Origin: Bacteroidota bacterium
Lineage (GTDB): Bacteria; Bacteroidota; Bacteroidia; Chitinophagales; UBA2359
Reading direction: 5' to 3'
Length of the DNA stretch: 42,630 bases
NCBI GenBank assembly: GCA_020628015.1
Contig: JAHDFT010000003.1
Coordinates: 1-42,630, forward strand
This document shows positions 1-42,630 of this stretch, one piece after another (positions within the stretch are counted from its first letter, which is position 1; each line of letters begins with the position of its first letter). The notes beneath the pieces are model-generated. The model ran no database searches and had not been told where the DNA came from. It saw only the letters and a program-made list of their open reading frames with translations. A program made the position numbers and the translations under genes.

Positions 1-71
1 CTTAAAAATAATAGGTCATTTATATTCTCTATTAAACTCATCAAATAAATAATACGTAATTATTTAATTAT

Positions 72-107
72 AATCGACCGAATCAAAATAATCTGATTCG
101 GTCGATT
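72..107 (-). terminator. Putative intrinsic terminator hairpin downstream of the giant adhesin gene
   Basis: Perfect 13-bp inverted repeat aatcgaccgaatc (72-84) / gattcggtcgatt (95-107) with a 10-nt loop. It starts 12 nt past the stop codon of the 119..9763 gene. The flanks are A/T-rich but there is no clean U-run. Confidence 0.45.
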
Positions 108-118
108 ATTCCATAGTA

Positions 119-3100
119 TTATCTTTCTGCTTTAATAAATGATTCACTAGCCTCAATACCTGATTCCGACTCTAAATTAACCACATATACTCCTAATGGA
201 TAATTATTAAGTGGAATACGGAATAAGTTATTTCCTGCCAAAGCATCTAATTTAACAGTATCAACCAATTTACCAGTTACATCAAATATCTTAGCTTGTA
301 CCGTTTCTGCTGTTTCTGCTGAGAAATGTAGGTTAATGAAGTCTGTAGCGGGTGAAGGAGATACGCTAATTGTAGGCACCTCATCTGTTGCTATAACTTC
401 TTCATTAGTTCCTTCTAATTTCCCTTCAACTATACCAGCATTACCCTCACAAGATCCATCCTGTACATTGACAATAATGTAGGCGGTATCACAGAATCCA
501 GCAGTATTACAACCTGTTACTTTGATTGTATCTATACCATTGAATAATGGTAGTGCTGTATATCTAATGCAATTATCTCCTATAAATTTGATGCTACAGT
601 TGAAAGTAGTATGTGCCGCATCTATCATAATATCGCCATAAATATTACAGAATGATGGACAAACTTCTATCGCTTTTACAGGATTCGCACAAACTGTCAT
701 TGTATTATTACAGTTATCTGGTGGCGTTACCAAAATATGAATGGTTGCTTCATCACAAGCTCCGTTAGCATCACAAATTTGATAAGAGAAAGCATCTGTA
801 CCAGAGAATCCATTATTTGGTGTATAATATACTGTACCATCAATCAATTCAGCAGTACCATTAGATGGCTGTCCTAATGAAGTAATGGTTAAATTACCTA
901 CACCCGCATTGTCATTTGTTAGTGGATTGATAGGAATACGTCCTCCACTAGATGTTGCATTATCATCTACAGCAACTGGTCTTGGTGTTTCTTCACATTC
1001 ACCAGATTCTGTGATGTAAGCAATAATAGTTGCGGTATCACATTCTCCATTCACACAAGCAGTTACTTCAATGGTTTCTGTTAAACCAGCAGAACCAGGA
1101 AGTGGTGTATATTGAATACATTCTCCTAAATTCTTGATACCACATTCAAATAATGTTTCAATTGTTGTGATTTCCCAACCGTTAGGCAAGCAGAAATCTG
1201 GACAAATATTTACTGTTTGAATTGGTTTAGCACAAATTTCATGTACAAATGATTCACATGGCTCTGTACAATCTTCTACTGTCACTACTACATCTTCTGA
1301 TCCTTGACAACCATTCGCATCTGTTACAATTACCGTATAAGTAGTGGTTGATTGTGGGCTTACGCTAATTGTTGATCCACTTGCACCATTACTCCATAAA
1401 TAGCTTGTACCACCGCTTGCAGTTAATGTCGTAGAAGCACCTTGACAGATGGTTCCATCACCTGATGCTTGTACATTAATTGAATTGACAGAAATTACTT
1501 GCTGTGCTGTACCTGTACAACCAGAAGCACTATTTACAGTAACACTATAAGTTGTCGTTGAAGATGGATAAACAGTAATGCTAGAAGTTGTTTCGCCTGT
1601 GTTCCAAGAATAACTACTTCCACCAGAAGCCACTAAGATTACTGGTTCACCAGCACAAATATTAGACTTACTAGCAGTAATTGCTGCATCAATTTGTCCT
1701 TTCACATCTACAGTCGCATAGTCTGTATCTTGACATCCATTTGTTCCTGTAACGGTTACTACATAAGTTGTTGTTGAAGATGGGCTAACAGTAATGCTTG
1801 CACCACTACCTCCATTACTCCAAGCATAAGTTCCACCACCTGAAGCGGTTAGTGTTACTGTTTCTCCTTGACAAATTGACTGATCTGGTCCTGCTTCTGC
1901 ATTGGCACTATTTACAGTTACTGTCACATCATCTACTGCTGTACAGCCATGCTCATCTGTAACTGTCACCGTATAAGTAGTCGTTTGATCTGGTGCTACA
2001 CAAATACTAGCATCTGTAGCTCCTGTACTCCAAAGGTAAGTACCACCACCTGTTGCAGTTAAGGTAACTCCATCTCCTCTACAAATGGTACGATCTGCAC
2101 CTGCATTTGCCGTAGGATTGCTTACATGTACTGTTGTGGTATAAGTAGCACTACAACCATGAGCATCAGCAACTGTTACCGTATAAGTTGTTGTACTAGC
2201 AGGGCTTACGCTAATGCTTGCTCCGCTATTACCATTGTTCCAAGAATAGCTAGTTCCACCAGAAGCAGTAATGCTTGTCGTTTCACCAGCACAAATATGT
2301 TGATCTGGGCTAATGCCACCGTCAATATCACTAACAATTACGGTTACATGGTCTGTATCTGTACATCCCGCAGCATTGGTAACTGTTACGGTATAAGTTG
2401 TCGTTGTTGTTGGGCTTACATTAATCGTAGCAGAATTTTGTCCGCCATCCCATTGATAGCTTGTTCCGCCAGAAGCTGTTAAAGTAGCAGAACTACCTCT
2501 ACAAATTGTTTGGTTAGCTCCTGCATCTGCAATTGTATTGACTACGCTTACTGTAGCTTGCTCTGTACCAGAACATCCGCTATCATTAGTAATGGTAACC
2601 GTATAAGTTGTTGTACTAGCAGGGCTAACATTGATTGTTGCACCTGTTGAACCATTACTCCACTCATAGAAAGTACCTCCTGTAGCTGTTAAGCTAGTAG
2701 AACCTCCTGCACAAATTTGTTGATCAGCAGAAATTCCTGTGTTGATGTCGATTACCGTAATTGTAATTTGATCTGCACCTGTACAACCATTTGCATCAAT
2801 ACCTGTAACCGTATATGTTGTTGTACTAGAAGGACTTACAGTTAACCAAGGCGTTGATTCACCTGTATTCCACTCATAAGCGATTCCGCCAGAAGCTTTG
2901 ATTTCGTAGCAGTCACCAGCACAAATTGTTACATCATCACCAGCATCAATATTAGCAGAACCAACAGTTACGGTTATTTGATCTGTATCTGTACATCCGT
3001 GTTGGTCTGTAACTGTTACAGTATATGTTGTTGTACTAGAAGGATTAACAGAAATGGAAGCTGTATTTTGTCCTGTATTCCAGCTATAACTTGTTCCACC

Positions 3101-6100
3101 AGAAGCAGTTAAAGTCACGGTTTCTCCTGCACAAATAGATTGATCAGGACCAGCACTAGCATTTGGATTACCTACAGTTACCGTTACTTCATCAGTACGC
3201 TTACATCCTTCACTATTGGTAATAATTACTGTATAAGTTGTTGTTTGTGTTGGATTAACAGAAATTGTTGCACCAGAAGCACCTGTACTCCATAAGTAGC
3301 TTGTACCTCCTGTAGCTGTTAATGTTGCCGTTTCCCCATGACAAATCGTTTGATCACCACTTGCACTACCAGATGGGCTATTCACAAATACAGTCACCTG
3401 ATCTGTTGCCTGGCATCCGTTAGCATCTCTAACCGTTACAGTATAAGTTGTTGTAGAAGATGGTGTAACAGAAATGCTTGATCCAACTGCGCCTGTATTC
3501 CAAGTCATGGTTCCATTTCCAGAAGCATTTAACACAGCCGTTTCCCCATTACAAATGTGTTGATCTTCTCCTGCATTTACTGAAGGATCACCAACAACAA
3601 TACTTGTGATTGCAATATCATCACAACCATTAGCATCTGTTACGGTTACATAATAATTGGTTGTCGTATTAGGACTTACGGTGATTGTCGCTCCACTTGC
3701 GCCATTGCTCCAACTGTAACTTACTCCACCATAAGCAGTAATTGTAGTTGATTCTCCTTGACAAATATTTTGCTTAGGATCTACACTTGCATTTGGTTTC
3801 GTTGGTGTTACCAATACTTCATCAGTATCAGAACAATCACCATTATATACGGTCACTTTATAGCTTGTTGGATTTGTTGGCTCAACTGTGATTGTTGCAC
3901 TTGTTGCGCCTGTACTCCATAGATAACTTGTTCCACCTGATGCTGTCAATGTTGCAGTTGCTCCTTCACAAATGATTTGATCTGGACCAGCATTCGCATT
4001 AACATTATTTACAGTAACCGTTACTTGATCTGTATCTACACAATCGCCACTAGAAACAGTTACCGTATAAGTTGATGTACTAGTAGGGTCAACATTGATT
4101 GTAGCTCCTACATCACCATTACTCCATAAATAAGTATTACCTCCACTAGCCGTTAATGTAGCGAATCCACCATTACAAATAGATTTGTCTGGACCAGCAT
4201 TCGCATTGACTGTAGTTACATTTACGGTTACTTGATCCGTATCTGTACAATTTCCATTCGTTACCGTTACACTATAATTCGTTGTCGAAGAAGGATTAAC
4301 ATTGATACTTGCTGTTGTTGCGCCAGTATTCCAGCTATAAGTTCCTCCACCAGAAGCGGTTAAGGTTACTTGCTCACCAGCACAGATAGATTGATCTGGA
4401 CCAGCATTCGCTACTGCATCACCTACAGTTACCGTTACTTGATCGGTATCTGTACAATTTCCATTCGTTACGGTTACGGTATAAGTTGTCGTTGAAGAAG
4501 GATTAACATTGATACTTGCTGTTGTTGCGCCAGTATTCCAGCTATAAGTTCCTCCACCAGAAGCGGTTAAAGTTACTTGATCACCATTACAAATACTTTG
4601 ATTTGGTCCAGCTTCAGCAACTGCACTACCAACACTAACAGTCATTTGATCTGTAGCAACACAAGTACCGTTTGTTACAGTCACACTATAACTCGTTGTC
4701 GCTGAAGGATTAACAGTAATGCTTGCACTTGTTGCGCCTGTACTCCAAAGATAAGTACCTGTACCACCAGCATTCAAGGTAACTTGCTCACCATCACAAA
4801 TAGATTGATCTGGACCAAGATTCGCTGTCGCATCTCCAACAGTTACGGTTACTTGATCGGTATCTGTACAGTTTTCATTGGCTACGGTTACAGTATATGT
4901 GGTTGTTGCAGAAGGATTCACAGTAATGCTTTGTGTATTCATTCCATTACTCCAGCTATAAGCACCGCCACCAGTTGCAGTTAAGGTTACTTGACCACCA
5001 TTACAAATTGTTTGGTCATCACCTGCATCAGCAATCGCATCACCTACTGCTACTTTTACTTCATCTGTAGCCACACAAGTACCACTTGTTACAGTCACAC
5101 TATAATCAGTCGTTGTTGTCGGATTAACTGTAATACTTTGTGTATTCGCTCCATTACTCCAAGCATAAGTTCCTCCTGAACCAGTCGCCGTTAATGTCAC
5201 TTGCTCTCCATTACAAATAAATTGATCTGGACCAAGACTAACTGTTGCTTCACTTACATTTACGGTTACTTGATCCGTATCTGTACAACTACCATTCGTT
5301 ACGGTTACAGTATATGTTGTCGTTGCAGCAGGATTAACAGTAATACTTGCTGTTGTTGCGCCTGTATTCCAGCTATAAGTACCTCCACCTGTTGCGGTTA
5401 AAGTTACTTCTGCACCATTACAAATATTTTGGTCAGTACCTGCGTTGGCAATTGCATTACCCACAGTAACTACTACTTGATCTGTATCTACACAATTACC
5501 ATTGGTAACGGTTACTGTATAAGTTGTTGTAGTTGATGGATTGACTGTAATGCTTTGTGTTGTTGCACCAGTATTCCAGCTATAAGTTCCTCCACCAGAA
5601 GCGGTTAAGGTTGTTTGATCTCCACTACAGATGGTACGATCATCACCAGCACTTGCTACTGCATTTCCTACATTGACAATTACTTCATCTGTATCTGTAC
5701 AATTTCCACTTGTCACAGTTACTGTATAAGTTGTGGTTGAAGAAGGATTGACCATAATGCTTGCAGTTGTTTCACCCGTACTCCATGCATAAGTATCACC
5801 ACCTGTTGCCAATAAACCAACCTCATCTCCAGCACAAATATTTCTGTCTGTTCCTGCATTGGCTACAGCATCATTAACTGTTACAGTTACTTGATCTGTA
5901 TCTGTACAATTTCCGCTAGAAACGGTCACAGAATAATTGGTCGTTGCAGAAGGATTGACTGTAATACTTTGAGTTGTAGCTCCTGTATTCCATACATAAC
6001 TACTTCCACCACTTGCGGTTAAAGTTGCTTGCTCACCATTACAAATAGATTGATCATCACCAGCACTTGCCACAGCTTCACCAACAGTTACTGTTACTTC

Positions 6101-9100
6101 ATCTGTATCTGTACAGTTACCATTCGTTACGGTTACTGTATAAGTTGTTGTAGAGGATGGATTTACTGTAATGCTTTGTGTGCTTGCACCAGTATTCCAG
6201 CTATAAGTTCCTCCACCAGAAGCAGTTAAGGTTATTTGCTCTCCATTACAAATCGCTTGGTTGGAGCCAGCATCTGCAACTGCATTATTAACACTTACTA
6301 TTACATCTTCTGTATCCGAGCAATCACCATCACTTACGGTTACGGTATAAGTTGTTGTCGAAGTTGGATTAACAGTAATGCTTGCAGTTGTTGCGCCATT
6401 ACTCCAGCTATAACTTGTTCCGCCAGAAGCAGTTAAAGTCACCTCTTCACCAGCACAAATACTTTGATCATTACTAGCCGTAGCCACAACATCTTCTACA
6501 TTTACAATTACTTGATCTACGTCTGAACAGTCTCCATTCGTTACGGTTACACTAAAGGTTGCCGTTTGTGGTGGAGAAGCGGTAATACTTTGAGTTGTAG
6601 CTCCTGTATTCCATAGATAGGTTCCTCCACCAGAAGCGGTTAAGGTAGCCATATCTCCCTTACAGATCGTTTGGTCATCACCAGCACTTGCCACAGCAGA
6701 ACCTACTGTAACCATTACTTCATCTGTATCTGTACAAGTACCAGAGCTAACCGTTACACTATAAGTTGTTGTCGAAGTTGGATTAACAGTAATGCTTGAA
6801 GTTGTTGCGCCATTACTCCAACTATAGCTTGTTCCTCCTGAAGCAGTTAAAGTTACTTGTCCACCCTCACAAACTGTTTGGTCTGGACCAGCATTAGCAT
6901 CTGCTTCATTTACCGTTACCGTTACCTCTTGTACATCCTGACAACCATGTACATTGGAGATGGTTACAGAATAGGTTTCTGTAGTTTGTGGACTTACAGA
7001 AATAGATTGAGAAGAAGCTCCATTACTCCATAAATAGGAAGTTCCACCAGAAGCGGTTAATGTTGTATTTTCTCCTCTACAGATAGATTTATCATCACTT
7101 ATGATTCCTGTTACACTAGGATTAACGACAACCATTGTGGTAACAGTTTCAAAACATCCTTCTTGAATATTTGGATTGTCTTGTGCTAAGATCGTATATA
7201 TATTATATGGTACAGGAGAATTACCTGTATTTTCTGGGAAGACAAAGGTAAAAGAAGTCGTTGTACTCACCCCATCAGTCTCTACATGAGCATCAATGAT
7301 ATTTGATTCATTTTCGTATAATTCTGCCGGGGTTAAAATACTACCTACATTATAGAATACGCCCACAGGTCCTACGTCAGGATCGTGTGTAATTTTGATT
7401 GTTGCTTCATTTCCAGAACATACTTGATTAGGAATTACTTCTACAGCTACTAAGAAATCATCGCAATTAGCACCTGGAGGAGGGACGAAACCAAAATCTT
7501 GGTTAAAGTTTACCGTTCCTTGTGTTCCTACTGTAAATGAAATATAAGGAATATCATTTGCATCAATAGTAGCAATACCACTATTATTGTCTGTCAAAGC
7601 ATCCGAGTCATTCATATCTGGCTGGCTTCCTGCTCCTGTATTTGGATTTGTAGGATCACCATAAGCTGCATTACCTACATTCAAGCCATTATTATCTGGG
7701 TCAAACTGTGTTGGATTCAATGCCAATGTATAAGGCTCACCTGGCTGTAATCCACCAGTCACATTACTATCATCAAATTGGAAAAAGCCATCTGCATCTG
7801 TTGTTGTAGAACCTACAGGATTTCCATTTCCATCATACAGGTCAACAATAACACCTGGAATACCATTTTCACCTGGATCTTGGATACCATTACCATTCGT
7901 ATCACTCCAAATGAAGTTACCAATACGAATTGGTGCAGGATTACAGAGTAATTCAATATCTCCTAGACCGTGTGCTTTACCAGAGTATTGTGGGCTATCT
8001 GTATATAATTGGTATTTTCTTTCTACATCACCAGAGCCATTGCTCAACCAGAATACCCCACCAGAATTGGTTAGGAATGGATTCAAAGAAGCGTTGACTA
8101 CTTGACCAGAGCCTGGTAATAGAGCCAAACTACCCATAGACCCTTCCTCTTCACCACCTTCTCCAACATCACCGCAGTAGAATTCACCACCGCCAGGACC
8201 TTCACCATTTCCAAAACCACAACCCATCATGCCGCCAGCCATACCATTATCTTCTAATTGATAAGCACCACCAACTTTAGCTACTCTTAAAATATCCCCA
8301 CCAGCAACACCAGTTCTCAATGTGTTATCATTAGTTCCTGATGGCGCATAATTAGCTCGTCCTAATTGGTGTCCAGCTCTATCAAAGAAACTCAAAATCA
8401 TCGAACCATCGACATCGAATGTAATGTCCGATAATACTGGTTGTGGAAAACAAATACCATCACTTAGATTGGTATTGTGAAAATCACTATAGTCATCTGT
8501 CCAAGTTTCCCATTGATCACAATTGCTTAATCCAACAACATCATCAAACTGTGTTAATTTTCCTTTTGTATAATCTAAAGAAAAACTCACCATTTGATTG
8601 AAGGTATTCGCTCCAGGCGTAAAAGAATAAACAGAAGCAGTTAAATCTGTTCTATTTTTTGAAGTTTCTCCTGAACACACCATACCTATATATACACTAC
8701 CTTCATTGAAAGCTAATGCAAAAGGTCTATGATCATCAAAAGAACAACCAGGATTCGGAATACTATATTGTTGAATATTACTTGCATTAATAGGTGTGCC
8801 ATTAGCAATATAATTACTAATGTCAATACTAATCAACTCTTTTGTATGTAAGTTGACTGTCCAGAGTGTATTGCCATCACCAGAAATGTCAATATCACCC
8901 AACCCGACTTTAGCTACTTTACTGAAGGCATCATCATCTCTACTAGCTTGTCCAACATCTGGAGGTAAATCTCTTGAAGAAACAGTACCGACATCAATGC
9001 CAAAATCTGCTAAGTTTACCAATGCTGTATTGGTAGATGTAGCATTTGATACATCAGTAACATAAATACCGCCTAAACCTTCGCTTCCTAAGCCTGAAAA

Positions 9101-9763
9101 TCGCTTAAGAAAAGCAGCAGTAAAGACTTTCTTGGATTGTTTGTGGTAAGCAACCCCCCAAACAGATCCTATATCCACACCTCTTGCGACTAATTCTGGG
9201 GAATTAGTTTGCCCTTGGCTGGTATATGGGAAACTTACCAATACATCTGCTGTAGCAGCATTTCCACCTCCCATAGGATCACCATTTACATAACATGGGA
9301 TCACAATTTCAGGATTGGATTGACAATAATTGTCTGGATGGTAAATTCCTAAAGTTAAATTACAAAATGGACTAGTTGTAAATTGTGTAGGAGAAGCAGA
9401 AGCGACATAGCCAGTTGGCAAACCCGCAAACTCTACTCTTATCCTTTTACCATTGGGTACACTTAATACAAAATAACCATCTGCATCTGTGGTAACAGGT
9501 CCATAAGGCACCCCATCAGCATCATAAGCACTAACAGTAATACCACTCATACCAAATTCATGTGCACCTTGTACACCATCAGCATTAAAGTCATTATAGA
9601 CGATTCCCCCTATATCATTACTTCCCACACAACTTTGCGCCTGTATTTTGCCAGATGCAAGTCCACAACAAACAAATGCCAGTAAGAAAGCAGCTAACCG
9701 CAATCGGCTACTTCCTTTCCTAATGTCTGGTAACATTTTTTTGAAGGTAAATATTTGGTTCAT
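119..9763 (-). CDS. Giant secreted cell-surface adhesin (3214 aa) with a T9SS C-terminal sorting domain
   Basis: N-terminal signal peptide ([23 protein letters not shown]). Two SdrD/Cna-B-like modules ([14 protein letters not shown]...TTDADGYF; [18 protein letters not shown]...[10 protein letters not shown]). 28 tandem ~69-aa Cys-containing Ig-like repeats (C.G..xTLTASGG.sYsWs.G....sItVnPs.TTtYtVTVt...C.dtDqVtVtV). A cadherin/VCBS-like segment (VAVDDNATS...NPLTNDN...[19 protein letters not shown]). The C-terminal ~85 aa resemble the Por/T9SS secretion tail ([13 protein letters not shown]...[10 protein letters not shown]...LGVYVVNL). Confidence 0.9.
1280..7130 (-). repeat. Intragenic tandem array of 28 x ~207-bp coding repeats
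   Basis: I counted 28 occurrences of the [12 protein letters not shown]-type core in the translation. The plus-strand artefact ORFs recur with a 207-210 nt period (4784, 4991, 5201; 6029, 6236). Adjacent units share a 77-bp perfect match (4287-4363 = 4494-4570, offset 207). Confidence 0.9.
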
Positions 9764-10736
9764 TTATAAGTATATTTAGGTTAGATAAATTCCACCATCA
9801 ATTATATACTGCTCCTTTTCATCAAGTATAAAACGCTATTATTTATTAGGTTACAGTATCATGAGCGAGTTGCAGTGGTTATCTTAACAAACAAAAATCA
9901 GTTAAAGTCTATATTGACCAATTAGCTCAACTTAGCCTAGGGCAATAGACCTGTTTATATAAAATAAGCATAGACAAAATTCAACAAGCCTTTCTTTAAT
10001 GCCACAAAATGACATAGAAAGCCCATGTTGAAAAGTATCTTATTTTTCAATTCTCAGTATGGCAGTAATAAAAATTTGACAAAATATCAGTGTGGCAAAT
10101 AGGAATAGCAGGGTATCTTATAGGAAAATCATATAATAAGGGGCAATTGTAAGTGTTGTAATTAGATGCCTAACTTATTAATAATTTATAAAGTAGTTTT
10201 TTCACTCAATAGCATCAACTGCAACAAAATTATGTTTCAATTATTCATAAGTAATTTGAATAAGTACATCATTTTGTCCATCTAATTAGTCACTTTCTAC
10301 AAAAAATGAGACATCACATACTCAAATATCCTCAAAAGACAATTCTATGACGCAAACTATCACAATATTGTCACAAGATAAAGAAACTTATGTGTATTTC
10401 GTCCCCAAGATTCCAATTGTGTTAAAAAACTAGCCTGATATTAGTCAAGGATGGTAACGGGAAAAATTGGTAAGAGTAGATCAAGGAGGGTGCCATTCAA
10501 CTAATAATCAAACAATTAAACATAAACAGTATTTCAATAGATTTGAAGATATTAACAAGTTTCGCTATACATATCAAAAATATACTACCTTGTCATTTAC
10601 ATTACACACTATAGACAAAACAATTTTTATGCCGATAATCATAATATATGATTTGTACAATCATATCAATTAAAATATCCTTTGTATTTCCCTCTTCCAA
10701 ATAGAACTTTTAGCTAAAAAAGCTGTTCTTAGAACT

Positions 10737-12497
10737 ATGGAGCAAAAAACAGGAAATATACTAGATTGGGAATTATTTAAACGAGTGCTTCGCCTAGCTC
10801 GTCCATTTAAATTGACCTTTGTAATCGCCACTATTTTGGCCATCATTATTGCCCTTATCTCTCCACTTCGTCCTTACTTGATTCAGTTGACTGTAGACCG
10901 CTATATTTTACTAGGTGATGGTCAAGGTTTAGTCAATATGATTTATTTATTGATTTTTATACTTGCCATCGAAGCTTGTTTAAACTATAGTTTTGTTTAT
11001 AGTACCAATTGGCTTGGTCAATCTGTGATTAAAAATCTCCGAAAAAAAGTTTTTGATCACATCCTCAATTTCCGACTCCGCTATTTTGATAATACAGCTA
11101 TTGGCACCTCTACTACTAGAGCAATTAGTGATGTAGAGGTGATTAATAATATATTTTCACAAGGATTGATTACCATCATTGCAGATTTACTCCGTCTTTT
11201 GGCGGTCATCTGCTTCATGCTTTATGTAGATTGGAAACTTACGCTTATCGCTTTGATCCCCTTTCCTATTATCATTTATTGTACCTATATTTTTAAGGAG
11301 AAGGTAAAAGGCTCTTTCCAAAAGGTGCGAACAGAGGTTTCTAAAATGAATGCTTTTTTGCAAGAGCACATTACAGGTATGAGTATTGTCCAATTATTTG
11401 CGGCAGAAAAACGAGAAATGGAAAAATTTAGTGCCATTAATGACCGTCAACGGAAAGCACATATTCAATCTATTCTATATTATGCTATTTATTTTCCTGT
11501 AATGGAGATTATTTCAGCAAGTACACTAGGCTTATTAGTTTGGTTTGGTTCTAATTTGGTCATTGGCCATCAAACAAGTTTAGGAACCCTCATTGCTTTT
11601 ATTCTTTACCTCAATATGCTTTTCCGCCCACTTAGAGTGATAGCAGATCGTTTCAATACTTTACAAATGGGTTTGGTTGCTTCTGAGCGTATATTTGCTG
11701 TCTTAGATCGTCATGAAGTCATTGCTAATGAAGGTCCATTGTCTGCCAATAAGCTTCAAGGTCATATTAATTTTGATCAAGTTTGGTTTGCTTATAATGA
11801 GAAAGATTTTGTCTTAAAAGGGGTTTCTTTTGATCTAAAAGCAGGAGAAACACTAGCGATTGTTGGGGCAACTGGTGCGGGAAAATCTTCTGTCATCAAT
11901 ATCCTCAATCGTTTTTATGATATTCAAAAAGGAAGTATTCAAATTGATGATACACCTATCGAGGAATATGATTTATACTCCCTTAGAAGTAATATAGGGC
12001 TTGTTTTACAGGATGTATTTCTTTTTTCTGGGTCTATTTATGATAATATTAGTTTGCGAAATCCAATTATTAGTCGGGAGGAAGTAATACAGGCGGCAAA
12101 AATGATGGGAGCACATGAGTTTATCCAAAAATTACCCAATCAGTATGATTATCAGGTGATGGAAAGAGGAGCTACACTTTCTCTAGGACAAAGGCAGTTG
12201 ATTTCCTTTATTCGTGCTTTGGTATTTGACCCACGCATTCTGATCCTAGATGAAGCTACTTCTTCTATTGATACAGAGACGGAATTATTGGTGCAAAGAG
12301 CTGTAGAACAATTAGTGAAAAATCGAACCTCTATTATGATTGCTCATCGTTTATCTACCATTCAAAATGCACATAAAATTATGGTATTAGATAAGGGAGA
12401 AATTATAGAATTAGGTAGTCATGATACTTTAATGGCTTTGAATGGACATTATAAGAAATTATATGATACACAGTTTTCTAGTGAACTGGTGGATTAG
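10737..12497 (+). CDS. ABC transporter, fused permease/ATP-binding protein (MsbA/multidrug-exporter type)
   Basis: N-terminal ~300 aa carry about 6 hydrophobic helices. Walker A GATGAGKSS, ABC signature LSLGQRQ, Walker B ILILDEATS, H-loop IMIAHRL. Confidence 0.9.
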   Translation: MEQKTGNILDWELFKRVLRLARPFKLTFVIATILAIIIALISPLRPYLIQLTVDRYILLGDGQGLVNMIYLLIFILAIEACLNYSFVYSTNWLGQSVIKNLRKKVFDHILNFRLRYFDNTAIGTSTTRAISDVEVINNIFSQGLITIIADLLRLLAVICFMLYVDWKLTLIALIPFPIIIYCTYIFKEKVKGSFQKVRTEVSKMNAFLQEHITGMSIVQLFAAEKREMEKFSAINDRQRKAHIQSILYYAIYFPVMEIISASTLGLLVWFGSNLVIGHQTSLGTLIAFILYLNMLFRPLRVIADRFNTLQMGLVASERIFAVLDRHEVIANEGPLSANKLQGHINFDQVWFAYNEKDFVLKGVSFDLKAGETLAIVGATGAGKSSVINILNRFYDIQKGSIQIDDTPIEEYDLYSLRSNIGLVLQDVFLFSGSIYDNISLRNPIISREEVIQAAKMMGAHEFIQKLPNQYDYQVMERGATLSLGQRQLISFIRALVFDPRILILDEATSSIDTETELLVQRAVEQLVKNRTSIMIAHRLSTIQNAHKIMVLDKGEIIELGSHDTLMALNGHYKKLYDTQFSSELVD

Positions 12498-12584
12498 TTA
12501 GCTTATTTTTATTCTGTTTGTATCTTTTGGATAAACTTTGTATTTTAACAAGTAATAATAAAACAACTCCTAAATCCATTTCCC

Positions 12585-13184
12585 ATGTCTTACACCAAAT
12601 TTACCGCTAGGACATTAGAAAAACAATTTGGTATACAATTCAAAGCCAATCATCTATTTGATGATCCTGAACCTATACAATCTAGTGAATGGTTAAAGGA
12701 AGCCATCCAAAGAGCCATGCAAATCGGTTTTGGTAGTGAAAAATCTCGTTCAGAACGATTGGTTTCTCCTGTTTTGACAGAATTGAGCATTCTAAATAAT
12801 AATTCCTTTACCATCTATTCGGGCCTAAATCTGGATGTAGATGATACTGCTGGACTCAATGGAGAATGTGATTTTATTTTATCGTATAGCAAGATTCAAG
12901 ATTTTATCAAAGCTCCTATTTTTGCCATTGTAGAGGCTAAAAAAAATGATATTGAAGGTGGAACGATTCAATGTGCTGCTCAATTAATTGCCGCTCAAAT
13001 ACTCAATAAAGAAAGTAAACCTGTTTTCAATAAAACGGTATATGGTTGTTCTACAACAGGGGTAGAATGGCGTTTTCTGAAGCTTAAAGATGAGGTATTA
13101 ACCATAGACCTAGATCGCTATTATATACAAAATACAGAACAATTATTAGGCATTCTACAATTGATCCTAAAGTCTAGTAAATAA
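12585..13184 (+). CDS. Small PD-(D/E)xK-like (HsdR N-terminal-like) nuclease-fold protein, paralog 1
   Basis: Motif pattern GLNGECDF(I/L)LS ... API(F)AIVEAKKNDIE..TIQCAAQL fits the D...(E)xK...Q core of HsdR-N-type restriction-endonuclease folds. About 55% identical by eye to the 18288..18902 product. Confidence 0.5.
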   Translation: MSYTKFTARTLEKQFGIQFKANHLFDDPEPIQSSEWLKEAIQRAMQIGFGSEKSRSERLVSPVLTELSILNNNSFTIYSGLNLDVDDTAGLNGECDFILSYSKIQDFIKAPIFAIVEAKKNDIEGGTIQCAAQLIAAQILNKESKPVFNKTVYGCSTTGVEWRFLKLKDEVLTIDLDRYYIQNTEQLLGILQLILKSSK

Positions 13185-13199
13185 CCACTAATAAGCCTA

Positions 13200-14462
13200 T
13201 CATTTTCGATAAATTACCATCCCCCACCCTAGTAATAAAAAGGATAAAGCTATAGATTTATAGCGTACTAAAGCTCCTATATTCGCTGCAATCGCTCCAC
13301 TAAATAATAGAATAGAAAAGGCAAAAAATAAGCAAAACCAAAACCAATTGCGTTCTTTTGGAGAGAATTGAAAATAATTTTTCCAACGCCATAAAGCTAC
13401 AACTCCAACACTCCATAATAATAAGTTTTCTAAAACTACTAGATTTAAGAAAATACTGGCTTCTTTATTCCACATAGGTTGACACAAAGTATTGTAAAAA
13501 GCAGTAGGTAAGGTTTTTATAAAGCCCCAAAGTGTAGGTTCCATTAGGGGTAGAGGTAGATCACTATCCCCCCATTCATACACCACAAAAACATATTGAG
13601 TATAAGCCAGACGAGCAAAAAAATTAAGTTGTGGATGTAATTGACTTATTATATGAAGTGCAAACAATCCAAACATATAAAAAATAAGGTATTTAATTAG
13701 TATAAAATGTGGCTGCCATTGATTCAATAACCAAATAAAGGAAACAGGAAAAAGTAACAATAACATATGCGGCCGAATCAAGCCCAATAAGGTCCAGTAA
13801 ATCAATACAATTAATAAGTGTCTATATTTGCGTTGCTTTAATTGTGCAAATTGGTATAAATGATAACAACTCCCCCCTATACACCACCAATTTAGGGCCT
13901 CTTTATGCAAACCTGATCCCCAAAAGATGGTAGATGGCCATAAAAATAGAATGATACTACAAAAAATACTTTGGAATAAGTCAAGTCTTTTATCCTGTAA
14001 AAAGGAATGTGTTTTATAAGTTGCAACTAATCCAATAAGGGCAAAGAAATTGAAAAACACTAAATGTACATTATAAAAACCACCCGAAATTAAACTAAGT
14101 AGGGCATTAATACGATACATAATATAGGTTTTTGTATCTACCCAAGTCCCTAATTGTTTAATAATGTGGCTTAAATGTTCGGGCATCTGCCCACCATTTT
14201 TCCCAAAAACCAATCTTATAAAGTGTAGTGGATTGGTCCAAAAGGTTTGACCAATGATATGACCACAATCCAAATAAGCATAAGTATCTCCTCCACGATA
14301 ATAAGTCAGGTGCAAATACCCATAAACAATACCTACTCCGATTTTAAGCCCAAAAAGCAATACTATCCAGCACTTGTTTAGTCCTGTCAATTTAAAAAAA
14401 TGACATCGACTAATTATAAAGGCAAATAGCCCTGCATATAGTAGCAATAGAAATATTTCCAT
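13200..14462 (-). CDS. Polytopic integral membrane protein (at least 10 predicted TM helices); possibly an envelope glycan polymerase or glycosyltransferase
   Basis: 420-aa ORF that is almost entirely hydrophobic helices rich in W/F/Y/L. It is divergent from an asnB-like amidotransferase, as often seen in polysaccharide loci. No catalytic motif recognised. Confidence 0.55.
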   Translation of the reverse strand: MEIFLLLLYAGLFAFIISRCHFFKLTGLNKCWIVLLFGLKIGVGIVYGYLHLTYYRGGDTYAYLDCGHIIGQTFWTNPLHFIRLVFGKNGGQMPEHLSHIIKQLGTWVDTKTYIMYRINALLSLISGGFYNVHLVFFNFFALIGLVATYKTHSFLQDKRLDLFQSIFCSIILFLWPSTIFWGSGLHKEALNWWCIGGSCYHLYQFAQLKQRKYRHLLIVLIYWTLLGLIRPHMLLLLFPVSFIWLLNQWQPHFILIKYLIFYMFGLFALHIISQLHPQLNFFARLAYTQYVFVVYEWGDSDLPLPLMEPTLWGFIKTLPTAFYNTLCQPMWNKEASIFLNLVVLENLLLWSVGVVALWRWKNYFQFSPKERNWFWFCLFFAFSILLFSGAIAANIGALVRYKSIALSFLLLGWGMVIYRK

Positions 14463-14580
14463 ATTTTTACACGCTCAATTCATTGGTAATGGATTAAAAA
14501 GAATCGCATCTATATTTTGGAGGAAGCTACTTTTGTTCATTACTTTTACTCCATTTATATTATACATAAGCATTAAAACC

Positions 14581-16485
14581 ATGTGTGGAATTTGCGGTAT
14601 CTATAATTATCAGTACCCTATTGAAAGGGAAAAATCTGCCATGCAAACAGCCATCCAAAGGCTTAAATTGCGTGGTCCAGATAGTGATGGATTATGGGAA
14701 TCAGATAAGGTGCTATTAGGACATACTCGTTTATCTATACTGGATACAAGTAGTGCCTCTGATCAACCTTTTCAAGAAGAAACAGGAAGATATACCCTTA
14801 TTTTTAATGGGGAAATCTACAATTTTGCTAGTATCAAAAAGACCCTTGAACAAAAAGGGCATACTTTCCGCACTAGTGGAGATACAGAGGTTTTGCTAAA
14901 AGGTTTTATAGAATGGGATTTGGGCATACTCGACCACCTTAATGGTTTTTTTGCCTTCGTCATTCATGATCAAATGACCAATAGAATCGTTGTGGCTAGA
15001 GATCGCATGGGTATCAAACCATTATTGTATTACAATGATGGTCAACATTTTATTTTTGCCTCTGAAATGAAAGCTTTACTCGCTTTTCCTCAAATTCCAC
15101 ACAAGATAAACGATCAATCTCTATTTTTCTACTTACAGCTCAATTACATTCCTTCACCACATTGTATTTTAGATCAGGTACATAAATTACCACCAGGTCA
15201 TTATATAGAAATCAAGGATAATCAGTTTCAAGGGTCAAAGGCTTGGTATAGTCTCCCCCATCCTAGTATTTTTGATCATCAAAATGCACCCAGCTATAAA
15301 AAAGCCCAGCAAGATTTGATTCAATTAATGGAGGAATCGGTTCAATTACGTATGATTTCCGATGTCCCTTTAGGCGTATTTTTGAGTGGAGGCATGGATT
15401 CTTCGGTCATTACCGCCCTTGCTGCTCGTCACAACAAGCAACTTCAGACTTTCTCTATCGGTTTTAAAGATGAACCCCTATTTGATGAGACTTATTATGC
15501 GGAATTGGTTGCAAAAAAATTCCAGACTCAACATACTGTTTTTTCCTTGAGTAATGATGACCTCTTTGCCGACCTCTTTGCCACCTTAGATTATATAGAT
15601 GAACCTTTTGCAGACCCAACTGCTTTAGCGATGCATATTTTGAGCCGACATACTCGAAAGGCGGTAACGGTGGCTTTGTCTGGTGATGGAGGAGATGAAT
15701 TACTGGCAGGTTATAATAAACACCTTGCAGAATTTAGAATTCGACAAGGGGGAATGCTGGTGGAAGGGGTCAAGCTAGGTGCGCCTTTGTGGAAATTACT
15801 CCCTCAGTCCAGAGCCAATCGAATGGGTAATATTGTTAGGCAATTACATCGTTTCGCTTCTGGAGCCAATAATGGTGAGCAGAATCGTTATTGGCAATGG
15901 GCATCTATTCTCCCTGCTCAAAAAGCACTTACTTTATTAAAACATAAATCCAGTATAGACCTCCACAATTACCAAATAGCCAAAAAAACTCTACTCAATG
16001 GCTTACACCCAAATGGAGATTTCAATGAAGTCTTGTATACGGATTTACAATTGGTCTTGGTAGGAGACATGCTCCATAAAACAGATATGATGAGTATGGC
16101 TAATGGCTTAGAAGTTCGCACTCCTTTTTTAGATCACCACTTAGTCGAATATGTTTCTGCCTTACCTAGCTCCTACAAAATCAATAAAAAATACAAGAAG
16201 CGTTTACTTCAGGATGCTTTCCGTCCACTTTTGCCTACAGAATTGTATCAACGTCCTAAACATGGCTTTGATGTTCCTCTATTAAAATGGCTACAAAATG
16301 AGTTGAAAAGCCTATTAACAGCAGAATATTTGAGTTCTAAATTCATCATGGAGCAAAATATTTTCGATAATAATGCAATTCAACAACTTTTAAAGCAATT
16401 ATTTTCAAAAAATCCTGCTGATAGTGCTTTATCGGTATGGTCATTGTTAGTATTTCAGCATTGGTATAAAAAACATTTAGTATAG
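14581..16485 (+). CDS. asnB: Asparagine synthase (glutamine-hydrolysing)
   Basis: MCGICG N-terminus (Ntn amidotransferase Cys2) fixes the start at ATG 14581 rather than the TTG at 14533. PP-loop motif FLSGGMDSS. Length 634 aa. Confidence 0.9.
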   Translation: MCGICGIYNYQYPIEREKSAMQTAIQRLKLRGPDSDGLWESDKVLLGHTRLSILDTSSASDQPFQEETGRYTLIFNGEIYNFASIKKTLEQKGHTFRTSGDTEVLLKGFIEWDLGILDHLNGFFAFVIHDQMTNRIVVARDRMGIKPLLYYNDGQHFIFASEMKALLAFPQIPHKINDQSLFFYLQLNYIPSPHCILDQVHKLPPGHYIEIKDNQFQGSKAWYSLPHPSIFDHQNAPSYKKAQQDLIQLMEESVQLRMISDVPLGVFLSGGMDSSVITALAARHNKQLQTFSIGFKDEPLFDETYYAELVAKKFQTQHTVFSLSNDDLFADLFATLDYIDEPFADPTALAMHILSRHTRKAVTVALSGDGGDELLAGYNKHLAEFRIRQGGMLVEGVKLGAPLWKLLPQSRANRMGNIVRQLHRFASGANNGEQNRYWQWASILPAQKALTLLKHKSSIDLHNYQIAKKTLLNGLHPNGDFNEVLYTDLQLVLVGDMLHKTDMMSMANGLEVRTPFLDHHLVEYVSALPSSYKINKKYKKRLLQDAFRPLLPTELYQRPKHGFDVPLLKWLQNELKSLLTAEYLSSKFIMEQNIFDNNAIQQLLKQLFSKNPADSALSVWSLLVFQHWYKKHLV

Positions 16486-16709
16486 CCATAATATTACTAA
16501 ACACATAATGTATTTAAAAGTGTACAATTTGCATTTTTATTTTAATTTAAAAACAATTTTTATTTTTTTTAGGTAAAAATAAATTCTCCTAGAAGCCTTG
16601 ATATACAAATTATAAAACCACTTCTTATCCTATTCCTGAGCCTCTAACTTACCCGTTTACTTTCATTACGGTATTATTTTTGTGCGACATTATCAAATTA
16701 TACCCTATT

Positions 16710-17732
16710 ATGATGATTAGAGTTATATTGTATATAATATTACTAATTAGTGGTGTATTATTTGGACACCAAAATGCATTTGGTCAAGAGGATAACCATA
16801 TATATGCAAAGGGGATTGTAATAGATGCAGATACAAAAGCAGAGCTAGACAGCGTTTATGTGATTTTATCAGATCTTACCAATAATACGCAGGATACAGT
16901 CTATGTGGTTGATCCTTATGGAAATTTTGCATTCAAAGAATTGGAGAGCAATCACCAATATACTTTGTATGCCACTAATTTAAAGTATGGTAGTGAAATA
17001 GATACTTTTAATACCACCAGTAATGAGGAGGTAAAGGTATTTCACTTCACCTTATATTTTCCTGTTGAAGATCCAACCACTAAAAAAACTATTTTGGAAA
17101 ATGATCTTTCGGATGAGTCCCTGCCAAAATCAACTGAACAGAATACAGGAAAATTGATCAACTATCCTCCAAATGTTTCTAATACATCAGAGGAAGCGGC
17201 AACTGTTAATATTACTATAACTCCTCCTTCTAAAAAGGCCAGTTCCTATACTTCTACAACCAAAATAAAATCGAATCCTCAAAAACAAAATACAATCGCT
17301 CCTACAATAACAACCAATCAGAATAAAGAAAACATAGTAAAATCAACAATAACGGCAGATGAAGCCAATAAAGTAAGCGATATAGTTGATGACAAGAAGT
17401 TAGATCAATTGGACAAAATCAAATCTAAGAGCAAAAGTAAATCTAAGGAAGAAATCAAGATTGTTTTTAAAGTTAAAATTGGTGAGTTTGACCATTCTAT
17501 TCCTAGGAATAGTAGCTTTTTAGAAGCAATAAAAAGAGAATATCAGGTCATTAAAACCAATAAAGAAACCTATATCTATTTAGTAGGTAAGGAACATACC
17601 TATATTGATAGTGCCAGATCGTATGAGATTGAATTGAGGCGTATGGGCTATCACAATACAGAAATTGTACCCTATAAAGAAGGCAGAATTATAGATTTAC
17701 CTATTGATGTAGTCATCAAACAACAACGATAA
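16710..17732 (+). CDS. Secreted low-complexity protein with a probable C-terminal SPOR-like domain
   Basis: Signal peptide begins at MMIRVILYIILLISGVLFGHQNAFG. An N-terminal beta-rich CarboxypepD_reg-like segment is followed by a T/S/N/K-rich linker including KSKSKSKSK. The last ~80 aa (IKIVFKVKIGEF...YIYLVGKEHTY..ARSYEIELRRMGY) have a SPOR-like pattern. I chose the ATG start at 16710; the ORF track begins at a TTG. Confidence 0.6.
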   Translation: MMIRVILYIILLISGVLFGHQNAFGQEDNHIYAKGIVIDADTKAELDSVYVILSDLTNNTQDTVYVVDPYGNFAFKELESNHQYTLYATNLKYGSEIDTFNTTSNEEVKVFHFTLYFPVEDPTTKKTILENDLSDESLPKSTEQNTGKLINYPPNVSNTSEEAATVNITITPPSKKASSYTSTTKIKSNPQKQNTIAPTITTNQNKENIVKSTITADEANKVSDIVDDKKLDQLDKIKSKSKSKSKEEIKIVFKVKIGEFDHSIPRNSSFLEAIKREYQVIKTNKETYIYLVGKEHTYIDSARSYEIELRRMGYHNTEIVPYKEGRIIDLPIDVVIKQQR

Positions 17733-17755
17733 AATGATAATTACTCGTATATTAT

Positions 17756-18304
17756 TTATATCGAAGTAATAATCCCATGTTCTGCTGTAGCTTTTGTATA
17801 CAGTCGTCGAACACTTGAATTGATTCCTGAACCAAAAACAATTGCAAATCGCTCAATCATTCCATCAAATATAATTTTCCCTTTCCAAGGCAATAATACG
17901 GTGATGATAATGGTGGGTAGCTTCTCAGTAATCACCTCCTCAAAAGGTCGATTCAAAGCTAAAACGCCATATGGTACATGTTCTTTACTACTAATAAAAA
18001 TAGCATGTTTGGCTCCATAGTTGACCACATAAAAATCACTCTTGACAAAAGATTGCTGAAAATCAAAAATGATCTCTCGTTCTTCTTCTGATAACCTTGG
18101 TCGGCTTTCTTCTACAAATTGATAAAACATAAAGGGATTTTCATAAAGATGATTTCGGGTATCCAATTTTGCCTCCCAAGGCATCCAACCCCAATCTTTC
18201 AAAGTGATCCCTTCGGCTAATATATCTGCTTTTTCGGCACAGAAATACAATAAACGATTGTAAAGCTGTGAAAACTGTTCGTATTCTTTAGGTGGTAGGC
18301 GCAT
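17756..18304 (-). CDS. Hypothetical protein (182 aa), probably translationally coupled to the upstream PD-(D/E)xK-like gene
   Basis: The ORF is open to 18400, but that extension overlaps the upstream gene by 113 nt. The internal ATG at 18304 (MRLPPKEYEQF...) leaves a 17-nt overlap. No recognisable motif. Confidence 0.5.
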   Translation of the reverse strand: MRLPPKEYEQFSQLYNRLLYFCAEKADILAEGITLKDWGWMPWEAKLDTRNHLYENPFMFYQFVEESRPRLSEEEREIIFDFQQSFVKSDFYVVNYGAKHAIFISSKEHVPYGVLALNRPFEEVITEKLPTIIITVLLPWKGKIIFDGMIERFAIVFGSGINSSVRRLYTKATAEHGIITSI

Positions 18305-18902
18305 ATTTTTCTGATTCTTTAATAATGTTTTGTAAAATCCCCAATAATTGTGGTAATTCTTGTATATAGTAGCGATTTCGGTCGATGGTAATAGTATCAT
18401 TTTCTAGTTTTAAAAACCACCACTCTATACCAGTTGTAGAACATCCATATAATACATCCACTTTGCGTCCTTCTTGCTCGTTAAATATTTTAGCCCCCAA
18501 TAACTGAGCAGCACATTGTATCAAACCTTTTTCAATATCCTGTTTTTTAGCTTCAGTAATACAAAAGATAGGTGCTGTAATAAAAGCAATAATCTTTCCA
18601 AAAGACAATAAAAAATCACATTCTCCATTCAAGCCTTTTTTTTCATCTGCTACTAAATTTTCTCCTGAGTAAATGGTAAAAATGTGTTTATTTAATTCAC
18701 TCATCTCTAATAAAATAGGAGTCACTAAACGCTCAGAACGAGATTTCTCACTACTAAAACCAACTGCCTCAGCTTTGTTTAGGGCTGATTTTAACCAATC
18801 ACTTGGTACAATTTCTTCCACTTCTTTCCATAAGTATGTTGCTTTGAAAGAAAGATTAAACCGAGTTTGTAAATCTCTAGCAGAAAAATCAGCATAATCC
18901 AT
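18288..18902 (-). CDS. Small PD-(D/E)xK-like (HsdR N-terminal-like) nuclease-fold protein, paralog 2
   Basis: Same architecture and motifs as 12585..13184 (SEKSRSERLV, GLNGECDFLLS, ITEAKKQDIE, IQCAAQL, YGCSTTG.EW.FLKL, RYYIQ, QLLGILQ). Confidence 0.5.
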   Translation of the reverse strand: MDYADFSARDLQTRFNLSFKATYLWKEVEEIVPSDWLKSALNKAEAVGFSSEKSRSERLVTPILLEMSELNKHIFTIYSGENLVADEKKGLNGECDFLLSFGKIIAFITAPIFCITEAKKQDIEKGLIQCAAQLLGAKIFNEQEGRKVDVLYGCSTTGIEWWFLKLENDTITIDRNRYYIQELPQLLGILQNIIKESEKYAPTT

Positions 18903-18911
18903 AAGCTCTTT

Positions 18912-20168
18912 TTAAACAAACATATAAATTAAATATAAAATACTAAACCCAACTAAAAAAATCATCCCTATCCAGCTCAATACAATCATCCATTTAGGTG
19001 GTTTATCTGCCTCTGGCATCAGCTTACCTGTCACCAATAAATAATTCAAAATGGCTAAAAAAGGAGCTACTAGAAAAGAAAGAATCGTAGCAATATTAAT
19101 CATCACCCCCATTTGGGTAATCAAAAATCCTAGGACAACTAATGCTCCTGTAATAATGATGCCAATCCAGAACCAGTAAAGCTTACGGCTGTGTTTCCCT
19201 TCATATTGGGGCAATAAAACAATTGTCGTTCTACCCAAAACCCTAGGAAAAGCATCCAGACAAGTAAGGGTGGTACTGAACATAGTGGTGAAAGCAGCAA
19301 TGGCAATAATTGGTTTTGCCCAATCCCCCAAACTCTTCGTATAAATGCTAATCAACTGCCCTGCAAACACCCCTCCTTTTGGAGATAATTCTTCTCCAGT
19401 ACCGTACATAGTTAAGGCTCCTAATGTCACAAAGCAAATCGCCAAGAAAACCGTCCCTATATACCCTACATTAAAATCAAATAAAGCGGTCTTTAGGTTC
19501 GATTCTGGGTTAATTTGCTTTTTCTCCAAACTCCAAATCGAACTCCATACCGATAAATCTAATGGTGCAGGCATCCAACCCATCAAGGCAATTAGAAAAA
19601 TGACATCCTTCTGCGTCCAATTAAAACTCGTTTGAAATTCAGGACTGGTGGTTACTTGTCCGAAAAAAAGTAAGGCTAGTACAGCGATAATCGTGGTGAT
19701 GGTTAAGGTAATAATGACCACCTTCATCAATTTGTCCAAAACAGAAAAACGCCCAACCAGCAAAATTCCTGAACAAATCACCAAAATTACTGTGCTCCAT
19801 TGCCAAATCGACAAATCAAATAGGATACCATTGAACAAATTGATGGCTAAAGCGGCCGTAACCACCGTAACTGCTGCTTGGATGGTAAACATGGTTGCTA
19901 TGGTGACCAAAATAAATACAATCAAAGCCCACTTGCCCTGTTTGGCGTATCCATCAATCAAAGTTTCCCCTGTACTCATTGAATAACGAGTGCCAAACTC
20001 AAAGAAAGGATACTTCATGATATTGGCCAACAAAACCGCCAACAATAAACCAAAACCATAAGCTGCTCCTGCCTTTGTAGATTGTACCAAGTGCGATACC
20101 CCTACTGCTGCACCAGCAAACAGTAATCCAGGTCCCATCGCCTTTAGCATTTTTGTCCAATTTTTCAT
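18912..20168 (-). CDS. Nramp-superfamily (COG1914-like) divalent cation transporter homolog
   Basis: 418 aa with about 11 TM helices. The N-terminal GPGLLFAGAAVGVSHLVQSTKAGAAYGFGLL resembles the Nramp TM1 region, but the canonical DPGN metal-binding motif is not present. Confidence 0.6.
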   Translation of the reverse strand: MKNWTKMLKAMGPGLLFAGAAVGVSHLVQSTKAGAAYGFGLLLAVLLANIMKYPFFEFGTRYSMSTGETLIDGYAKQGKWALIVFILVTIATMFTIQAAVTVVTAALAINLFNGILFDLSIWQWSTVILVICSGILLVGRFSVLDKLMKVVIITLTITTIIAVLALLFFGQVTTSPEFQTSFNWTQKDVIFLIALMGWMPAPLDLSVWSSIWSLEKKQINPESNLKTALFDFNVGYIGTVFLAICFVTLGALTMYGTGEELSPKGGVFAGQLISIYTKSLGDWAKPIIAIAAFTTMFSTTLTCLDAFPRVLGRTTIVLLPQYEGKHSRKLYWFWIGIIITGALVVLGFLITQMGVMINIATILSFLVAPFLAILNYLLVTGKLMPEADKPPKWMIVLSWIGMIFLVGFSILYLIYMFV

Positions 20169-20956
20169 AGTCTCTATTTTTGTCCTAAGTGTGTAAGGAA
20201 CAAGTGAAAAATAAGTACTAGTTTTGATTAGGGAAATTTGGCACTAGACGAGGCAAAAAACGTAGGTAATGCAGGGCATTAGCGAGGCTTTTTAACGAAG
20301 TATAGGGGCAAATTTATCAATCAAAATAAAATTTATTTTTTTACTATTCCTAATGATGAAGTTAGGAAAAAAAGCGTTTTTTGGCTATTTATTGAAGGAA
20401 ATTTTGATGACAAGCTGTATATTTGTTGTCTATTTTAAGCCTCAAAGTCACCTTGCCTAAGTTTCATCAAAATGAGTATCTAAACAGATTAATAATCAAT
20501 TTTTTACACCCATTTTATTTTCTTACTTCATTTTTTCTTCATAAGCTCAAATCAATTATAAGCAGTTAATTACAAAATCTATTTATTGTCAATTTATAGA
20601 TGATATTAGATTTATTCTAGTCCATATTTCCGAACCATTCACATATTTTACTATCTTTGCCAGATAGTTTTAGCAAAAACAAAATATATTTAAGGAACAA
20701 TCAACAACAATTTATTTATTGGTTTGTCGCTGACCATTTTACACTAGTTAATGGTACAACAATACCAATAAAAATAGATGAGTATTTTACAATGCCCAAA
20801 AAAAGGTAGGAAGCGAAAAATGTTCAGGGAGTGCTCTAGAAATGAAATGAAAAAAGAAAATACAACTGCCCTTGCATAGTACTAATTGTTAAGTGTACTG
20901 CAATAGAGGTATAGTGTATTTTTTACACTGGTTTCCCTGTATTTGCTTAACCAAAT

Positions 20957-23647
20957 ATGCAAAAAATGGATACAAAAAAAATAATCTCTTTATATACGCT
21001 TTTCATTGCGCTTATCTTTATTATACAATACAATACTGTTTATGCAACAGTACCTTATGATGATTTCATCAGTACAGATTTTCAAAGTATAGATATACAT
21101 AAAGATAAATCAGCGCAAAAAGAAAGTCCACAAGACACTTTATTAGTAGATTCAGAAGAAGACTTATTGGTCAAATTTGGACTAAAGTATAAACACACCA
21201 TAGAAAACTTTTCTAATGATCCTCGAATCGTTCGCATATTAGTTTTAGAAGAAGAACTAGAAAATTCTTTTAAAGCAGCCAATGATAAACTAATCAAAAC
21301 AGGAAAGTTACTTGATAAAGAAAGTCCACTCAATCCTAGTACTTTCTTATCTACGACTCCCTCCTCTTCAGGTTTTATCCCAGATATTGCAGCACCTACA
21401 GGTACCAGACCTGCTAGAAGCTTCACCAGAATTCAAGCTAAAAATACGGAAAGTGTTCGTGTTATTGATGGACAATATTTTCGAGGTAATCGCTTGATGA
21501 CAGATAAAGAGGCTGAACAATTTGGTTATAAGTCAACAACAGGCAATCAAGTGAGCCAGCCTTCTACTGATGCGACAAAGCATCCTAGTCTAAAAATCAT
21601 TGATGGACAATGGCATTGGGATGATCGCCCATTAACAGATGACGAAGTAGAAGCAATGGGCTATGAAGTTATCCCCAAAGCAGATAAGGGGGAAACAACT
21701 AGTCCAGATATTGTTGCCCCAACAATGGAATCAGAGGAAATTGTTGAAGCAATAAGTCCACAAGAAAATAATACTTTGGCTCCAGTCATTAGTAAAGAAA
21801 CATATAAAGAGGAAGAGCTACCAGAACTAGGGGTCATTTATAACCCACTAACAGATAATAACATACTGGAAACTCCTTCTAATACGGATACAACAGAGCC
21901 AACAAAAGTAGAAGAGGTAATCTCTCCTACTCCTCAACCTCAAATAATAGCAACACCAAGCTATACAGAAAATGAATTACCAGAACTAGGATTCGTTGAA
22001 GAAAAAGAACCAACAATAGAAAATACGAATATAGTGGAGCAAACTGCAACAGAGGAAATCAAACCGACAGTAGCTCCTAGTCCTGAAACAACAGCACCTC
22101 AAGAAAAGTATTCTGTATATATTCCACCTAGTACTAATGCCATAACAGAAAAAACTAGTACGCCTAATCAAGCACTTAGTCCTAAGCCTGTTTCGACCCA
22201 AGTTACTTCTTTTAGTGACACGCCAGTAAGTCCTGGGGCAAAGATCGTTAAACAGGAAGTGTATGTAAATGGTCAATTGGTGGAAAGAAAAGTAGCTGCG
22301 GATTATGATGGAGCGGAATTACTAGCAGAATCTGTTGTTGAAACGGCAGAAGCTTTTCCAGCAGCAACTAAAGGAATAGCTGATGAGGTAGAAAATACCG
22401 CTTTGGAAGAGGTCATTACTGAAGTAAAAGAAAAAAGAATGATTGTTGATGGTGTGCTATACATCAATGGTCTAACTGAAGCAGAATGGAATAAGCAACA
22501 AGCTATCGAAGCTGGTACTTTTGTGGAAAAAACAGCAGCAAGTAATGAAGAACTGACCAAGCAAATTGAAGATTTAATAAATAATAAAGGTACGGATGCA
22601 GCGGCTTCTAGTTCTAGCGAAGTTCAAAAATTTGATATTCGTAAAGTAGATGGAGAGTATTATGTCAATGGCAAACCTGCTTCAACTCAAGAAGTACAAT
22701 TAGCGACTAAAATTAATCGTGACCCTAATCATAAAGCTACAGATCTTACGCAACCAGGCGTTGTCTTTAGCTATGCAACTAGCTATGACCCAAATACACA
22801 TGGTCATAAGCATTATACTTCTGATTTACATAATGATGAGAAAGGGATGTACAAAATCTTAATGACCAATACTTCAGGTGCAGAAACCATTCCTTGTCAT
22901 AGCCATTATGATCATAATTGGCACAATAGTAAAATCCACGCTTATCAATTTGATGTACGTTATTTACCTGAAAAAGTAGAATTTATTTTAACAGATGGTC
23001 AAGCTGGTGGTTTTGTCATGCCGATTGCTGGAAGAGTTACCTCAGAATTTGGGCCAAGATGGGGAAGACATCATAATGGAATTGATTTAGACTTGAATAC
23101 GGGAGATCCCGTAATGTCTGCCTTCAAAGGAAAAGTACGTATTGCTCAATATTCTCGTTCTTATGGTTATATCATCGTCATTAGACACTTCAACGGCTTG
23201 GAAACATTCTACGCTCACTTGTCAAAATTACATGTAAAACCAGGCGATGATGTAGAAGCAGGATCAGTTATTGGATTAGGTGGAAATACTGGACGCTCGA
23301 CAGGTTCACATCTTCATTTTGAGGTAAGATACAAAGGACATCCAATTAACCCACGTCAATTAATCGACTTCAATTACAATAGTTTACTAAGCAATAAATT
23401 TGTTGTTAACAAATCTTATTTCACTTCTTCCAATCCTTACGAATCTGCACATGGACACAATCATTCACACTCACATGGTTCTAGTTCTAGTTCTAGCAGT
23501 TCAAAGAAATACCATACAGTAAGAAAGGGGCAAACGCTTTCTTCGATTGCTCGTCGTCATGGAACTTCTGTTCGTAAATTGTGTAAACTAAACCGAATTT
23601 CTACTAGAACAACATTGAGAGTTGGACGAAAATTAAGAGTGAGATAA
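20957..23647 (+). CDS. M23 family metallopeptidase with a C-terminal LysM domain and a long disordered N-terminal region
   Basis: Signal/anchor IISLYTLFIALIFII. M23 motifs HHNGIDLD and GSHLHFEV. His/Ser tract HGHNHSHSHGSSSSSSSS. LysM YHTVRKGQTLSSIARRHGTSVRKLCKLNRIS...LRVGRKLRV. Confidence 0.9.
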   Translation: MQKMDTKKIISLYTLFIALIFIIQYNTVYATVPYDDFISTDFQSIDIHKDKSAQKESPQDTLLVDSEEDLLVKFGLKYKHTIENFSNDPRIVRILVLEEELENSFKAANDKLIKTGKLLDKESPLNPSTFLSTTPSSSGFIPDIAAPTGTRPARSFTRIQAKNTESVRVIDGQYFRGNRLMTDKEAEQFGYKSTTGNQVSQPSTDATKHPSLKIIDGQWHWDDRPLTDDEVEAMGYEVIPKADKGETTSPDIVAPTMESEEIVEAISPQENNTLAPVISKETYKEEELPELGVIYNPLTDNNILETPSNTDTTEPTKVEEVISPTPQPQIIATPSYTENELPELGFVEEKEPTIENTNIVEQTATEEIKPTVAPSPETTAPQEKYSVYIPPSTNAITEKTSTPNQALSPKPVSTQVTSFSDTPVSPGAKIVKQEVYVNGQLVERKVAADYDGAELLAESVVETAEAFPAATKGIADEVENTALEEVITEVKEKRMIVDGVLYINGLTEAEWNKQQAIEAGTFVEKTAASNEELTKQIEDLINNKGTDAAASSSSEVQKFDIRKVDGEYYVNGKPASTQEVQLATKINRDPNHKATDLTQPGVVFSYATSYDPNTHGHKHYTSDLHNDEKGMYKILMTNTSGAETIPCHSHYDHNWHNSKIHAYQFDVRYLPEKVEFILTDGQAGGFVMPIAGRVTSEFGPRWGRHHNGIDLDLNTGDPVMSAFKGKVRIAQYSRSYGYIIVIRHFNGLETFYAHLSKLHVKPGDDVEAGSVIGLGGNTGRSTGSHLHFEVRYKGHPINPRQLIDFNYNSLLSNKFVVNKSYFTSSNPYESAHGHNHSHSHGSSSSSSSSKKYHTVRKGQTLSSIARRHGTSVRKLCKLNRISTRTTLRVGRKLRVR

Positions 23648-23676
23648 ACCAATCATCAAATTTGGAACTATATTCC

Positions 23677-24105
23677 ATGAAAGAAAAAGACATTATACAT
23701 ACCAATCAAGCTCCTAAACCAGTAGGCTTGTATCCTCATGCCCGAAAAGTGGGGAATTTATTGTTTTTATCTGGAATTGGTCCTAGAGATGTGGCAACAG
23801 GTGTGACGGTTCCTGGTTTGGAACTGGATAAAAATGGGAATTACAAAGCTTTTGATTTTGAACAACAGGTGCATTCTGTTTTTGCGAATGTCAAAGCAGT
23901 TTTGGAGGCTTCAGGTTCTTCTTGGAATCAACTAGTAGATGTCACCGTTTTTCTGGTCGATATGAAACGAGATTTTCATACTTTCAATCGCCTTTATGCC
24001 GAATATTTCAAGGAAAATCAACCTTGTCGCACTACTTGCGAGGTTAATTGTCTCCCTACTCCCATTGCTATTGAGCTAAAATGTATTGCCACTATAGCGG
24101 ATTAA
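23677..24105 (+). CDS. ridA: RidA/YjgF/Rid-family reactive-intermediate deaminase
   Basis: APKPVGLYPHARKVGNLLFLSGIGPRD ... VDVTVFL ... PCRTTCEV pattern typical of the YjgF/RidA family. ATG at 23677 preferred over the TTG at 23662. Confidence 0.8.
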   Translation: MKEKDIIHTNQAPKPVGLYPHARKVGNLLFLSGIGPRDVATGVTVPGLELDKNGNYKAFDFEQQVHSVFANVKAVLEASGSSWNQLVDVTVFLVDMKRDFHTFNRLYAEYFKENQPCRTTCEVNCLPTPIAIELKCIATIAD

Positions 24106-24130
24106 TAAAAATTATACTAAAACCACAACA

Positions 24131-24170
24131 AGAAAGCCCACAATAGATTTAAATCTGTTGTGGGCTTTCT
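24131..24170. terminator. Bidirectional terminator hairpin between the convergent ridA and RT genes
   Basis: Perfect 13-bp inverted repeat agaaagcccacaa (24131-24143) / ttgtgggctttct (24158-24170). It is followed by tatttct on the plus strand and preceded by A-rich sequence. Confidence 0.7.
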
Positions 24171-24196
24171 TATTTCTAATCGTTGTTCTGCTTGCA

Positions 24197-25576
24197 TCAA
24201 GCCTGTTTTAACCAAGGATGCTTCGTCAATAACTGCTGTGCTTTATCTGCATTAATCATATTCAAATAAGACCAATATCCTTTCCCATAAGCCTTCGCAT
24301 TTTTACCCATTCTTCTCGACATTTCAAACTCACCATAACGATCATAATGATGCAAAAAACTACGGAAACGCTTTAAATCTCGACGAGACAAATTCGGTTT
24401 TTCATTAATCACCACACCAGTCAAACTCTGACGGTGATGTGGTCGCAATACCACCAATTTATCAGGATGTAGGATAAAATTTTCCTTATAAATAATAGTT
24501 TTCGCACATTTGATTAATCGACTAACTGCTTGATCTTTATTAGAATGAGAAAAGGCAAGATCATCCGCATAACGAGTATAATTAAAACCTAATTTATCTG
24601 CTAATCCTTTCATGCGTTTATCTAGGCGATAACAAATAATATTGGAAATAGCTGGTGAAGTGCAGGCTCCTTGGGGTAAATAACGCTCCCCTAGTGCGAC
24701 ATAAAAGTTTTTATCTCCTAACTGGGCATTGATTCGAGCTGCGTCTGTGCAAATCAAAGCAAAAATACTGGCTATGCCTTCATTATAGCCCAACATCTGA
24801 AACAATCCTTTGACTCGCTTAAATTTGACCGAAGGGAAAAAGTCTTGCAAATCCATTTTTACTAAAACACCTGCCCCTTGATGCGCTTTAGCGTTATCTG
24901 CTACAGAGCAATTGGGACGGAATGCTTTTGCAGAGTCGGTAACAGGAATTTTTTCTAGTATATTTTTTAGCAACCAAGATTGGGCTTTACGTAATAAAGG
25001 TTTGGGTGCAGCGATGGTACGAAATCCGCCTTTTCGCTTAGGAATTTGAAAACGGCTATAGTGGTCTGTTTGCGCTGTAACTCGATGATAAGACAGCCAT
25101 GATACTTGTTTTGTAGTTATACCAACTGCTTCAGCAAATTCGGTAGCATTGTGAATGGGGGGTAAATCCCATTTTTTCAACTTTTCAAGATTAGCTCCTT
25201 CAAACTTCAAACCAGCCGAAACCTGATCTCCTAGATAAGGCGGCGTTTCTGATCGACGTTTTTCCTCCTTTGCTTGTCGTTCTTTTTTCTCTGCTGCTTT
25301 TCGGATTTTCCGTTCTGCTCGTTCCTTTTTGACCCGCTCAATTCGCTTTCGACGAATCTCCTTGAGCATTGCCTCAATATTTCCTAAAGCATGAATTTGT
25401 CGATCTTTATTCCGAATCTTATTGTCTAGGCGAATAACTTCCTTGGTTCCCTCCAATAGTTTATCAGCATCTTCTGGAGCCATCTCCAAAAAACCAAGTT
25501 GAATCATATCTTGTAGCTCAAAATATTTGCGCCCATATTTGTTAATTATTTTGCGCCATTCTTTGACCTCATTCAT
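24197..25576 (-). CDS. Retron-type reverse transcriptase with a ~150-aa charged coiled-coil N-terminal extension
   Basis: RT motifs: FRTIAAPKPLLRKAQSWLL (motif 1), DLQDFFPSV (motif 3/A), LPQGACTSPAISN (motif 4/B), YTRYADDLAFS (YADD, motif 5/C). Retron-diagnostic motifs are also present: NAKAH (NAxxH) and RQSLTGVVIN (the VTG-type motif after the thumb). Confidence 0.9.
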   Translation of the reverse strand: MNEVKEWRKIINKYGRKYFELQDMIQLGFLEMAPEDADKLLEGTKEVIRLDNKIRNKDRQIHALGNIEAMLKEIRRKRIERVKKERAERKIRKAAEKKERQAKEEKRRSETPPYLGDQVSAGLKFEGANLEKLKKWDLPPIHNATEFAEAVGITTKQVSWLSYHRVTAQTDHYSRFQIPKRKGGFRTIAAPKPLLRKAQSWLLKNILEKIPVTDSAKAFRPNCSVADNAKAHQGAGVLVKMDLQDFFPSVKFKRVKGLFQMLGYNEGIASIFALICTDAARINAQLGDKNFYVALGERYLPQGACTSPAISNIICYRLDKRMKGLADKLGFNYTRYADDLAFSHSNKDQAVSRLIKCAKTIIYKENFILHPDKLVVLRPHHRQSLTGVVINEKPNLSRRDLKRFRSFLHHYDRYGEFEMSRRMGKNAKAYGKGYWSYLNMINADKAQQLLTKHPWLKQA

Positions 25577-25646
25577 TTTTCCTTGTTTTTAGTAACAATT
25601 AAATCAATCAACTTAAAAAATAAATAATCTCTAAACACGCTTATCA

Positions 25647-27281
25647 TCAACTTCCTATATGTAATACGCCAGCTACAATATGACTACAAGGCCCTTGACG
25701 TAATTTATTGCTTCGGAAAAAACCACAAGTACATTCCGCTTTAATCACTTTCCCATCTGCATCTAGGGAAATAACAGGTTTAAATACTTTCTTTCCTGTT
25801 ACAGATAGGGTATATTTAGTCAATTCTTTATCTTGCTCTTTTCCTAGTAAATTGACTTTTCCTTCTTTAAATAATTTAGTTGCATATTTAATGCGTTCAT
25901 CTGATTCAGAAGACTTGATTTTGATTTTCTGCTCTAGTAATTTTCGCCAGCGATATTGGCCAGTAATAGGGTCAAACATTGCCTGTCCATGCTTACATAA
26001 TTCTTGTAAAGCTTTAGTAGCGACTTTTTGCTCTAAGTCCAACCATTCTGCAAAGTCTGCTGGTTTACCAGTCAATTTTTTGATTAACGCTTGTTCTACC
26101 TTTTTTACAGTAGCTTTATCAACTTTTCCTATAGCTCCTAGCAAATCAAAACTGGCTTTTTTTGCCCAATCATTAGCCGTCCAGCCTGATAAACCCAAGT
26201 CAAAACGATGGCCATCAATGGAAACTGACCAATAAGAAGGCATTCCTGTTCCTAAAAGTTTGATATGTACTTTTTGGGCATAAGGCAATACTTCTCGCCA
26301 AACCATCAAGCGACGACGACCCCAAATTTTTATGGAACCTTCTTTTTCTCCATTGTATACATAATCATTTTCTTCAACTACGATATTCCAAGGGGCAATA
26401 GTAATACTTGGCTTTTTCCCTTTCTCCAATTTGAATTCCAAATAACGTGGACTCACTCTCTCTTTTTGTCGCTCCAAAACGCCTAGCACTTCTGCCAAAG
26501 TATCTGCACTCAATGTTACCAAAGTACCAGCCATACTTGCTGCCGATTGAACTTGTAGAAAACCATTGACCCAACTATCTGGTAAATCAATTTTCTTTTC
26601 TACTCGTGAACCAGCCGTTGTTGAGACTTCTACTTGCTCGAAGGCTACTTTTAGCCAAGCAGGGCGATAGCTGCGAACTCGGTAAATCTCATCTGCCAAA
26701 GCTGCACTAAAGTCAATATTCGTTGTCCCATATTTTACATCATCAAAAATATCCAGATTTTCTGTAGGCACACTCACCCGTCCATAAACCGACTCATCCA
26801 AAGAAAATGCTTCAAAAATCACACTATCTGGATGCACACTAATCACAGGATCAAACAGCCATCGACGAGCATCTCGTGTTTGCCAAATCCAATTTCGGTA
26901 AGCTCGTTTCGCTTTATTGAAATCTTTTCTTAGTGGAGCCAATTCTGCATTGAGTTCTTTTTTGCGATCAATCCAAGCTTGCTTTTCCTTAGTTAATTTG
27001 GCTTGTTTTTCTAGTACAACTTGCTTTTCCTCGGATAATTCCTTCAAATATTGTGTTTTCACCCATTCTTGATAAGCTGTATGATCTTTCTGTGGCGGTC
27101 GCCAATCACCAATCACCACTTGTCTCAATACCAGCATCAATTTGGCGTAAGCTAGGCTATTTCGCACCATAGCATGTAGCGATACAGGCGGTCGTGAAAG
27201 CTCCGCCGAAAGGGAAAAATGCATTCCCTTATCATCTGCTTTAGCCGTACTTGGCTGATGGTAAGCTTGTGTTAATTGCAT
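25647..27281 (-). CDS. Winged-helix / SWIM zinc-finger protein (retron accessory gene)
   Basis: C-terminal SWIM signature CTCGFFRSNKLRQGPCSH (CxCx(n)CxH). It is preceded by a helical wHTH-like segment (VEQALIKKLTGKPADFAEWL...). There is a coiled-coil segment near the N-terminus. It sits 70 nt upstream of the RT on the same strand. Confidence 0.75.
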   Translation of the reverse strand: MQLTQAYHQPSTAKADDKGMHFSLSAELSRPPVSLHAMVRNSLAYAKLMLVLRQVVIGDWRPPQKDHTAYQEWVKTQYLKELSEEKQVVLEKQAKLTKEKQAWIDRKKELNAELAPLRKDFNKAKRAYRNWIWQTRDARRWLFDPVISVHPDSVIFEAFSLDESVYGRVSVPTENLDIFDDVKYGTTNIDFSAALADEIYRVRSYRPAWLKVAFEQVEVSTTAGSRVEKKIDLPDSWVNGFLQVQSAASMAGTLVTLSADTLAEVLGVLERQKERVSPRYLEFKLEKGKKPSITIAPWNIVVEENDYVYNGEKEGSIKIWGRRRLMVWREVLPYAQKVHIKLLGTGMPSYWSVSIDGHRFDLGLSGWTANDWAKKASFDLLGAIGKVDKATVKKVEQALIKKLTGKPADFAEWLDLEQKVATKALQELCKHGQAMFDPITGQYRWRKLLEQKIKIKSSESDERIKYATKLFKEGKVNLLGKEQDKELTKYTLSVTGKKVFKPVISLDADGKVIKAECTCGFFRSNKLRQGPCSHIVAGVLHIGS

Positions 27282-27344
27282 GATTTTTATTTTAATATAT
27301 TTGGAATAGCTTGTGTAGGAATGACAGATAGTAAAGCATCGGTA

Positions 27345-30182
27345 TTATTTCAATACAAAGTCTCCTAATTGTTCTTCCCCAGCAATTGCCATTTTGGTGA
27401 GTTGTAAAATTGCCCATTCTGCATCCTTCTTATTCTTCCCTTTAGCCATTCTCAGCAAGGCTTTAGGATCAACAGCTAGGGTATTTTCCAAGCGTTCTTT
27501 CACCAATTCCTTCGTTTTTCGTCCTTTATTTTTAGTTCGCAAAACGGCTTCATCAAATCGCTTCATTCGTTTTTGAGCATCTGGATAACGCACCAATAAT
27601 TCCGCAACATATTTTTGAATAAAAGGATCTGTTTGCTCCGATAAATAGCTGATGAGCTGCTCTGGATTTAAATTCGCTTCTTGTTCTTTGGTCAATTGTA
27701 AACCAGCTTCTCGAACCGCACGACGAGGGCTATCACACATCGCCAAAACACGCTCCATCATTTGTCCTTCATATTCTAAGGGTCGCTTAAAAAATGAATG
27801 ACCAAGTTTAAAGGCATCTGGGACATCAGTTTCCATTAATCGAAGTGCGAAAGGCAGGTCAAAATCCTGTTGCTTGGCTCGTTCGATACTCCATTTTCGA
27901 ATGCTATTTAATGCATGAGCGCAACCCTGTAATAAGGCTTCTGATTCAGGTGCAAAAAGGGCTTCATTGGCTTCGACCCACTCAAATAAGCGTTTTTCTA
28001 ATGGGCTGTGGGTAATGTCTAAAATCGCTATATCACTAGTATTATTAAGTGTTTCATTAGCGGCTGGATAGTTTAAGGTACGCTTATATAGTGTATCTTT
28101 TTCTTCCACCATCAATTGATTCAAAATCTTCACCCAACAATTTGCCCCATTTGCTCCTTTCAAATAATCAACAAAAGGTTTTTCTAGCATCCCCCATTGT
28201 CGATTGTGTGTAGTAGAGACCATTTTTACTACTGTATCTACATTTAAATTATGGAACAACTTATCAAAAACAGGTGCTAGTTTATAAATATAATCTGGAC
28301 GTGAATTCACTAATCGTTGTAGGGTATCAAAGTAAATATTTTGGTAATGCTTGTCAAAATGCTCCATCACTACCTGATGAAAGCGGTTGATTTTTTTAGC
28401 ATAAAACTGATTGACAACAGCTCGCACTATTTGACGGAAAGAATTCTCTTTTAATCGACCATTCAATAGAAATTCTAAGGTATTTTTATGTACCCATTCA
28501 TCTTCATCTACTAAACATTGAGCTACCTGATAAGCAACAAAATTCGTCTGCTTATTATTTCTTTGTTTAATCTCTTCAATAATTGCATCCCGATCTTCTA
28601 GGTTTTTCAATCGAGGCAGCCAGCGGTAAAAATTGCGCTGGGCTACGTTGATCAAGGCTTTCTTGGCTGGTTCATAAAATAAAGGATGTCCATGTTTCAT
28701 TAAATCGAAGGGACGGCCATAATTAATTGCCCAAGTAATGAAATTACTATGATACTTAATCAATACTTTGGCTCCATATTCTGATTGGATTGTATTTTTA
28801 TAAGGCTTATAAGCCATACTGCGCCAGTATAATCTATTGGCAAGATTCCGAATGGTATTTTTGGGGTCATTTTGTAAAGACAATAAATACCAACCAAAAT
28901 CCACGATTGAAGGAGAATCATTAATGACAAAACGCTCAACATCTCTAAGTCTGAGTTTTTGGATTGGATATTTACTCGCTAAAGCAGGATAAAATACTTT
29001 TTTCTGTTCTGCGGAAGCATGATCTAAAGCTCCCAACCAACTTTTGACATCTTTTTGTTTGCTCTTTTCAATATTACTTTTTACTAAATTCGTTAATCGC
29101 CAATCATTTTGGGCTAAAATACCCACCAAATTTTGCTTAATCAACATAGAAGGAATCATACTGGCTTTTCCTAAAACTAAATTCAAACCTACACCTACTC
29201 GATTTTTCGGCTTTTTATTATCTAATTGAGGGAAAATGAGTGTACTCAGATAGGTGACGAACATGGACATATCAAAATTGCGAAGGTTCACTTGATTTTT
29301 ACTTGGTTGTTCTTCTCCTGTAAAAAATGAGGTAATTCGTCCTAGAAAAGAATTTGGAGCTTCTCCTTGTTTTTGAGGAGTGGAAATCGCCTTTTGAATG
29401 ACTTTTTTAGTGTTCGCAGGAGCGTAATAATAGGTTTTTGCCCAAGTTTCCATGTTTTTTTCTTCTCCTTTTTGAAGCAAGTTCCAAGATGCTTTTGCAG
29501 CAAAGCTTTGTAACCAAGGGCTATTACTATTGAAAAAAGGCAATAAAAGATGTGGAGCTACAGTAGGTACAGCTTTTCGATTACGCATTAATACTTTGGC
29601 AATAAACTCATAAATTTCTGGTGCTAAAACCTTACCATGCCAGAGTTTCAACAAATCATCTACATGGCGATCCCAAATATCACTTGCTTTGTCCTCTTTT
29701 CGATAAATATTGGGTATTTCTTTATTAGCAGCATATATCCCTCGCCCATTTCGACGCTGTTTAACTCGTTTAGAATTTCCTTGAATAATGTTCAGTAAAA
29801 CCCATTGATGAGCATGATCTACTGCTTGTTTTTGTAACTGAAATAAGGCTAGACAAATTTCAACATATATGGCTTCATTTTCTTTGGATAATTTTCGCAA
29901 ATAACGGGCAGCTCGTCGCTTCATATAAGCCAATGTTGCAGCTGTAGGATATAGATTTTTACGATCTTCAACTAAAGGAGCCTGATCAATACGAGCAATA
30001 ATGATGGCTAATGCTCTAGGCATAGGTTCACTTTGCCCTTCAAGTTTTTTGTATAATTGTTTTATAAGTTTCCAATGCCCTTTAACGAATGGAGCTTCCT
30101 GAAGATAGGTATTAAGTTTCTGCTGTTCTGTCTTATCTTTTGGTGGGAAATGATCTATGAGGGAGGTATTTATTGGTAGCAT
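27345..30182 (-). CDS. Large all-alpha ARM/HEAT-like repeat protein (retron accessory gene)
   Basis: About 945 aa, helix-rich, with no catalytic motif seen. It is the first ORF after the structured ncRNA. I place the start at ATG 30182 (MLPINTSL...) because the TTG-initiated extension to 30251 overlaps the a2 arm and msd flank of the ncRNA. Confidence 0.65.
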   Translation of the reverse strand: MLPINTSLIDHFPPKDKTEQQKLNTYLQEAPFVKGHWKLIKQLYKKLEGQSEPMPRALAIIIARIDQAPLVEDRKNLYPTAATLAYMKRRAARYLRKLSKENEAIYVEICLALFQLQKQAVDHAHQWVLLNIIQGNSKRVKQRRNGRGIYAANKEIPNIYRKEDKASDIWDRHVDDLLKLWHGKVLAPEIYEFIAKVLMRNRKAVPTVAPHLLLPFFNSNSPWLQSFAAKASWNLLQKGEEKNMETWAKTYYYAPANTKKVIQKAISTPQKQGEAPNSFLGRITSFFTGEEQPSKNQVNLRNFDMSMFVTYLSTLIFPQLDNKKPKNRVGVGLNLVLGKASMIPSMLIKQNLVGILAQNDWRLTNLVKSNIEKSKQKDVKSWLGALDHASAEQKKVFYPALASKYPIQKLRLRDVERFVINDSPSIVDFGWYLLSLQNDPKNTIRNLANRLYWRSMAYKPYKNTIQSEYGAKVLIKYHSNFITWAINYGRPFDLMKHGHPLFYEPAKKALINVAQRNFYRWLPRLKNLEDRDAIIEEIKQRNNKQTNFVAYQVAQCLVDEDEWVHKNTLEFLLNGRLKENSFRQIVRAVVNQFYAKKINRFHQVVMEHFDKHYQNIYFDTLQRLVNSRPDYIYKLAPVFDKLFHNLNVDTVVKMVSTTHNRQWGMLEKPFVDYLKGANGANCWVKILNQLMVEEKDTLYKRTLNYPAANETLNNTSDIAILDITHSPLEKRLFEWVEANEALFAPESEALLQGCAHALNSIRKWSIERAKQQDFDLPFALRLMETDVPDAFKLGHSFFKRPLEYEGQMMERVLAMCDSPRRAVREAGLQLTKEQEANLNPEQLISYLSEQTDPFIQKYVAELLVRYPDAQKRMKRFDEAVLRTKNKGRKTKELVKERLENTLAVDPKALLRMAKGKNKKDAEWAILQLTKMAIAGEEQLGDFVLK

Positions 30183-30204
30183 GGGAGAAGCATATATAAA
30201 TGTG

Positions 30205-30455
30205 AAAAAAAAATAGAGCTTTGCTACTAACAAGCTTAGGACCAGGGCCAATCACTGTAAGCGGCGGTGCCCCCTATGGATACCTTTAAATCCGAATTGT
30301 GAGCAACGCTAACCCAGCGCACTACGGATTTAAAGGTATCCATAGGGGGCTGAAGCCGCTGAATGACATTGGTGTCTGGTGAAGTAATGGTGGCTTGACA
30401 ACGACCACGGCGAAACACCGCAGTATAATTGCTAACAAAGCTCTTTATTTTTAAT
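30205..30455 (-). ncRNA. Candidate retron msr-msd non-coding RNA
   Basis: Read on the minus strand. a1 is GAGCUUUGUUA (plus 30433-30443) and pairs over 11 bp, with one G-U, to a2 UAGCAAAGCUC (plus 30216-30226). a1 is immediately followed by G in a UUAGC context (complement of 30432), as at the branching G of Ec86. Short GC-rich stems follow (30381-30420). Next is a perfect 26-bp hairpin (30269-30294 / 30325-30350, 30-nt loop), extended by gcggc/gccgc (30261-30265 / 30355-30359). A U9 run follows a2. The region is conspicuously GC-rich in an AT-rich genome and lies upstream of a retron-type RT operon. Confidence 0.75.
30261..30359 (-). repeat. Long inverted repeat (predicted msd stem-loop)
   Basis: gccccctatggatacctttaaatccg (30269-30294) is the exact reverse complement of cggatttaaaggtatccatagggggc (30325-30350). 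An outer 5-bp extension is separated by a small internal loop. Confidence 0.9.
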
Positions 30456-30520
30456 ACAAAAAATATTGAAATAGAAGTAACTAGTATCACAGGGTAAGTT
30501 AGGATCTCGTTGGACTCACT

Positions 30521-30600
30521 TTGATTACTATCGCACTTCTGATATTATAAAGGTAAAAAAAGTCTAAATAGTTTCCAAAAAATCCCTTTTTTTTAGCAAA
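30521..30600. repeat. Intergenic ~80-bp direct repeat, copy 1
   Basis: ttgattactatcgcacttctgatattataaaggtaaaaaaagtctaaatagtttccaaaaaatcccttttttttagcaaa. About 85% identical to 30697-30775. Confidence 0.85.
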
Positions 30601-30696
30601 CTTTATTTTTGTTTAGGACTTTGATAAGTAATTCTAAATAGAAATAAAATCGTTTTTCTCCTGACTTAATCCTTACAAAGCTGATATTTATTAGCT

Positions 30697-30775
30697 TTGA
30701 TTACCGTCGCACTTCTGATATTATAAGGAAAATTAGGTCGAATTAGTTTCCAGAAATCCTTTTTTTTTAGCAAAA
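30697..30775. repeat. Intergenic ~80-bp direct repeat, copy 2
   Basis: ttgattaccgtcgcacttctgatattataaggaaaattaggtcgaattagtttccagaaatcctttttttttagcaaa. Same orientation as copy 1, 176 bp away. Confidence 0.85.
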
Positions 30776-30814
30776 ATCAAGAAAAAATTAGCTAAAAAAG
30801 ACTAAAAATATCAC

Positions 30815-31378
30815 TTAGGATATTTTTTTTAGTAATTCATCATCTGGATACCCCAACATCCTTATATTTCCGTCTGCTTCTACATGAATTTCGACATAAT
30901 TGGCATTCTCCATATCCGCTGCCTTATATCGTTCGGTTAAAAATAATACTTGTTGATTTTCTGAACCTCGCCATTGCAAATTGGTGTTTCGCAAGGCTTC
31001 TACATAGCGACCAGCGATTAGAATATCACAATAATCTAATACGTCTGTTTGTTTTCGCTCTTTTAATTCTGTCAACTCATAACCTGTGTACATCATAATC
31101 GTCAAACCTCGTGCCTTAATTTGTTGACAAAGGGCTAAAGTTTCTTCATATTGATCAAAGGGTTCTCCTCCTAATATGGTAACGCCTTCTATTTCACTTT
31201 CCCAAGCCATAATATCATGCATCAATCGCTCAACGGTCATGATCTGATTCTCCTTGAAGCTCCATGTTTCCTTATTCCAACAGCCTTTACACTTAATAGA
31301 ACAGCCTTGAGTCCAGATCACAAATCGAGTGCCTGGTCCATAAATATGGCTGGTTGGTTCTATGTGGTAAGTATTCAT
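30815..31378 (-). CDS. NrdG-like radical-SAM glycyl-radical-enzyme activase (orphan)
   Basis: GPGTRFVIWTQGCSIKCKGCWNKETW (CX3CX2C in the NrdG/PflA context), ILGGEPF, YTGYELTEL, DILIAGRYV...LQWRGSENQ. These are collinear with E. coli NrdG as I remember it. ATG at 31378 preferred over the TTG at 31426. Confidence 0.8.
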   Translation of the reverse strand: MNTYHIEPTSHIYGPGTRFVIWTQGCSIKCKGCWNKETWSFKENQIMTVERLMHDIMAWESEIEGVTILGGEPFDQYEETLALCQQIKARGLTIMMYTGYELTELKERKQTDVLDYCDILIAGRYVEALRNTNLQWRGSENQQVLFLTERYKAADMENANYVEIHVEADGNIRMLGYPDDELLKKIS

Positions 31379-31472
31379 TATATATAAAATATTAAAATAG
31401 GAATAAAAGCGACTTTTGGTGAGCAAAATGGAACTTTACTCAATGGTGAATCAGTAGGCATTCTCTCATTCA

Positions 31473-31961
31473 TTATCCTTTTACAAGAACTAATTGCGTT
31501 CTACCATTTTTGGTTTTCCTTTGTATTTTGTATCCCATTGCTCTAGCTCTTTCCTCAATTGCCTCTTGTTGCTTTTTCAAGTAGGCTTGCCGTTGTGTTT
31601 GCAAGCGAATGGCTTCTCTCATGGTTGCTTCCTTGATCTTAATTTCTTCTGGATCAGTAGGCTCTCCACCACCTTCATCTTCTTCAGCGGCTGCCAACTT
31701 TCGGTCAACGATGCCGTTATAGGCTTCTTCGAGATATTTTAAGAATGTACGAGCTTTGGCTTTGACCTCCGTATCATAGTGAAATTGAAATCGCCCCAAT
31801 TCGTCCTTGACAAAACAAGCTTTGTGGTGAAATCGCAATTGTGGAATTTCGTAACGGACTCCTTCCTCAATAGGTACTAGATCGTATCCGCATTGTTTTA
31901 CTGCTTCTAGCAAGGTATTTAAGTCCAAAAATGGCGTTAAAGATTTGACAACTACACTCAT
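31473..31961 (-). CDS. DUF1257 (Ycf35-like) family protein with a charged insert
   Basis: N-terminus MSVVVKSLTPFLDLNTLLEAVKQCGYDL and C-terminus MGYKIQRKTKNGRTQLVLVK match the DUF1257 pattern (M..f..i.t...d...L..AL..lGy... / kGY.v.r....dG.i.L.l). It is adjacent to a DUF2997 gene, as is typical. Start moved to ATG 31961. Confidence 0.6.
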   Translation of the reverse strand: MSVVVKSLTPFLDLNTLLEAVKQCGYDLVPIEEGVRYEIPQLRFHHKACFVKDELGRFQFHYDTEVKAKARTFLKYLEEAYNGIVDRKLAAAEEDEGGGEPTDPEEIKIKEATMREAIRLQTQRQAYLKKQQEAIEERARAMGYKIQRKTKNGRTQLVLVKG

Positions 31962-32054
31962 TTTTGTGTGGTTTTGAATGTTAAAAAAGTATCGCATTAG
32001 TCCTAAAATAGATATTTCATGATTTATTTTAAGACTAATACTAAAATAATGGTA

Positions 32055-32264
32055 TTATTTTTTTGCTTTTACTTGCTCTTTGGTAACAGATTTTCTTCCC
32101 TGATAAAAATCATCCGTCTTTTTTACGGAGGCATTTCCCAAATCTGCAATATCCTTCATGAGATTATTGAGTTCATCCATGCACATTTCACCTGTCATAC
32201 CTTCAGTCTTCGCAAGGATTTTCCCATTTTCATCTATATCAATGATGATTTTTTCTTCTTTCAT
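32055..32264 (-). CDS. DUF2997 family small protein
   Basis: 69 aa. IIIDIDENGKILAKTEGMTGEMCMDELNNLMKDIADLG...KTDDFYQ fits the DUF2997 pattern (I.i..dG.v...v.G..G..C.....l...lG.v....t.eyy). Confidence 0.6.
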   Translation of the reverse strand: MKEEKIIIDIDENGKILAKTEGMTGEMCMDELNNLMKDIADLGNASVKKTDDFYQGRKSVTKEQVKAKK

Positions 32265-32347
32265 AATATAGGAGTACTTTAATTTAAAAAAATGATTATG
32301 ACACCAAATTCCCTAGTGAGTTTGGTATAAATCTGAAACTGCTAAAA

Positions 32348-34732
32348 TTAAGCTGTCACAGGTTCTTCTTTAGTGGCACAAAGTATCGCTCCTAGTTTTT
32401 GAGCGTCTTCTTTTGCCCAGTCGTATTCTGACCAACTATTGATGGCTAGATAACGTTTGTTTCCCCAAGTGAATAGATGTCCTCTACGAGGAAGTGATTC
32501 ATTGGGGTAGTCAGCAGAAAAAAGTGGTAAATCAACAATATTGACAACTATTGTTGGTTCCTCATGTTCTGCTGAATTGTCTTTTTGTTTGAGTGCTGTA
32601 TTGGAAGCATAGCGATTTTTGAGAATCGAAGAAAGTGAAGATTTCTTTCTGCCTCCTGATTTCGTACTAACCGTTTGTAATTTAGATTGTTGACTTCTAA
32701 TTCGATTGGTTTGGGAAGTGAATGACTTCCCCATTTCTTTTTCAATGAAAGCCAATCGTTTAGAAATATTTCGCAACTGGTCAGAGAAAACATTGATTTC
32801 TTGGCTATTGCCTTGTAAATATTCCTCATAAGGTGCATCAATATCCTTCATTTCCTTCACCAACAAATCTACACCTCCTGCATCTCGTCCATCTCTACTT
32901 TGCCGCTCTGCTACTCTTTGTAGAGCAACCATTAGATCTTCCCAACCACCTTCTTTCCATTCTTGTTGCTCCATAAATTCTTTCCGCATTCGATTTCGCT
33001 CACTTTCGAGATAACTCCCCTTTGCGTCCATGTCCATATTATCATACATGTTCCCCCACTGACGAGTCAAATTTTGTTTACGTTGCTCTAGCTTTGATAC
33101 CTCTTTCTTGTATTTTTGTTGATTTTCTTCAAACTCTATTTTTGCTTCCTTCACTTTTATATCACTTAACACACTAAAATTCTCCTCATTGAACACGTTA
33201 ATGGCTCGATCTAACTGTTGAATACAACGGTTCACTTCTGCGGTTTGTAATACCGCAATATCCTTTTTCTTCAACTCCTTAATCGTGCTATCTACTTCGA
33301 TAAGTCGCTTTTTGGCTTTTGTCCAACCGCCTAGAATTTTAGATTTTAGGGTATCAGGAATTTCTTCTACTGCCTTGTATAATTCATCTCTTTTTTGTGC
33401 CAATTCATCAACAGTTTTGGAGAATCGACTTTGTGCAGCAATCCATTTTTTGTAGAGTGGTGCGTCTGTTGCCCCTTGTGGTAATTGTTGTGGTTCTAAC
33501 TTGATTTCATATTTCACTTCCAAAGCATACAAGTCCTCTTCTGGCATAAATTCATCCCATACTGGATTTTTCAAAGCACCTAATTCTACTTTTTTAATCG
33601 CAGGCTCTGCCTCAGCTTCTTGGCTAATCTCAATAGATTTGGACAAATCATCTACTAGTAACAAAGGAGCTTCGACAGCTTGAAATTGCTTCTTTGCATG
33701 AAAATGATACTTAGATTTATTTGTCAAATCATTAGCATAAGCTAATAAATCCTTGCATTGACCTTCGTTTAATTTCAATAAATAGACTAGATTTTCCTGT
33801 TTATAAGCATCCATATCCAAAATGGGGAGCCAATATATTTCATTATTATCAAGAATAACAAAATTCGCCAATGTGCTTTCAATAGCCTCCAAATGATTCC
33901 CTTTTTCTGCTAATTGCTTGACCAAATCATTGGAACGCTGTTGCAGCGTACATAAAATCCTTGCTTCTTTGAGTTTGTCTACAGGTATTTTTAAGGGATT
34001 CGTTTGATTATTATCCATACGATGTAAAATCATTTTCACATCTGTAGCTCCTGCTAATTTTCTAGCTAAAAAGCCATTAATACCATCCCAACCAAAATAA
34101 GGTGTAGGTAATCCAATCTTATTGAAAGGTGATCCCTCTACTTGTTTGGGCATTTCCAAATGACTTTCTTGAAGAATCTCAAAACCTGCTTTTTCCCAAA
34201 AAGTTTGACAGAAAAAGGCAAACAAATTAGTCAATTGCGATGCAGAGAGTGCGGTCAACAAGCCTTTTTGCTTCACGACTGCATTATCTAAGAGATGGTG
34301 GTTATAGATAAAGCCAGACTGTTTTTCCTTTTTGGGATCAATCAATACAAAAGTACCAACAACTGAAGCACCACATCGGATCAAAGCTTGACCAGCTAGT
34401 GCCTTAAGATCATTGAGGGAAACGACATCTTGATCGTCAGGGCGTTGGTCTATTAATAAGTAAAGGCGTACATTTCGCTCGTTTATCGCTCTTAAACAGG
34501 CTTCCTCAATTGCTGTTCCTGCTTGAAAAAAGGGGGTTTGAAGACAAATGACTTCCTCTGCTTGGTCAATCGCATAGGCAATCGTTGCTTCAATATCTGT
34601 TAAAGCAAAGTGCGTCCATTCTTTGAATTCTGGCTGCGGTTTGACCGTCTGTTTTTCCCAAAAATGGGTTAGCAACTTCTGCCGATTATCTTGAACGAAT
34701 GTTTTACTTATTGGTACAATAGATGATGACAT
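32348..34732 (-). CDS. Hypothetical 794-aa protein: N-terminal PLD-like (apparently inactivated) module plus a long coiled-coil and a C-terminal domain
   Basis: Residues ~45-160 (AIDQAEEVICLQTPFF...NVRLYLLIDQRP...VGTFVLIDPKK...SGFIYN) and ~265-300 (ARILC...LANFVILDNNEIYW) resemble the two halves of a PLD/Nuc fold. However, H and K of HxKxxxxD are replaced (V.T / L.N). The central ~250 aa are K/E/Q-rich coiled-coil. Confidence 0.4.
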   Translation of the reverse strand: MSSSIVPISKTFVQDNRQKLLTHFWEKQTVKPQPEFKEWTHFALTDIEATIAYAIDQAEEVICLQTPFFQAGTAIEEACLRAINERNVRLYLLIDQRPDDQDVVSLNDLKALAGQALIRCGASVVGTFVLIDPKKEKQSGFIYNHHLLDNAVVKQKGLLTALSASQLTNLFAFFCQTFWEKAGFEILQESHLEMPKQVEGSPFNKIGLPTPYFGWDGINGFLARKLAGATDVKMILHRMDNNQTNPLKIPVDKLKEARILCTLQQRSNDLVKQLAEKGNHLEAIESTLANFVILDNNEIYWLPILDMDAYKQENLVYLLKLNEGQCKDLLAYANDLTNKSKYHFHAKKQFQAVEAPLLLVDDLSKSIEISQEAEAEPAIKKVELGALKNPVWDEFMPEEDLYALEVKYEIKLEPQQLPQGATDAPLYKKWIAAQSRFSKTVDELAQKRDELYKAVEEIPDTLKSKILGGWTKAKKRLIEVDSTIKELKKKDIAVLQTAEVNRCIQQLDRAINVFNEENFSVLSDIKVKEAKIEFEENQQKYKKEVSKLEQRKQNLTRQWGNMYDNMDMDAKGSYLESERNRMRKEFMEQQEWKEGGWEDLMVALQRVAERQSRDGRDAGGVDLLVKEMKDIDAPYEEYLQGNSQEINVFSDQLRNISKRLAFIEKEMGKSFTSQTNRIRSQQSKLQTVSTKSGGRKKSSLSSILKNRYASNTALKQKDNSAEHEEPTIVVNIVDLPLFSADYPNESLPRRGHLFTWGNKRYLAINSWSEYDWAKEDAQKLGAILCATKEEPVTA

Positions 34733-34788
34733 TGTTTTGTCTTTTCTTTAAAAAAGTAATAATGGTAAAATAACTTAATACATAGCAT

Positions 34789-35880
34789 TTATACCGCCAA
34801 ATCATAAGGTGCCGCTAGGTGCCAAAATGCTTCTGATTTGAGGCTATCTTCGTCCGCTTTGGTTCTTTCCAAAATATCTTCTACAGTCAAAGTATCTAGT
34901 TCATGATGTTTGAAGGCAGCATTTTGGTTAATTTGTAGCACCATTTGATCTAAACGCTTAGGACGGATGTAGTTTTTTTGTACTTCCTCCATCACTAACC
35001 AATCTCGCCATTGGTTAGCATCTGTCTCATTAGCAGGCACAACGGCAATGTCTTTCAAAGTCACCTCATCAAATCTACCATAAGGAGACTCTGGTACATT
35101 AAGCGTCAGATGTGGAATAAGGAAGCGTTTTTTAGTTGTTGGGGGTAATTCCTCACTAAATCCAACCGCTATACATCCTGCGGCTTCATGCCACTCTAAA
35201 TTACCTGCGCCTGCAACTGCCTGAAGCACTTCTACTTGTGATTGGCTTAATTTTGTTTCATGATGTAAATCAATCGGCATTCTTGTACTACTCAAACGGA
35301 GTTCTCCATCTAACACGCAAATTGACTCATCGGTTGTAGAGGAATACCAAGTCCATTCTAAATTTGCAGAATCATTTCCTCTGAAGTAGCCCTCCTCATT
35401 GACTCCTAGCCCTAAAACTTGAATATCAACTGTTTGTCCCCCACTTTTTAGCGAATAGGTTTGATTGATAAAATTTTGTAAGGGCAATTGATGCAGGGAG
35501 CCACCTGTTTCTTTAGCTTCTTCTTCGGCAACTTCTGGTTTTACTCGCTCAAAATGTACAAAATGTTCACCAATCAACGGATCATTCGAGATGACCCATA
35601 TTTTGTATAAGCCTTCTTCTTTTTGCCAGAATCTTCCGCTTTCTAGTACCCCTTTTCCTGTTTCGGTAATGCTCCACCCTTCTCCATCTACTGCTAACAA
35701 GTCCATGCTGAATAGATAGCGAGCAATTTGGCGAGATAATGGATCATTTTGAGTATCTATTTCGCCTTTATCTAATGCTTCTAAAAATTCCTGGATATCA
35801 GTACGCTCCGTAGCTACTTTTAAGCTGCCATATACCTGATAAACTGGTATTTCTACTGTTCGCTTTAGTGTTAATGCCAT
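34789..35880 (-). CDS. Hypothetical 363-aa protein (possible N-terminal winged-helix)
   Basis: Long ORF, codirectional, with 38-56 nt gaps to its neighbours. The first ~90 aa have a wHTH-like pattern. No catalytic motif recognised. Confidence 0.5.
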   Translation of the reverse strand: MALTLKRTVEIPVYQVYGSLKVATERTDIQEFLEALDKGEIDTQNDPLSRQIARYLFSMDLLAVDGEGWSITETGKGVLESGRFWQKEEGLYKIWVISNDPLIGEHFVHFERVKPEVAEEEAKETGGSLHQLPLQNFINQTYSLKSGGQTVDIQVLGLGVNEEGYFRGNDSANLEWTWYSSTTDESICVLDGELRLSSTRMPIDLHHETKLSQSQVEVLQAVAGAGNLEWHEAAGCIAVGFSEELPPTTKKRFLIPHLTLNVPESPYGRFDEVTLKDIAVVPANETDANQWRDWLVMEEVQKNYIRPKRLDQMVLQINQNAAFKHHELDTLTVEDILERTKADEDSLKSEAFWHLAAPYDLAV

Positions 35881-35918
35881 TGATTGAATCCTTATTTATT
35901 ATTTAGTAATGGACTATA

Positions 35919-38900
35919 TTAATGTTGTAAATATTCGACCAATTCCCGCCATTCCTCAGAAATCGTTTGTGTGCCGAAGGTATCTTGTTTTCCAACAATC
36001 ACTAGTTGATATTTAGCACGAGATAAAGCCAAATTCAAGCGATTAGGGCTATCTGGAAAGGCGGTTTGTGGATTGCCTAAACAGAGGAAAACAACATCTG
36101 CCTCTTGTCCTTGAAAAGTTTCGACCGTTCCTACGTGAATATCGACATTTCCTTTTTGGTAAAGCAGCTTCGTTGTCTTGTCTTCACAAAGGTCTTGCAC
36201 CATTAAACACAGTTTTCGTTTTTGATTGGGTTGGAAACATAGACAGGCTACTTTATAATTCCCTTCTTGTTGATTTGCCCAATCGCAGAAATGTTGTAAT
36301 TCCTCCTTCAAAACAGGAATTTCTTGTTCTGTCGTATTGAGCCAAGTTACTCTGGATGCATGCCGATCAAAGTCCCAATCTCGCTCATTACTTAGTGCAG
36401 GTACATCTTTCAAGGTATTTTCATAGAAGACTTTGCTTACCAATTGGGTAATATCTGGATGCATTCGATGTTGTACTTCTAGTCTGCTATGTCTTAACCC
36501 TTCAAGGATTTCATCAGCAAATCCTTTGGTTAATGTGCTGGTATATTTACTGCGTAATCGACCAATTACCCCATTGTGAATGCTTTCTAATAGGGATGGT
36601 AATGCCATACGACTAATGTGTATCACTTTACCAGCAATATTTAAGGACTGTGGGAATAATCGGTGTAATCGTCTCTTTAGTTGTCTTGCTCTTTGATTGC
36701 GATCTGCTCTACTTGTAAATTGTAGTTCAAATTGCCTAATAATCGCTTGACTCAATATTCTTGACCAATTTTCTCGATGGAGAATGGTTTCGATATACTG
36801 AGCAATTTTTAGTGATTCATTGATAATTGTTCCATCTGTACTTACAATTCCTGTTGCAAAATCTGGACTTGCTTGTCGCATAAAGGCAAGGTGACGGAAT
36901 CCATGTTTATAGTATTGCCAGTTTTTTCCTAAAAAGATAAAATATTCTGGTAAAAGATCAAGTACTTCATGTGTCAAAGACTCATCTAACAAAATGAAAT
37001 CAGCAATATGAGCTGCTAATCTATTTTCTTGTAAAGCTTCTGGGGAAAAGATTTGCATCCATCCTTTTGCTTTTAACTTTTCTCTTGAAATGGTTATCCA
37101 TTTTTTGCCTACTAGTTCAAATTCATTATAATCGTCGTCACTTTCTTCCATTCTTACCCCTATTTCCTTGACCATTGCATCTAAAACTTCGGCAGGTAAT
37201 GGTAGAATAAAGCGATTGTGAAAGTCTTGCTTTACTCCTTCTTGACCAGCAATGCTTGTGTTGCTATATTTCAACAAAGTTTCTAGGTAAAAACAGGCTT
37301 TTTGAAGGGCATCAGGAATCCCTTTCATCTTAGAGAAACGCAAATTACCAATTAATCGCTCTACAGAATGCCTATTGGTATAAGGAGTTAATTGCATGGT
37401 GTCTCCTGCGAGTATCCATTTTTTAGCAAAAACGGCTGGAAGGAGGAAGTCTTGGAAGGTAATGTCGTTGCTTTCATCAACGATTAGGTAGTCAAAGTAA
37501 GGACTTAATGGCTGATGGGTATCAGTTGTCAACCACTGACGCATCATTGGATGTTCCCACATTTCTTTAACAGGTGCGACTACCAAATTCGCTGCCTCCA
37601 AAATTAACTGCTCTGGTCGGCTTGTTTCTTCATCAGTATAGGCTTCCCAATGAAAAACACGCAAATCATTATCAACTCGATCTAACTCCCCTACTCGAAG
37701 TGGGAAAGTTTCTTTTTGAAAATCAGGATGTTGTATAATTTGTCGTAGTAAATGATCGGCTCCTTGTGGTGTTGCACTACATAATAGGATTCGTGGATAT
37801 TGTTTGGATGCTTTGGCTTTTTGTAGAATTTGCCAGATTAACTCTAGTAAAACGGTCGTTTTTCCAGATCCAGGCGCACCTTCCAAAAAGGCAAAGTCAG
37901 GAGTTGCCAATGCTCTTTTGACAAAATCTCTTTGTGCCTTACAACCTTTTCGTTTCCCATTTTTTAGTAATAACCACTTACCAGTCTGTATGTCTGCCTC
38001 CTCAAATGCTTCCCATTGAACCTCCTGAATGGGTTCAAAGATTTTCATTAATGGATAAAGGTGAGCGTGAGGTTGTGCTAGTAATCGAGCCATGACCTCT
38101 AATTGATGCTCTGGTGGACGGCTATCTGCATGAATAAAAATCAATTCGGTTGCGGGTAGGATATATTTTGGTGCAACGACTTCATCTAGAAACATAAAAG
38201 ACTTTTCAGCCAATACAATTCTTCTTTCTGCTTCATTTCGCAATACAATATTGTAGACTTTCCCATATTCATCCATGACAGAATCAATCGTCTCATCAAA
38301 GAAGTAGGCAAAGTCATCATCTGATTTGTAGGATTCATTAACCAAATCTAATTCAATCCAGAATTGATCTTTGGCTTCCTGTTCATGATCTTCTACTTTA
38401 TGCAACCGCAATTCCATTCCATTGACGGTATGGAAAAGGGCATCTTCTCGATAGCTATCTTTGTAGATGGCAAAGGTTAAAGAATTGGGATCAATCACCT
38501 CCTCATAATCAAAATTGAGGATATTTTCTAGGCGAATATCCATAGCCAATTCCTCGATAGTTGCTAGATGTTCTGGCAGTTTGGGTATGGTATGGCTACA
38601 AACAACTGCTTCTGTCAAATCGAAATTGACAATTTGTAGATCGGGATATTGATAGAGGTCAATTTGTTCAATAATCCGGAAGCCTGTATCTTCTCCGTTA
38701 ATAAGCAATTGGGTGGAGGGCTGAATAAATGCATCTAGGAATAATTGTTTATCCTTAAATTCAAAGTCTAGTTGCTCTCCATAGGTAGTTACTGTATTGA
38801 CCTCCCCTGTTTCTACCCATGCCAATTCCAATTCAAAAGCTTCGAATCCCCAATGAACACGCCCTAGAAAAGCTTCGGTTAATGGCAAACGAATGAAGAT

Positions 38901-39275
38901 GCCTTCCTCATTCATTTGGAAATCATCTGAAGTAATCTCAAACTGTTTTTTGAGCTTTCTTACTCGAATTGGCTCAAAATAGTCTGTTTCAAAGATTTCT
39001 TCTTCATCTCTTACCTTGTACCAACCTTTTCCAGCAAACACTTGCACACAGGTATGCGGCTTGATGCGAAACCACTTCATTTGTGGCATCAATTGCACGA
39101 TCTCCAAATCAATATGTTTCCAGTGGGCAGCTACTTTTTTGCTTCGCAAGGATTCAATCGCTGCTTCTAGGTAATATTGAAAGGGATGTAAAGCATCTTT
39201 GACATACTCCTGCAATTGAAGTGCTTGATCGGCATCTCCTTCTGGGATTAGTTGTTTATAATAAAGCAGTGACAT
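35919..39275 (-). CDS. Superfamily-1 (Upf1/Dna2/COG1112-like) helicase with a ~440-aa unknown N-terminal region
   Basis: Walker A LEGAPGSGKTT, Walker B DYLIVDESNDI, motif III LAGDTMQL, motif V/VI VGTVETFQGQEADVVFL and LNLALSRAKYQLVIVG. Confidence 0.85.
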   Translation of the reverse strand: MSLLYYKQLIPEGDADQALQLQEYVKDALHPFQYYLEAAIESLRSKKVAAHWKHIDLEIVQLMPQMKWFRIKPHTCVQVFAGKGWYKVRDEEEIFETDYFEPIRVRKLKKQFEITSDDFQMNEEGIFIRLPLTEAFLGRVHWGFEAFELELAWVETGEVNTVTTYGEQLDFEFKDKQLFLDAFIQPSTQLLINGEDTGFRIIEQIDLYQYPDLQIVNFDLTEAVVCSHTIPKLPEHLATIEELAMDIRLENILNFDYEEVIDPNSLTFAIYKDSYREDALFHTVNGMELRLHKVEDHEQEAKDQFWIELDLVNESYKSDDDFAYFFDETIDSVMDEYGKVYNIVLRNEAERRIVLAEKSFMFLDEVVAPKYILPATELIFIHADSRPPEHQLEVMARLLAQPHAHLYPLMKIFEPIQEVQWEAFEEADIQTGKWLLLKNGKRKGCKAQRDFVKRALATPDFAFLEGAPGSGKTTVLLELIWQILQKAKASKQYPRILLCSATPQGADHLLRQIIQHPDFQKETFPLRVGELDRVDNDLRVFHWEAYTDEETSRPEQLILEAANLVVAPVKEMWEHPMMRQWLTTDTHQPLSPYFDYLIVDESNDITFQDFLLPAVFAKKWILAGDTMQLTPYTNRHSVERLIGNLRFSKMKGIPDALQKACFYLETLLKYSNTSIAGQEGVKQDFHNRFILPLPAEVLDAMVKEIGVRMEESDDDYNEFELVGKKWITISREKLKAKGWMQIFSPEALQENRLAAHIADFILLDESLTHEVLDLLPEYFIFLGKNWQYYKHGFRHLAFMRQASPDFATGIVSTDGTIINESLKIAQYIETILHRENWSRILSQAIIRQFELQFTSRADRNQRARQLKRRLHRLFPQSLNIAGKVIHISRMALPSLLESIHNGVIGRLRSKYTSTLTKGFADEILEGLRHSRLEVQHRMHPDITQLVSKVFYENTLKDVPALSNERDWDFDRHASRVTWLNTTEQEIPVLKEELQHFCDWANQQEGNYKVACLCFQPNQKRKLCLMVQDLCEDKTTKLLYQKGNVDIHVGTVETFQGQEADVVFLCLGNPQTAFPDSPNRLNLALSRAKYQLVIVGKQDTFGTQTISEEWRELVEYLQH

Positions 39276-39323
39276 TCTTTTTCAATCAAGGATGATAACA
39301 ATAGTATTTAGTCGAAAATAAAA

Positions 39324-40973
39324 TTACTTATTTCCACCTCTCATAAATGGGTTCATATAGCCTTGCTTAGACTTATTCCCTCGTTTTTCTCCGCCTTCTA
39401 CTTCTACATTATCTGGTTTACCAGCAGAGGCTTTTACTGCACGTCCATCAGCCCAACGACGCATAGTGACGATTTTTTCGGCCATGGTACGTGAGATCGG
39501 GAAGGTTCGTCTGATGGCATCTTGGATGTCTTCATTCGTTACTTCTCTATCTTGGTCGAATGCGGTAAATAATGCTTCTTTTACTGCCTCTTCCAATTCC
39601 GCACCAGAATAGCCTTTACTCATTTCTGCTAGTTTGTAGCAATCGTAATCTTCTGGATTTCTGTTCTTTTTACGAAGATGGATATTGACGATTTCTAATC
39701 GTTCATCTAAGTTTGGAAGGTCAACAAAGAAGATTTCATCCACACGACCTTTACGAAGTAGTTCAGGAGGCAAACCAGCGATATTGTTGGCGGTTGCTAC
39801 TACGAAAACAGGCTTTTTGCGTTCCTGCATCCAGGTTAGGAAAGTACCTAATACCCTTGAACTCGTACCACCGTCCATTTCTCCACCTCTTGTACCTAAT
39901 CCTTTTTCGATCTCATCCACCCATAATACAGAAGGTGCTAAAGCTTCAGCAACCGATAAGGCTCCTCTAATATTTCTTTCTGATTCCCCTACGATTCCTG
40001 CAAAGATTTTACCCATATCCATCTTTAATAATGGGAATTTCCATTGAGCAGCGACAGCCTTCGCACACAAACTTTTACCCGTACCTGGTATACCTAATAA
40101 TAGGATTCCTCTAGGCGTATCCAAACCGAACTCGGCAGCTCCTTCGTTAAAGGCTTTTTGTCGTCTTTTGAGCCAGTCTAGCAGATTGGTCAATCCTCCA
40201 ATATCTGAGAAATTGGCGGATGGGGAGTAGTATTCTAGGAAACCACTCTTTTTGATAATGTTTTCTTTCTCTCCAATAATGATAGGAATTTCATCATCGG
40301 TTAATTTATCATTGGTGACATAAGCTCGACTAAAAGCCACTTCAGCCTCCATGATTGTCAAACCTAGTGCTGCATTTAGTAAGCTATCAGATTTATTCGC
40401 CTCTCCATCAAAACCATATGTATAACACACTTTATCATAAATATCACCAATATCTTCTTTGGTAGGTAAAGGCATGACCAGCATTTGCATGTCTTTTTCC
40501 AATTCTGGTGGCATAAATTGGTAAGGCTGTGCTAAGATAAGCGTTTTATTTTCATGACTAGCTAAAGCAATATTCCTCAATTGTCTAATATGAGTATGGG
40601 CTTTATTGGTATCTTCGATTCTAAGATCAACATGAAAATCTTCCATGACCAAAATCATATCACTGCCTGCTTCTTGAAAATAGCGAAGAACTTCTTCCCC
40701 ACTTTGTAATTCATTGGCTTGTCGCCATTGAGAATCTCCAAATGGATCAACTGTTTCAACTTCAAAATCTTGTTCAAAAACTAGTTTGTCTGGATTCCAT
40801 CTTTTTAATCCTTCAATTCTATTCCATGCAAACCATTTTGCGCCTAAGTGATCGGCCGCCATATTGATCAGGGCGTGTACTCGAAGCGTTTCATAACTCA
40901 CCAACTGTATGATCTTTGCATTGGCTTTTATCGTATTGATAAATTTACTTTCAAAATCGTCTTCGTGATGCAT
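39324..40973 (-). CDS. Ycf46-like AAA+ ATPase
   Basis: [17 protein letters not shown], Walker [16 protein letters not shown], Walker [19 protein letters not shown]...[44 protein letters not shown]. This matches the plastid/cyanobacterial Ycf46 pattern, including a degenerate N-terminal domain. Confidence 0.8.
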
Positions 40974-41171
40974 ATCTCTTTTTTAATTGATTGATATTTT
41001 ATTGATTACCTGTAAAAGGAGGTGTTAATAACATGTATAATAATATAATTATATCAGGAGACAAATGATAAACTGTAATTATAAGATATTTCTACTCAAA
41101 TAACAAGGAATGCTTATGAATTGTACTTATTAATGACACTATTGACTAATTTTCATATATGATGTATTATC

Positions 41172-42221
41172 TTAGTCAACCTTTTCAACTTCCTTATTGG
41201 CTAATTGTCCGCAAGCAGCATCAATATCTTTTCCTCTACTTCGACGTACAGTAGCCATAATATCATGATCTAGTAAGTATTGTTGAAAAATTGCTAAACG
41301 ATCTTCTTCTGACTTAATAAAAGACACGCCTGCAACGCTATTGTATTCAATAATATTTACCTTACAAGGCACTATCCTACAAAAACGCACAAGTTCTTTT
41401 GCATCCTGTAAACTGTCATTAAAGTGATTGAAAGCAATGTATTCATAAGTCACCCTTCGTCGGAGCTTTTTATAATAATACCGCAAGGCTTCAGCCAATA
41501 CCTCTAAGGAGTTGGTTTCATTAATGGCCATAATTTCATTGCGTTTTTTATCGTTGGCAGCATGAAGCGATAAGGCGAGATTAAACTTGGTTTCATCATC
41601 TGCTAGTCGCTTAATCATTTTGGCTATACCTGCGGTGGATACGGTAATTCGCTTAGGAGATAGGTTTAAACCGTTGGGTGCTGTTAGTCGGTCTACACTT
41701 TCCAATACACCTTTATAATTGAGTAATGGTTCTCCCATTCCCATGTATACGATATTAGAAAGTGGGCGGTTGAAATTGGCTTGTGCTTGCTGATCAATAT
41801 GTACTACTTGGTCAAAAATTTCGGCACCTGTAAGATTGCGTTTTCGAGCTAAAAAACCTGTTGCACAAAACTTACAAGCCAAGCTACACCCCACTTGCGA
41901 AGAGACACAAGCGGTCATTCGATCATCAGCAGGAATCAACACACCTTCTACTAAATGACCATCATATAATTCAAAACCTGATTTGATGGTACCATCATTA
42001 CTCTGCTGTTTCTTGGCCACTTTTACCGCATTAATGACATATTTTTCTGCTAATTTAGCTCGTAATTGAAGCGATAAATTGGTCATCTCCTCAAAAGAAT
42101 GTGCCGTTTTTTGCCACAACCATTGATAGATTTGCTTCGCCCTAAAAGGCTTTTCCCCCATTTCGGTCAGTTGTTCCTTTAGGGATGCTAAGGTCAAGGA
42201 ACGAATGTCTATTTTTGCCAT
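41172..42221 (-). CDS. rlmN: 23S rRNA/tRNA (adenine-C2)-methyltransferase, radical SAM
   Basis: FRAKQIYQWLW N-terminal motif, radical-SAM cluster CVSSQVGCSLACKFCATG, GMGEPLLN, and C-terminal DIDAACGQL with the catalytic Cys. Start set at ATG 42221 (MAKIDIRSL...). Confidence 0.9.
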   Translation of the reverse strand: MAKIDIRSLTLASLKEQLTEMGEKPFRAKQIYQWLWQKTAHSFEEMTNLSLQLRAKLAEKYVINAVKVAKKQQSNDGTIKSGFELYDGHLVEGVLIPADDRMTACVSSQVGCSLACKFCATGFLARKRNLTGAEIFDQVVHIDQQAQANFNRPLSNIVYMGMGEPLLNYKGVLESVDRLTAPNGLNLSPKRITVSTAGIAKMIKRLADDETKFNLALSLHAANDKKRNEIMAINETNSLEVLAEALRYYYKKLRRRVTYEYIAFNHFNDSLQDAKELVRFCRIVPCKVNIIEYNSVAGVSFIKSEEDRLAIFQQYLLDHDIMATVRRSRGKDIDAACGQLANKEVEKVD

Positions 42222-42380
42222 AATACAATAACAACTCAAAGGCTCATTGGTTAAGATTTTGGCCCTTTTATTAGTGTTTTTTATCTCAATAATGGCCCAC
42301 AAGGCTTTAATTTATATGAAAAGGAGGGACTGTAATCGCTCTTTTGTAGTCATGAAGCCTGTAATAATGTCACGCCATCA

Positions 42381-42630
42381 GTCCACTAAGTATGTCTGCA
42401 CTGTGTAGATGTGTTCAGGGGAAGTCCACTAAGTATGTCTGCACTGTGTAGATATATTCAGGGGAAGTCCACTAAATATATCTGCACTGTGTAGATATAT
42501 TCAGGGGAAGTCCACTAAGTATATCTACACTATGTAGATGTGTTCAGGGGAAGTCCACTAAGTATGTCTGCACTGTGTAGATGTGTTCAGGGGAAGTCCA
42601 CTAAGTATGTCTGCACTATGTAGATGTGTT
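42381..42630. repeat. Tandem array of a 43-bp hairpin-containing repeat (at least 5.8 copies, truncated by the window end)
   Basis: The unit gtccactaagtatgtctgcactgtgtagatgtgttcaggggaa starts at 42381, 42424, 42467, 42510, 42553 and 42596. There are no unique spacers. The 43-bp period is not a multiple of 3, so the array is non-coding. Confidence 0.9.

Follow-up and report, generated by a model that had tools for sequence, protein, structure and literature searches.

Retrons of type XIII are defined by a clade-10 reverse transcriptase (RT), a DEDE-WH-SWIM protein, where WH is a winged helix, and a HEAT/ARM protein (Mestre et al., 2020; PMC7736814). The type includes Retron-Mxa1 (Mx162), Retron-Mxa2 (Mx65), Retron-Nex2 (Ne144) and Retron-Sau1 (Sa163). 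Our literature search found no mechanistic or structural study of type XIII, and no experiments on its msDNA synthesis or on phage defence by it. Structures have been solved for retrons of other types (Ec86/Eco1, type II-A; Ec78/Eco7, type I-A; Eco8, type I-B; Eco2, type I-C; Kva2, type IX), in which the partner can be recognised as an enzyme (NDT, PtuAB ATPase/HNH, OLD/Toprim or HEPN).

The locus described here matches type XIII in its parts: its RT is of clade-10 type and has an N-terminal extension, its primary partner combines the acidic DEDE motif with a winged helix and ends in a CxCx12CxH SWIM finger, a HEAT/ARM accessory gene lies upstream, and the msr-msd includes a long msd hairpin. 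It differs from the type XIII references in that its host is a Bacteroidota metagenome organism rather than a myxobacterium, its HEAT protein has no WGR-like domain (the family models match the N-terminal ~250 aa only), and its ncRNA heads the operon. With the solved retrons it shares the logic of an RT, an msDNA and partner proteins, the msDNA hairpin being the presumed scaffold. Unlike in those systems, no catalogued catalytic domain is present in either partner, one of which is predicted to be clamp-like.

Organization of the locus

The window, meaning the whole stretch of DNA that was analysed, is 42,630 nucleotides long. The features of the locus are as follows.

24197..25576, minus strand: RT gene, 459 aa (PADLOC RT_XIII, Pfam RVT_1)
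25647..27281, minus strand: SWIM protein gene, 544 aa (PADLOC SWIM_XIII, full length)
27345..30182, minus strand: HEAT/ARM solenoid gene, 945 aa from ATG (PADLOC, AlphaFold2)
30207..30452, minus strand: ncRNA gene (msr-msd), 246 nt including the a1/a2 arms
24130..24171, no strand assigned: 19-bp GC-containing hairpin from a terminator-like scan, between the convergent RT and RidA-like genes

These make up one minus-strand operon of four parts: the ncRNA, the HEAT solenoid, the SWIM protein (predicted clamp, WH and SWIM finger) and the RT. All three open reading frames are intact, and PADLOC assigned each protein to a type XIII model (RT_XIII, 6.7e-151; SWIM_XIII, 9.9e-167; HEAT-ARM_XIII/WGR_XIII, about 1e-22). 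Chance does not account for the arrangement: dozens of genomes keep this gene order, and the family HMMs match with E-values of 1e-151 and 1e-167. Judged from its sequence, the locus is almost certainly a complete, intact type XIII retron. A sequence-only reading had recognised a three-gene retron module at 24197-30182 and linked it to type XIII, with its ARM and WH-SWIM genes; the PADLOC models and the published definition bear this out, but the ncRNA, which lies outside that range, had been overlooked.

The hairpin at 24130..24171 is a probable bidirectional terminator at the 3' end of the operon, a call that rests on position and stem length only, the total count of terminator-like sites being no higher than the shuffle expectation. 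We note that the locus has a defence-like gene cluster as its neighbour, including an IetA-like AAA+ protein and an MkoA-like helicase.

The ncRNA

The ncRNA runs from 30452 to 30207, upstream of the HEAT gene, and contains four elements.

30433..30452, minus strand: a1 arm, core pairing AGAGCTTTGTTA (30444-30433)
30405..30423, minus strand: conserved msr stem-loop CTGCGGTGTTTCGCCGTGG, eight pairs
30269..30350, minus strand: msd hairpin (inverted repeat I1), 31-nt arms, 94% complementary
30207..30226, minus strand: a2 arm, core TAGCAAAGCTCT (30226-30215), followed by a T run

It shows all the formal features of a retron ncRNA, together with covariation across relatives. Its folding is far more stable than that of shuffled sequences (z = -8.7), and 41 related loci have a conserved counterpart on the same strand, ahead of the HEAT gene; the copy in the window scores 179 bits against the family profile. 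RNAalifold gave 24 pairs, 20 of which show compensatory changes. No Rfam family matched at threshold, and the sub-threshold matches were spurious. The a1 and a2 arms (inverted repeat I3, 20 nt, 85% complementarity) covary across 39 copies, where the cognate duplex has a mean energy of -16.7 kcal/mol, compared to -7.1 kcal/mol for non-cognate pairings. GTTAGCA is near-invariant among the copies, and by analogy the candidate branching G is 30432, directly after a1 and within the conserved TTAGC. The pairs of the msr stem-loop show G-C/A-U/G-U substitutions (39 copies, columns 72-90). A msd stem of 25-38 pairs is kept in 39 of 39 homologous copies (mean z -8.0), the stem sequences themselves being unrelated; the apical region, 20 nt long in the window, holds the conserved CGCTG..GCTCAC. 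Some relatives carry tandem ncRNA arrays with unrelated hairpins.

The reverse transcriptase

The RT is a retron-type enzyme with a catalytic YADD (residues 336-339, 24560-24571). As the sequence-only reading had noticed, it contains the motifs NAKAH (residues 228-232, 24881-24895) and RQSLTGVVIN (residues 382-391, 24404-24433), in which LTG is the VTG-type motif. In the PADLOC search RT_XIII scored 501 bits, compared to 299 bits for the second-best RT model, and all 25 RT models listed are of retron types. The match to Pfam RVT_1 is 4.1e-22, and the nearest solved structure is the Ec86 RT (5e-38). The N-terminal extension is conserved, about 130 aa long, and has a motif kept across phyla, GK..F...EM.RLGF[WL]..RIERVR..LG.GVS.

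The SWIM protein

AlphaFold2 predicts the SWIM protein (pLDDT 78.6, pTM 0.72) to consist of an N-terminal β/α region, a long helix (residues 84-135), a two-domain clamp-like core, a winged helix and the SWIM zinc finger, of which the last three are located as follows.

26172..26849, minus strand: predicted PCNA/β-clamp-like two-domain core, about residues 145-370, range inferred from the secondary-structure pattern of the model (AlphaFold2 and Foldseek)
25947..26117, minus strand: winged-helix-like region, about residues 389-445 (helix/strand pattern in the AlphaFold2 model)
25680-25733, minus strand: SWIM zinc ligands CxCx12CxH (C517, C519, C532, H534), sequence CTCGFFRSNKLRQGPCSH

The finger passes the Pfam SWIM gathering score (3.2e-4), and its four ligands are invariant in 32 homologs. 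Its position at the end of the protein had been read correctly, although the spacing had been miscounted as CTCx15CSH. In profile searches the winged-helix-like region, where Mestre et al. (2020) placed a WH of DprA type, weakly matched two wHTH proteins, eS25 and the MarR-type AdcR.

The bulk of the protein is neither WH nor SWIM, and is predicted to form a two-domain PCNA/β-clamp fold. The top 50 Foldseek matches of the model in the PDB were all sliding clamps (E 2.6e-9, TM on the target 0.61-0.66, ~240 columns), as were the top 50 in BFVD, with only PCNA, DnaN and 9-1-1 represented. The assignment comes from one predicted model, in which clamp domain 1 has a pLDDT of only 67-91, and we found no sequence-profile similarity to clamps. 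The core resembles PCNA, 9-1-1 and bacterial DnaN in its predicted two-domain β-α fold with four helices, and it has conserved basic clusters (R201/R203/R206, K229/K230 and R322-R324). It shares only 7-16% identity with these clamps and differs from them in being one part of a multidomain protein of 544 aa, alongside a coiled coil, the WH and the SWIM finger. It also has an invariant acidic cluster that clamps lack, and its operon contains no clamp-loader gene. The published description of type XIII makes no mention of this predicted clamp fold for the "DEDE" region; the fold had also been missed, together with the published DEDE nuclease prediction, by the sequence-only reading.

The acidic residues lie in the clamp-like core region and constitute the "DEDE motif" of Mestre et al. 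(2020), with spacing Dx7Dx4Ex32Dx37E: in 32 homologs from several phyla D144, E157, D190 and E228 show no variation, and D152 is at least 90% conserved. Mestre et al. proposed that a DDE/DEDE (IS256/Mutator-like) transposase gave rise to the protein and that it acts as a metal-dependent nuclease, which would make it a conventional nuclease effector. Polar residues this strongly conserved typically mark an active site, and Mutator-type transposases do carry SWIM fingers (Mestre et al., 2020). However, the predicted fold of the region is a sliding clamp and not RNase H-like, and neither the top 50 Foldseek matches in the two libraries nor Pfam, NCBIfam and PDB sequence searches returned a transposase or nuclease. 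We regard this origin and function as unlikely. The acidic residues could be a site grafted onto a clamp scaffold, so that it is the transposase ancestry alone that is weakened, not nuclease chemistry.

The HEAT protein

The HEAT protein is predicted by AlphaFold2 to be an all-α solenoid (mean pLDDT 89.7), in line with the ~945-aa all-helical repeat protein first described from the letters. Its Foldseek matches were karyopherins, CAND1, Pds5 and condensin HEAT subunits, and the model, Foldseek and a domain search of 38 family members revealed no catalytic fold. The earlier remark that neither partner has an obvious enzymatic domain thus stands, since Pfam, NCBIfam and PADLOC identified none in either protein. 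The PADLOC matches (WGR_XIII, 1.6e-22; HEAT-ARM_XIII, 2.6e-21) cover only residues ~23-270, numbered on a 968-aa reading of the gene. That reading, from a TTG at 30251, is the less likely one: it would overlap the ncRNA, and the homolog alignment and independent 945-aa gene calls speak against it.

The N-terminal ~260 and C-terminal ~320 residues are conserved and the middle is variable. The part common to the family (762 representatives) is the C-terminal module, before which longer homologs have extra LVIVD β-propeller or WG-repeat regions; HEAT_2 domains are present in 9 of 38 members. Across phyla the HEAT protein is 23-34% identical, compared to 45-62% for the SWIM protein (2989 homologs), so that fast divergence of the former stands beside strong constraint on the latter.

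Relatives and the case for defence

The order HEAT, SWIM, RT recurs in Bacteroidota, Armatimonadota and Abditibacteriota. The accessory genes are syntenic with RT homologs elsewhere: the RT is downstream in 53 of the 62 informative loci, and 45 of 59 have a HEAT-like gene upstream; the HEAT gene is missing in some relatives. In nine Cytophagales-type loci the SWIM gene is present but an RT is absent for at least 3.5 kb, and the SWIM protein may therefore act independently of a retron. In some relatives the SWIM protein has a C-terminal BRCT fusion, and in some, WGR-PARP and WGR genes lie within the operon.

A defence role for the locus is likely. Mestre et al. (2020) found that type XIII correlates moderately with host 16S, which suggests vertical inheritance and possibly a non-defence role, and they suggested domestication. 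The locus could then be a domesticated retron, for the most part inherited vertically, that serves DNA metabolism in a housekeeping capacity (sensing of damage or ends, repair, replication control). The SWIM protein is unusually conserved across phyla, as are the msr sequence and the N-terminal extension of the RT; this fits such a role, as does the set of PCNA-like, BRCT, WGR and PARP domains in the family, which belongs to DNA-break signalling. Against it, the HEAT partner evolves very fast and exchanges repeat modules, as an arms race would predict; the msd stems are hypervariable and have been amplified into arrays; the family is rare (566 stretches among 185,579 species genomes); the locus adjoins the defence-like cluster; and none of the ten flanking genes of the window occurs beside related loci, except for one RlmN-like match (L035). 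A housekeeping role in place of phage defence is improbable on this evidence.

Proposed mechanism

Retron identity, defence role and mechanism taken together form the explanation that we prefer, and we lean towards it. Its most specific part, a clamp held on msDNA, is tentative, and more doubtful than the defence role. The RT would use the G of the conserved TTAGC, where the a1/a2 stem ends, and prime synthesis from its 2'-OH. Copying of the msd would yield a branched msDNA, roughly 125-140 nt long, whose core would be a DNA hairpin of ~26-31 bp with conserved flanks and a conserved apical loop. By analogy with solved retrons of other types, for which a scaffold-and-release model is outlined in PMC13376987, the msDNA would scaffold and restrain the partner proteins. 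The SWIM protein may use its SWIM finger, winged helix and clamp-like core to hold the duplex stem and junction; the HEAT solenoid would dock by its conserved N- and C-terminal modules, presenting its variable middle as a sensor or adaptor surface. Once a phage binds the HEAT surface, or attacks the msDNA by damaging, modifying or sequestering it, the DNA-directed SWIM/clamp protein would be freed onto cellular or phage DNA, where it may block replication as a rogue clamp or through cleavage by the invariant acidic cluster. The DNA-end theme among relatives (BRCT fusions, WGR-PARP and WGR genes) was counted in favour of this mechanism.

Polymerase tethering is the canonical job of the clamp fold, and the clamp-like protein might instead be a processivity or loading factor that holds the RT on its template or product duplex, the output being the RT product, as in DRT systems, rather than a protein toxin. 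PADLOC, Pfam, NCBIfam and Foldseek found no toxin domain, the invariant, short and hydrophobic RLGF[W/L] of the RT extension is a possible docking peptide, and Mx162, Sa163 and Ne144 are among the longest classical msDNAs (Mestre et al., 2020). However, RLGF[W/L] does not match the PIP box or QL[SD]LF, the clamp-binding consensus of bacteria, type XIII also includes the 65-nt Mx65 (Mestre et al., 2020), the SWIM gene occurs without an adjacent RT in some genomes, and retron RTs of other types need no clamp. We consider a processivity factor quite unlikely.

The sequence-only reading had also linked the pair to MoxR-vWA conflict systems, as an offshoot of their SWIM/DUF4132 (YehQ/YehI-MolR) pair. 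The E. coli yeh locus does unite WGR (YehF), DUF4132 (YehI), MoxR (YehL), vWA (YehP) and SWIM (YehQ), thus sharing a SWIM-finger protein and a very large helical protein with our locus, and some type XIII HEAT proteins have a WGR-like domain (Mestre et al., 2020; PADLOC WGR_XIII). The link nevertheless failed: hhalign, with single-sequence templates that very remote homology could escape, aligned the SWIM family with YehQ in the zinc finger only (probability 3.9%) and the HEAT family with YehI at 0.1%, DUF4132 matched 0 of 38 family members at E<=1, and our locus has an RT and ncRNA and no MoxR or vWA gene in the window. Such a descent is very improbable. That the RT is of a non-retron class (DRT/UG, Abi, DGR or group II intron) beside coincidental neighbours is scarcely credible, its weak matches to group II maturase (4.7e-14) and Drt2/Drt4 being expected for any RT and standing against the RT_XIII and retron-only model matches, the NAxxH and VTG-type motifs, the covarying msr-msd in the operon and the conserved synteny.

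The clamp-on-msDNA proposal concerns a retron type that is known but mechanistically unsolved, for which the predicted clamp fold of the SWIM partner provides a concrete, testable hypothesis.

Classification of the locus

The locus lies on the minus strand and consists of a non-coding RNA (ncRNA) gene followed by three intact open reading frames, with intergenic gaps of 63 and 70 bp between the latter. A terminator-like hairpin probably marks the end of the operon. The protein-coding part is laid out as follows.

30182..27345, minus strand: large (HEAT) protein, intact ORF, 945 aa from ATG
27281..25647, minus strand: SWIM protein, intact ORF, 544 aa
25576..24197, minus strand: reverse transcriptase (RT), intact ORF, 459 aa
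24130-24171: 19-bp terminator-like hairpin, between the RT gene and a convergent RidA-like gene

The RT was matched by the PADLOC model RT_XIII over residues 5-458 (6.7e-151, 501 bits), with the next model at 299 bits, and all 25 RT models listed by PADLOC for this protein represent retron types. The SWIM protein matched SWIM_XIII over its whole 544 aa (9.9e-167), and the HEAT protein matched WGR_XIII (1.6e-22) and HEAT-ARM_XIII (2.6e-21) over its N-terminal ~250 aa only. Pfam identified only RVT_1 and the SWIM finger in the three proteins, while NCBIfam gave sub-cutoff matches to retron RTs and much weaker ones to group II and DRT enzymes. Among solved structures, that of the retron Ec86 RT comes closest to this RT (5e-38). 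The RT contains NAKAH (residues 228-232), YADD (336-339) and RQSLTGVVIN (382-391), corresponding to the NAxxH, YxDD and VTG-type motifs of retron RTs; the sequence-only reading had quoted all three.

The first retrons ever found were Mx162 and Mx65. Type XIII, as described by Mestre et al. (2020; PMC7736814), comprises clade-10 RTs, including these two together with Ne144 and Sa163. Its primary partner is a cluster-114 protein with the motif Dx7[D]x4Ex30-32Dx37E, a DprA-type winged helix and a C-terminal CxCx12CxH SWIM finger (PMC7736814). A HEAT/ARM protein usually precedes, in many but not all members, and a WGR-like domain is sometimes present (PMC7736814). The locus shares all of these features: a clade-10 RT (an HMM-based assignment, from PADLOC), a cluster-114 partner, and a preceding HEAT/ARM gene, recognised both by its HMM match and by an all-alpha solenoid model. 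The type XIII label, which the sequence-only reading had offered tentatively, holds. The retron is real, complete and correctly assigned to this type, an identity that we regard as almost certain. We found no study of type XIII function, or of how its partner proteins act, in the literature searched.

The RT has an N-terminal extension (residues 1-132, window 25180-25576) that reads GK..F...EM.RLGF[W/L] across phyla, followed by a charged helix with RIERVR and then by LG.GVS.GL. The sequence QLGFL within it was considered as a clamp-binding motif and rejected: the family consensus is RLGF[W/L], which fits neither the PIP box nor the QL[SD]LF motif.

The ncRNA

The ncRNA gene was located upstream of the HEAT gene. 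It carries the elements expected of a retron ncRNA: a1/a2 repeats, a G at the end of their stem, an msr hairpin and a long msd hairpin.

30452..30207, minus strand: ncRNA gene, 246 nt, upstream of the HEAT gene; fold z -8.7 against shuffles
30433-30452, minus strand: a1 arm, terminal inverted repeat with a2
30432, minus strand: candidate branching G, directly past the a1/a2 stem, within a near-invariant GTTAGCA (conserved TTAGC)
30405-30423, minus strand: short, conserved msr stem-loop, CTGCGGTGTTTCGCCGTGG
30269-30350, minus strand: msd hairpin with 31-nt arms
30207-30226, minus strand: a2 arm, terminal inverted repeat with a1

The role of the branching G is a putative one, assigned from retron biology. 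The standard retron mechanism would predict an msDNA of ~125-140 nt that begins opposite G30227. A longer, 968-aa reading of the HEAT protein from TTG 30251 was rejected because it overlaps the structured RNA gene and is supported neither by the homolog alignment nor by independent gene calls from other assemblies of the same sequence.

A profile search found the same element in 41 of 80 related loci, in every case on the strand of the operon and ahead of the HEAT gene; about half of the loci were without a match, those of Microscillaceae type among them. In the Microscillaceae-type loci with SWIM and RT genes this profile found no ncRNA with filters off as well, and in L005 the upstream gap holds a 146-aa ORF instead. 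An Rfam scan of 23-32 kb returned no retron msr family, only sub-threshold spurious matches (mir-10, RUF6-5, leader peptides) that merely flagged the hairpin.

In an alignment of 39 ncRNA copies, 20 of the 24 consensus pairs show compensatory changes. The a1/a2 arms vary between copies yet remain complementary, with a mean duplex energy of -16.7 kcal/mol for cognate and -7.1 kcal/mol for non-cognate arms, and the best a2 partner is the cognate one for 23 of the 39 a1 arms. The msd stem is near-perfect in all 39 copies (25-38 pairs, mean z -8.0). Conservation across phyla extends to the msr core, the apical loop (CGCTGAG..GCCCAC) and the 3' flank (CGCCTACAGTGA, GGTCC, TTAGTAGC), but not to the sequence of the msd stem. 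The 5' arms of the msd stems are nevertheless enriched in GGTAC (11/39 copies vs 1.0 expected) and GTAC (19/39 vs 4.2 expected), located ~10-17 nt into the arm, where the window copy has GGATACC. This enrichment may reflect a protein-binding site or a DNA-modification bait site.

The ncRNA occurs as a single copy in the window. Elsewhere it forms tandem arrays upstream of the HEAT gene, with four copies in three related loci (L003:3659-4965, L004:3367-4520 and L050:2973-4088), three in L057 (3514-4322), and two in L002, L007, L021, L039, L044, L060, L064 and L078. In the eight multi-copy loci compared, copies within a locus have msr cores of 66-90% identity. Their msd hairpins reach only 28-51% in seven of these loci, and 80% in the L002 pair. 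No paper describing natural ncRNA arrays in retrons was found in the literature searched.

A run of nine T follows the a2 arm directly (window 30199-30226), ~20 nt before the HEAT start codon, and Bacteroidota relatives are likewise T-rich after a2. This run may allow partial termination, giving ncRNA in excess of mRNA. The region 30456-30814 was considered as a second or degenerate ncRNA copy and rejected, since it does not fold significantly (z 0.13) or match the ncRNA profile. It contains a ~80-bp unit present as two direct copies (window 30519-30599 and 30695-30773) between the NrdG-like gene and the ncRNA, whose 32-nt core, TTATAATATCAGAAGTGCGAnnGTAATCAAAG, is 94% identical between the copies and occurs nowhere else in the window; this unit may be a duplicated promoter or regulatory element.

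Conservation and synteny

The SWIM family is large: the homolog search gave 2989 matches, and 566 stretches were confirmed in 185,579 species genomes. Between Bacteroidota and the phyla Armatimonadota and Abditibacteriota the protein retains 45-62% identity, and ~100 positions are invariant. The sequence-only reading had named a lack of synteny with RT homologs in other genomes as a ground for its own refutation, and gene order is in fact kept. The RT lies downstream on the same strand in 53 of 62 loci with enough flanking sequence, and a recognisable HEAT-family gene lies upstream in 45 of 59. Nine Cytophagales-type loci have the SWIM gene and no RT within at least 3.5 kb, and some loci have SWIM and RT genes without a HEAT gene. 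The nearest relatives of the locus are in metagenome-assembled genomes of Saprospiraceae, Cytophagales and "Bacteroidetes bacterium", with protein identities of up to 61%.

The Cytophagales/Microscillaceae-type loci L013, L015, L019, L020, L023, L024, L026 and L077 have a full-length, highly conserved SWIM gene and no RT, and L013, L015, L019, L023, L024 and L026 additionally lack a recognisable HEAT gene; the 1.5-kb upstream gap in L013 contains a 115-nt direct repeat. Such loci suggest that the SWIM protein is able to function, or to be retained, where no retron lies next to it.

Additional domains occur in some relatives. In the Armatimonadota and Abditibacteriota orthologs (SWIM proteins P0074-P0120; loci L032-L080), a C-terminal BRCT domain (PF00533/PF12738) follows the SWIM finger. 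In two Bacteroidota loci, L021 (9876-12171) and L004 (10048-13487), a WGR-PARP protein (PF00644, PARP 4e-25) is encoded between the SWIM and RT positions, beside a second protein of ~320 aa that matches WGR at 1e-5 in L021 and is an ORF without Pfam match in L004. The same interval of L004 contains an Hcp-like gene, and this locus has no RT within 8 kb despite its four ncRNA copies.

Predicted structure of the SWIM protein

The AlphaFold2 model of the SWIM protein, made with 32 homologs, has a pLDDT of 78.6 and a pTM of 0.72, with residues ~145-370 mostly at 76-95. The predicted layout is a long helix (84-135), a clamp-like core (~145-370), a winged helix (~389-445) and the SWIM domain (476-544). 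The zinc ligands C517, C519, C532 and H534 are present, so that the finger reads CxCx12CxH and not x15 as first given.

When this model was compared with the PDB using Foldseek, the best 50 matches were all sliding clamps (archaeal and eukaryotic PCNA, 9-1-1 and DnaN), with a best E of 2.6e-9, probability 1.0 and TM on target of 0.61-0.66 over ~240 columns. The best 50 matches in the viral structure library BFVD were likewise all clamps. The secondary-structure string of the core contains two beta-rich domains and four helices in all, which we read as the PCNA pattern, and the predicted model has the two topologically repeated beta-alpha domains per subunit of a sliding clamp. The region published as 'DEDE' is therefore predicted to adopt a clamp fold. 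This assignment rests on the predicted model, because profiles of the SWIM family do not detect clamps at the sequence level. When the sequences of the two partner proteins and the profile of the SWIM family were searched against the PDB, nothing meaningful emerged. The Foldseek clamp matches share 7-16% identity, and clamps of different lineages share very little sequence identity with one another. No internal repeat between the two clamp-like halves is detectable in the sequence, and none is expected in a clamp. In the literature searched, no paper describes a clamp fold in retrons.

A rival reading of this protein, which we consider improbable, is a nuclease effector. Mestre et al. (2020; PMC7736814) put the same region forward as a possible 'DEDE' nuclease of transposase origin. 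In the 32 homologs the acidic residues D144, E157, D190 and E228 never vary, and at least 90% of them keep D152. An RNase H-like/transposase fold, as in DDE/DEDE nucleases, is absent from the best 50 Foldseek matches and from the Pfam, NCBIfam and PDB sequence searches.

The HEAT protein

The model of the HEAT protein is entirely helical (pLDDT 89.7), and its structural matches are karyopherins, CAND1, Pds5 and condensin HEAT subunits. No enzymatic domain was found, and nine of 38 family members gave a HEAT_2 match. A word search detected only four relatives of the HEAT protein, at 27-33% identity; an exhaustive profile search gave 762 representatives, which have the C-terminal ~320 aa in common. 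Longer family members carry LVIVD beta-propeller or WG-repeat regions ahead of this C-terminal part. From these sequences, the architecture may consist of a constant docking module and a variable surface.

Comparison with MoxR-vWA systems

The sequence-only reading had also raised a possible link to the SWIM/DUF4132 pair of MoxR-vWA systems, and the comparisons did not support it. In the E. coli yeh locus, WGR, DUF4132, MoxR, vWA and SWIM proteins are united. Using hhalign, the SWIM family aligned with YehQ (the SWIM protein of that locus) over the zinc finger only (probability 3.9%), and the HEAT family with YehI (its DUF4132 protein) at a probability of 0.1%. None of the 38 HEAT family members matched DUF4132 at E<=1, and no MoxR or vWA gene lies near the retron. 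Its neighbours encode a PF00004 AAA protein, an SF1 helicase and an NrdG-like radical SAM protein, the others being unknowns. The likeness to yeh-type systems is at most one of architecture.

Genomic setting

The window DNA is chromosomal and Bacteroidota-like, with ~37% GC and genes for asparagine synthase, an ABC transporter and an Nramp transporter. A 3214-aa ORF (119-9763, minus strand) has Ig-like (CHU_C-associated), SdrD-B and Big_9 repeats and a T9SS C-terminal sorting domain. It resembles a giant secreted adhesin of the kind that gliding Bacteroidota typically have.

A gene cluster adjoins the retron upstream on the same strand (window 30815-40973, minus). It encodes a CDC48-type AAA+ protein (classical AAA, PF00004; PADLOC IetA 2.7e-22), a 1118-aa SF1 helicase (MkoA 2.6e-48; PLuB helicase-like 8e-21), a 69-aa protein with a weak DUF2997 match, and an NrdG-type radical-SAM activase (TIGR02491 2.5e-39, above cutoff), for which no glycyl-radical partner is in sight nearby. 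Proteins of 363, 794 and 174 aa are without any match. These same-strand genes (NrdG-like, DUF2997, 794-aa, 363-aa, SF1 helicase and AAA+) were considered as retron parts and are treated as a separate neighbour because none co-occurs with the retron in the 80 related loci. The cluster may be a second, uncharacterised defence-like system.

Proposed mechanism

The analysis shows the parts of the locus, their conservation and the covariation in the ncRNA; the mechanism is inferred. If the locus works like solved retrons of other types, the RT-msDNA complex would scaffold and restrain the partner proteins, and an activity would be released when a phage interferes with the complex or its msDNA. The clamp-winged helix-SWIM protein would grip the msDNA hairpin, with the HEAT solenoid as adaptor or sensor. 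Once released, the DNA-directed SWIM protein could target replicating DNA and either block it or cleave it via the invariant acidic cluster.

A role of the locus in defence is likely, and a housekeeping role is an improbable alternative. The clamp-on-msDNA mechanism is a tentative proposal, which we regard as possible but somewhat doubtful. In a third alternative, likewise improbable, the clamp is a processivity factor for the RT. The fullest form of the proposal seems to us rather unlikely: that the SWIM partner is a genuine sliding-clamp homolog that rings or grips the msDNA hairpin or tethers the RT, that type XIII is a clamp-based form of nucleic-acid surveillance, and that the hypervariable msd stems are a panel of DNA baits.

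Implications

The value of the locus lies in the unsolved mechanism of type XIII and in several leads. These are where the ncRNA lies and how it is built, the clamp-like fold, the rapid evolution of the HEAT protein, and, in relatives, the arrays and the BRCT, WGR and PARP additions. For annotation, the ncRNA of these operons is to be sought upstream of the HEAT gene rather than beside the RT. The natural multi-msDNA operons may be of interest for retron-based genome editing. If the SWIM partner is clamp-like, the question of where the toxin is would give way to a concrete structural model, in which a DNA hairpin carries a clamp, a winged helix and a SWIM finger, and a fast-evolving HEAT sensor forms the cap. 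The tandem arrays with unrelated hairpins, together with the BRCT, WGR and PARP additions, suggest a modular system for sensing DNA structure. If the proposal is true, type XIII would be built from the parts of eukaryotic DNA-break signalling, with a PCNA-like core here and BRCT, WGR and PARP in relatives, and its bait panel would be the msd stems, tandemly multiplied in some genomes and enriched in GGTAC/GTAC.

What the first reader, a model, noticed from the sequence alone, without database searches (positions are those of the whole stretch)
30205..30455. GC-rich structured element with the hallmarks of a retron msr-msd RNA
- **Composition and position.** This is the only strongly GC-rich, palindrome-dense stretch in the window. 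It lies on the same strand as, and upstream of, an operon ending in a retron-type RT.
- **a1/a2 stem.** On the minus strand, an 11-bp a1/a2 stem (30433-30443 with 30216-30226) closes a 228-nt element.
- **Branch-G context.** a1 abuts a G in the context UUAGC. This is the same arrangement as the 2'-OH priming guanosine of well-studied retrons such as Ec86 (CCCUUAGC).
- **msd hairpin.** The 3' half carries a perfect 26-bp hairpin, extended to about 31 bp, as expected for an msd template.
- **What is unusual.** Two large genes (about 4.6 kb) separate this RNA from the RT, rather than the RNA sitting immediately next to it.
Basis: partly seen in the sequence, partly recalled or inferred. Interest (0 to 1): 0.85.

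Follow-up and report, generated by a model that had tools for sequence, protein, structure and literature searches.

The report
Template RNA of a type XIII retron
This structured stretch is very probably the primer-template RNA gene (msr-msd) of a type XIII retron, a known kind of bacterial reverse-transcriptase system, sitting at the head of its three-gene operon instead of next to the reverse transcriptase.

Summary

**The element.** Window 30215-30444 (minus strand) folds far better than shuffles (z = -9.4). A 12-bp a1/a2 stem ends right before an unpaired G (30432) in UUAGC. A short msr hairpin follows, then a long msd hairpin with a perfect 26-bp core.

**The operon.** Three genes lie downstream on the same strand:
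- a HEAT/ARM-like protein,
- a SWIM protein (PADLOC SWIM_XIII, 1e-166),
- a retron RT (RT_XIII, 7e-151).

**Relatives.** I found 60 homologous elements in 42 loci from Bacteroidota, Armatimonadota and Chloroflexia. All lie on the gene strand. Where an ARM gene was recognised, they lie upstream of it.

**Covariation.** 81% of cells are paired, against 62% after shuffling and 36-45% after sliding. 58 of 72 pairs show compensatory changes, including the base pairs next to the priming G.

- The msDNA should be about 150-160 nt, as in Mx162, not 80-110 nt.
- The region is not the only GC-rich stretch in the window.
- The RNA's position 4.6 kb from the RT is the rule in this clade.

**Verdict.** A new member of a known kind.

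**Side findings.** Eleven related loci carry 2-4 tandem units with diversified msd stems. The SWIM protein model has a PCNA-like clamp fold.

The parts
30433..30444 (-). a1, the 5' arm of the closing stem (AGAGCUUUGUUA)
   Evidence: Pairs in register with 30215-30226. In 56 copies the four base pairs next to the G covary: AT/GC, TA/CG, TG/TA/CG, GC/AT/TA. In helix 1, 11 of 13 pairs show double changes.
30432..30432 (-). Putative priming (branch) guanosine in UUAGC, unpaired, immediately 3' of a1
   Evidence: G13 and C14 are invariant in 50 aligned copies. The context matches the TAGC/UUA-G rule stated in PMC6868368 and PMC12819146. The 2'-OH priming itself is inferred.
30405..30423 (-). msr hairpin (CUGCGGUG-UUU-CGCCGUGG), probable RT recognition element
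   Evidence: Helix 2 is 98% paired. Five of its 8 pairs have compensatory changes and it holds conserved G-U pairs.
30381..30404 (-). Rest of msr, a weakly supported 3-bp hairpin and linker
   Evidence: Helix 3 is 80% paired, with AU/GC exchange at one pair.
30241..30380 (-). msd long interrupted hairpin: conserved base, variable middle (perfect 26 bp at 30269-30294 / 30325-30350) and conserved apical element (30295-30324)
   Evidence: (helices 4-11). As DNA, 30228-30381 (+) folds at -46.8 kcal/mol, z = -10.
30227..30227 (-). Unpaired G facing the priming G, at or next to the first templated position
   Evidence: Invariant G218 in A3. Its position is conserved in all 56 copies examined. The start of cDNA here is inferred from the canonical retron mechanism.
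30215..30226 (-). a2, the 3' arm of the closing stem (UAGCAAAGCUCU)
30205..30213 (-). U9 run directly after a2, a possible end of an independent ncRNA transcript
   Evidence: Read from the sequence. Relatives L018, L022 and L031 have a separate GC hairpin plus T-run after the RNA. Its function is inferred; the consensus terminator scan found none.
27345..30182 (-). HEAT/ARM-like accessory protein (945 aa from ATG 30182)
   Evidence: Weak partial PADLOC hits to WGR_XIII (1.6e-22) and HEAT-ARM_XIII (2.6e-21). Homology to relatives starts at residues 22-49 of the maximal ORF, so the CDS does not overlap the RNA. No Pfam or PDB sequence match.
25647..27281 (-). SWIM protein, the type XIII primary associated protein
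   Evidence: PADLOC SWIM_XIII 9.9e-167. Pfam SWIM 3e-4. CxCx12CxH and the D-x7-D-x4-E-x32-D-x37-E motif are read from the sequence. The AF2 model resembles PCNA and beta-clamp.
24197..25576 (-). Retron reverse transcriptase
   Evidence: PADLOC RT_XIII 6.7e-151. Pfam RVT_1 4e-22. Best solved relative is the Ec86 RT, 4.7e-38. YADD, NAKAH (NAXXH) and LTG (the VTG position) are read from the sequence.

Best explanation
The element is the msr-msd gene of a type XIII retron.

- **Transcription.** It is transcribed from the minus strand, either as the 5' end of the ARM-SWIM-RT operon transcript or as its own short transcript.
- **Folding.** The RNA folds so that the a1/a2 stem (30444-30433 with 30226-30215) places the unpaired G30432 next to the template start at about 30227-30228.
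- **Recognition and priming.** The RT encoded 4.6 kb downstream binds the conserved msr hairpin (30423-30405). It uses the 2'-OH of G30432 as primer.
- **Synthesis.** The RT copies the msd region back towards about 30380. The product would be a branched RNA-DNA molecule whose DNA part is about 150-160 nt and folds into a long hairpin.
- **Downstream role.** By analogy with other retrons, this msDNA-RT complex is then held or read by the ARM and SWIM proteins.

**Shown:** the structure, its conservation and covariation, the strand, the synteny and the identity of the three proteins.

**Inferred:** transcription, priming at G30432, the size of the product, and the interaction with the accessory proteins.
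For: **Structure.**
- Thermodynamic outlier: z = -9.4.
- The 26-bp perfect repeat is the longest in the window.

**Proteins.**
- The RT matches RT_XIII at 6.7e-151 and SWIM matches SWIM_XIII at 9.9e-167.
- The first gene has partial hits to HEAT-ARM_XIII and WGR_XIII.
- The closest solved relatives of the RT are retron RTs.

**Homologous elements.**
- nhmmer found the element on the gene strand, 3-4.5 kb upstream of SWIM homologues.
- A covariance model found 60 elements in 42 loci. All are on the gene strand except the palindromic echo of one element cut by a contig end.
- Nine of these elements were not used to build the model.

**Covariation.**
- 81.4% of cells are paired, against 62.1% shuffled (0 of 500 shuffles reach it) and 36-45% slid.
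- The covariation score is 0.513, against 0.196 shuffled and 0.13-0.21 slid.
- 58 of 72 pairs carry double changes.
- RNAalifold recovers a1/a2, the msr hairpin and the msd stem unaided.

**Priming site.** a1 ends exactly at an invariant, unpaired G followed by C, and the adjacent pairs covary: UUA/UAG, CCG/CGG, CUG/CAG, CCA/UGG.

**Strand.** Conserved G-U pairs would be A-C mismatches on the other strand, which fixes the RNA strand.

**Dimensions.** The element is 230 nt from a1 to a2, close to the 241-nt Mx162 primary transcript. Roughly 52 nt separate the G from the msd stem (PMC6868368).

**No room elsewhere.** Only 70 nt separate SWIM and RT, so there is no space for an RNA next to the RT. 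The model finds no second copy in the window.
Against: - There are no expression data and no msDNA data.
- No Rfam family matches. There is nothing at gathering score, and only sub-threshold miRNA-like hairpin hits at E up to 10.
- The published type XIII ncRNA models could not be run, and no direct comparison with Mx162 or Sa163 RNA was possible.
- Folding energy is nearly the same on both strands.
- No sigma-70-type promoter was found on the minus strand. Only an imperfect Bacteroidota-type -7 box (TATTTTTTG, 30465-30457) lies upstream.
- SWIM+RT loci without an ARM gene have no detectable copy. Close relatives of this RT and SWIM therefore either manage with an RNA I cannot find, or without one.
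Confidence: 0.88

Rival explanations
1. The RNA is the RT's template, but the product is not a classical, constitutively made, branched msDNA. It might be cleaved from the RNA as in Ec83, or made only on infection as reported for type VI retrons.
For: The retron literature documents both variations: RNA-less msDNA of Eco4/Ec83 in PMC6868368, and type VI retrons that do not accumulate msDNA in bioRxiv 10.1101/2025.10.22.683967 (abstract). Nothing in the sequence tells how much product is made or how it is processed.
Against: The validated type XIII members (Mx162, Mx65, Sa163, Ne144) make abundant branched msDNA (PMC6868368 and PMC7736814). The a1/G/a2 geometry here is the canonical priming geometry.
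Confidence: 0.08
2. A cis-acting structured 5' leader (attenuator or protein-binding operator) that regulates the ARM-SWIM-RT operon and is never reverse transcribed.
For: It lies 32 nt upstream of the ARM start codon and is followed by a U9 run. Some relatives have a terminator-like hairpin after it.
Against: - A leader does not need an a1/a2 stem ending at an invariant G in UAGC with a facing unpaired G.
- A leader does not explain a 26-30 bp stem whose sequence is free to vary while pairing is kept.
- Tandem duplication to 2-4 units is hard to reconcile with a leader.
- The retron RT would be left without any template RNA in the locus.
Confidence: 0.03
3. A selfish or incidental palindromic repeat (REP- or MITE-like), or the bidirectional terminator of the upstream radical-SAM gene.
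For: It is palindrome-rich and intergenic, and it folds on both strands.
Against: - There is one copy in the 42.6-kb window.
- Its position and strand relative to ARM-SWIM-RT are fixed across three phyla.
- Strand-specific G-U pairs and strong covariation point to a functional RNA.
- It lies 370 nt from the upstream gene's end.
Confidence: 0.01

Closest known systems
Type XIII retrons of Mestre et al. 2020 (RT clade 10; validated members Retron-Mxa1/Mx162, Mxa2/Mx65, Sau1/Sa163, Nex2/Ne144)
   Same: - RT of the RT_XIII family with an N-terminal extension.
- SWIM protein with CxCx12CxH and the DEDE-type motif.
- A preceding HEAT/ARM-like protein.
- An ncRNA of about 230-240 nt with a long msd hairpin, predicting an msDNA of about 150-160 nt.
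   Different: - The host is Bacteroidota, not Myxococcota.
- The priming context is UAGC, against CAGC or GAGC reported for Mx162, Sa163 and Mx65.
- The RNA gene is at the head of the operon, 4.6 kb from the RT. The held text of the classification paper speaks of a contiguous (msr-msd)-RT cassette; its Figure 5 is not held, so I cannot say how it draws type XIII.
- Sequence or structure homology to the Mx162 RNA was not tested.
Retron-Eco1 (Ec86), the best-studied retron
   Same: An a1/a2 stem ending at a G in UUAGC, msr hairpins, an msd hairpin, and the RT as the closest solved relative (4.7e-38).
   Different: Ec86 is type II-A3 with an NDT effector. Its msd is 86 nt and its RNA lies immediately upstream of the RT. 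Here the msd is roughly twice as long, the effectors are unrelated and the RNA is distant.
Retron-Sen2 (St85) / Retron-Vmi1 layout: msr-msd, effector gene, then RT
   Same: The template RNA is at the 5' end of the operon, with accessory gene(s) between it and the RT (abstract of PMC11701397).
   Different: There one gene of about 1 kb intervenes. Here two genes of 2.8 and 1.6 kb intervene. The RT clade and the effectors are different.
Engineered 'multitron' ncRNA arrays (PMC10370050)
   Same: Relatives of this locus carry 2-4 tandem msr-msd units that share the msr scaffold and differ in the msd. This is the design built artificially for multiplexed editing.
   Different: Those arrays are synthetic and based on Eco1. 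The arrays seen here are natural. The window itself has a single unit. Production of several msDNAs is untested.

Membership tests
Retron msr-msd ncRNA (generic definition, PMC6868368 and PMC7736814) | Inverted repeats a1/a2 at the two ends that pair and enclose msr and msd | tested here: met
   12 bp in the window. The stem is conserved with compensatory changes in 56 copies. In helix 1, 11 of 13 pairs have double changes.
Retron msr-msd ncRNA (generic definition, PMC6868368 and PMC7736814) | Conserved priming G at or immediately 3' of the a1 arm, usually in TAGC | tested here: met
   G30432 lies in UUAGC. G and C are invariant in 50 copies and the G is unpaired at the top of the stem. The rule is quoted.
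Retron msr-msd ncRNA (generic definition, PMC6868368 and PMC7736814) | One to three short msr stem-loops, then a long msd hairpin (10-50 bp) | tested here: met
   An 8-bp hairpin that is 98% paired, and an interrupted msd stem with a 26-bp perfect core.
Retron msr-msd ncRNA (generic definition, PMC6868368 and PMC7736814) | Linked to, and on the same strand as, a retron-type RT | tested here: met
   RT_XIII at 6.7e-151 on the same strand, 4.6 kb downstream. The same linkage is seen in relatives. It is not contiguous with the RT.
Retron msr-msd ncRNA (generic definition, PMC6868368 and PMC7736814) | Production of msDNA joined to the G by a 2'-5' bond | not testable with these tools
   This needs expression and nucleic-acid analysis.
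Curated RNA families (Rfam 15) | A match to any curated model at its gathering score | tested here: not met
   There are no matches at gathering score in the window. At E up to 10 there are only sub-threshold miRNA-like hairpin hits. This RNA family is therefore not represented in Rfam.
Type XIII retron system (Mestre et al. 2020) | RT of clade 10 | tested here: met
   PADLOC RT_XIII at 6.7e-151 and 501 bits. The next model scores 299 bits.
Type XIII retron system (Mestre et al. 2020) | Associated cluster 114_1 protein: DEDE motif, winged helix, C-terminal SWIM CxCx12CxH | tested here: met
   SWIM_XIII at 9.9e-167. C517-x-C519-x12-C532-x-H534 and D144/D152/E157/D190/E228 are invariant or nearly so. 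The winged helix was not examined separately.
Type XIII retron system (Mestre et al. 2020) | Preceding HEAT/ARM-repeat (or WGR plus HEAT/ARM) accessory protein | tested here: inconclusive
   Only partial hits covering the N-terminal 180-230 residues (1.6e-22 and 2.6e-21), and no Pfam hit. Clear homologues occupy the same position in relatives, 1e-150 to 1e-21. The repeat architecture itself was not modelled.
Type XIII retron system (Mestre et al. 2020) | ncRNA matching one of the published type XIII consensus structures (Firmicutes, Mx162, Mx65, Ne144) | not testable with these tools
   The models and supplementary files are not held.

The most novel reading that the evidence does not exclude
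In this branch of type XIII retrons the template-RNA gene would be a free-standing, duplicable module rather than part of an (msr-msd)-RT cassette.

- It sits at the head of the operon. In several relatives it has its own -7 box and terminator.
- In 11 of 42 loci it is expanded to 2-4 tandem units. These share the msr scaffold (77% identity) but carry different, internally complementary msd stems (35% identity).
- One RT would then make a repertoire of msDNA hairpins, a natural 'multitron'.
- The readers would be a SWIM protein with a PCNA-like clamp fold plus HEAT/ARM, WGR, PARP and BRCT modules. That is a DNA-end or damage-sensing domain set.

The single-copy window locus would be the minimal form of this system.
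Probability: 0.3. Interest if true: 0.7.

Novelty: new member of a known kind. Interest (0 to 1): 0.42.

Why it matters
Type XIII includes Mx162, the first retron ever found, and it still has no known function or mechanism.

This work provides three things for a non-myxobacterial branch:
- a well-supported RNA family, with an alignment, a structure and a covariance model;
- the exact predicted priming G and template start;
- a defined four-part locus.

Together these make the system directly testable. One can look for an msDNA of about 150-160 nt, mutate G30432, and express the RNA in trans.

The side observations give concrete hypotheses about what the msDNA is for. They are natural tandem template arrays in relatives, a clamp-like fold of the SWIM protein, and WGR/PARP/BRCT partners. 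All are unproven.

For the window itself the result is largely confirmatory: a retron RT has its expected RNA.

Tried and rejected
- **Rfam.** Both the gathering-score scan and the permissive scan gave nothing useful.
- **Promoter and terminator scan.** The sigma-70 scan found no minus-strand site, and Bacteroidota promoters are not covered by that tool. A hand search for TAnnTTTG found good boxes upstream of the first or only unit in L002, L003, L007, L018, L022 and L030. In L004 the only box lies upstream of the second unit. In the window there is only an imperfect one.
- **First a1/a2 test.** Free duplex folding of 60-75-nt flanks was confounded by base composition and by neighbouring tandem units; the cognate partner ranked best in only 27 of 52 cases. 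I replaced it with an in-register count anchored on the two Gs.
- **RNA in SWIM+RT loci without ARM.** I looked in L005, L009 and L014 with nhmmer, the covariance model, an inverted-repeat search and a sliding fold. I found no candidate.
- **Literature.**
  - No text statement on where the type XIII ncRNA lies.
  - Supplements of PMC7736814 are not held.
  - The census and environmental-retron papers do not mention type XIII.
  - I had recalled Ec78 as a precedent for an RNA separated from its RT. The paper lists the operon as ncRNA, RT, PtuA, PtuB, so I dropped it.
  - A 2026 preprint that mentions 'ncRNA array' (10.64898/2026.09.22.753630) could not be opened.
- **Coding reading.** I rejected the overlapping ORFs, the 84-aa ORF 30236-30490 and the TTG-extended ARM ORF. 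Homology of the ARM protein begins at the ATG at 30182, and the conservation pattern is that of paired RNA.

Full report
**1. What is in the sequence**

Read on the minus strand, 30444-30215 has the following layout.
- A 12-nt arm, AGAGCUUUGUUA (30444-30433).
- An unpaired G (30432) followed by CA.
- After 8 nt, the hairpin CUGCGGUG-UUU-CGCCGUGG (30423-30405).
- A 24-nt linker.
- A long interrupted hairpin (30380-30241). Its middle is a perfect 26-bp inverted repeat, 30269-30294 / 30325-30350.
- A short single-stranded stretch ending in UUA-G (G30227).
- The arm UAGCAAAGCUCU (30226-30215), which pairs in register with the first arm.
- Nine U residues.

The supporting numbers are these.
- The 251-nt region folds at -110.2 kcal/mol. 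Dinucleotide shuffles give -63.5 +/- 4.95, so z = -9.4.
- The 26-bp repeat is the longest perfect inverted repeat in the 42.6-kb window; the next is 16 bp.
- GC content is 45% (core 53%) against 37% for the window. That is high but not unique, since a region near 8000 is equal.
- The plus strand folds almost as well, at -107.8 kcal/mol. Energy alone therefore does not give the strand.

**2. The neighbours**

Three genes lie downstream on the minus strand.
- **ARM-like protein.** The CDS is 27345-30182, 945 aa. The ORF list extends it to a TTG at 30251, but homology to relatives starts at the ATG at 30182. It has partial PADLOC hits to WGR_XIII (1.6e-22) and HEAT-ARM_XIII (2.6e-21).
- **SWIM protein.** The CDS is 25647-27281, 544 aa. 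It matches SWIM_XIII at 9.9e-167. The CxCx12CxH finger and a D-x7-D-x4-E-x32-D-x37-E motif are read from the sequence.
- **Reverse transcriptase.** The CDS is 24197-25576, 459 aa.
  - It matches RT_XIII at 6.7e-151 and Pfam RVT_1.
  - Its best solved relative is the Ec86 RT at 4.7e-38.
  - YADD, NAKAH and LTG are present.

This is the gene set that Mestre et al. 2020 (PMC7736814) define as retron type XIII. Its validated members are Mx162, Mx65, Sa163 and Ne144. Only 70 nt separate SWIM and RT, so a 230-nt RNA cannot sit next to the RT.

**3. Relatives**

- The SWIM protein has thousands of homologues; the closest is 62% identical and comes from Bacteroidota metagenomes.
- Eighty genomic loci anchored on SWIM homologues were fetched.
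- nhmmer with the window element found it on the gene strand, 3-4.5 kb upstream of the SWIM gene. The loci come from Bacteroidota, Armatimonadota and Chloroflexia.
- A profile search combined with ORF homology shows the order RNA(s)-ARM-SWIM-RT.
- A covariance model built from 50 copies finds 60 elements in 42 loci.
  - All are on the gene strand, apart from the palindromic echo of one element cut by a contig end.
  - Nine of them were not used to build the model.
  - The window has exactly one, 30215-30444 (-), at 176 bits.

The RNA's position 4.6 kb from the RT is therefore the rule of this clade, not a peculiarity of this locus.

**4. Conservation and covariation**

The family has a conserved scaffold:
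- GUUAGCA;
- the msr hairpin;
- UCACCGG ... UCAGCG at the base of the msd stem;
- an apical CGCUGAGU..GCG..GCCCAC;
- CCUACAGUGA;
- GGUCC;
- UUAGUAGC.

The middle of the msd stem varies freely but stays complementary.

*Consensus folds.* RNAalifold on a first alignment gave 32 pairs, 28 with compensatory changes. On an alignment trimmed to 12 nt outside the two Gs, it recovers a1/a2, the msr hairpin and the whole msd stem without constraints.

*Pair counts on that structure.*

| Measure | Observed | Shuffled | Slid by 1-3 columns |
|---|---|---|---|
| Cells paired | 81.4% | 62.1% (0 of 500 reach the observed value) | 36-45% |
| Covariation score | 0.513 | 0.196 | 0.13-0.21 |

In addition, 58 of 72 pairs have double changes.

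*Caveat.* The structure was derived from these sequences, which favours it over the slid controls. The margin is nevertheless large. The a1/a2 result below was obtained independently, with anchors rather than folding.

**5. The priming site**

In 56 copies the 5' arm ends exactly before a G followed by C. The 3' arm begins exactly after a G.

The triplets next to these Gs change together: UUA with UAG or UAA, CCG with CGG, CUG with CAG, CCA with UGG, and UCA with UGA. Position by position the pair types are as follows.

| Position from the G | Pair types (counts) |
|---|---|
| 1 | AT 44, GC 9 |
| 2 | TA 37, CG 15 |
| 3 | TG 25, TA 15, CG 15 |
| 4 | GC 38, AT 7, TA 4 |

Cognate arms pair at 9.6 of 12 positions, against 6.9 for non-cognate arms from other loci.

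This matches the geometry described for retrons. The stem ends immediately 5' of a priming G, most often in TAGC (PMC6868368), downstream of a UUA motif (PMC12819146).

Conserved G-U pairs occur at columns 10/263, 49/65, 50/64, 54/60 and 111/228. They would be A-C mismatches on the other strand. Together with synteny, this fixes the minus strand as the RNA strand.

**6. How it most likely works**

The steps below follow the established retron mechanism and are inferred for this locus.
- The RNA is transcribed from the minus strand.
- a1/a2 forms.
- The RT binds the msr hairpin.
- The 2'-OH of G30432 primes cDNA synthesis at about 30227-30228.
- The RT copies the msd back to about 30380.
- RNase H removes most of the template.

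The DNA would be about 150-160 nt. The two Gs are separated by 204 nt, of which about 52 are msr. As DNA it folds into a long hairpin at -46.8 kcal/mol, z = -10.

The RT can plausibly act in trans or on a distant part of the same transcript. Engineered retrons tolerate inverted and trans arrangements (PMC10849725; PMC10370050).

Whether the RNA is a separate transcript is open.
- In the window a U9 run follows a2.
- L018, L022 and L031 have a GC hairpin plus T-run after the RNA.
- TAnnTTTG boxes precede the first or only unit in several Bacteroidota loci.
- The window has only the imperfect TATTTTTTG.

**7. Comparison with what is known**

It works like, and by the protein criteria is a member of, type XIII retrons.

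- The RNA meets all generic msr-msd criteria that sequence can test.
- Membership in the published type XIII RNA classes (Firmicutes, Mx162, Mx65, Ne144) could not be tested, because the models and supplements are not held.
- Rfam has no matching family.
- The held text of the classification paper describes a contiguous (msr-msd)-RT cassette. Its Figure 5 is not held, so I cannot tell whether the operon-head position has already been drawn.
- A layout with the RNA first and an accessory gene before the RT is known from Sen2 and Vmi1.

I therefore rate the window element as a new member of a known kind.

**8. Things seen on the way**

- **(a) Tandem units.** Eleven of 42 loci carry 2-4 tandem units. 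Within a locus the scaffold is 77% identical and the variable msd arms 35%. I found no description of natural arrays; only engineered ones turned up. One possibly relevant preprint could not be read.
- **(b) Motifs in the variable arms.** The arms are enriched in GGTA(C/G), CCGGTAG and AGTAGT-type words, with z of 9-16 against shuffles.
- **(c) Fold of the SWIM protein.**
  - An AlphaFold model (pLDDT 75, pTM 0.70) matches PCNA, beta-clamp and 9-1-1 structures.
  - The E-value is about 1e-8, and the TM-score by target is 0.60-0.67 over about 245 columns.
  - All 50 top hits are of this kind.
  - It has no sequence match in the PDB.
- **(d) DNA-sensing partners.**
  - In L004 the gene after SWIM is a WGR-PARP protein, and no RT lies within 8 kb.
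  - L002 has a WGR protein between SWIM and RT.
  - Armatimonadota SWIM proteins carry BRCT domains.
- **(e) Loci without the RNA.** SWIM+RT loci without ARM have no detectable RNA.
- **(f) Upstream genes.** Upstream of the retron in the window lie a radical-SAM gene with a weak pVip hit and an SF1 helicase with MkoA-like hits. This may be a defence island.

**9. Verdict**

- My confidence that this is the retron's primer-template RNA is about 0.88. What remains unproven is expression and the product.
- Interest is moderate. The result is largely expected for a retron RT. It does supply a testable model for the least understood and oldest retron type, and it points to natural template arrays and a clamp-like partner in relatives.

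Noticed in passing
L003 3667-4955; L004 3369-4508; L050 2979-4090; L056 3512-4316; also L002, L007, L021, L039, L044, L059, L074: Related loci carry 2-4 tandem msr-msd units upstream of the ARM gene. Units in one locus share the scaffold (mean 77% identity) but have different, internally complementary msd stems (35%). I found no description of natural arrays in the searchable literature, only engineered 'multitrons'.
   Followed up: partly
window 25647-27281 (-): The AlphaFold model of the SWIM_XIII protein (pLDDT 75, pTM 0.70) matches PCNA, beta-clamp and 9-1-1 structures: E about 1e-8, TM-score by target 0.60-0.67, about 245 columns, all 50 top hits. This DNA-clamp-like core is not mentioned in the 2020 description, which lists a DEDE motif, a winged helix and SWIM. 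The aligned residues were not mapped.
   Followed up: partly
L004 10048-11328; L002 10286-11245; Armatimonadota SWIM homologues P0074-P0120: DNA-end or damage-sensing domains accompany this system. A WGR-PARP gene follows SWIM in L004, which has four RNA units but no RT within 8 kb. A WGR protein lies between SWIM and RT in L002. BRCT domains are fused to SWIM in Armatimonadota.
   Followed up: partly
L005, L006, L009, L011-L015, L017, L019, L020, L023-L028 (Microscillaceae and Cytophagales): These loci have SWIM, with or without an RT, but no ARM homologue. Neither nhmmer nor the covariance model finds an RNA there. Sliding folds of 6-13.5 kb in three of them show no comparable structure. Where their template RNA is, if any, remains unknown.
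   Followed up: partly
A3 columns 117-151 and 184-220 (window 30263-30357): The 'variable' msd arms are enriched in short words such as GGTAC, GGTAG, CCGGTAG and AGTAGT (present in 12-19 of 100 arms against 2-4 expected; z of 9-16). The apical loop CGCUGAGU..GCCCAC is conserved. These may be protein-binding or modification sites on the RNA or on the msDNA.
   Followed up: no
L018 about 4440-4500; L022 about 4680-4740; L031 about 5050-5110; window 30205-30213 and 30457-30465: In some relatives the RNA is flanked by a Bacteroidota-type -7 box (TATATTTG) and a GC hairpin plus T-run. This suggests an independent transcription unit. The window has only an imperfect box (TATTTTTTG) and a U9 run right after a2.
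   Followed up: partly
window 30815-39275 (-): A same-strand gene cluster lies upstream of the retron. It holds a radical-SAM/Fer4_12 protein (weak pVip hit, 7.5e-7), three proteins without family matches (174, 794 and 363 aa) and a 1118-aa SF1 helicase with MkoA-like hits (2.6e-48, C-terminal part). It may be a second defence system in an island.
   Followed up: partly
L075 1139-1406; L077 2065-2310: In two Abditibacterium loci the covariance model finds the RNA 1.6-2.4 kb upstream of the recognised ARM homology, rather than directly upstream. The intervening sequence was not examined.
   Followed up: no

Follow-up and report, generated by a model that had tools for sequence, protein, structure and literature searches.

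The window analysed here, a 42,630-nucleotide stretch of DNA from a Bacteroidota genome, contains a cassette of seven open reading frames at positions 30815–40973, all on the minus strand and in the order AAA-Hel-p363-p794-DUF2997-DUF1257-like-rSAM (Table 1). Between the longest reading frames, the intergenic gaps measure 48, 38, 56, 83, 57 and 46 nt; placing the starts of the DUF1257-like protein (p174) and the radical-SAM enzyme (rSAM) at the ATG codons at 31961 and 31378, where their homologues begin, lengthens two of these gaps to 93–94 nt. With these starts, the DUF1257-like protein has 162 residues instead of the 174 of its longest frame (from 31997), and the rSAM has 187 instead of 203 (from TTG 31426), 187 being also the length assigned by gene callers on sister contigs. 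A first-pass annotation of this DNA had described an operon-like, codirectional layout with gaps of 38–94 nt, preceded by about 200 bp of non-coding sequence, and both descriptions hold: 198 nt without coding sequence separate the start of the AAA+ gene from the upstream RlmN gene, an interval presumed to contain the promoter. The retron that it had placed directly beside the cassette was confirmed as type XIII, and its calls of an AAA+ ATPase, an Upf1/Dna2-like helicase, DUF2997 and DUF1257 proteins and an NrdG-like radical-SAM enzyme were likewise borne out by the matches given below.

Table 1 Features of the seven-gene cassette and its upstream edge in the window.
Feature	Position	Strand	Basis or remark
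Non-coding region	40974..41171	.	198 nt, 5' of first gene; cassette edge facing housekeeping rlmN
AAA+ ATPase, classical clade, 549 aa	39324..40973	-	PF00004 + AAA_lid_3
SF1 helicase (UPF1/IGHMBP2/MkoA-like), 1118 aa	35919..39275	-	AAA_11, AAA_12, TIGR00376
p363, signature protein of helicase trio, 363 aa	34789..35880	-	No family match
p794, pseudo-PLD + coiled coil, 794 aa	32348..34732	-	Family profile vs PDB sequences
DUF2997 small protein (p69), 69 aa	32055..32264	-	PF11211 via orthologues
Divergent DUF1257 (Ycf35-family) protein (p174), 162 aa	31473..31961	-	hhalign
NrdG-like radical-SAM enzyme, 187 aa	30815..31378	-	TIGR02491, Fer4_12

The AAA+ ATPase consists of an N-terminal domain of ~250 residues, which has no assigned fold and no PDB match, followed by a single AAA domain carrying Walker A (GIPGTGKS, 294–301), a pore-loop region (FAGIVGESE, 324–332) and Walker B (VLWVDEIEK, 349–357); an NPF motif in the C-terminal tail (541–543) is invariant. 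It matches PF00004 (E = 1e-30) and AAA_lid_3 in Pfam, CDC48/PAN/FtsH-like models in NCBIfam and, over its full length, phrog_8638 (E = 3e-135). Its nearest PDB relatives are p97/Cdc48 D2 domains (2e-74), and 12 orthologues share 47–60% identity with it.

The helicase core spans residues ~447–1097, with motifs I (GAPGSGKT, 466–473), II (IVDESN, 598–603) and VI (LALSRAK, 1082–1088), and matches the IGHMBP2 family (TIGR00376, 8.5e-32) as well as the PADLOC models for MkoA (2.6e-48, 163 bits, the best stretch being the C-terminal helicase region, residues 929–1116) and MkoC (5.9e-20). The N-terminal ~440 residues, flagged in the first-pass annotation as a large sensor-like region, gave no match in Pfam, NCBIfam, PHROG or PDB sequences and are family-specific. 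We read the protein as an intact SF1 translocase of the UPF1/MkoA type whose N-terminal domain is its own.

p363 has no family match in Pfam, NCBIfam, PHROGs or PADLOC, and its homologues form 581 representative clusters at E <= 1e-3 from 1.84 billion proteins. An AlphaFold2 model built from a 66-sequence alignment (pLDDT 93.2, pTM 0.84) is beta-rich, with a C-terminal helical bundle at 285–361 and a small winged-helix-like helix/beta-hairpin unit at ~27–81, in agreement with the earlier description of a wHTH-like protein. The Foldseek search that had been proposed as a check, run on this model against PDB and BFVD, returned nothing at E <= 1e-3 (TM <= 0.14). The copy in the window is a short form, without the ~170-residue C-terminal ‘HDRY’ domain carried by most homologues.

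p794, previously read as a coiled-coil protein, does contain a long coiled coil (~430–700), and its central region matches only coiled-coil proteins (keratin, myosin, Rad50), but it is not a coiled coil alone. Its N-terminus (~45–185) is a PLD-fold domain without the catalytic His and Lys, the family profile matching the pseudo-PLD protein FAM83B (3e-7, its best PDB sequence match), NucT (0.01), Nuc (0.04) and TrmB (0.3). In the family, G126-x-F (LIRCGASVVGTFVLIDP, 117–133) takes the place of HxK, and the catalytic His and Lys are missing in every member. A second degenerate PLD-like repeat may follow at ~250–400, as read from the alignment, and the protein ends in a conserved domain of ~45 residues, LPxxGxL[YF]...RYLAI (747–790). 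No family match was found in Pfam, NCBIfam, PHROGs or PADLOC, the last including its MkoB models. This architecture of dead PLD fold, coiled coil and conserved C-terminal domain would make p794 a scaffold. FAM83 proteins and TrmB, which share a PLD fold lacking catalytic residues, occur in other contexts, as eukaryotic kinase scaffolds and an archaeal sugar sensor, respectively; the likeness indicates no more than that PLD folds without activity are used as binding modules.

The DUF2997 protein in the window scores below the gathering threshold of PF11211 (E = 1.6e-3, 18.7 bits against 24.1), yet all 10 of its orthologues match that family, the best at E = 2.2e-9. Invariant residues are I6, I10, G14, I16, A18, G22, G25 and C28, the last three lying in the motif GMTGEMC (22–28). 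For the neighbouring DUF1257-like protein, none of 10 orthologues scored against DUF1257 in Pfam, and a first hhalign comparison gave 12%; comparison of 13-sequence profiles with canonical DUF1257 gave probabilities of 97.3% (global) and 95.5% (local), and we therefore consider the DUF1257 call correct, the protein being a diverged form of the family into which a coiled coil is inserted. Its ends are conserved (MSxxxKxxTP at the N-terminus, MGYKIQ...TQLVLVKG at 142–162), and it occupies the position that DUF1257 takes beside DUF2997 in phages, a Verrucomicrobia MAG and cyanobacteria.

The rSAM passes the TIGR02491 (NrdG) cutoff (134.7 bits against 126.1) and matches Fer4_12 (6e-41). Its motifs are the cluster-binding CSIKCKGCWN (26–35), GGEPF (70–74) and RGSENQ (137–142), followed by a family-specific C-terminal extension, VEIHVEADGNIRMLGYPDD (162–180).

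All seven genes recur in independent loci, 13 of them complete and about eight truncated or degraded, the latter cut by contig ends (L005, L006, L011, L012, L030, L031, L036) or degraded by frameshifts (L024). The order is intact in 12 of the complete loci (L001–L004, L007–L010, L023, L032, L110, L111) and rearranged in the Asgard locus L013 (Hel-p363-p794 | rSAM-AAA-DUF2997-DUF1257-like); in many orthologous loci, genes overlap by 4 nt. The hosts are Bacteroidota, Treponema, Firmicutes, Thermotogae, Methanomassiliicoccales and Asgard archaea, at least seven lineages of which two are archaeal. A lack of synteny elsewhere had been set beforehand as a refutation; instead, and decisively, the same seven genes are strictly syntenic across phyla, in bacteria and archaea. 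Genes flanking 13 loci have no family in common, the position of the locus differs in every genome, and none of the other cassette loci has the retron proteins. With the patterns used, only 13 matches were found among 185,579 species genomes, and AAA identities between archaea and bacteria reach only 45–58%; the cassette is patchily distributed and seems to have spread horizontally.

The seven genes had been taken as one unit, but the cassette is a fusion of two modules, each of which is also found alone. Module 1 comprises the helicase, p363 and p794, and occurs without AAA or rSAM in loci L025 and L108; module 2 comprises the AAA+ ATPase, DUF2997, the DUF1257-like protein and the rSAM. Module 2 is widespread, and where it lacks the helicase trio, it is accompanied by other partners, namely a membrane protein bearing an HhH domain (HHH_3, 5e-11), a WD40 protein together with an Hsp70-like one, or an SF2 helicase; by itself, the rSAM-AAA pair is also part of a contractile-injection locus. 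Of the metagenomic AAA loci, 32 have 3 kb or more of sequence to either side, and in 15 of these the rSAM is accompanied by DUF2997 or the DUF1257-like protein. AAA-DUF1257-DUF2997, with or without the rSAM, is present on ~30 of 80 IMG/VR contigs, several longer than 100 kb, and in the cultured phages RHph_I4 and HJ05; phages conserve the form that lacks the rSAM. Additionally, AAA homologues are encoded on 680 plasmids, of which 574 are conjugative.

The first-pass annotation could match the combination to no named defence system, and neither could we: PADLOC v2.0.0, including its PDC candidate models, returned nothing for p363, p794, p69 or p174, and a full-text literature search found no paper describing the cassette and none linking DUF2997 or DUF1257 to defence. 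Around other loci lie genes for Piwi/pAgo, LmuA (Lamassu), a CBASS cyclase and several PDC candidates, and DarT-NADAR (DarTG) adjoins L024; many other flanking genes are housekeeping genes, such as those for gyrase B, IF-2, pyruvate kinase and exonuclease VII. IetAS also has a classical-clade AAA+ ATPase (IetA, 2.7e-22), but the match is limited to the AAA domain, the cassette protein scores 75 against an NCBI IteA cutoff of 510, and the cassette has no subtilase counterpart of the protease IetS. The prokaryotic viperins (pVip) and Ophion are defence systems with a radical-SAM enzyme, as this candidate defence operon has, but their partner genes and rSAM subfamily differ, pVip matching only at 7.5e-7 over the generic cluster-binding region. 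Viperins have nucleotides as substrates, whereas enzymes of the NrdG family work on proteins.

Cyanobacteria conserve a DUF2997-ycf35(DUF1257)-ferredoxin cluster, with the AAA protein Ycf46 encoded elsewhere in the genome in a multi-stress operon. This cyanobacterial and plastid set (Ycf46, Ycf35, DUF2997 and the ferredoxin Fed7) has three protein families in common with the cassette, at family level, and cluster g of Synechocystis-type genomes has the same order of DUF2997, DUF1257 and Fe-S protein. However, the Fe-S partner is a ferredoxin there and a radical-SAM activase in the cassette, the cassette DUF1257 member has a coiled-coil insert, and the cassette is one mobile operon with the helicase trio, whereas the cyanobacterial genes are conserved chromosomal ones. 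Because of these clusters and the conservation of module 2 without the rSAM in phages, the ancestral role of module 2 was probably not immunity.

The most likely reading, to which we give about an even chance, is that this horizontally spread, self-contained two-module cassette acts as a new anti-virus or anti-plasmid (conflict) system. Synteny, patchy spread, unrelated flanks, swapped partners and some defence neighbours lend indirect support to the earlier proposal of an undescribed conflict system; for module 2 the proposal needs amending, since phages and plasmids commonly carry it too and its AAA-rSAM pair sits at a contractile-injection locus, so that its role need not be immunity as such. 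Module 1 would be the nucleic-acid-engaging part, and module 2 would be a portable unit with an executive or activating role. Homology suggests that the p97-type AAA+ hexamer unfolds or remodels a protein, and the two small proteins may be its adaptors or substrates. The rSAM is a member of the glycyl-radical-enzyme activases, whose target is a loop in a partner protein, and we therefore infer that it carries out radical chemistry on one of the cassette's own proteins and does not serve ribonucleotide reductase. Recognition of foreign RNA or DNA by module 1 would then license module 2, whose ATP- and SAM-dependent action would block the invader or the infected cell.

Several observations were counted against the conflict reading. 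In its short form, the cassette encodes nothing that can be recognised as an effector nuclease, toxin or protease, the PLD fold being dead and the HDRY domain absent. Glycyl radicals are sensitive to oxygen, yet two hosts that may be aerobic carry the cassette: a Bacillus and a Bacteroidota genome with a type IX secretion system, a system typical of Bacteroidota. Also counted were the many housekeeping flanks, the probably non-immune ancestral role of module 2 and the full cassette on two IMG/VR contigs.

The cassette could instead serve housekeeping or stress quality control, with a Ycf46-type AAA+ chaperone, Ycf35/DUF2997 cofactors, an Fe-S enzyme and an RNA helicase remodelling RNA-protein complexes for the cell's own metabolism. 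The conserved cyanobacterial cluster, the multi-stress operon of Ycf46 and the housekeeping genes in many flanks are consistent with this, as is the helicase type, UPF1/IGHMBP2-type helicases being classically RNA-surveillance enzymes. We nevertheless consider it unlikely: the sporadic spread of the cassette and of p363, the shifting locus position, the sharing between archaea and bacteria at such low AAA identities, the modular partner swapping and the defence genes near several loci do not fit a core cellular function.

It is similarly improbable that the cassette serves a mobile element or phage, in replication, takeover or anti-defence, as cargo of a prophage, integrative element or plasmid. 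Module 2 genes on viral contigs, in the two cultured phages and on plasmids argue for this, together with the related IMG/VR contigs L110 and L111, which carry the full cassette, and a phage-like gene set, NrdDG and thymidylate kinase, upstream in L023. Against it, neither the helicase nor p363 has a tblastn match in 50,697 GenBank phage genomes, p363 has none in 72,556 plasmids, and most of the genes beside the cassette in GTDB genomes are housekeeping genes of the chromosome; in the window, the cassette lies between chromosomal rlmN and the retron, and no integrase, transposase or tRNA is close to it. Presence on viral contigs does not decide between this and a conflict system, because phages and prophages often carry defence systems.

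An elaborated Mokosh system, in which an MkoA-type helicase and a PLD partner defend and the other five genes are accessory, seems more doubtful still. Mokosh type I pairs the SF1 helicase MkoA with the PLD nuclease MkoB, and the cassette resembles it in having a large UPF1-like helicase with an N-terminal extension, a core clearly related to MkoA and, one gene further downstream beyond p363, a PLD-fold protein. However, a full-length MkoA match would far exceed the 163 bits obtained, the helicase N-terminus is unrelated, and p363, the AAA+ ATPase, DUF2997, the DUF1257-like protein and the rSAM have no Mokosh counterpart. The cassette also fails the PLD test that defines Mokosh, p794 having neither the HxK residues nor an MkoB match.

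It is most improbable that the final gene simply encodes the usual activase of anaerobic ribonucleotide reductase and adjoins unrelated genes by coincidence: it passes the NrdG equivalog cutoff, has ~35% identity to T4-type phage NrdG and shares with NrdG and PflA the CX3CX2C and GGEP motifs and small size, but no NRDD domain was found among the scanned window ORFs, the cassette contains no NrdD or other glycyl-radical enzyme, and the rSAM is kept at the cassette end across phyla at 44–55% identity, in an obligatory link to the AAA+ ATPase. The cassette enzyme is distinct from canonical, housekeeping NrdG: L023 encodes a separate canonical NrdG-NrdD pair besides the cassette rSAM, and the beta-hairpin-like C-terminal extension, missing from that NrdG, is common to all module-associated copies and limited to those linked to the AAA+ ATPase.

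The cassette is a real and strongly conserved feature. Its seven ORFs are consecutive, lie on the minus strand exactly where the first-pass annotation had placed them, are separated by gaps of 48, 38, 56, 83, 57 and 46 nt and follow 198 nt of non-coding sequence, bearing out the operon-like layout that it described; its account of the feature was accurate. Comparison with homologues moved two gene starts inward, that of the DUF1257-like gene relative to the longest ORF and that of the rSAM gene, for which a 187-aa product is annotated on sister contigs. No known RNA was detected in the window by Rfam, and a scan for sigma-70 promoters and terminators returned background levels only, the sigma-70 consensus being uninformative for Bacteroidota. 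Chromosomal genes in the window include rlmN and asnB.

Features of the window, with their positions and the evidence for each
Feature	Position	Strand	Evidence or remark
3214-aa protein	119–9763	minus	many Ig-like repeats (CHU_C-associated Ig_7, SdrD_B, Big_9) and type IX secretion C-terminal sorting domain (Por_Secre_tail); CHU_C match; assigns the contig to Bacteroidota
Type XIII retron	24197–30452	minus	immediately downstream of the cassette
Retron RT, 459 aa	24197–25576	minus	retron St85-family RT model, 6e-65
544-aa retron-region protein	within 24197–30251	minus	no family match
Retron accessory protein, 968 aa	27345–30251	minus	PADLOC WGR_XIII and HEAT-ARM_XIII models, ~1e-22
Likely retron msr/msd ncRNA	30207–30452	minus	hairpin 30269–30350, 31-bp arms, 94% complementary
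Inverted repeat, 20 nt	30207–30226 / 30433–30452		encloses the hairpin
84-aa ORF	30236–30490		overlaps putative msr/msd; probably spurious
Cassette	30815–40973	minus	seven genes
rSAM gene start	31378	minus	ATG, from homologues
DUF1257-like gene start	31961	minus	ATG, from homologues
AAA+ N-P-F motif	39324–39347	minus	residues 541–543

Scanning one genome per species with the AAA protein, we found 18 loci, in 13 of which a helicase gene adjoins the AAA gene. In every helicase-bearing locus of sufficient length the order of the seven genes is identical, and the gene-neighbourhood comparison proposed in the first-pass annotation gave co-conservation across bacteria and archaea; the hosts are Bacteroidota, two Treponema, Anaerovoracaceae, Bacillus, Thermotogaceae, an unclassified bacterium, a Methanomassiliicoccales archaeon and the Asgard archaeon ‘Ca. 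Harpocratesius’. Further copies come from Logan/ENA assemblies (L023, and L024, which is degraded), JGI metagenomes (L030–L032 and L036) and IMG/VR (L110 and L111). The p363 alignment proved too divergent as a seed for locus scans, for which an AAA alignment took its place. The flanks of 13 loci have no family in common, which sets the limits of the unit at the AAA and rSAM genes and rules out an eighth conserved gene upstream of AAA. Occurrence in both Asgard archaea and bacteria shows a wide horizontal reach and suggests that the cassette works independently of its host. The p363 family is rare but diverse, with 581 clusters at E <= 1e-3 and 304 at E <= 1e-10 in an exhaustive HMMER search of 1.84 billion representatives. 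This search also showed that the near-empty results of word-indexed searches (p794 only itself, six matches for the p363 alignment, two fragments for the helicase N-terminus) reflect limited sensitivity, not true rarity.

The first-pass annotation had proposed a single seven-gene system, and here lies the main correction to it: two portable modules make up the cassette. The seven genes are indeed co-conserved, but each module is also found apart. The split between a helicase trio (helicase, p363 and p794) and a four-gene unit (AAA, DUF2997, DUF1257-like and rSAM) follows from the gene order of the Asgard locus, Hel-p363-p794 and then rSAM-AAA-DUF2997-DUF1257-like, together with the occurrence of each module alone. 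A trio variant at two loci (L025, 1–9679; L108, 3152–12381) comprises the helicase, a long p363 with an HDRY domain and a p794-like protein, and lacks AAA, DUF2997 and rSAM; its companions, a ~210-aa protein, a 373–378-aa protein and a 70-aa Cys-rich (CxxC) protein, may constitute an alternative executive module, with the sensor unchanged.

Many metagenomic loci have the AAA, DUF2997, DUF1257-like and rSAM genes but no trio, and partners of the four-gene unit include a membrane protein that bears a ComEA-like HhH domain together with a second DUF1257-like protein (14 loci), a 930-aa WD40 protein together with an Hsp70-like ATPase (seven loci) and, as a further set, a 526-aa protein plus an SF2 helicase. 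Where metagenomic AAA loci extend at least 3 kb on each side (n=32), rSAM together with DUF2997 or DUF1257-like is present in 15 and none of these in 14. On the Treponema succinifaciens plasmid pTRESU01, a contractile-injection-system (CIS) cluster with VgrG/Pvc8 and baseplate protein V contains, at 61913–64068, an NrdG-like rSAM whose C-terminal tail is that of the cassette enzyme, and an AAA that is 42% identical; neither DUF2997 nor DUF1257 was detected at this locus. The window cassette carries no CIS genes. Phages RHph_I4 and HJ05 and ~20 IMG/VR contigs encode the AAA with DUF1257 and/or DUF2997 without an rSAM, which is present alongside the AAA unit on ~13 more viral contigs. The four-gene unit is the more general and the more intriguing discovery of the two modules.

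Within the trio, the helicase is an intact SF1 enzyme of the UPF1/IGHMBP2 type, a class that translocates 5'-3' on RNA or DNA, and its first ~440 residues gave no match, including in a profile search of PDB sequences. No library search assigned p363 to a family. Its AlphaFold2 model from 66 homologues (pLDDT 93.2, pTM 0.84), which supersedes one from six sequences with a pLDDT of 63 and meaningless Foldseek matches, returned nothing at E <= 1e-3 in PDB or BFVD. Small local matches are confined to a ~55-residue helix/hairpin unit at residues ~27–81, and a weak eS19 sequence match agrees with the earlier description of p363 as winged-helix-like. Most p363 homologues have ~170 additional residues, with a terminal domain marked by an invariant HDRY...D...G signature; the window protein and those of the Treponema and Asgard loci are of the short form without it. 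Apart from the eS19 match, profile searches of PDB sequences with p363 and with this C-terminal domain gave nothing. p794 does contain the long coiled coil for which it was first described, followed by a conserved ~45-aa C-terminal domain, but its N-terminus is a PLD fold that had not been foreseen (FAM83B 3e-7, NucT 0.01, Nuc 0.04; family profile against PDB sequences). At the H-x-K position, all 9–11 aligned members have G-x-F, with G126 nearly invariant where His is expected and no Lys, within the family consensus CLIRxxxxxxGxxxLIDP. Since the catalytic His and Lys are both replaced in every member, p794 is a predicted pseudo-nuclease; in FAM83 and TrmB, dead PLD folds function as binding modules.

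The four-gene unit begins in the window with a classical-clade AAA+ ATPase, in which Walker A, Walker B and arginine fingers are intact and whose closest PDB relative is the p97/Cdc48 D2 ring (2e-74). Its architecture is of the Ycf46 type, in which one classical AAA domain follows an N-domain of ~250 aa; searches found no known relative of this N-domain. The N-P-F motif of its tail, preceded by a conserved KLKQE, is invariant in 12 of 12 cassette orthologues and is reminiscent of the docking tails found on other AAA+ rings. DUF2997 was called correctly at the outset: although the window copy scores 18.7 bits, below the 24.1 threshold of PF11211, all 10 of 10 orthologues match the model (best E = 2.2e-9), and a G-x2-G-x2-C motif is invariant in their alignment. 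The DUF1257-like protein has no Pfam match (PF06868) in 10 orthologues; profile-profile comparison of 13-sequence profiles by hhalign relates it to canonical DUF1257, represented by 13 members from related loci that are themselves Pfam-confirmed (1e-23), at 95–97% probability, and we read it as a putative DUF1257 with a coiled-coil insert. A profile search of PDB sequences gave nothing for DUF2997 or DUF1257.

The rSAM scores 134.7 bits against TIGR02491 (NrdG), above the NCBI cutoff of 126.1, and contains the CX3CX2C cluster motif (CSIKCKGCWN), with a C-terminal extension that canonical NrdG lacks. While it belongs to the same rSAM family as the class III RNR activase, the cassette has no NrdD beside it, and an NRDD domain was found neither in the window ORFs scanned nor in any cassette. 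L023 additionally encodes a canonical NrdG-NrdD pair just upstream of its cassette (1332–4550), with thymidylate kinase and another kinase, and a 481-aa radical-SAM protein and a metallophosphatase just downstream, a surrounding gene set that looks phage-like or related to nucleotide metabolism. The rSAM tail (residues 162–180, xEIxIDxxGxIxIxGFPD) is similar to the beta-hairpin motif at the N-terminus of DUF2997 (IxIxIDExGKIxAETEG), but that it is a DUF2997 copy remains a hint, the in-register hhalign alignment reaching 17% probability only. Three glycyl-radical-like motifs (R-V-x-G-aromatic), at G55 of the AAA N-domain, G751 near the end of p794 and G143-Y144 of DUF1257, lack a conserved upstream Arg, and the same domains also occur without any rSAM; we make no claim for them.

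As far as checked, the cassette is undescribed. In PADLOC-DB v2.0.0, including the PDC candidates as the first-pass annotation had proposed, p363, p794, p69 and p174 have no match at E <= 0.01, and its statement that the combination matches no named system also holds against the full text of about 8.3 million accessible papers and preprints: five of them mention DUF2997 or DUF1257, none in a defence context, and the wording ‘NrdG-like’ or ‘Ycf46-like’ is absent. The gene set is not described in the paper on Ophion, an rSAM defence system, or in the 2026 domain-centric discovery, 2026 BREX-diversity and archaeal dark-matter papers. The helicase core resembles MkoA of Mokosh type I (2.6e-48 over three stretches, the best being residues 929–1116 in the helicase region), at a score of 163 bits that is far under the level expected of a full-length match. 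Mokosh type I, however, consists of two genes or one fused gene, and its MkoB is a PLD nuclease with HxK(x)4D, whereas the cassette has seven co-conserved genes, its minimal trio still includes p363, none of its proteins matches MkoB and the PLD of p794 has no HxK; identity with Mokosh is ruled out by the failed PLD test, the missing MkoB match and the extra genes. IetAS is likewise ruled out, the AAA domain alone matching and the protease being absent, and identity with the viperin system was rejected.

The retron reported next to the cassette proved to be of type XIII and runs in the same direction, giving an 11-gene array. The hairpin of its likely msr/msd and the enclosing repeat have a fold energy of -111.9 kcal/mol (z = -11.2), and the element is not recognised by Rfam. 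Retron proteins have no homologue in 19 other cassette loci tested; the retron is thus a neighbour of the cassette and not a component. Elsewhere, UvrD and DarT-NADAR follow the degraded cassette of L024, and among 54 flanking ORFs of GTDB loci the raw matches include Piwi/pAgo, LmuA, a CBASS cyclase, YhcG and several PDC candidates.

Whether the cassette is a defence or conflict system, as the first-pass annotation had interpreted it, is in our judgement evenly balanced. The interpretation is plausible, resting on a patchy distribution that crosses the divide between bacteria and archaea, varied insertion sites, modular exchange of partner genes and defence genes among the neighbours, and it is unproven. 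Against it stand the flanks, most of which are housekeeping genes, the short-form cassette, which has no evident effector, and the four-gene unit itself, which clearly lives outside immunity in phages and cyanobacteria; its chief rivals are a role in cellular quality control and a function serving a mobile element. Modification of a nucleotide by the rSAM, in the manner of viperin, is less likely given the rSAM subfamily.

Activases of the NrdG/PflA type dock onto a loop in a partner protein, from which they abstract a hydrogen atom, and p97-type AAA+ rings thread or remodel proteins. The strict linkage of rSAM and AAA, which holds even at the CIS locus where they form a bare pair, and the family-specific rSAM tail both argue that the two would act on a common protein substrate, with DUF2997 and the DUF1257-like protein as obvious candidates for substrate or adaptors. 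In the order of events that we infer at every step, the helicase trio would supply target recognition and the four-gene unit the response. Under the conflict reading, this chemistry, a glycyl-radical-activase-type rSAM tied to a p97-like unfoldase, would be without precedent among named defence systems. p363 and the putative dead-PLD scaffold p794 are new protein parts. Given its several partner sets and the AAA-rSAM pair in a contractile-injection locus, the four-gene unit may be of general use as a building block in conflict systems.

More speculatively, and we consider this improbable, the four-gene unit, its rSAM bearing the DUF2997-like tail, could be a widespread and hitherto unrecognised radical-based switch for protein activation or inactivation. 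The rSAM would install a radical or radical-derived modification on one small partner protein, which the AAA+ would present or reset, and the sensors would be interchangeable: helicase trio, membrane HhH protein, WD40/Hsp70, SF2 helicase or contractile injection systems. The orphan genes ycf46 and ycf35 of cyanobacteria and plastids, together with DUF2997, would be relatives of the switch that lack an rSAM. To our knowledge, ycf46 and ycf35 have been conserved plastid and cyanobacterial genes without an assigned function for decades; a tractable bacterial operon with all partners makes this question directly testable and, if the switch reading is true, solving the four-gene unit would also give ycf46, ycf35 and DUF2997 a function.

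The association of a Ycf46-type AAA with DUF1257/DUF2997 is seen in phages, MAGs and metagenomes. A DUF2997-ycf35-ferredoxin gene cluster is on record in the literature for cyanobacteria, where Ycf46 has been placed in a multi-stress operon of unassigned function. Genes annotated as ‘AAA family ATPase’ on cyanobacterial plasmids are 37–43% identical to the window AAA+, an indirect pointer to a possible Ycf46 orthology. In a plasmid collection, 680 members carry AAA homologues at E <= 1e-40; most come from Klebsiella, Escherichia, Citrobacter and Salmonella, and 574 are conjugative.
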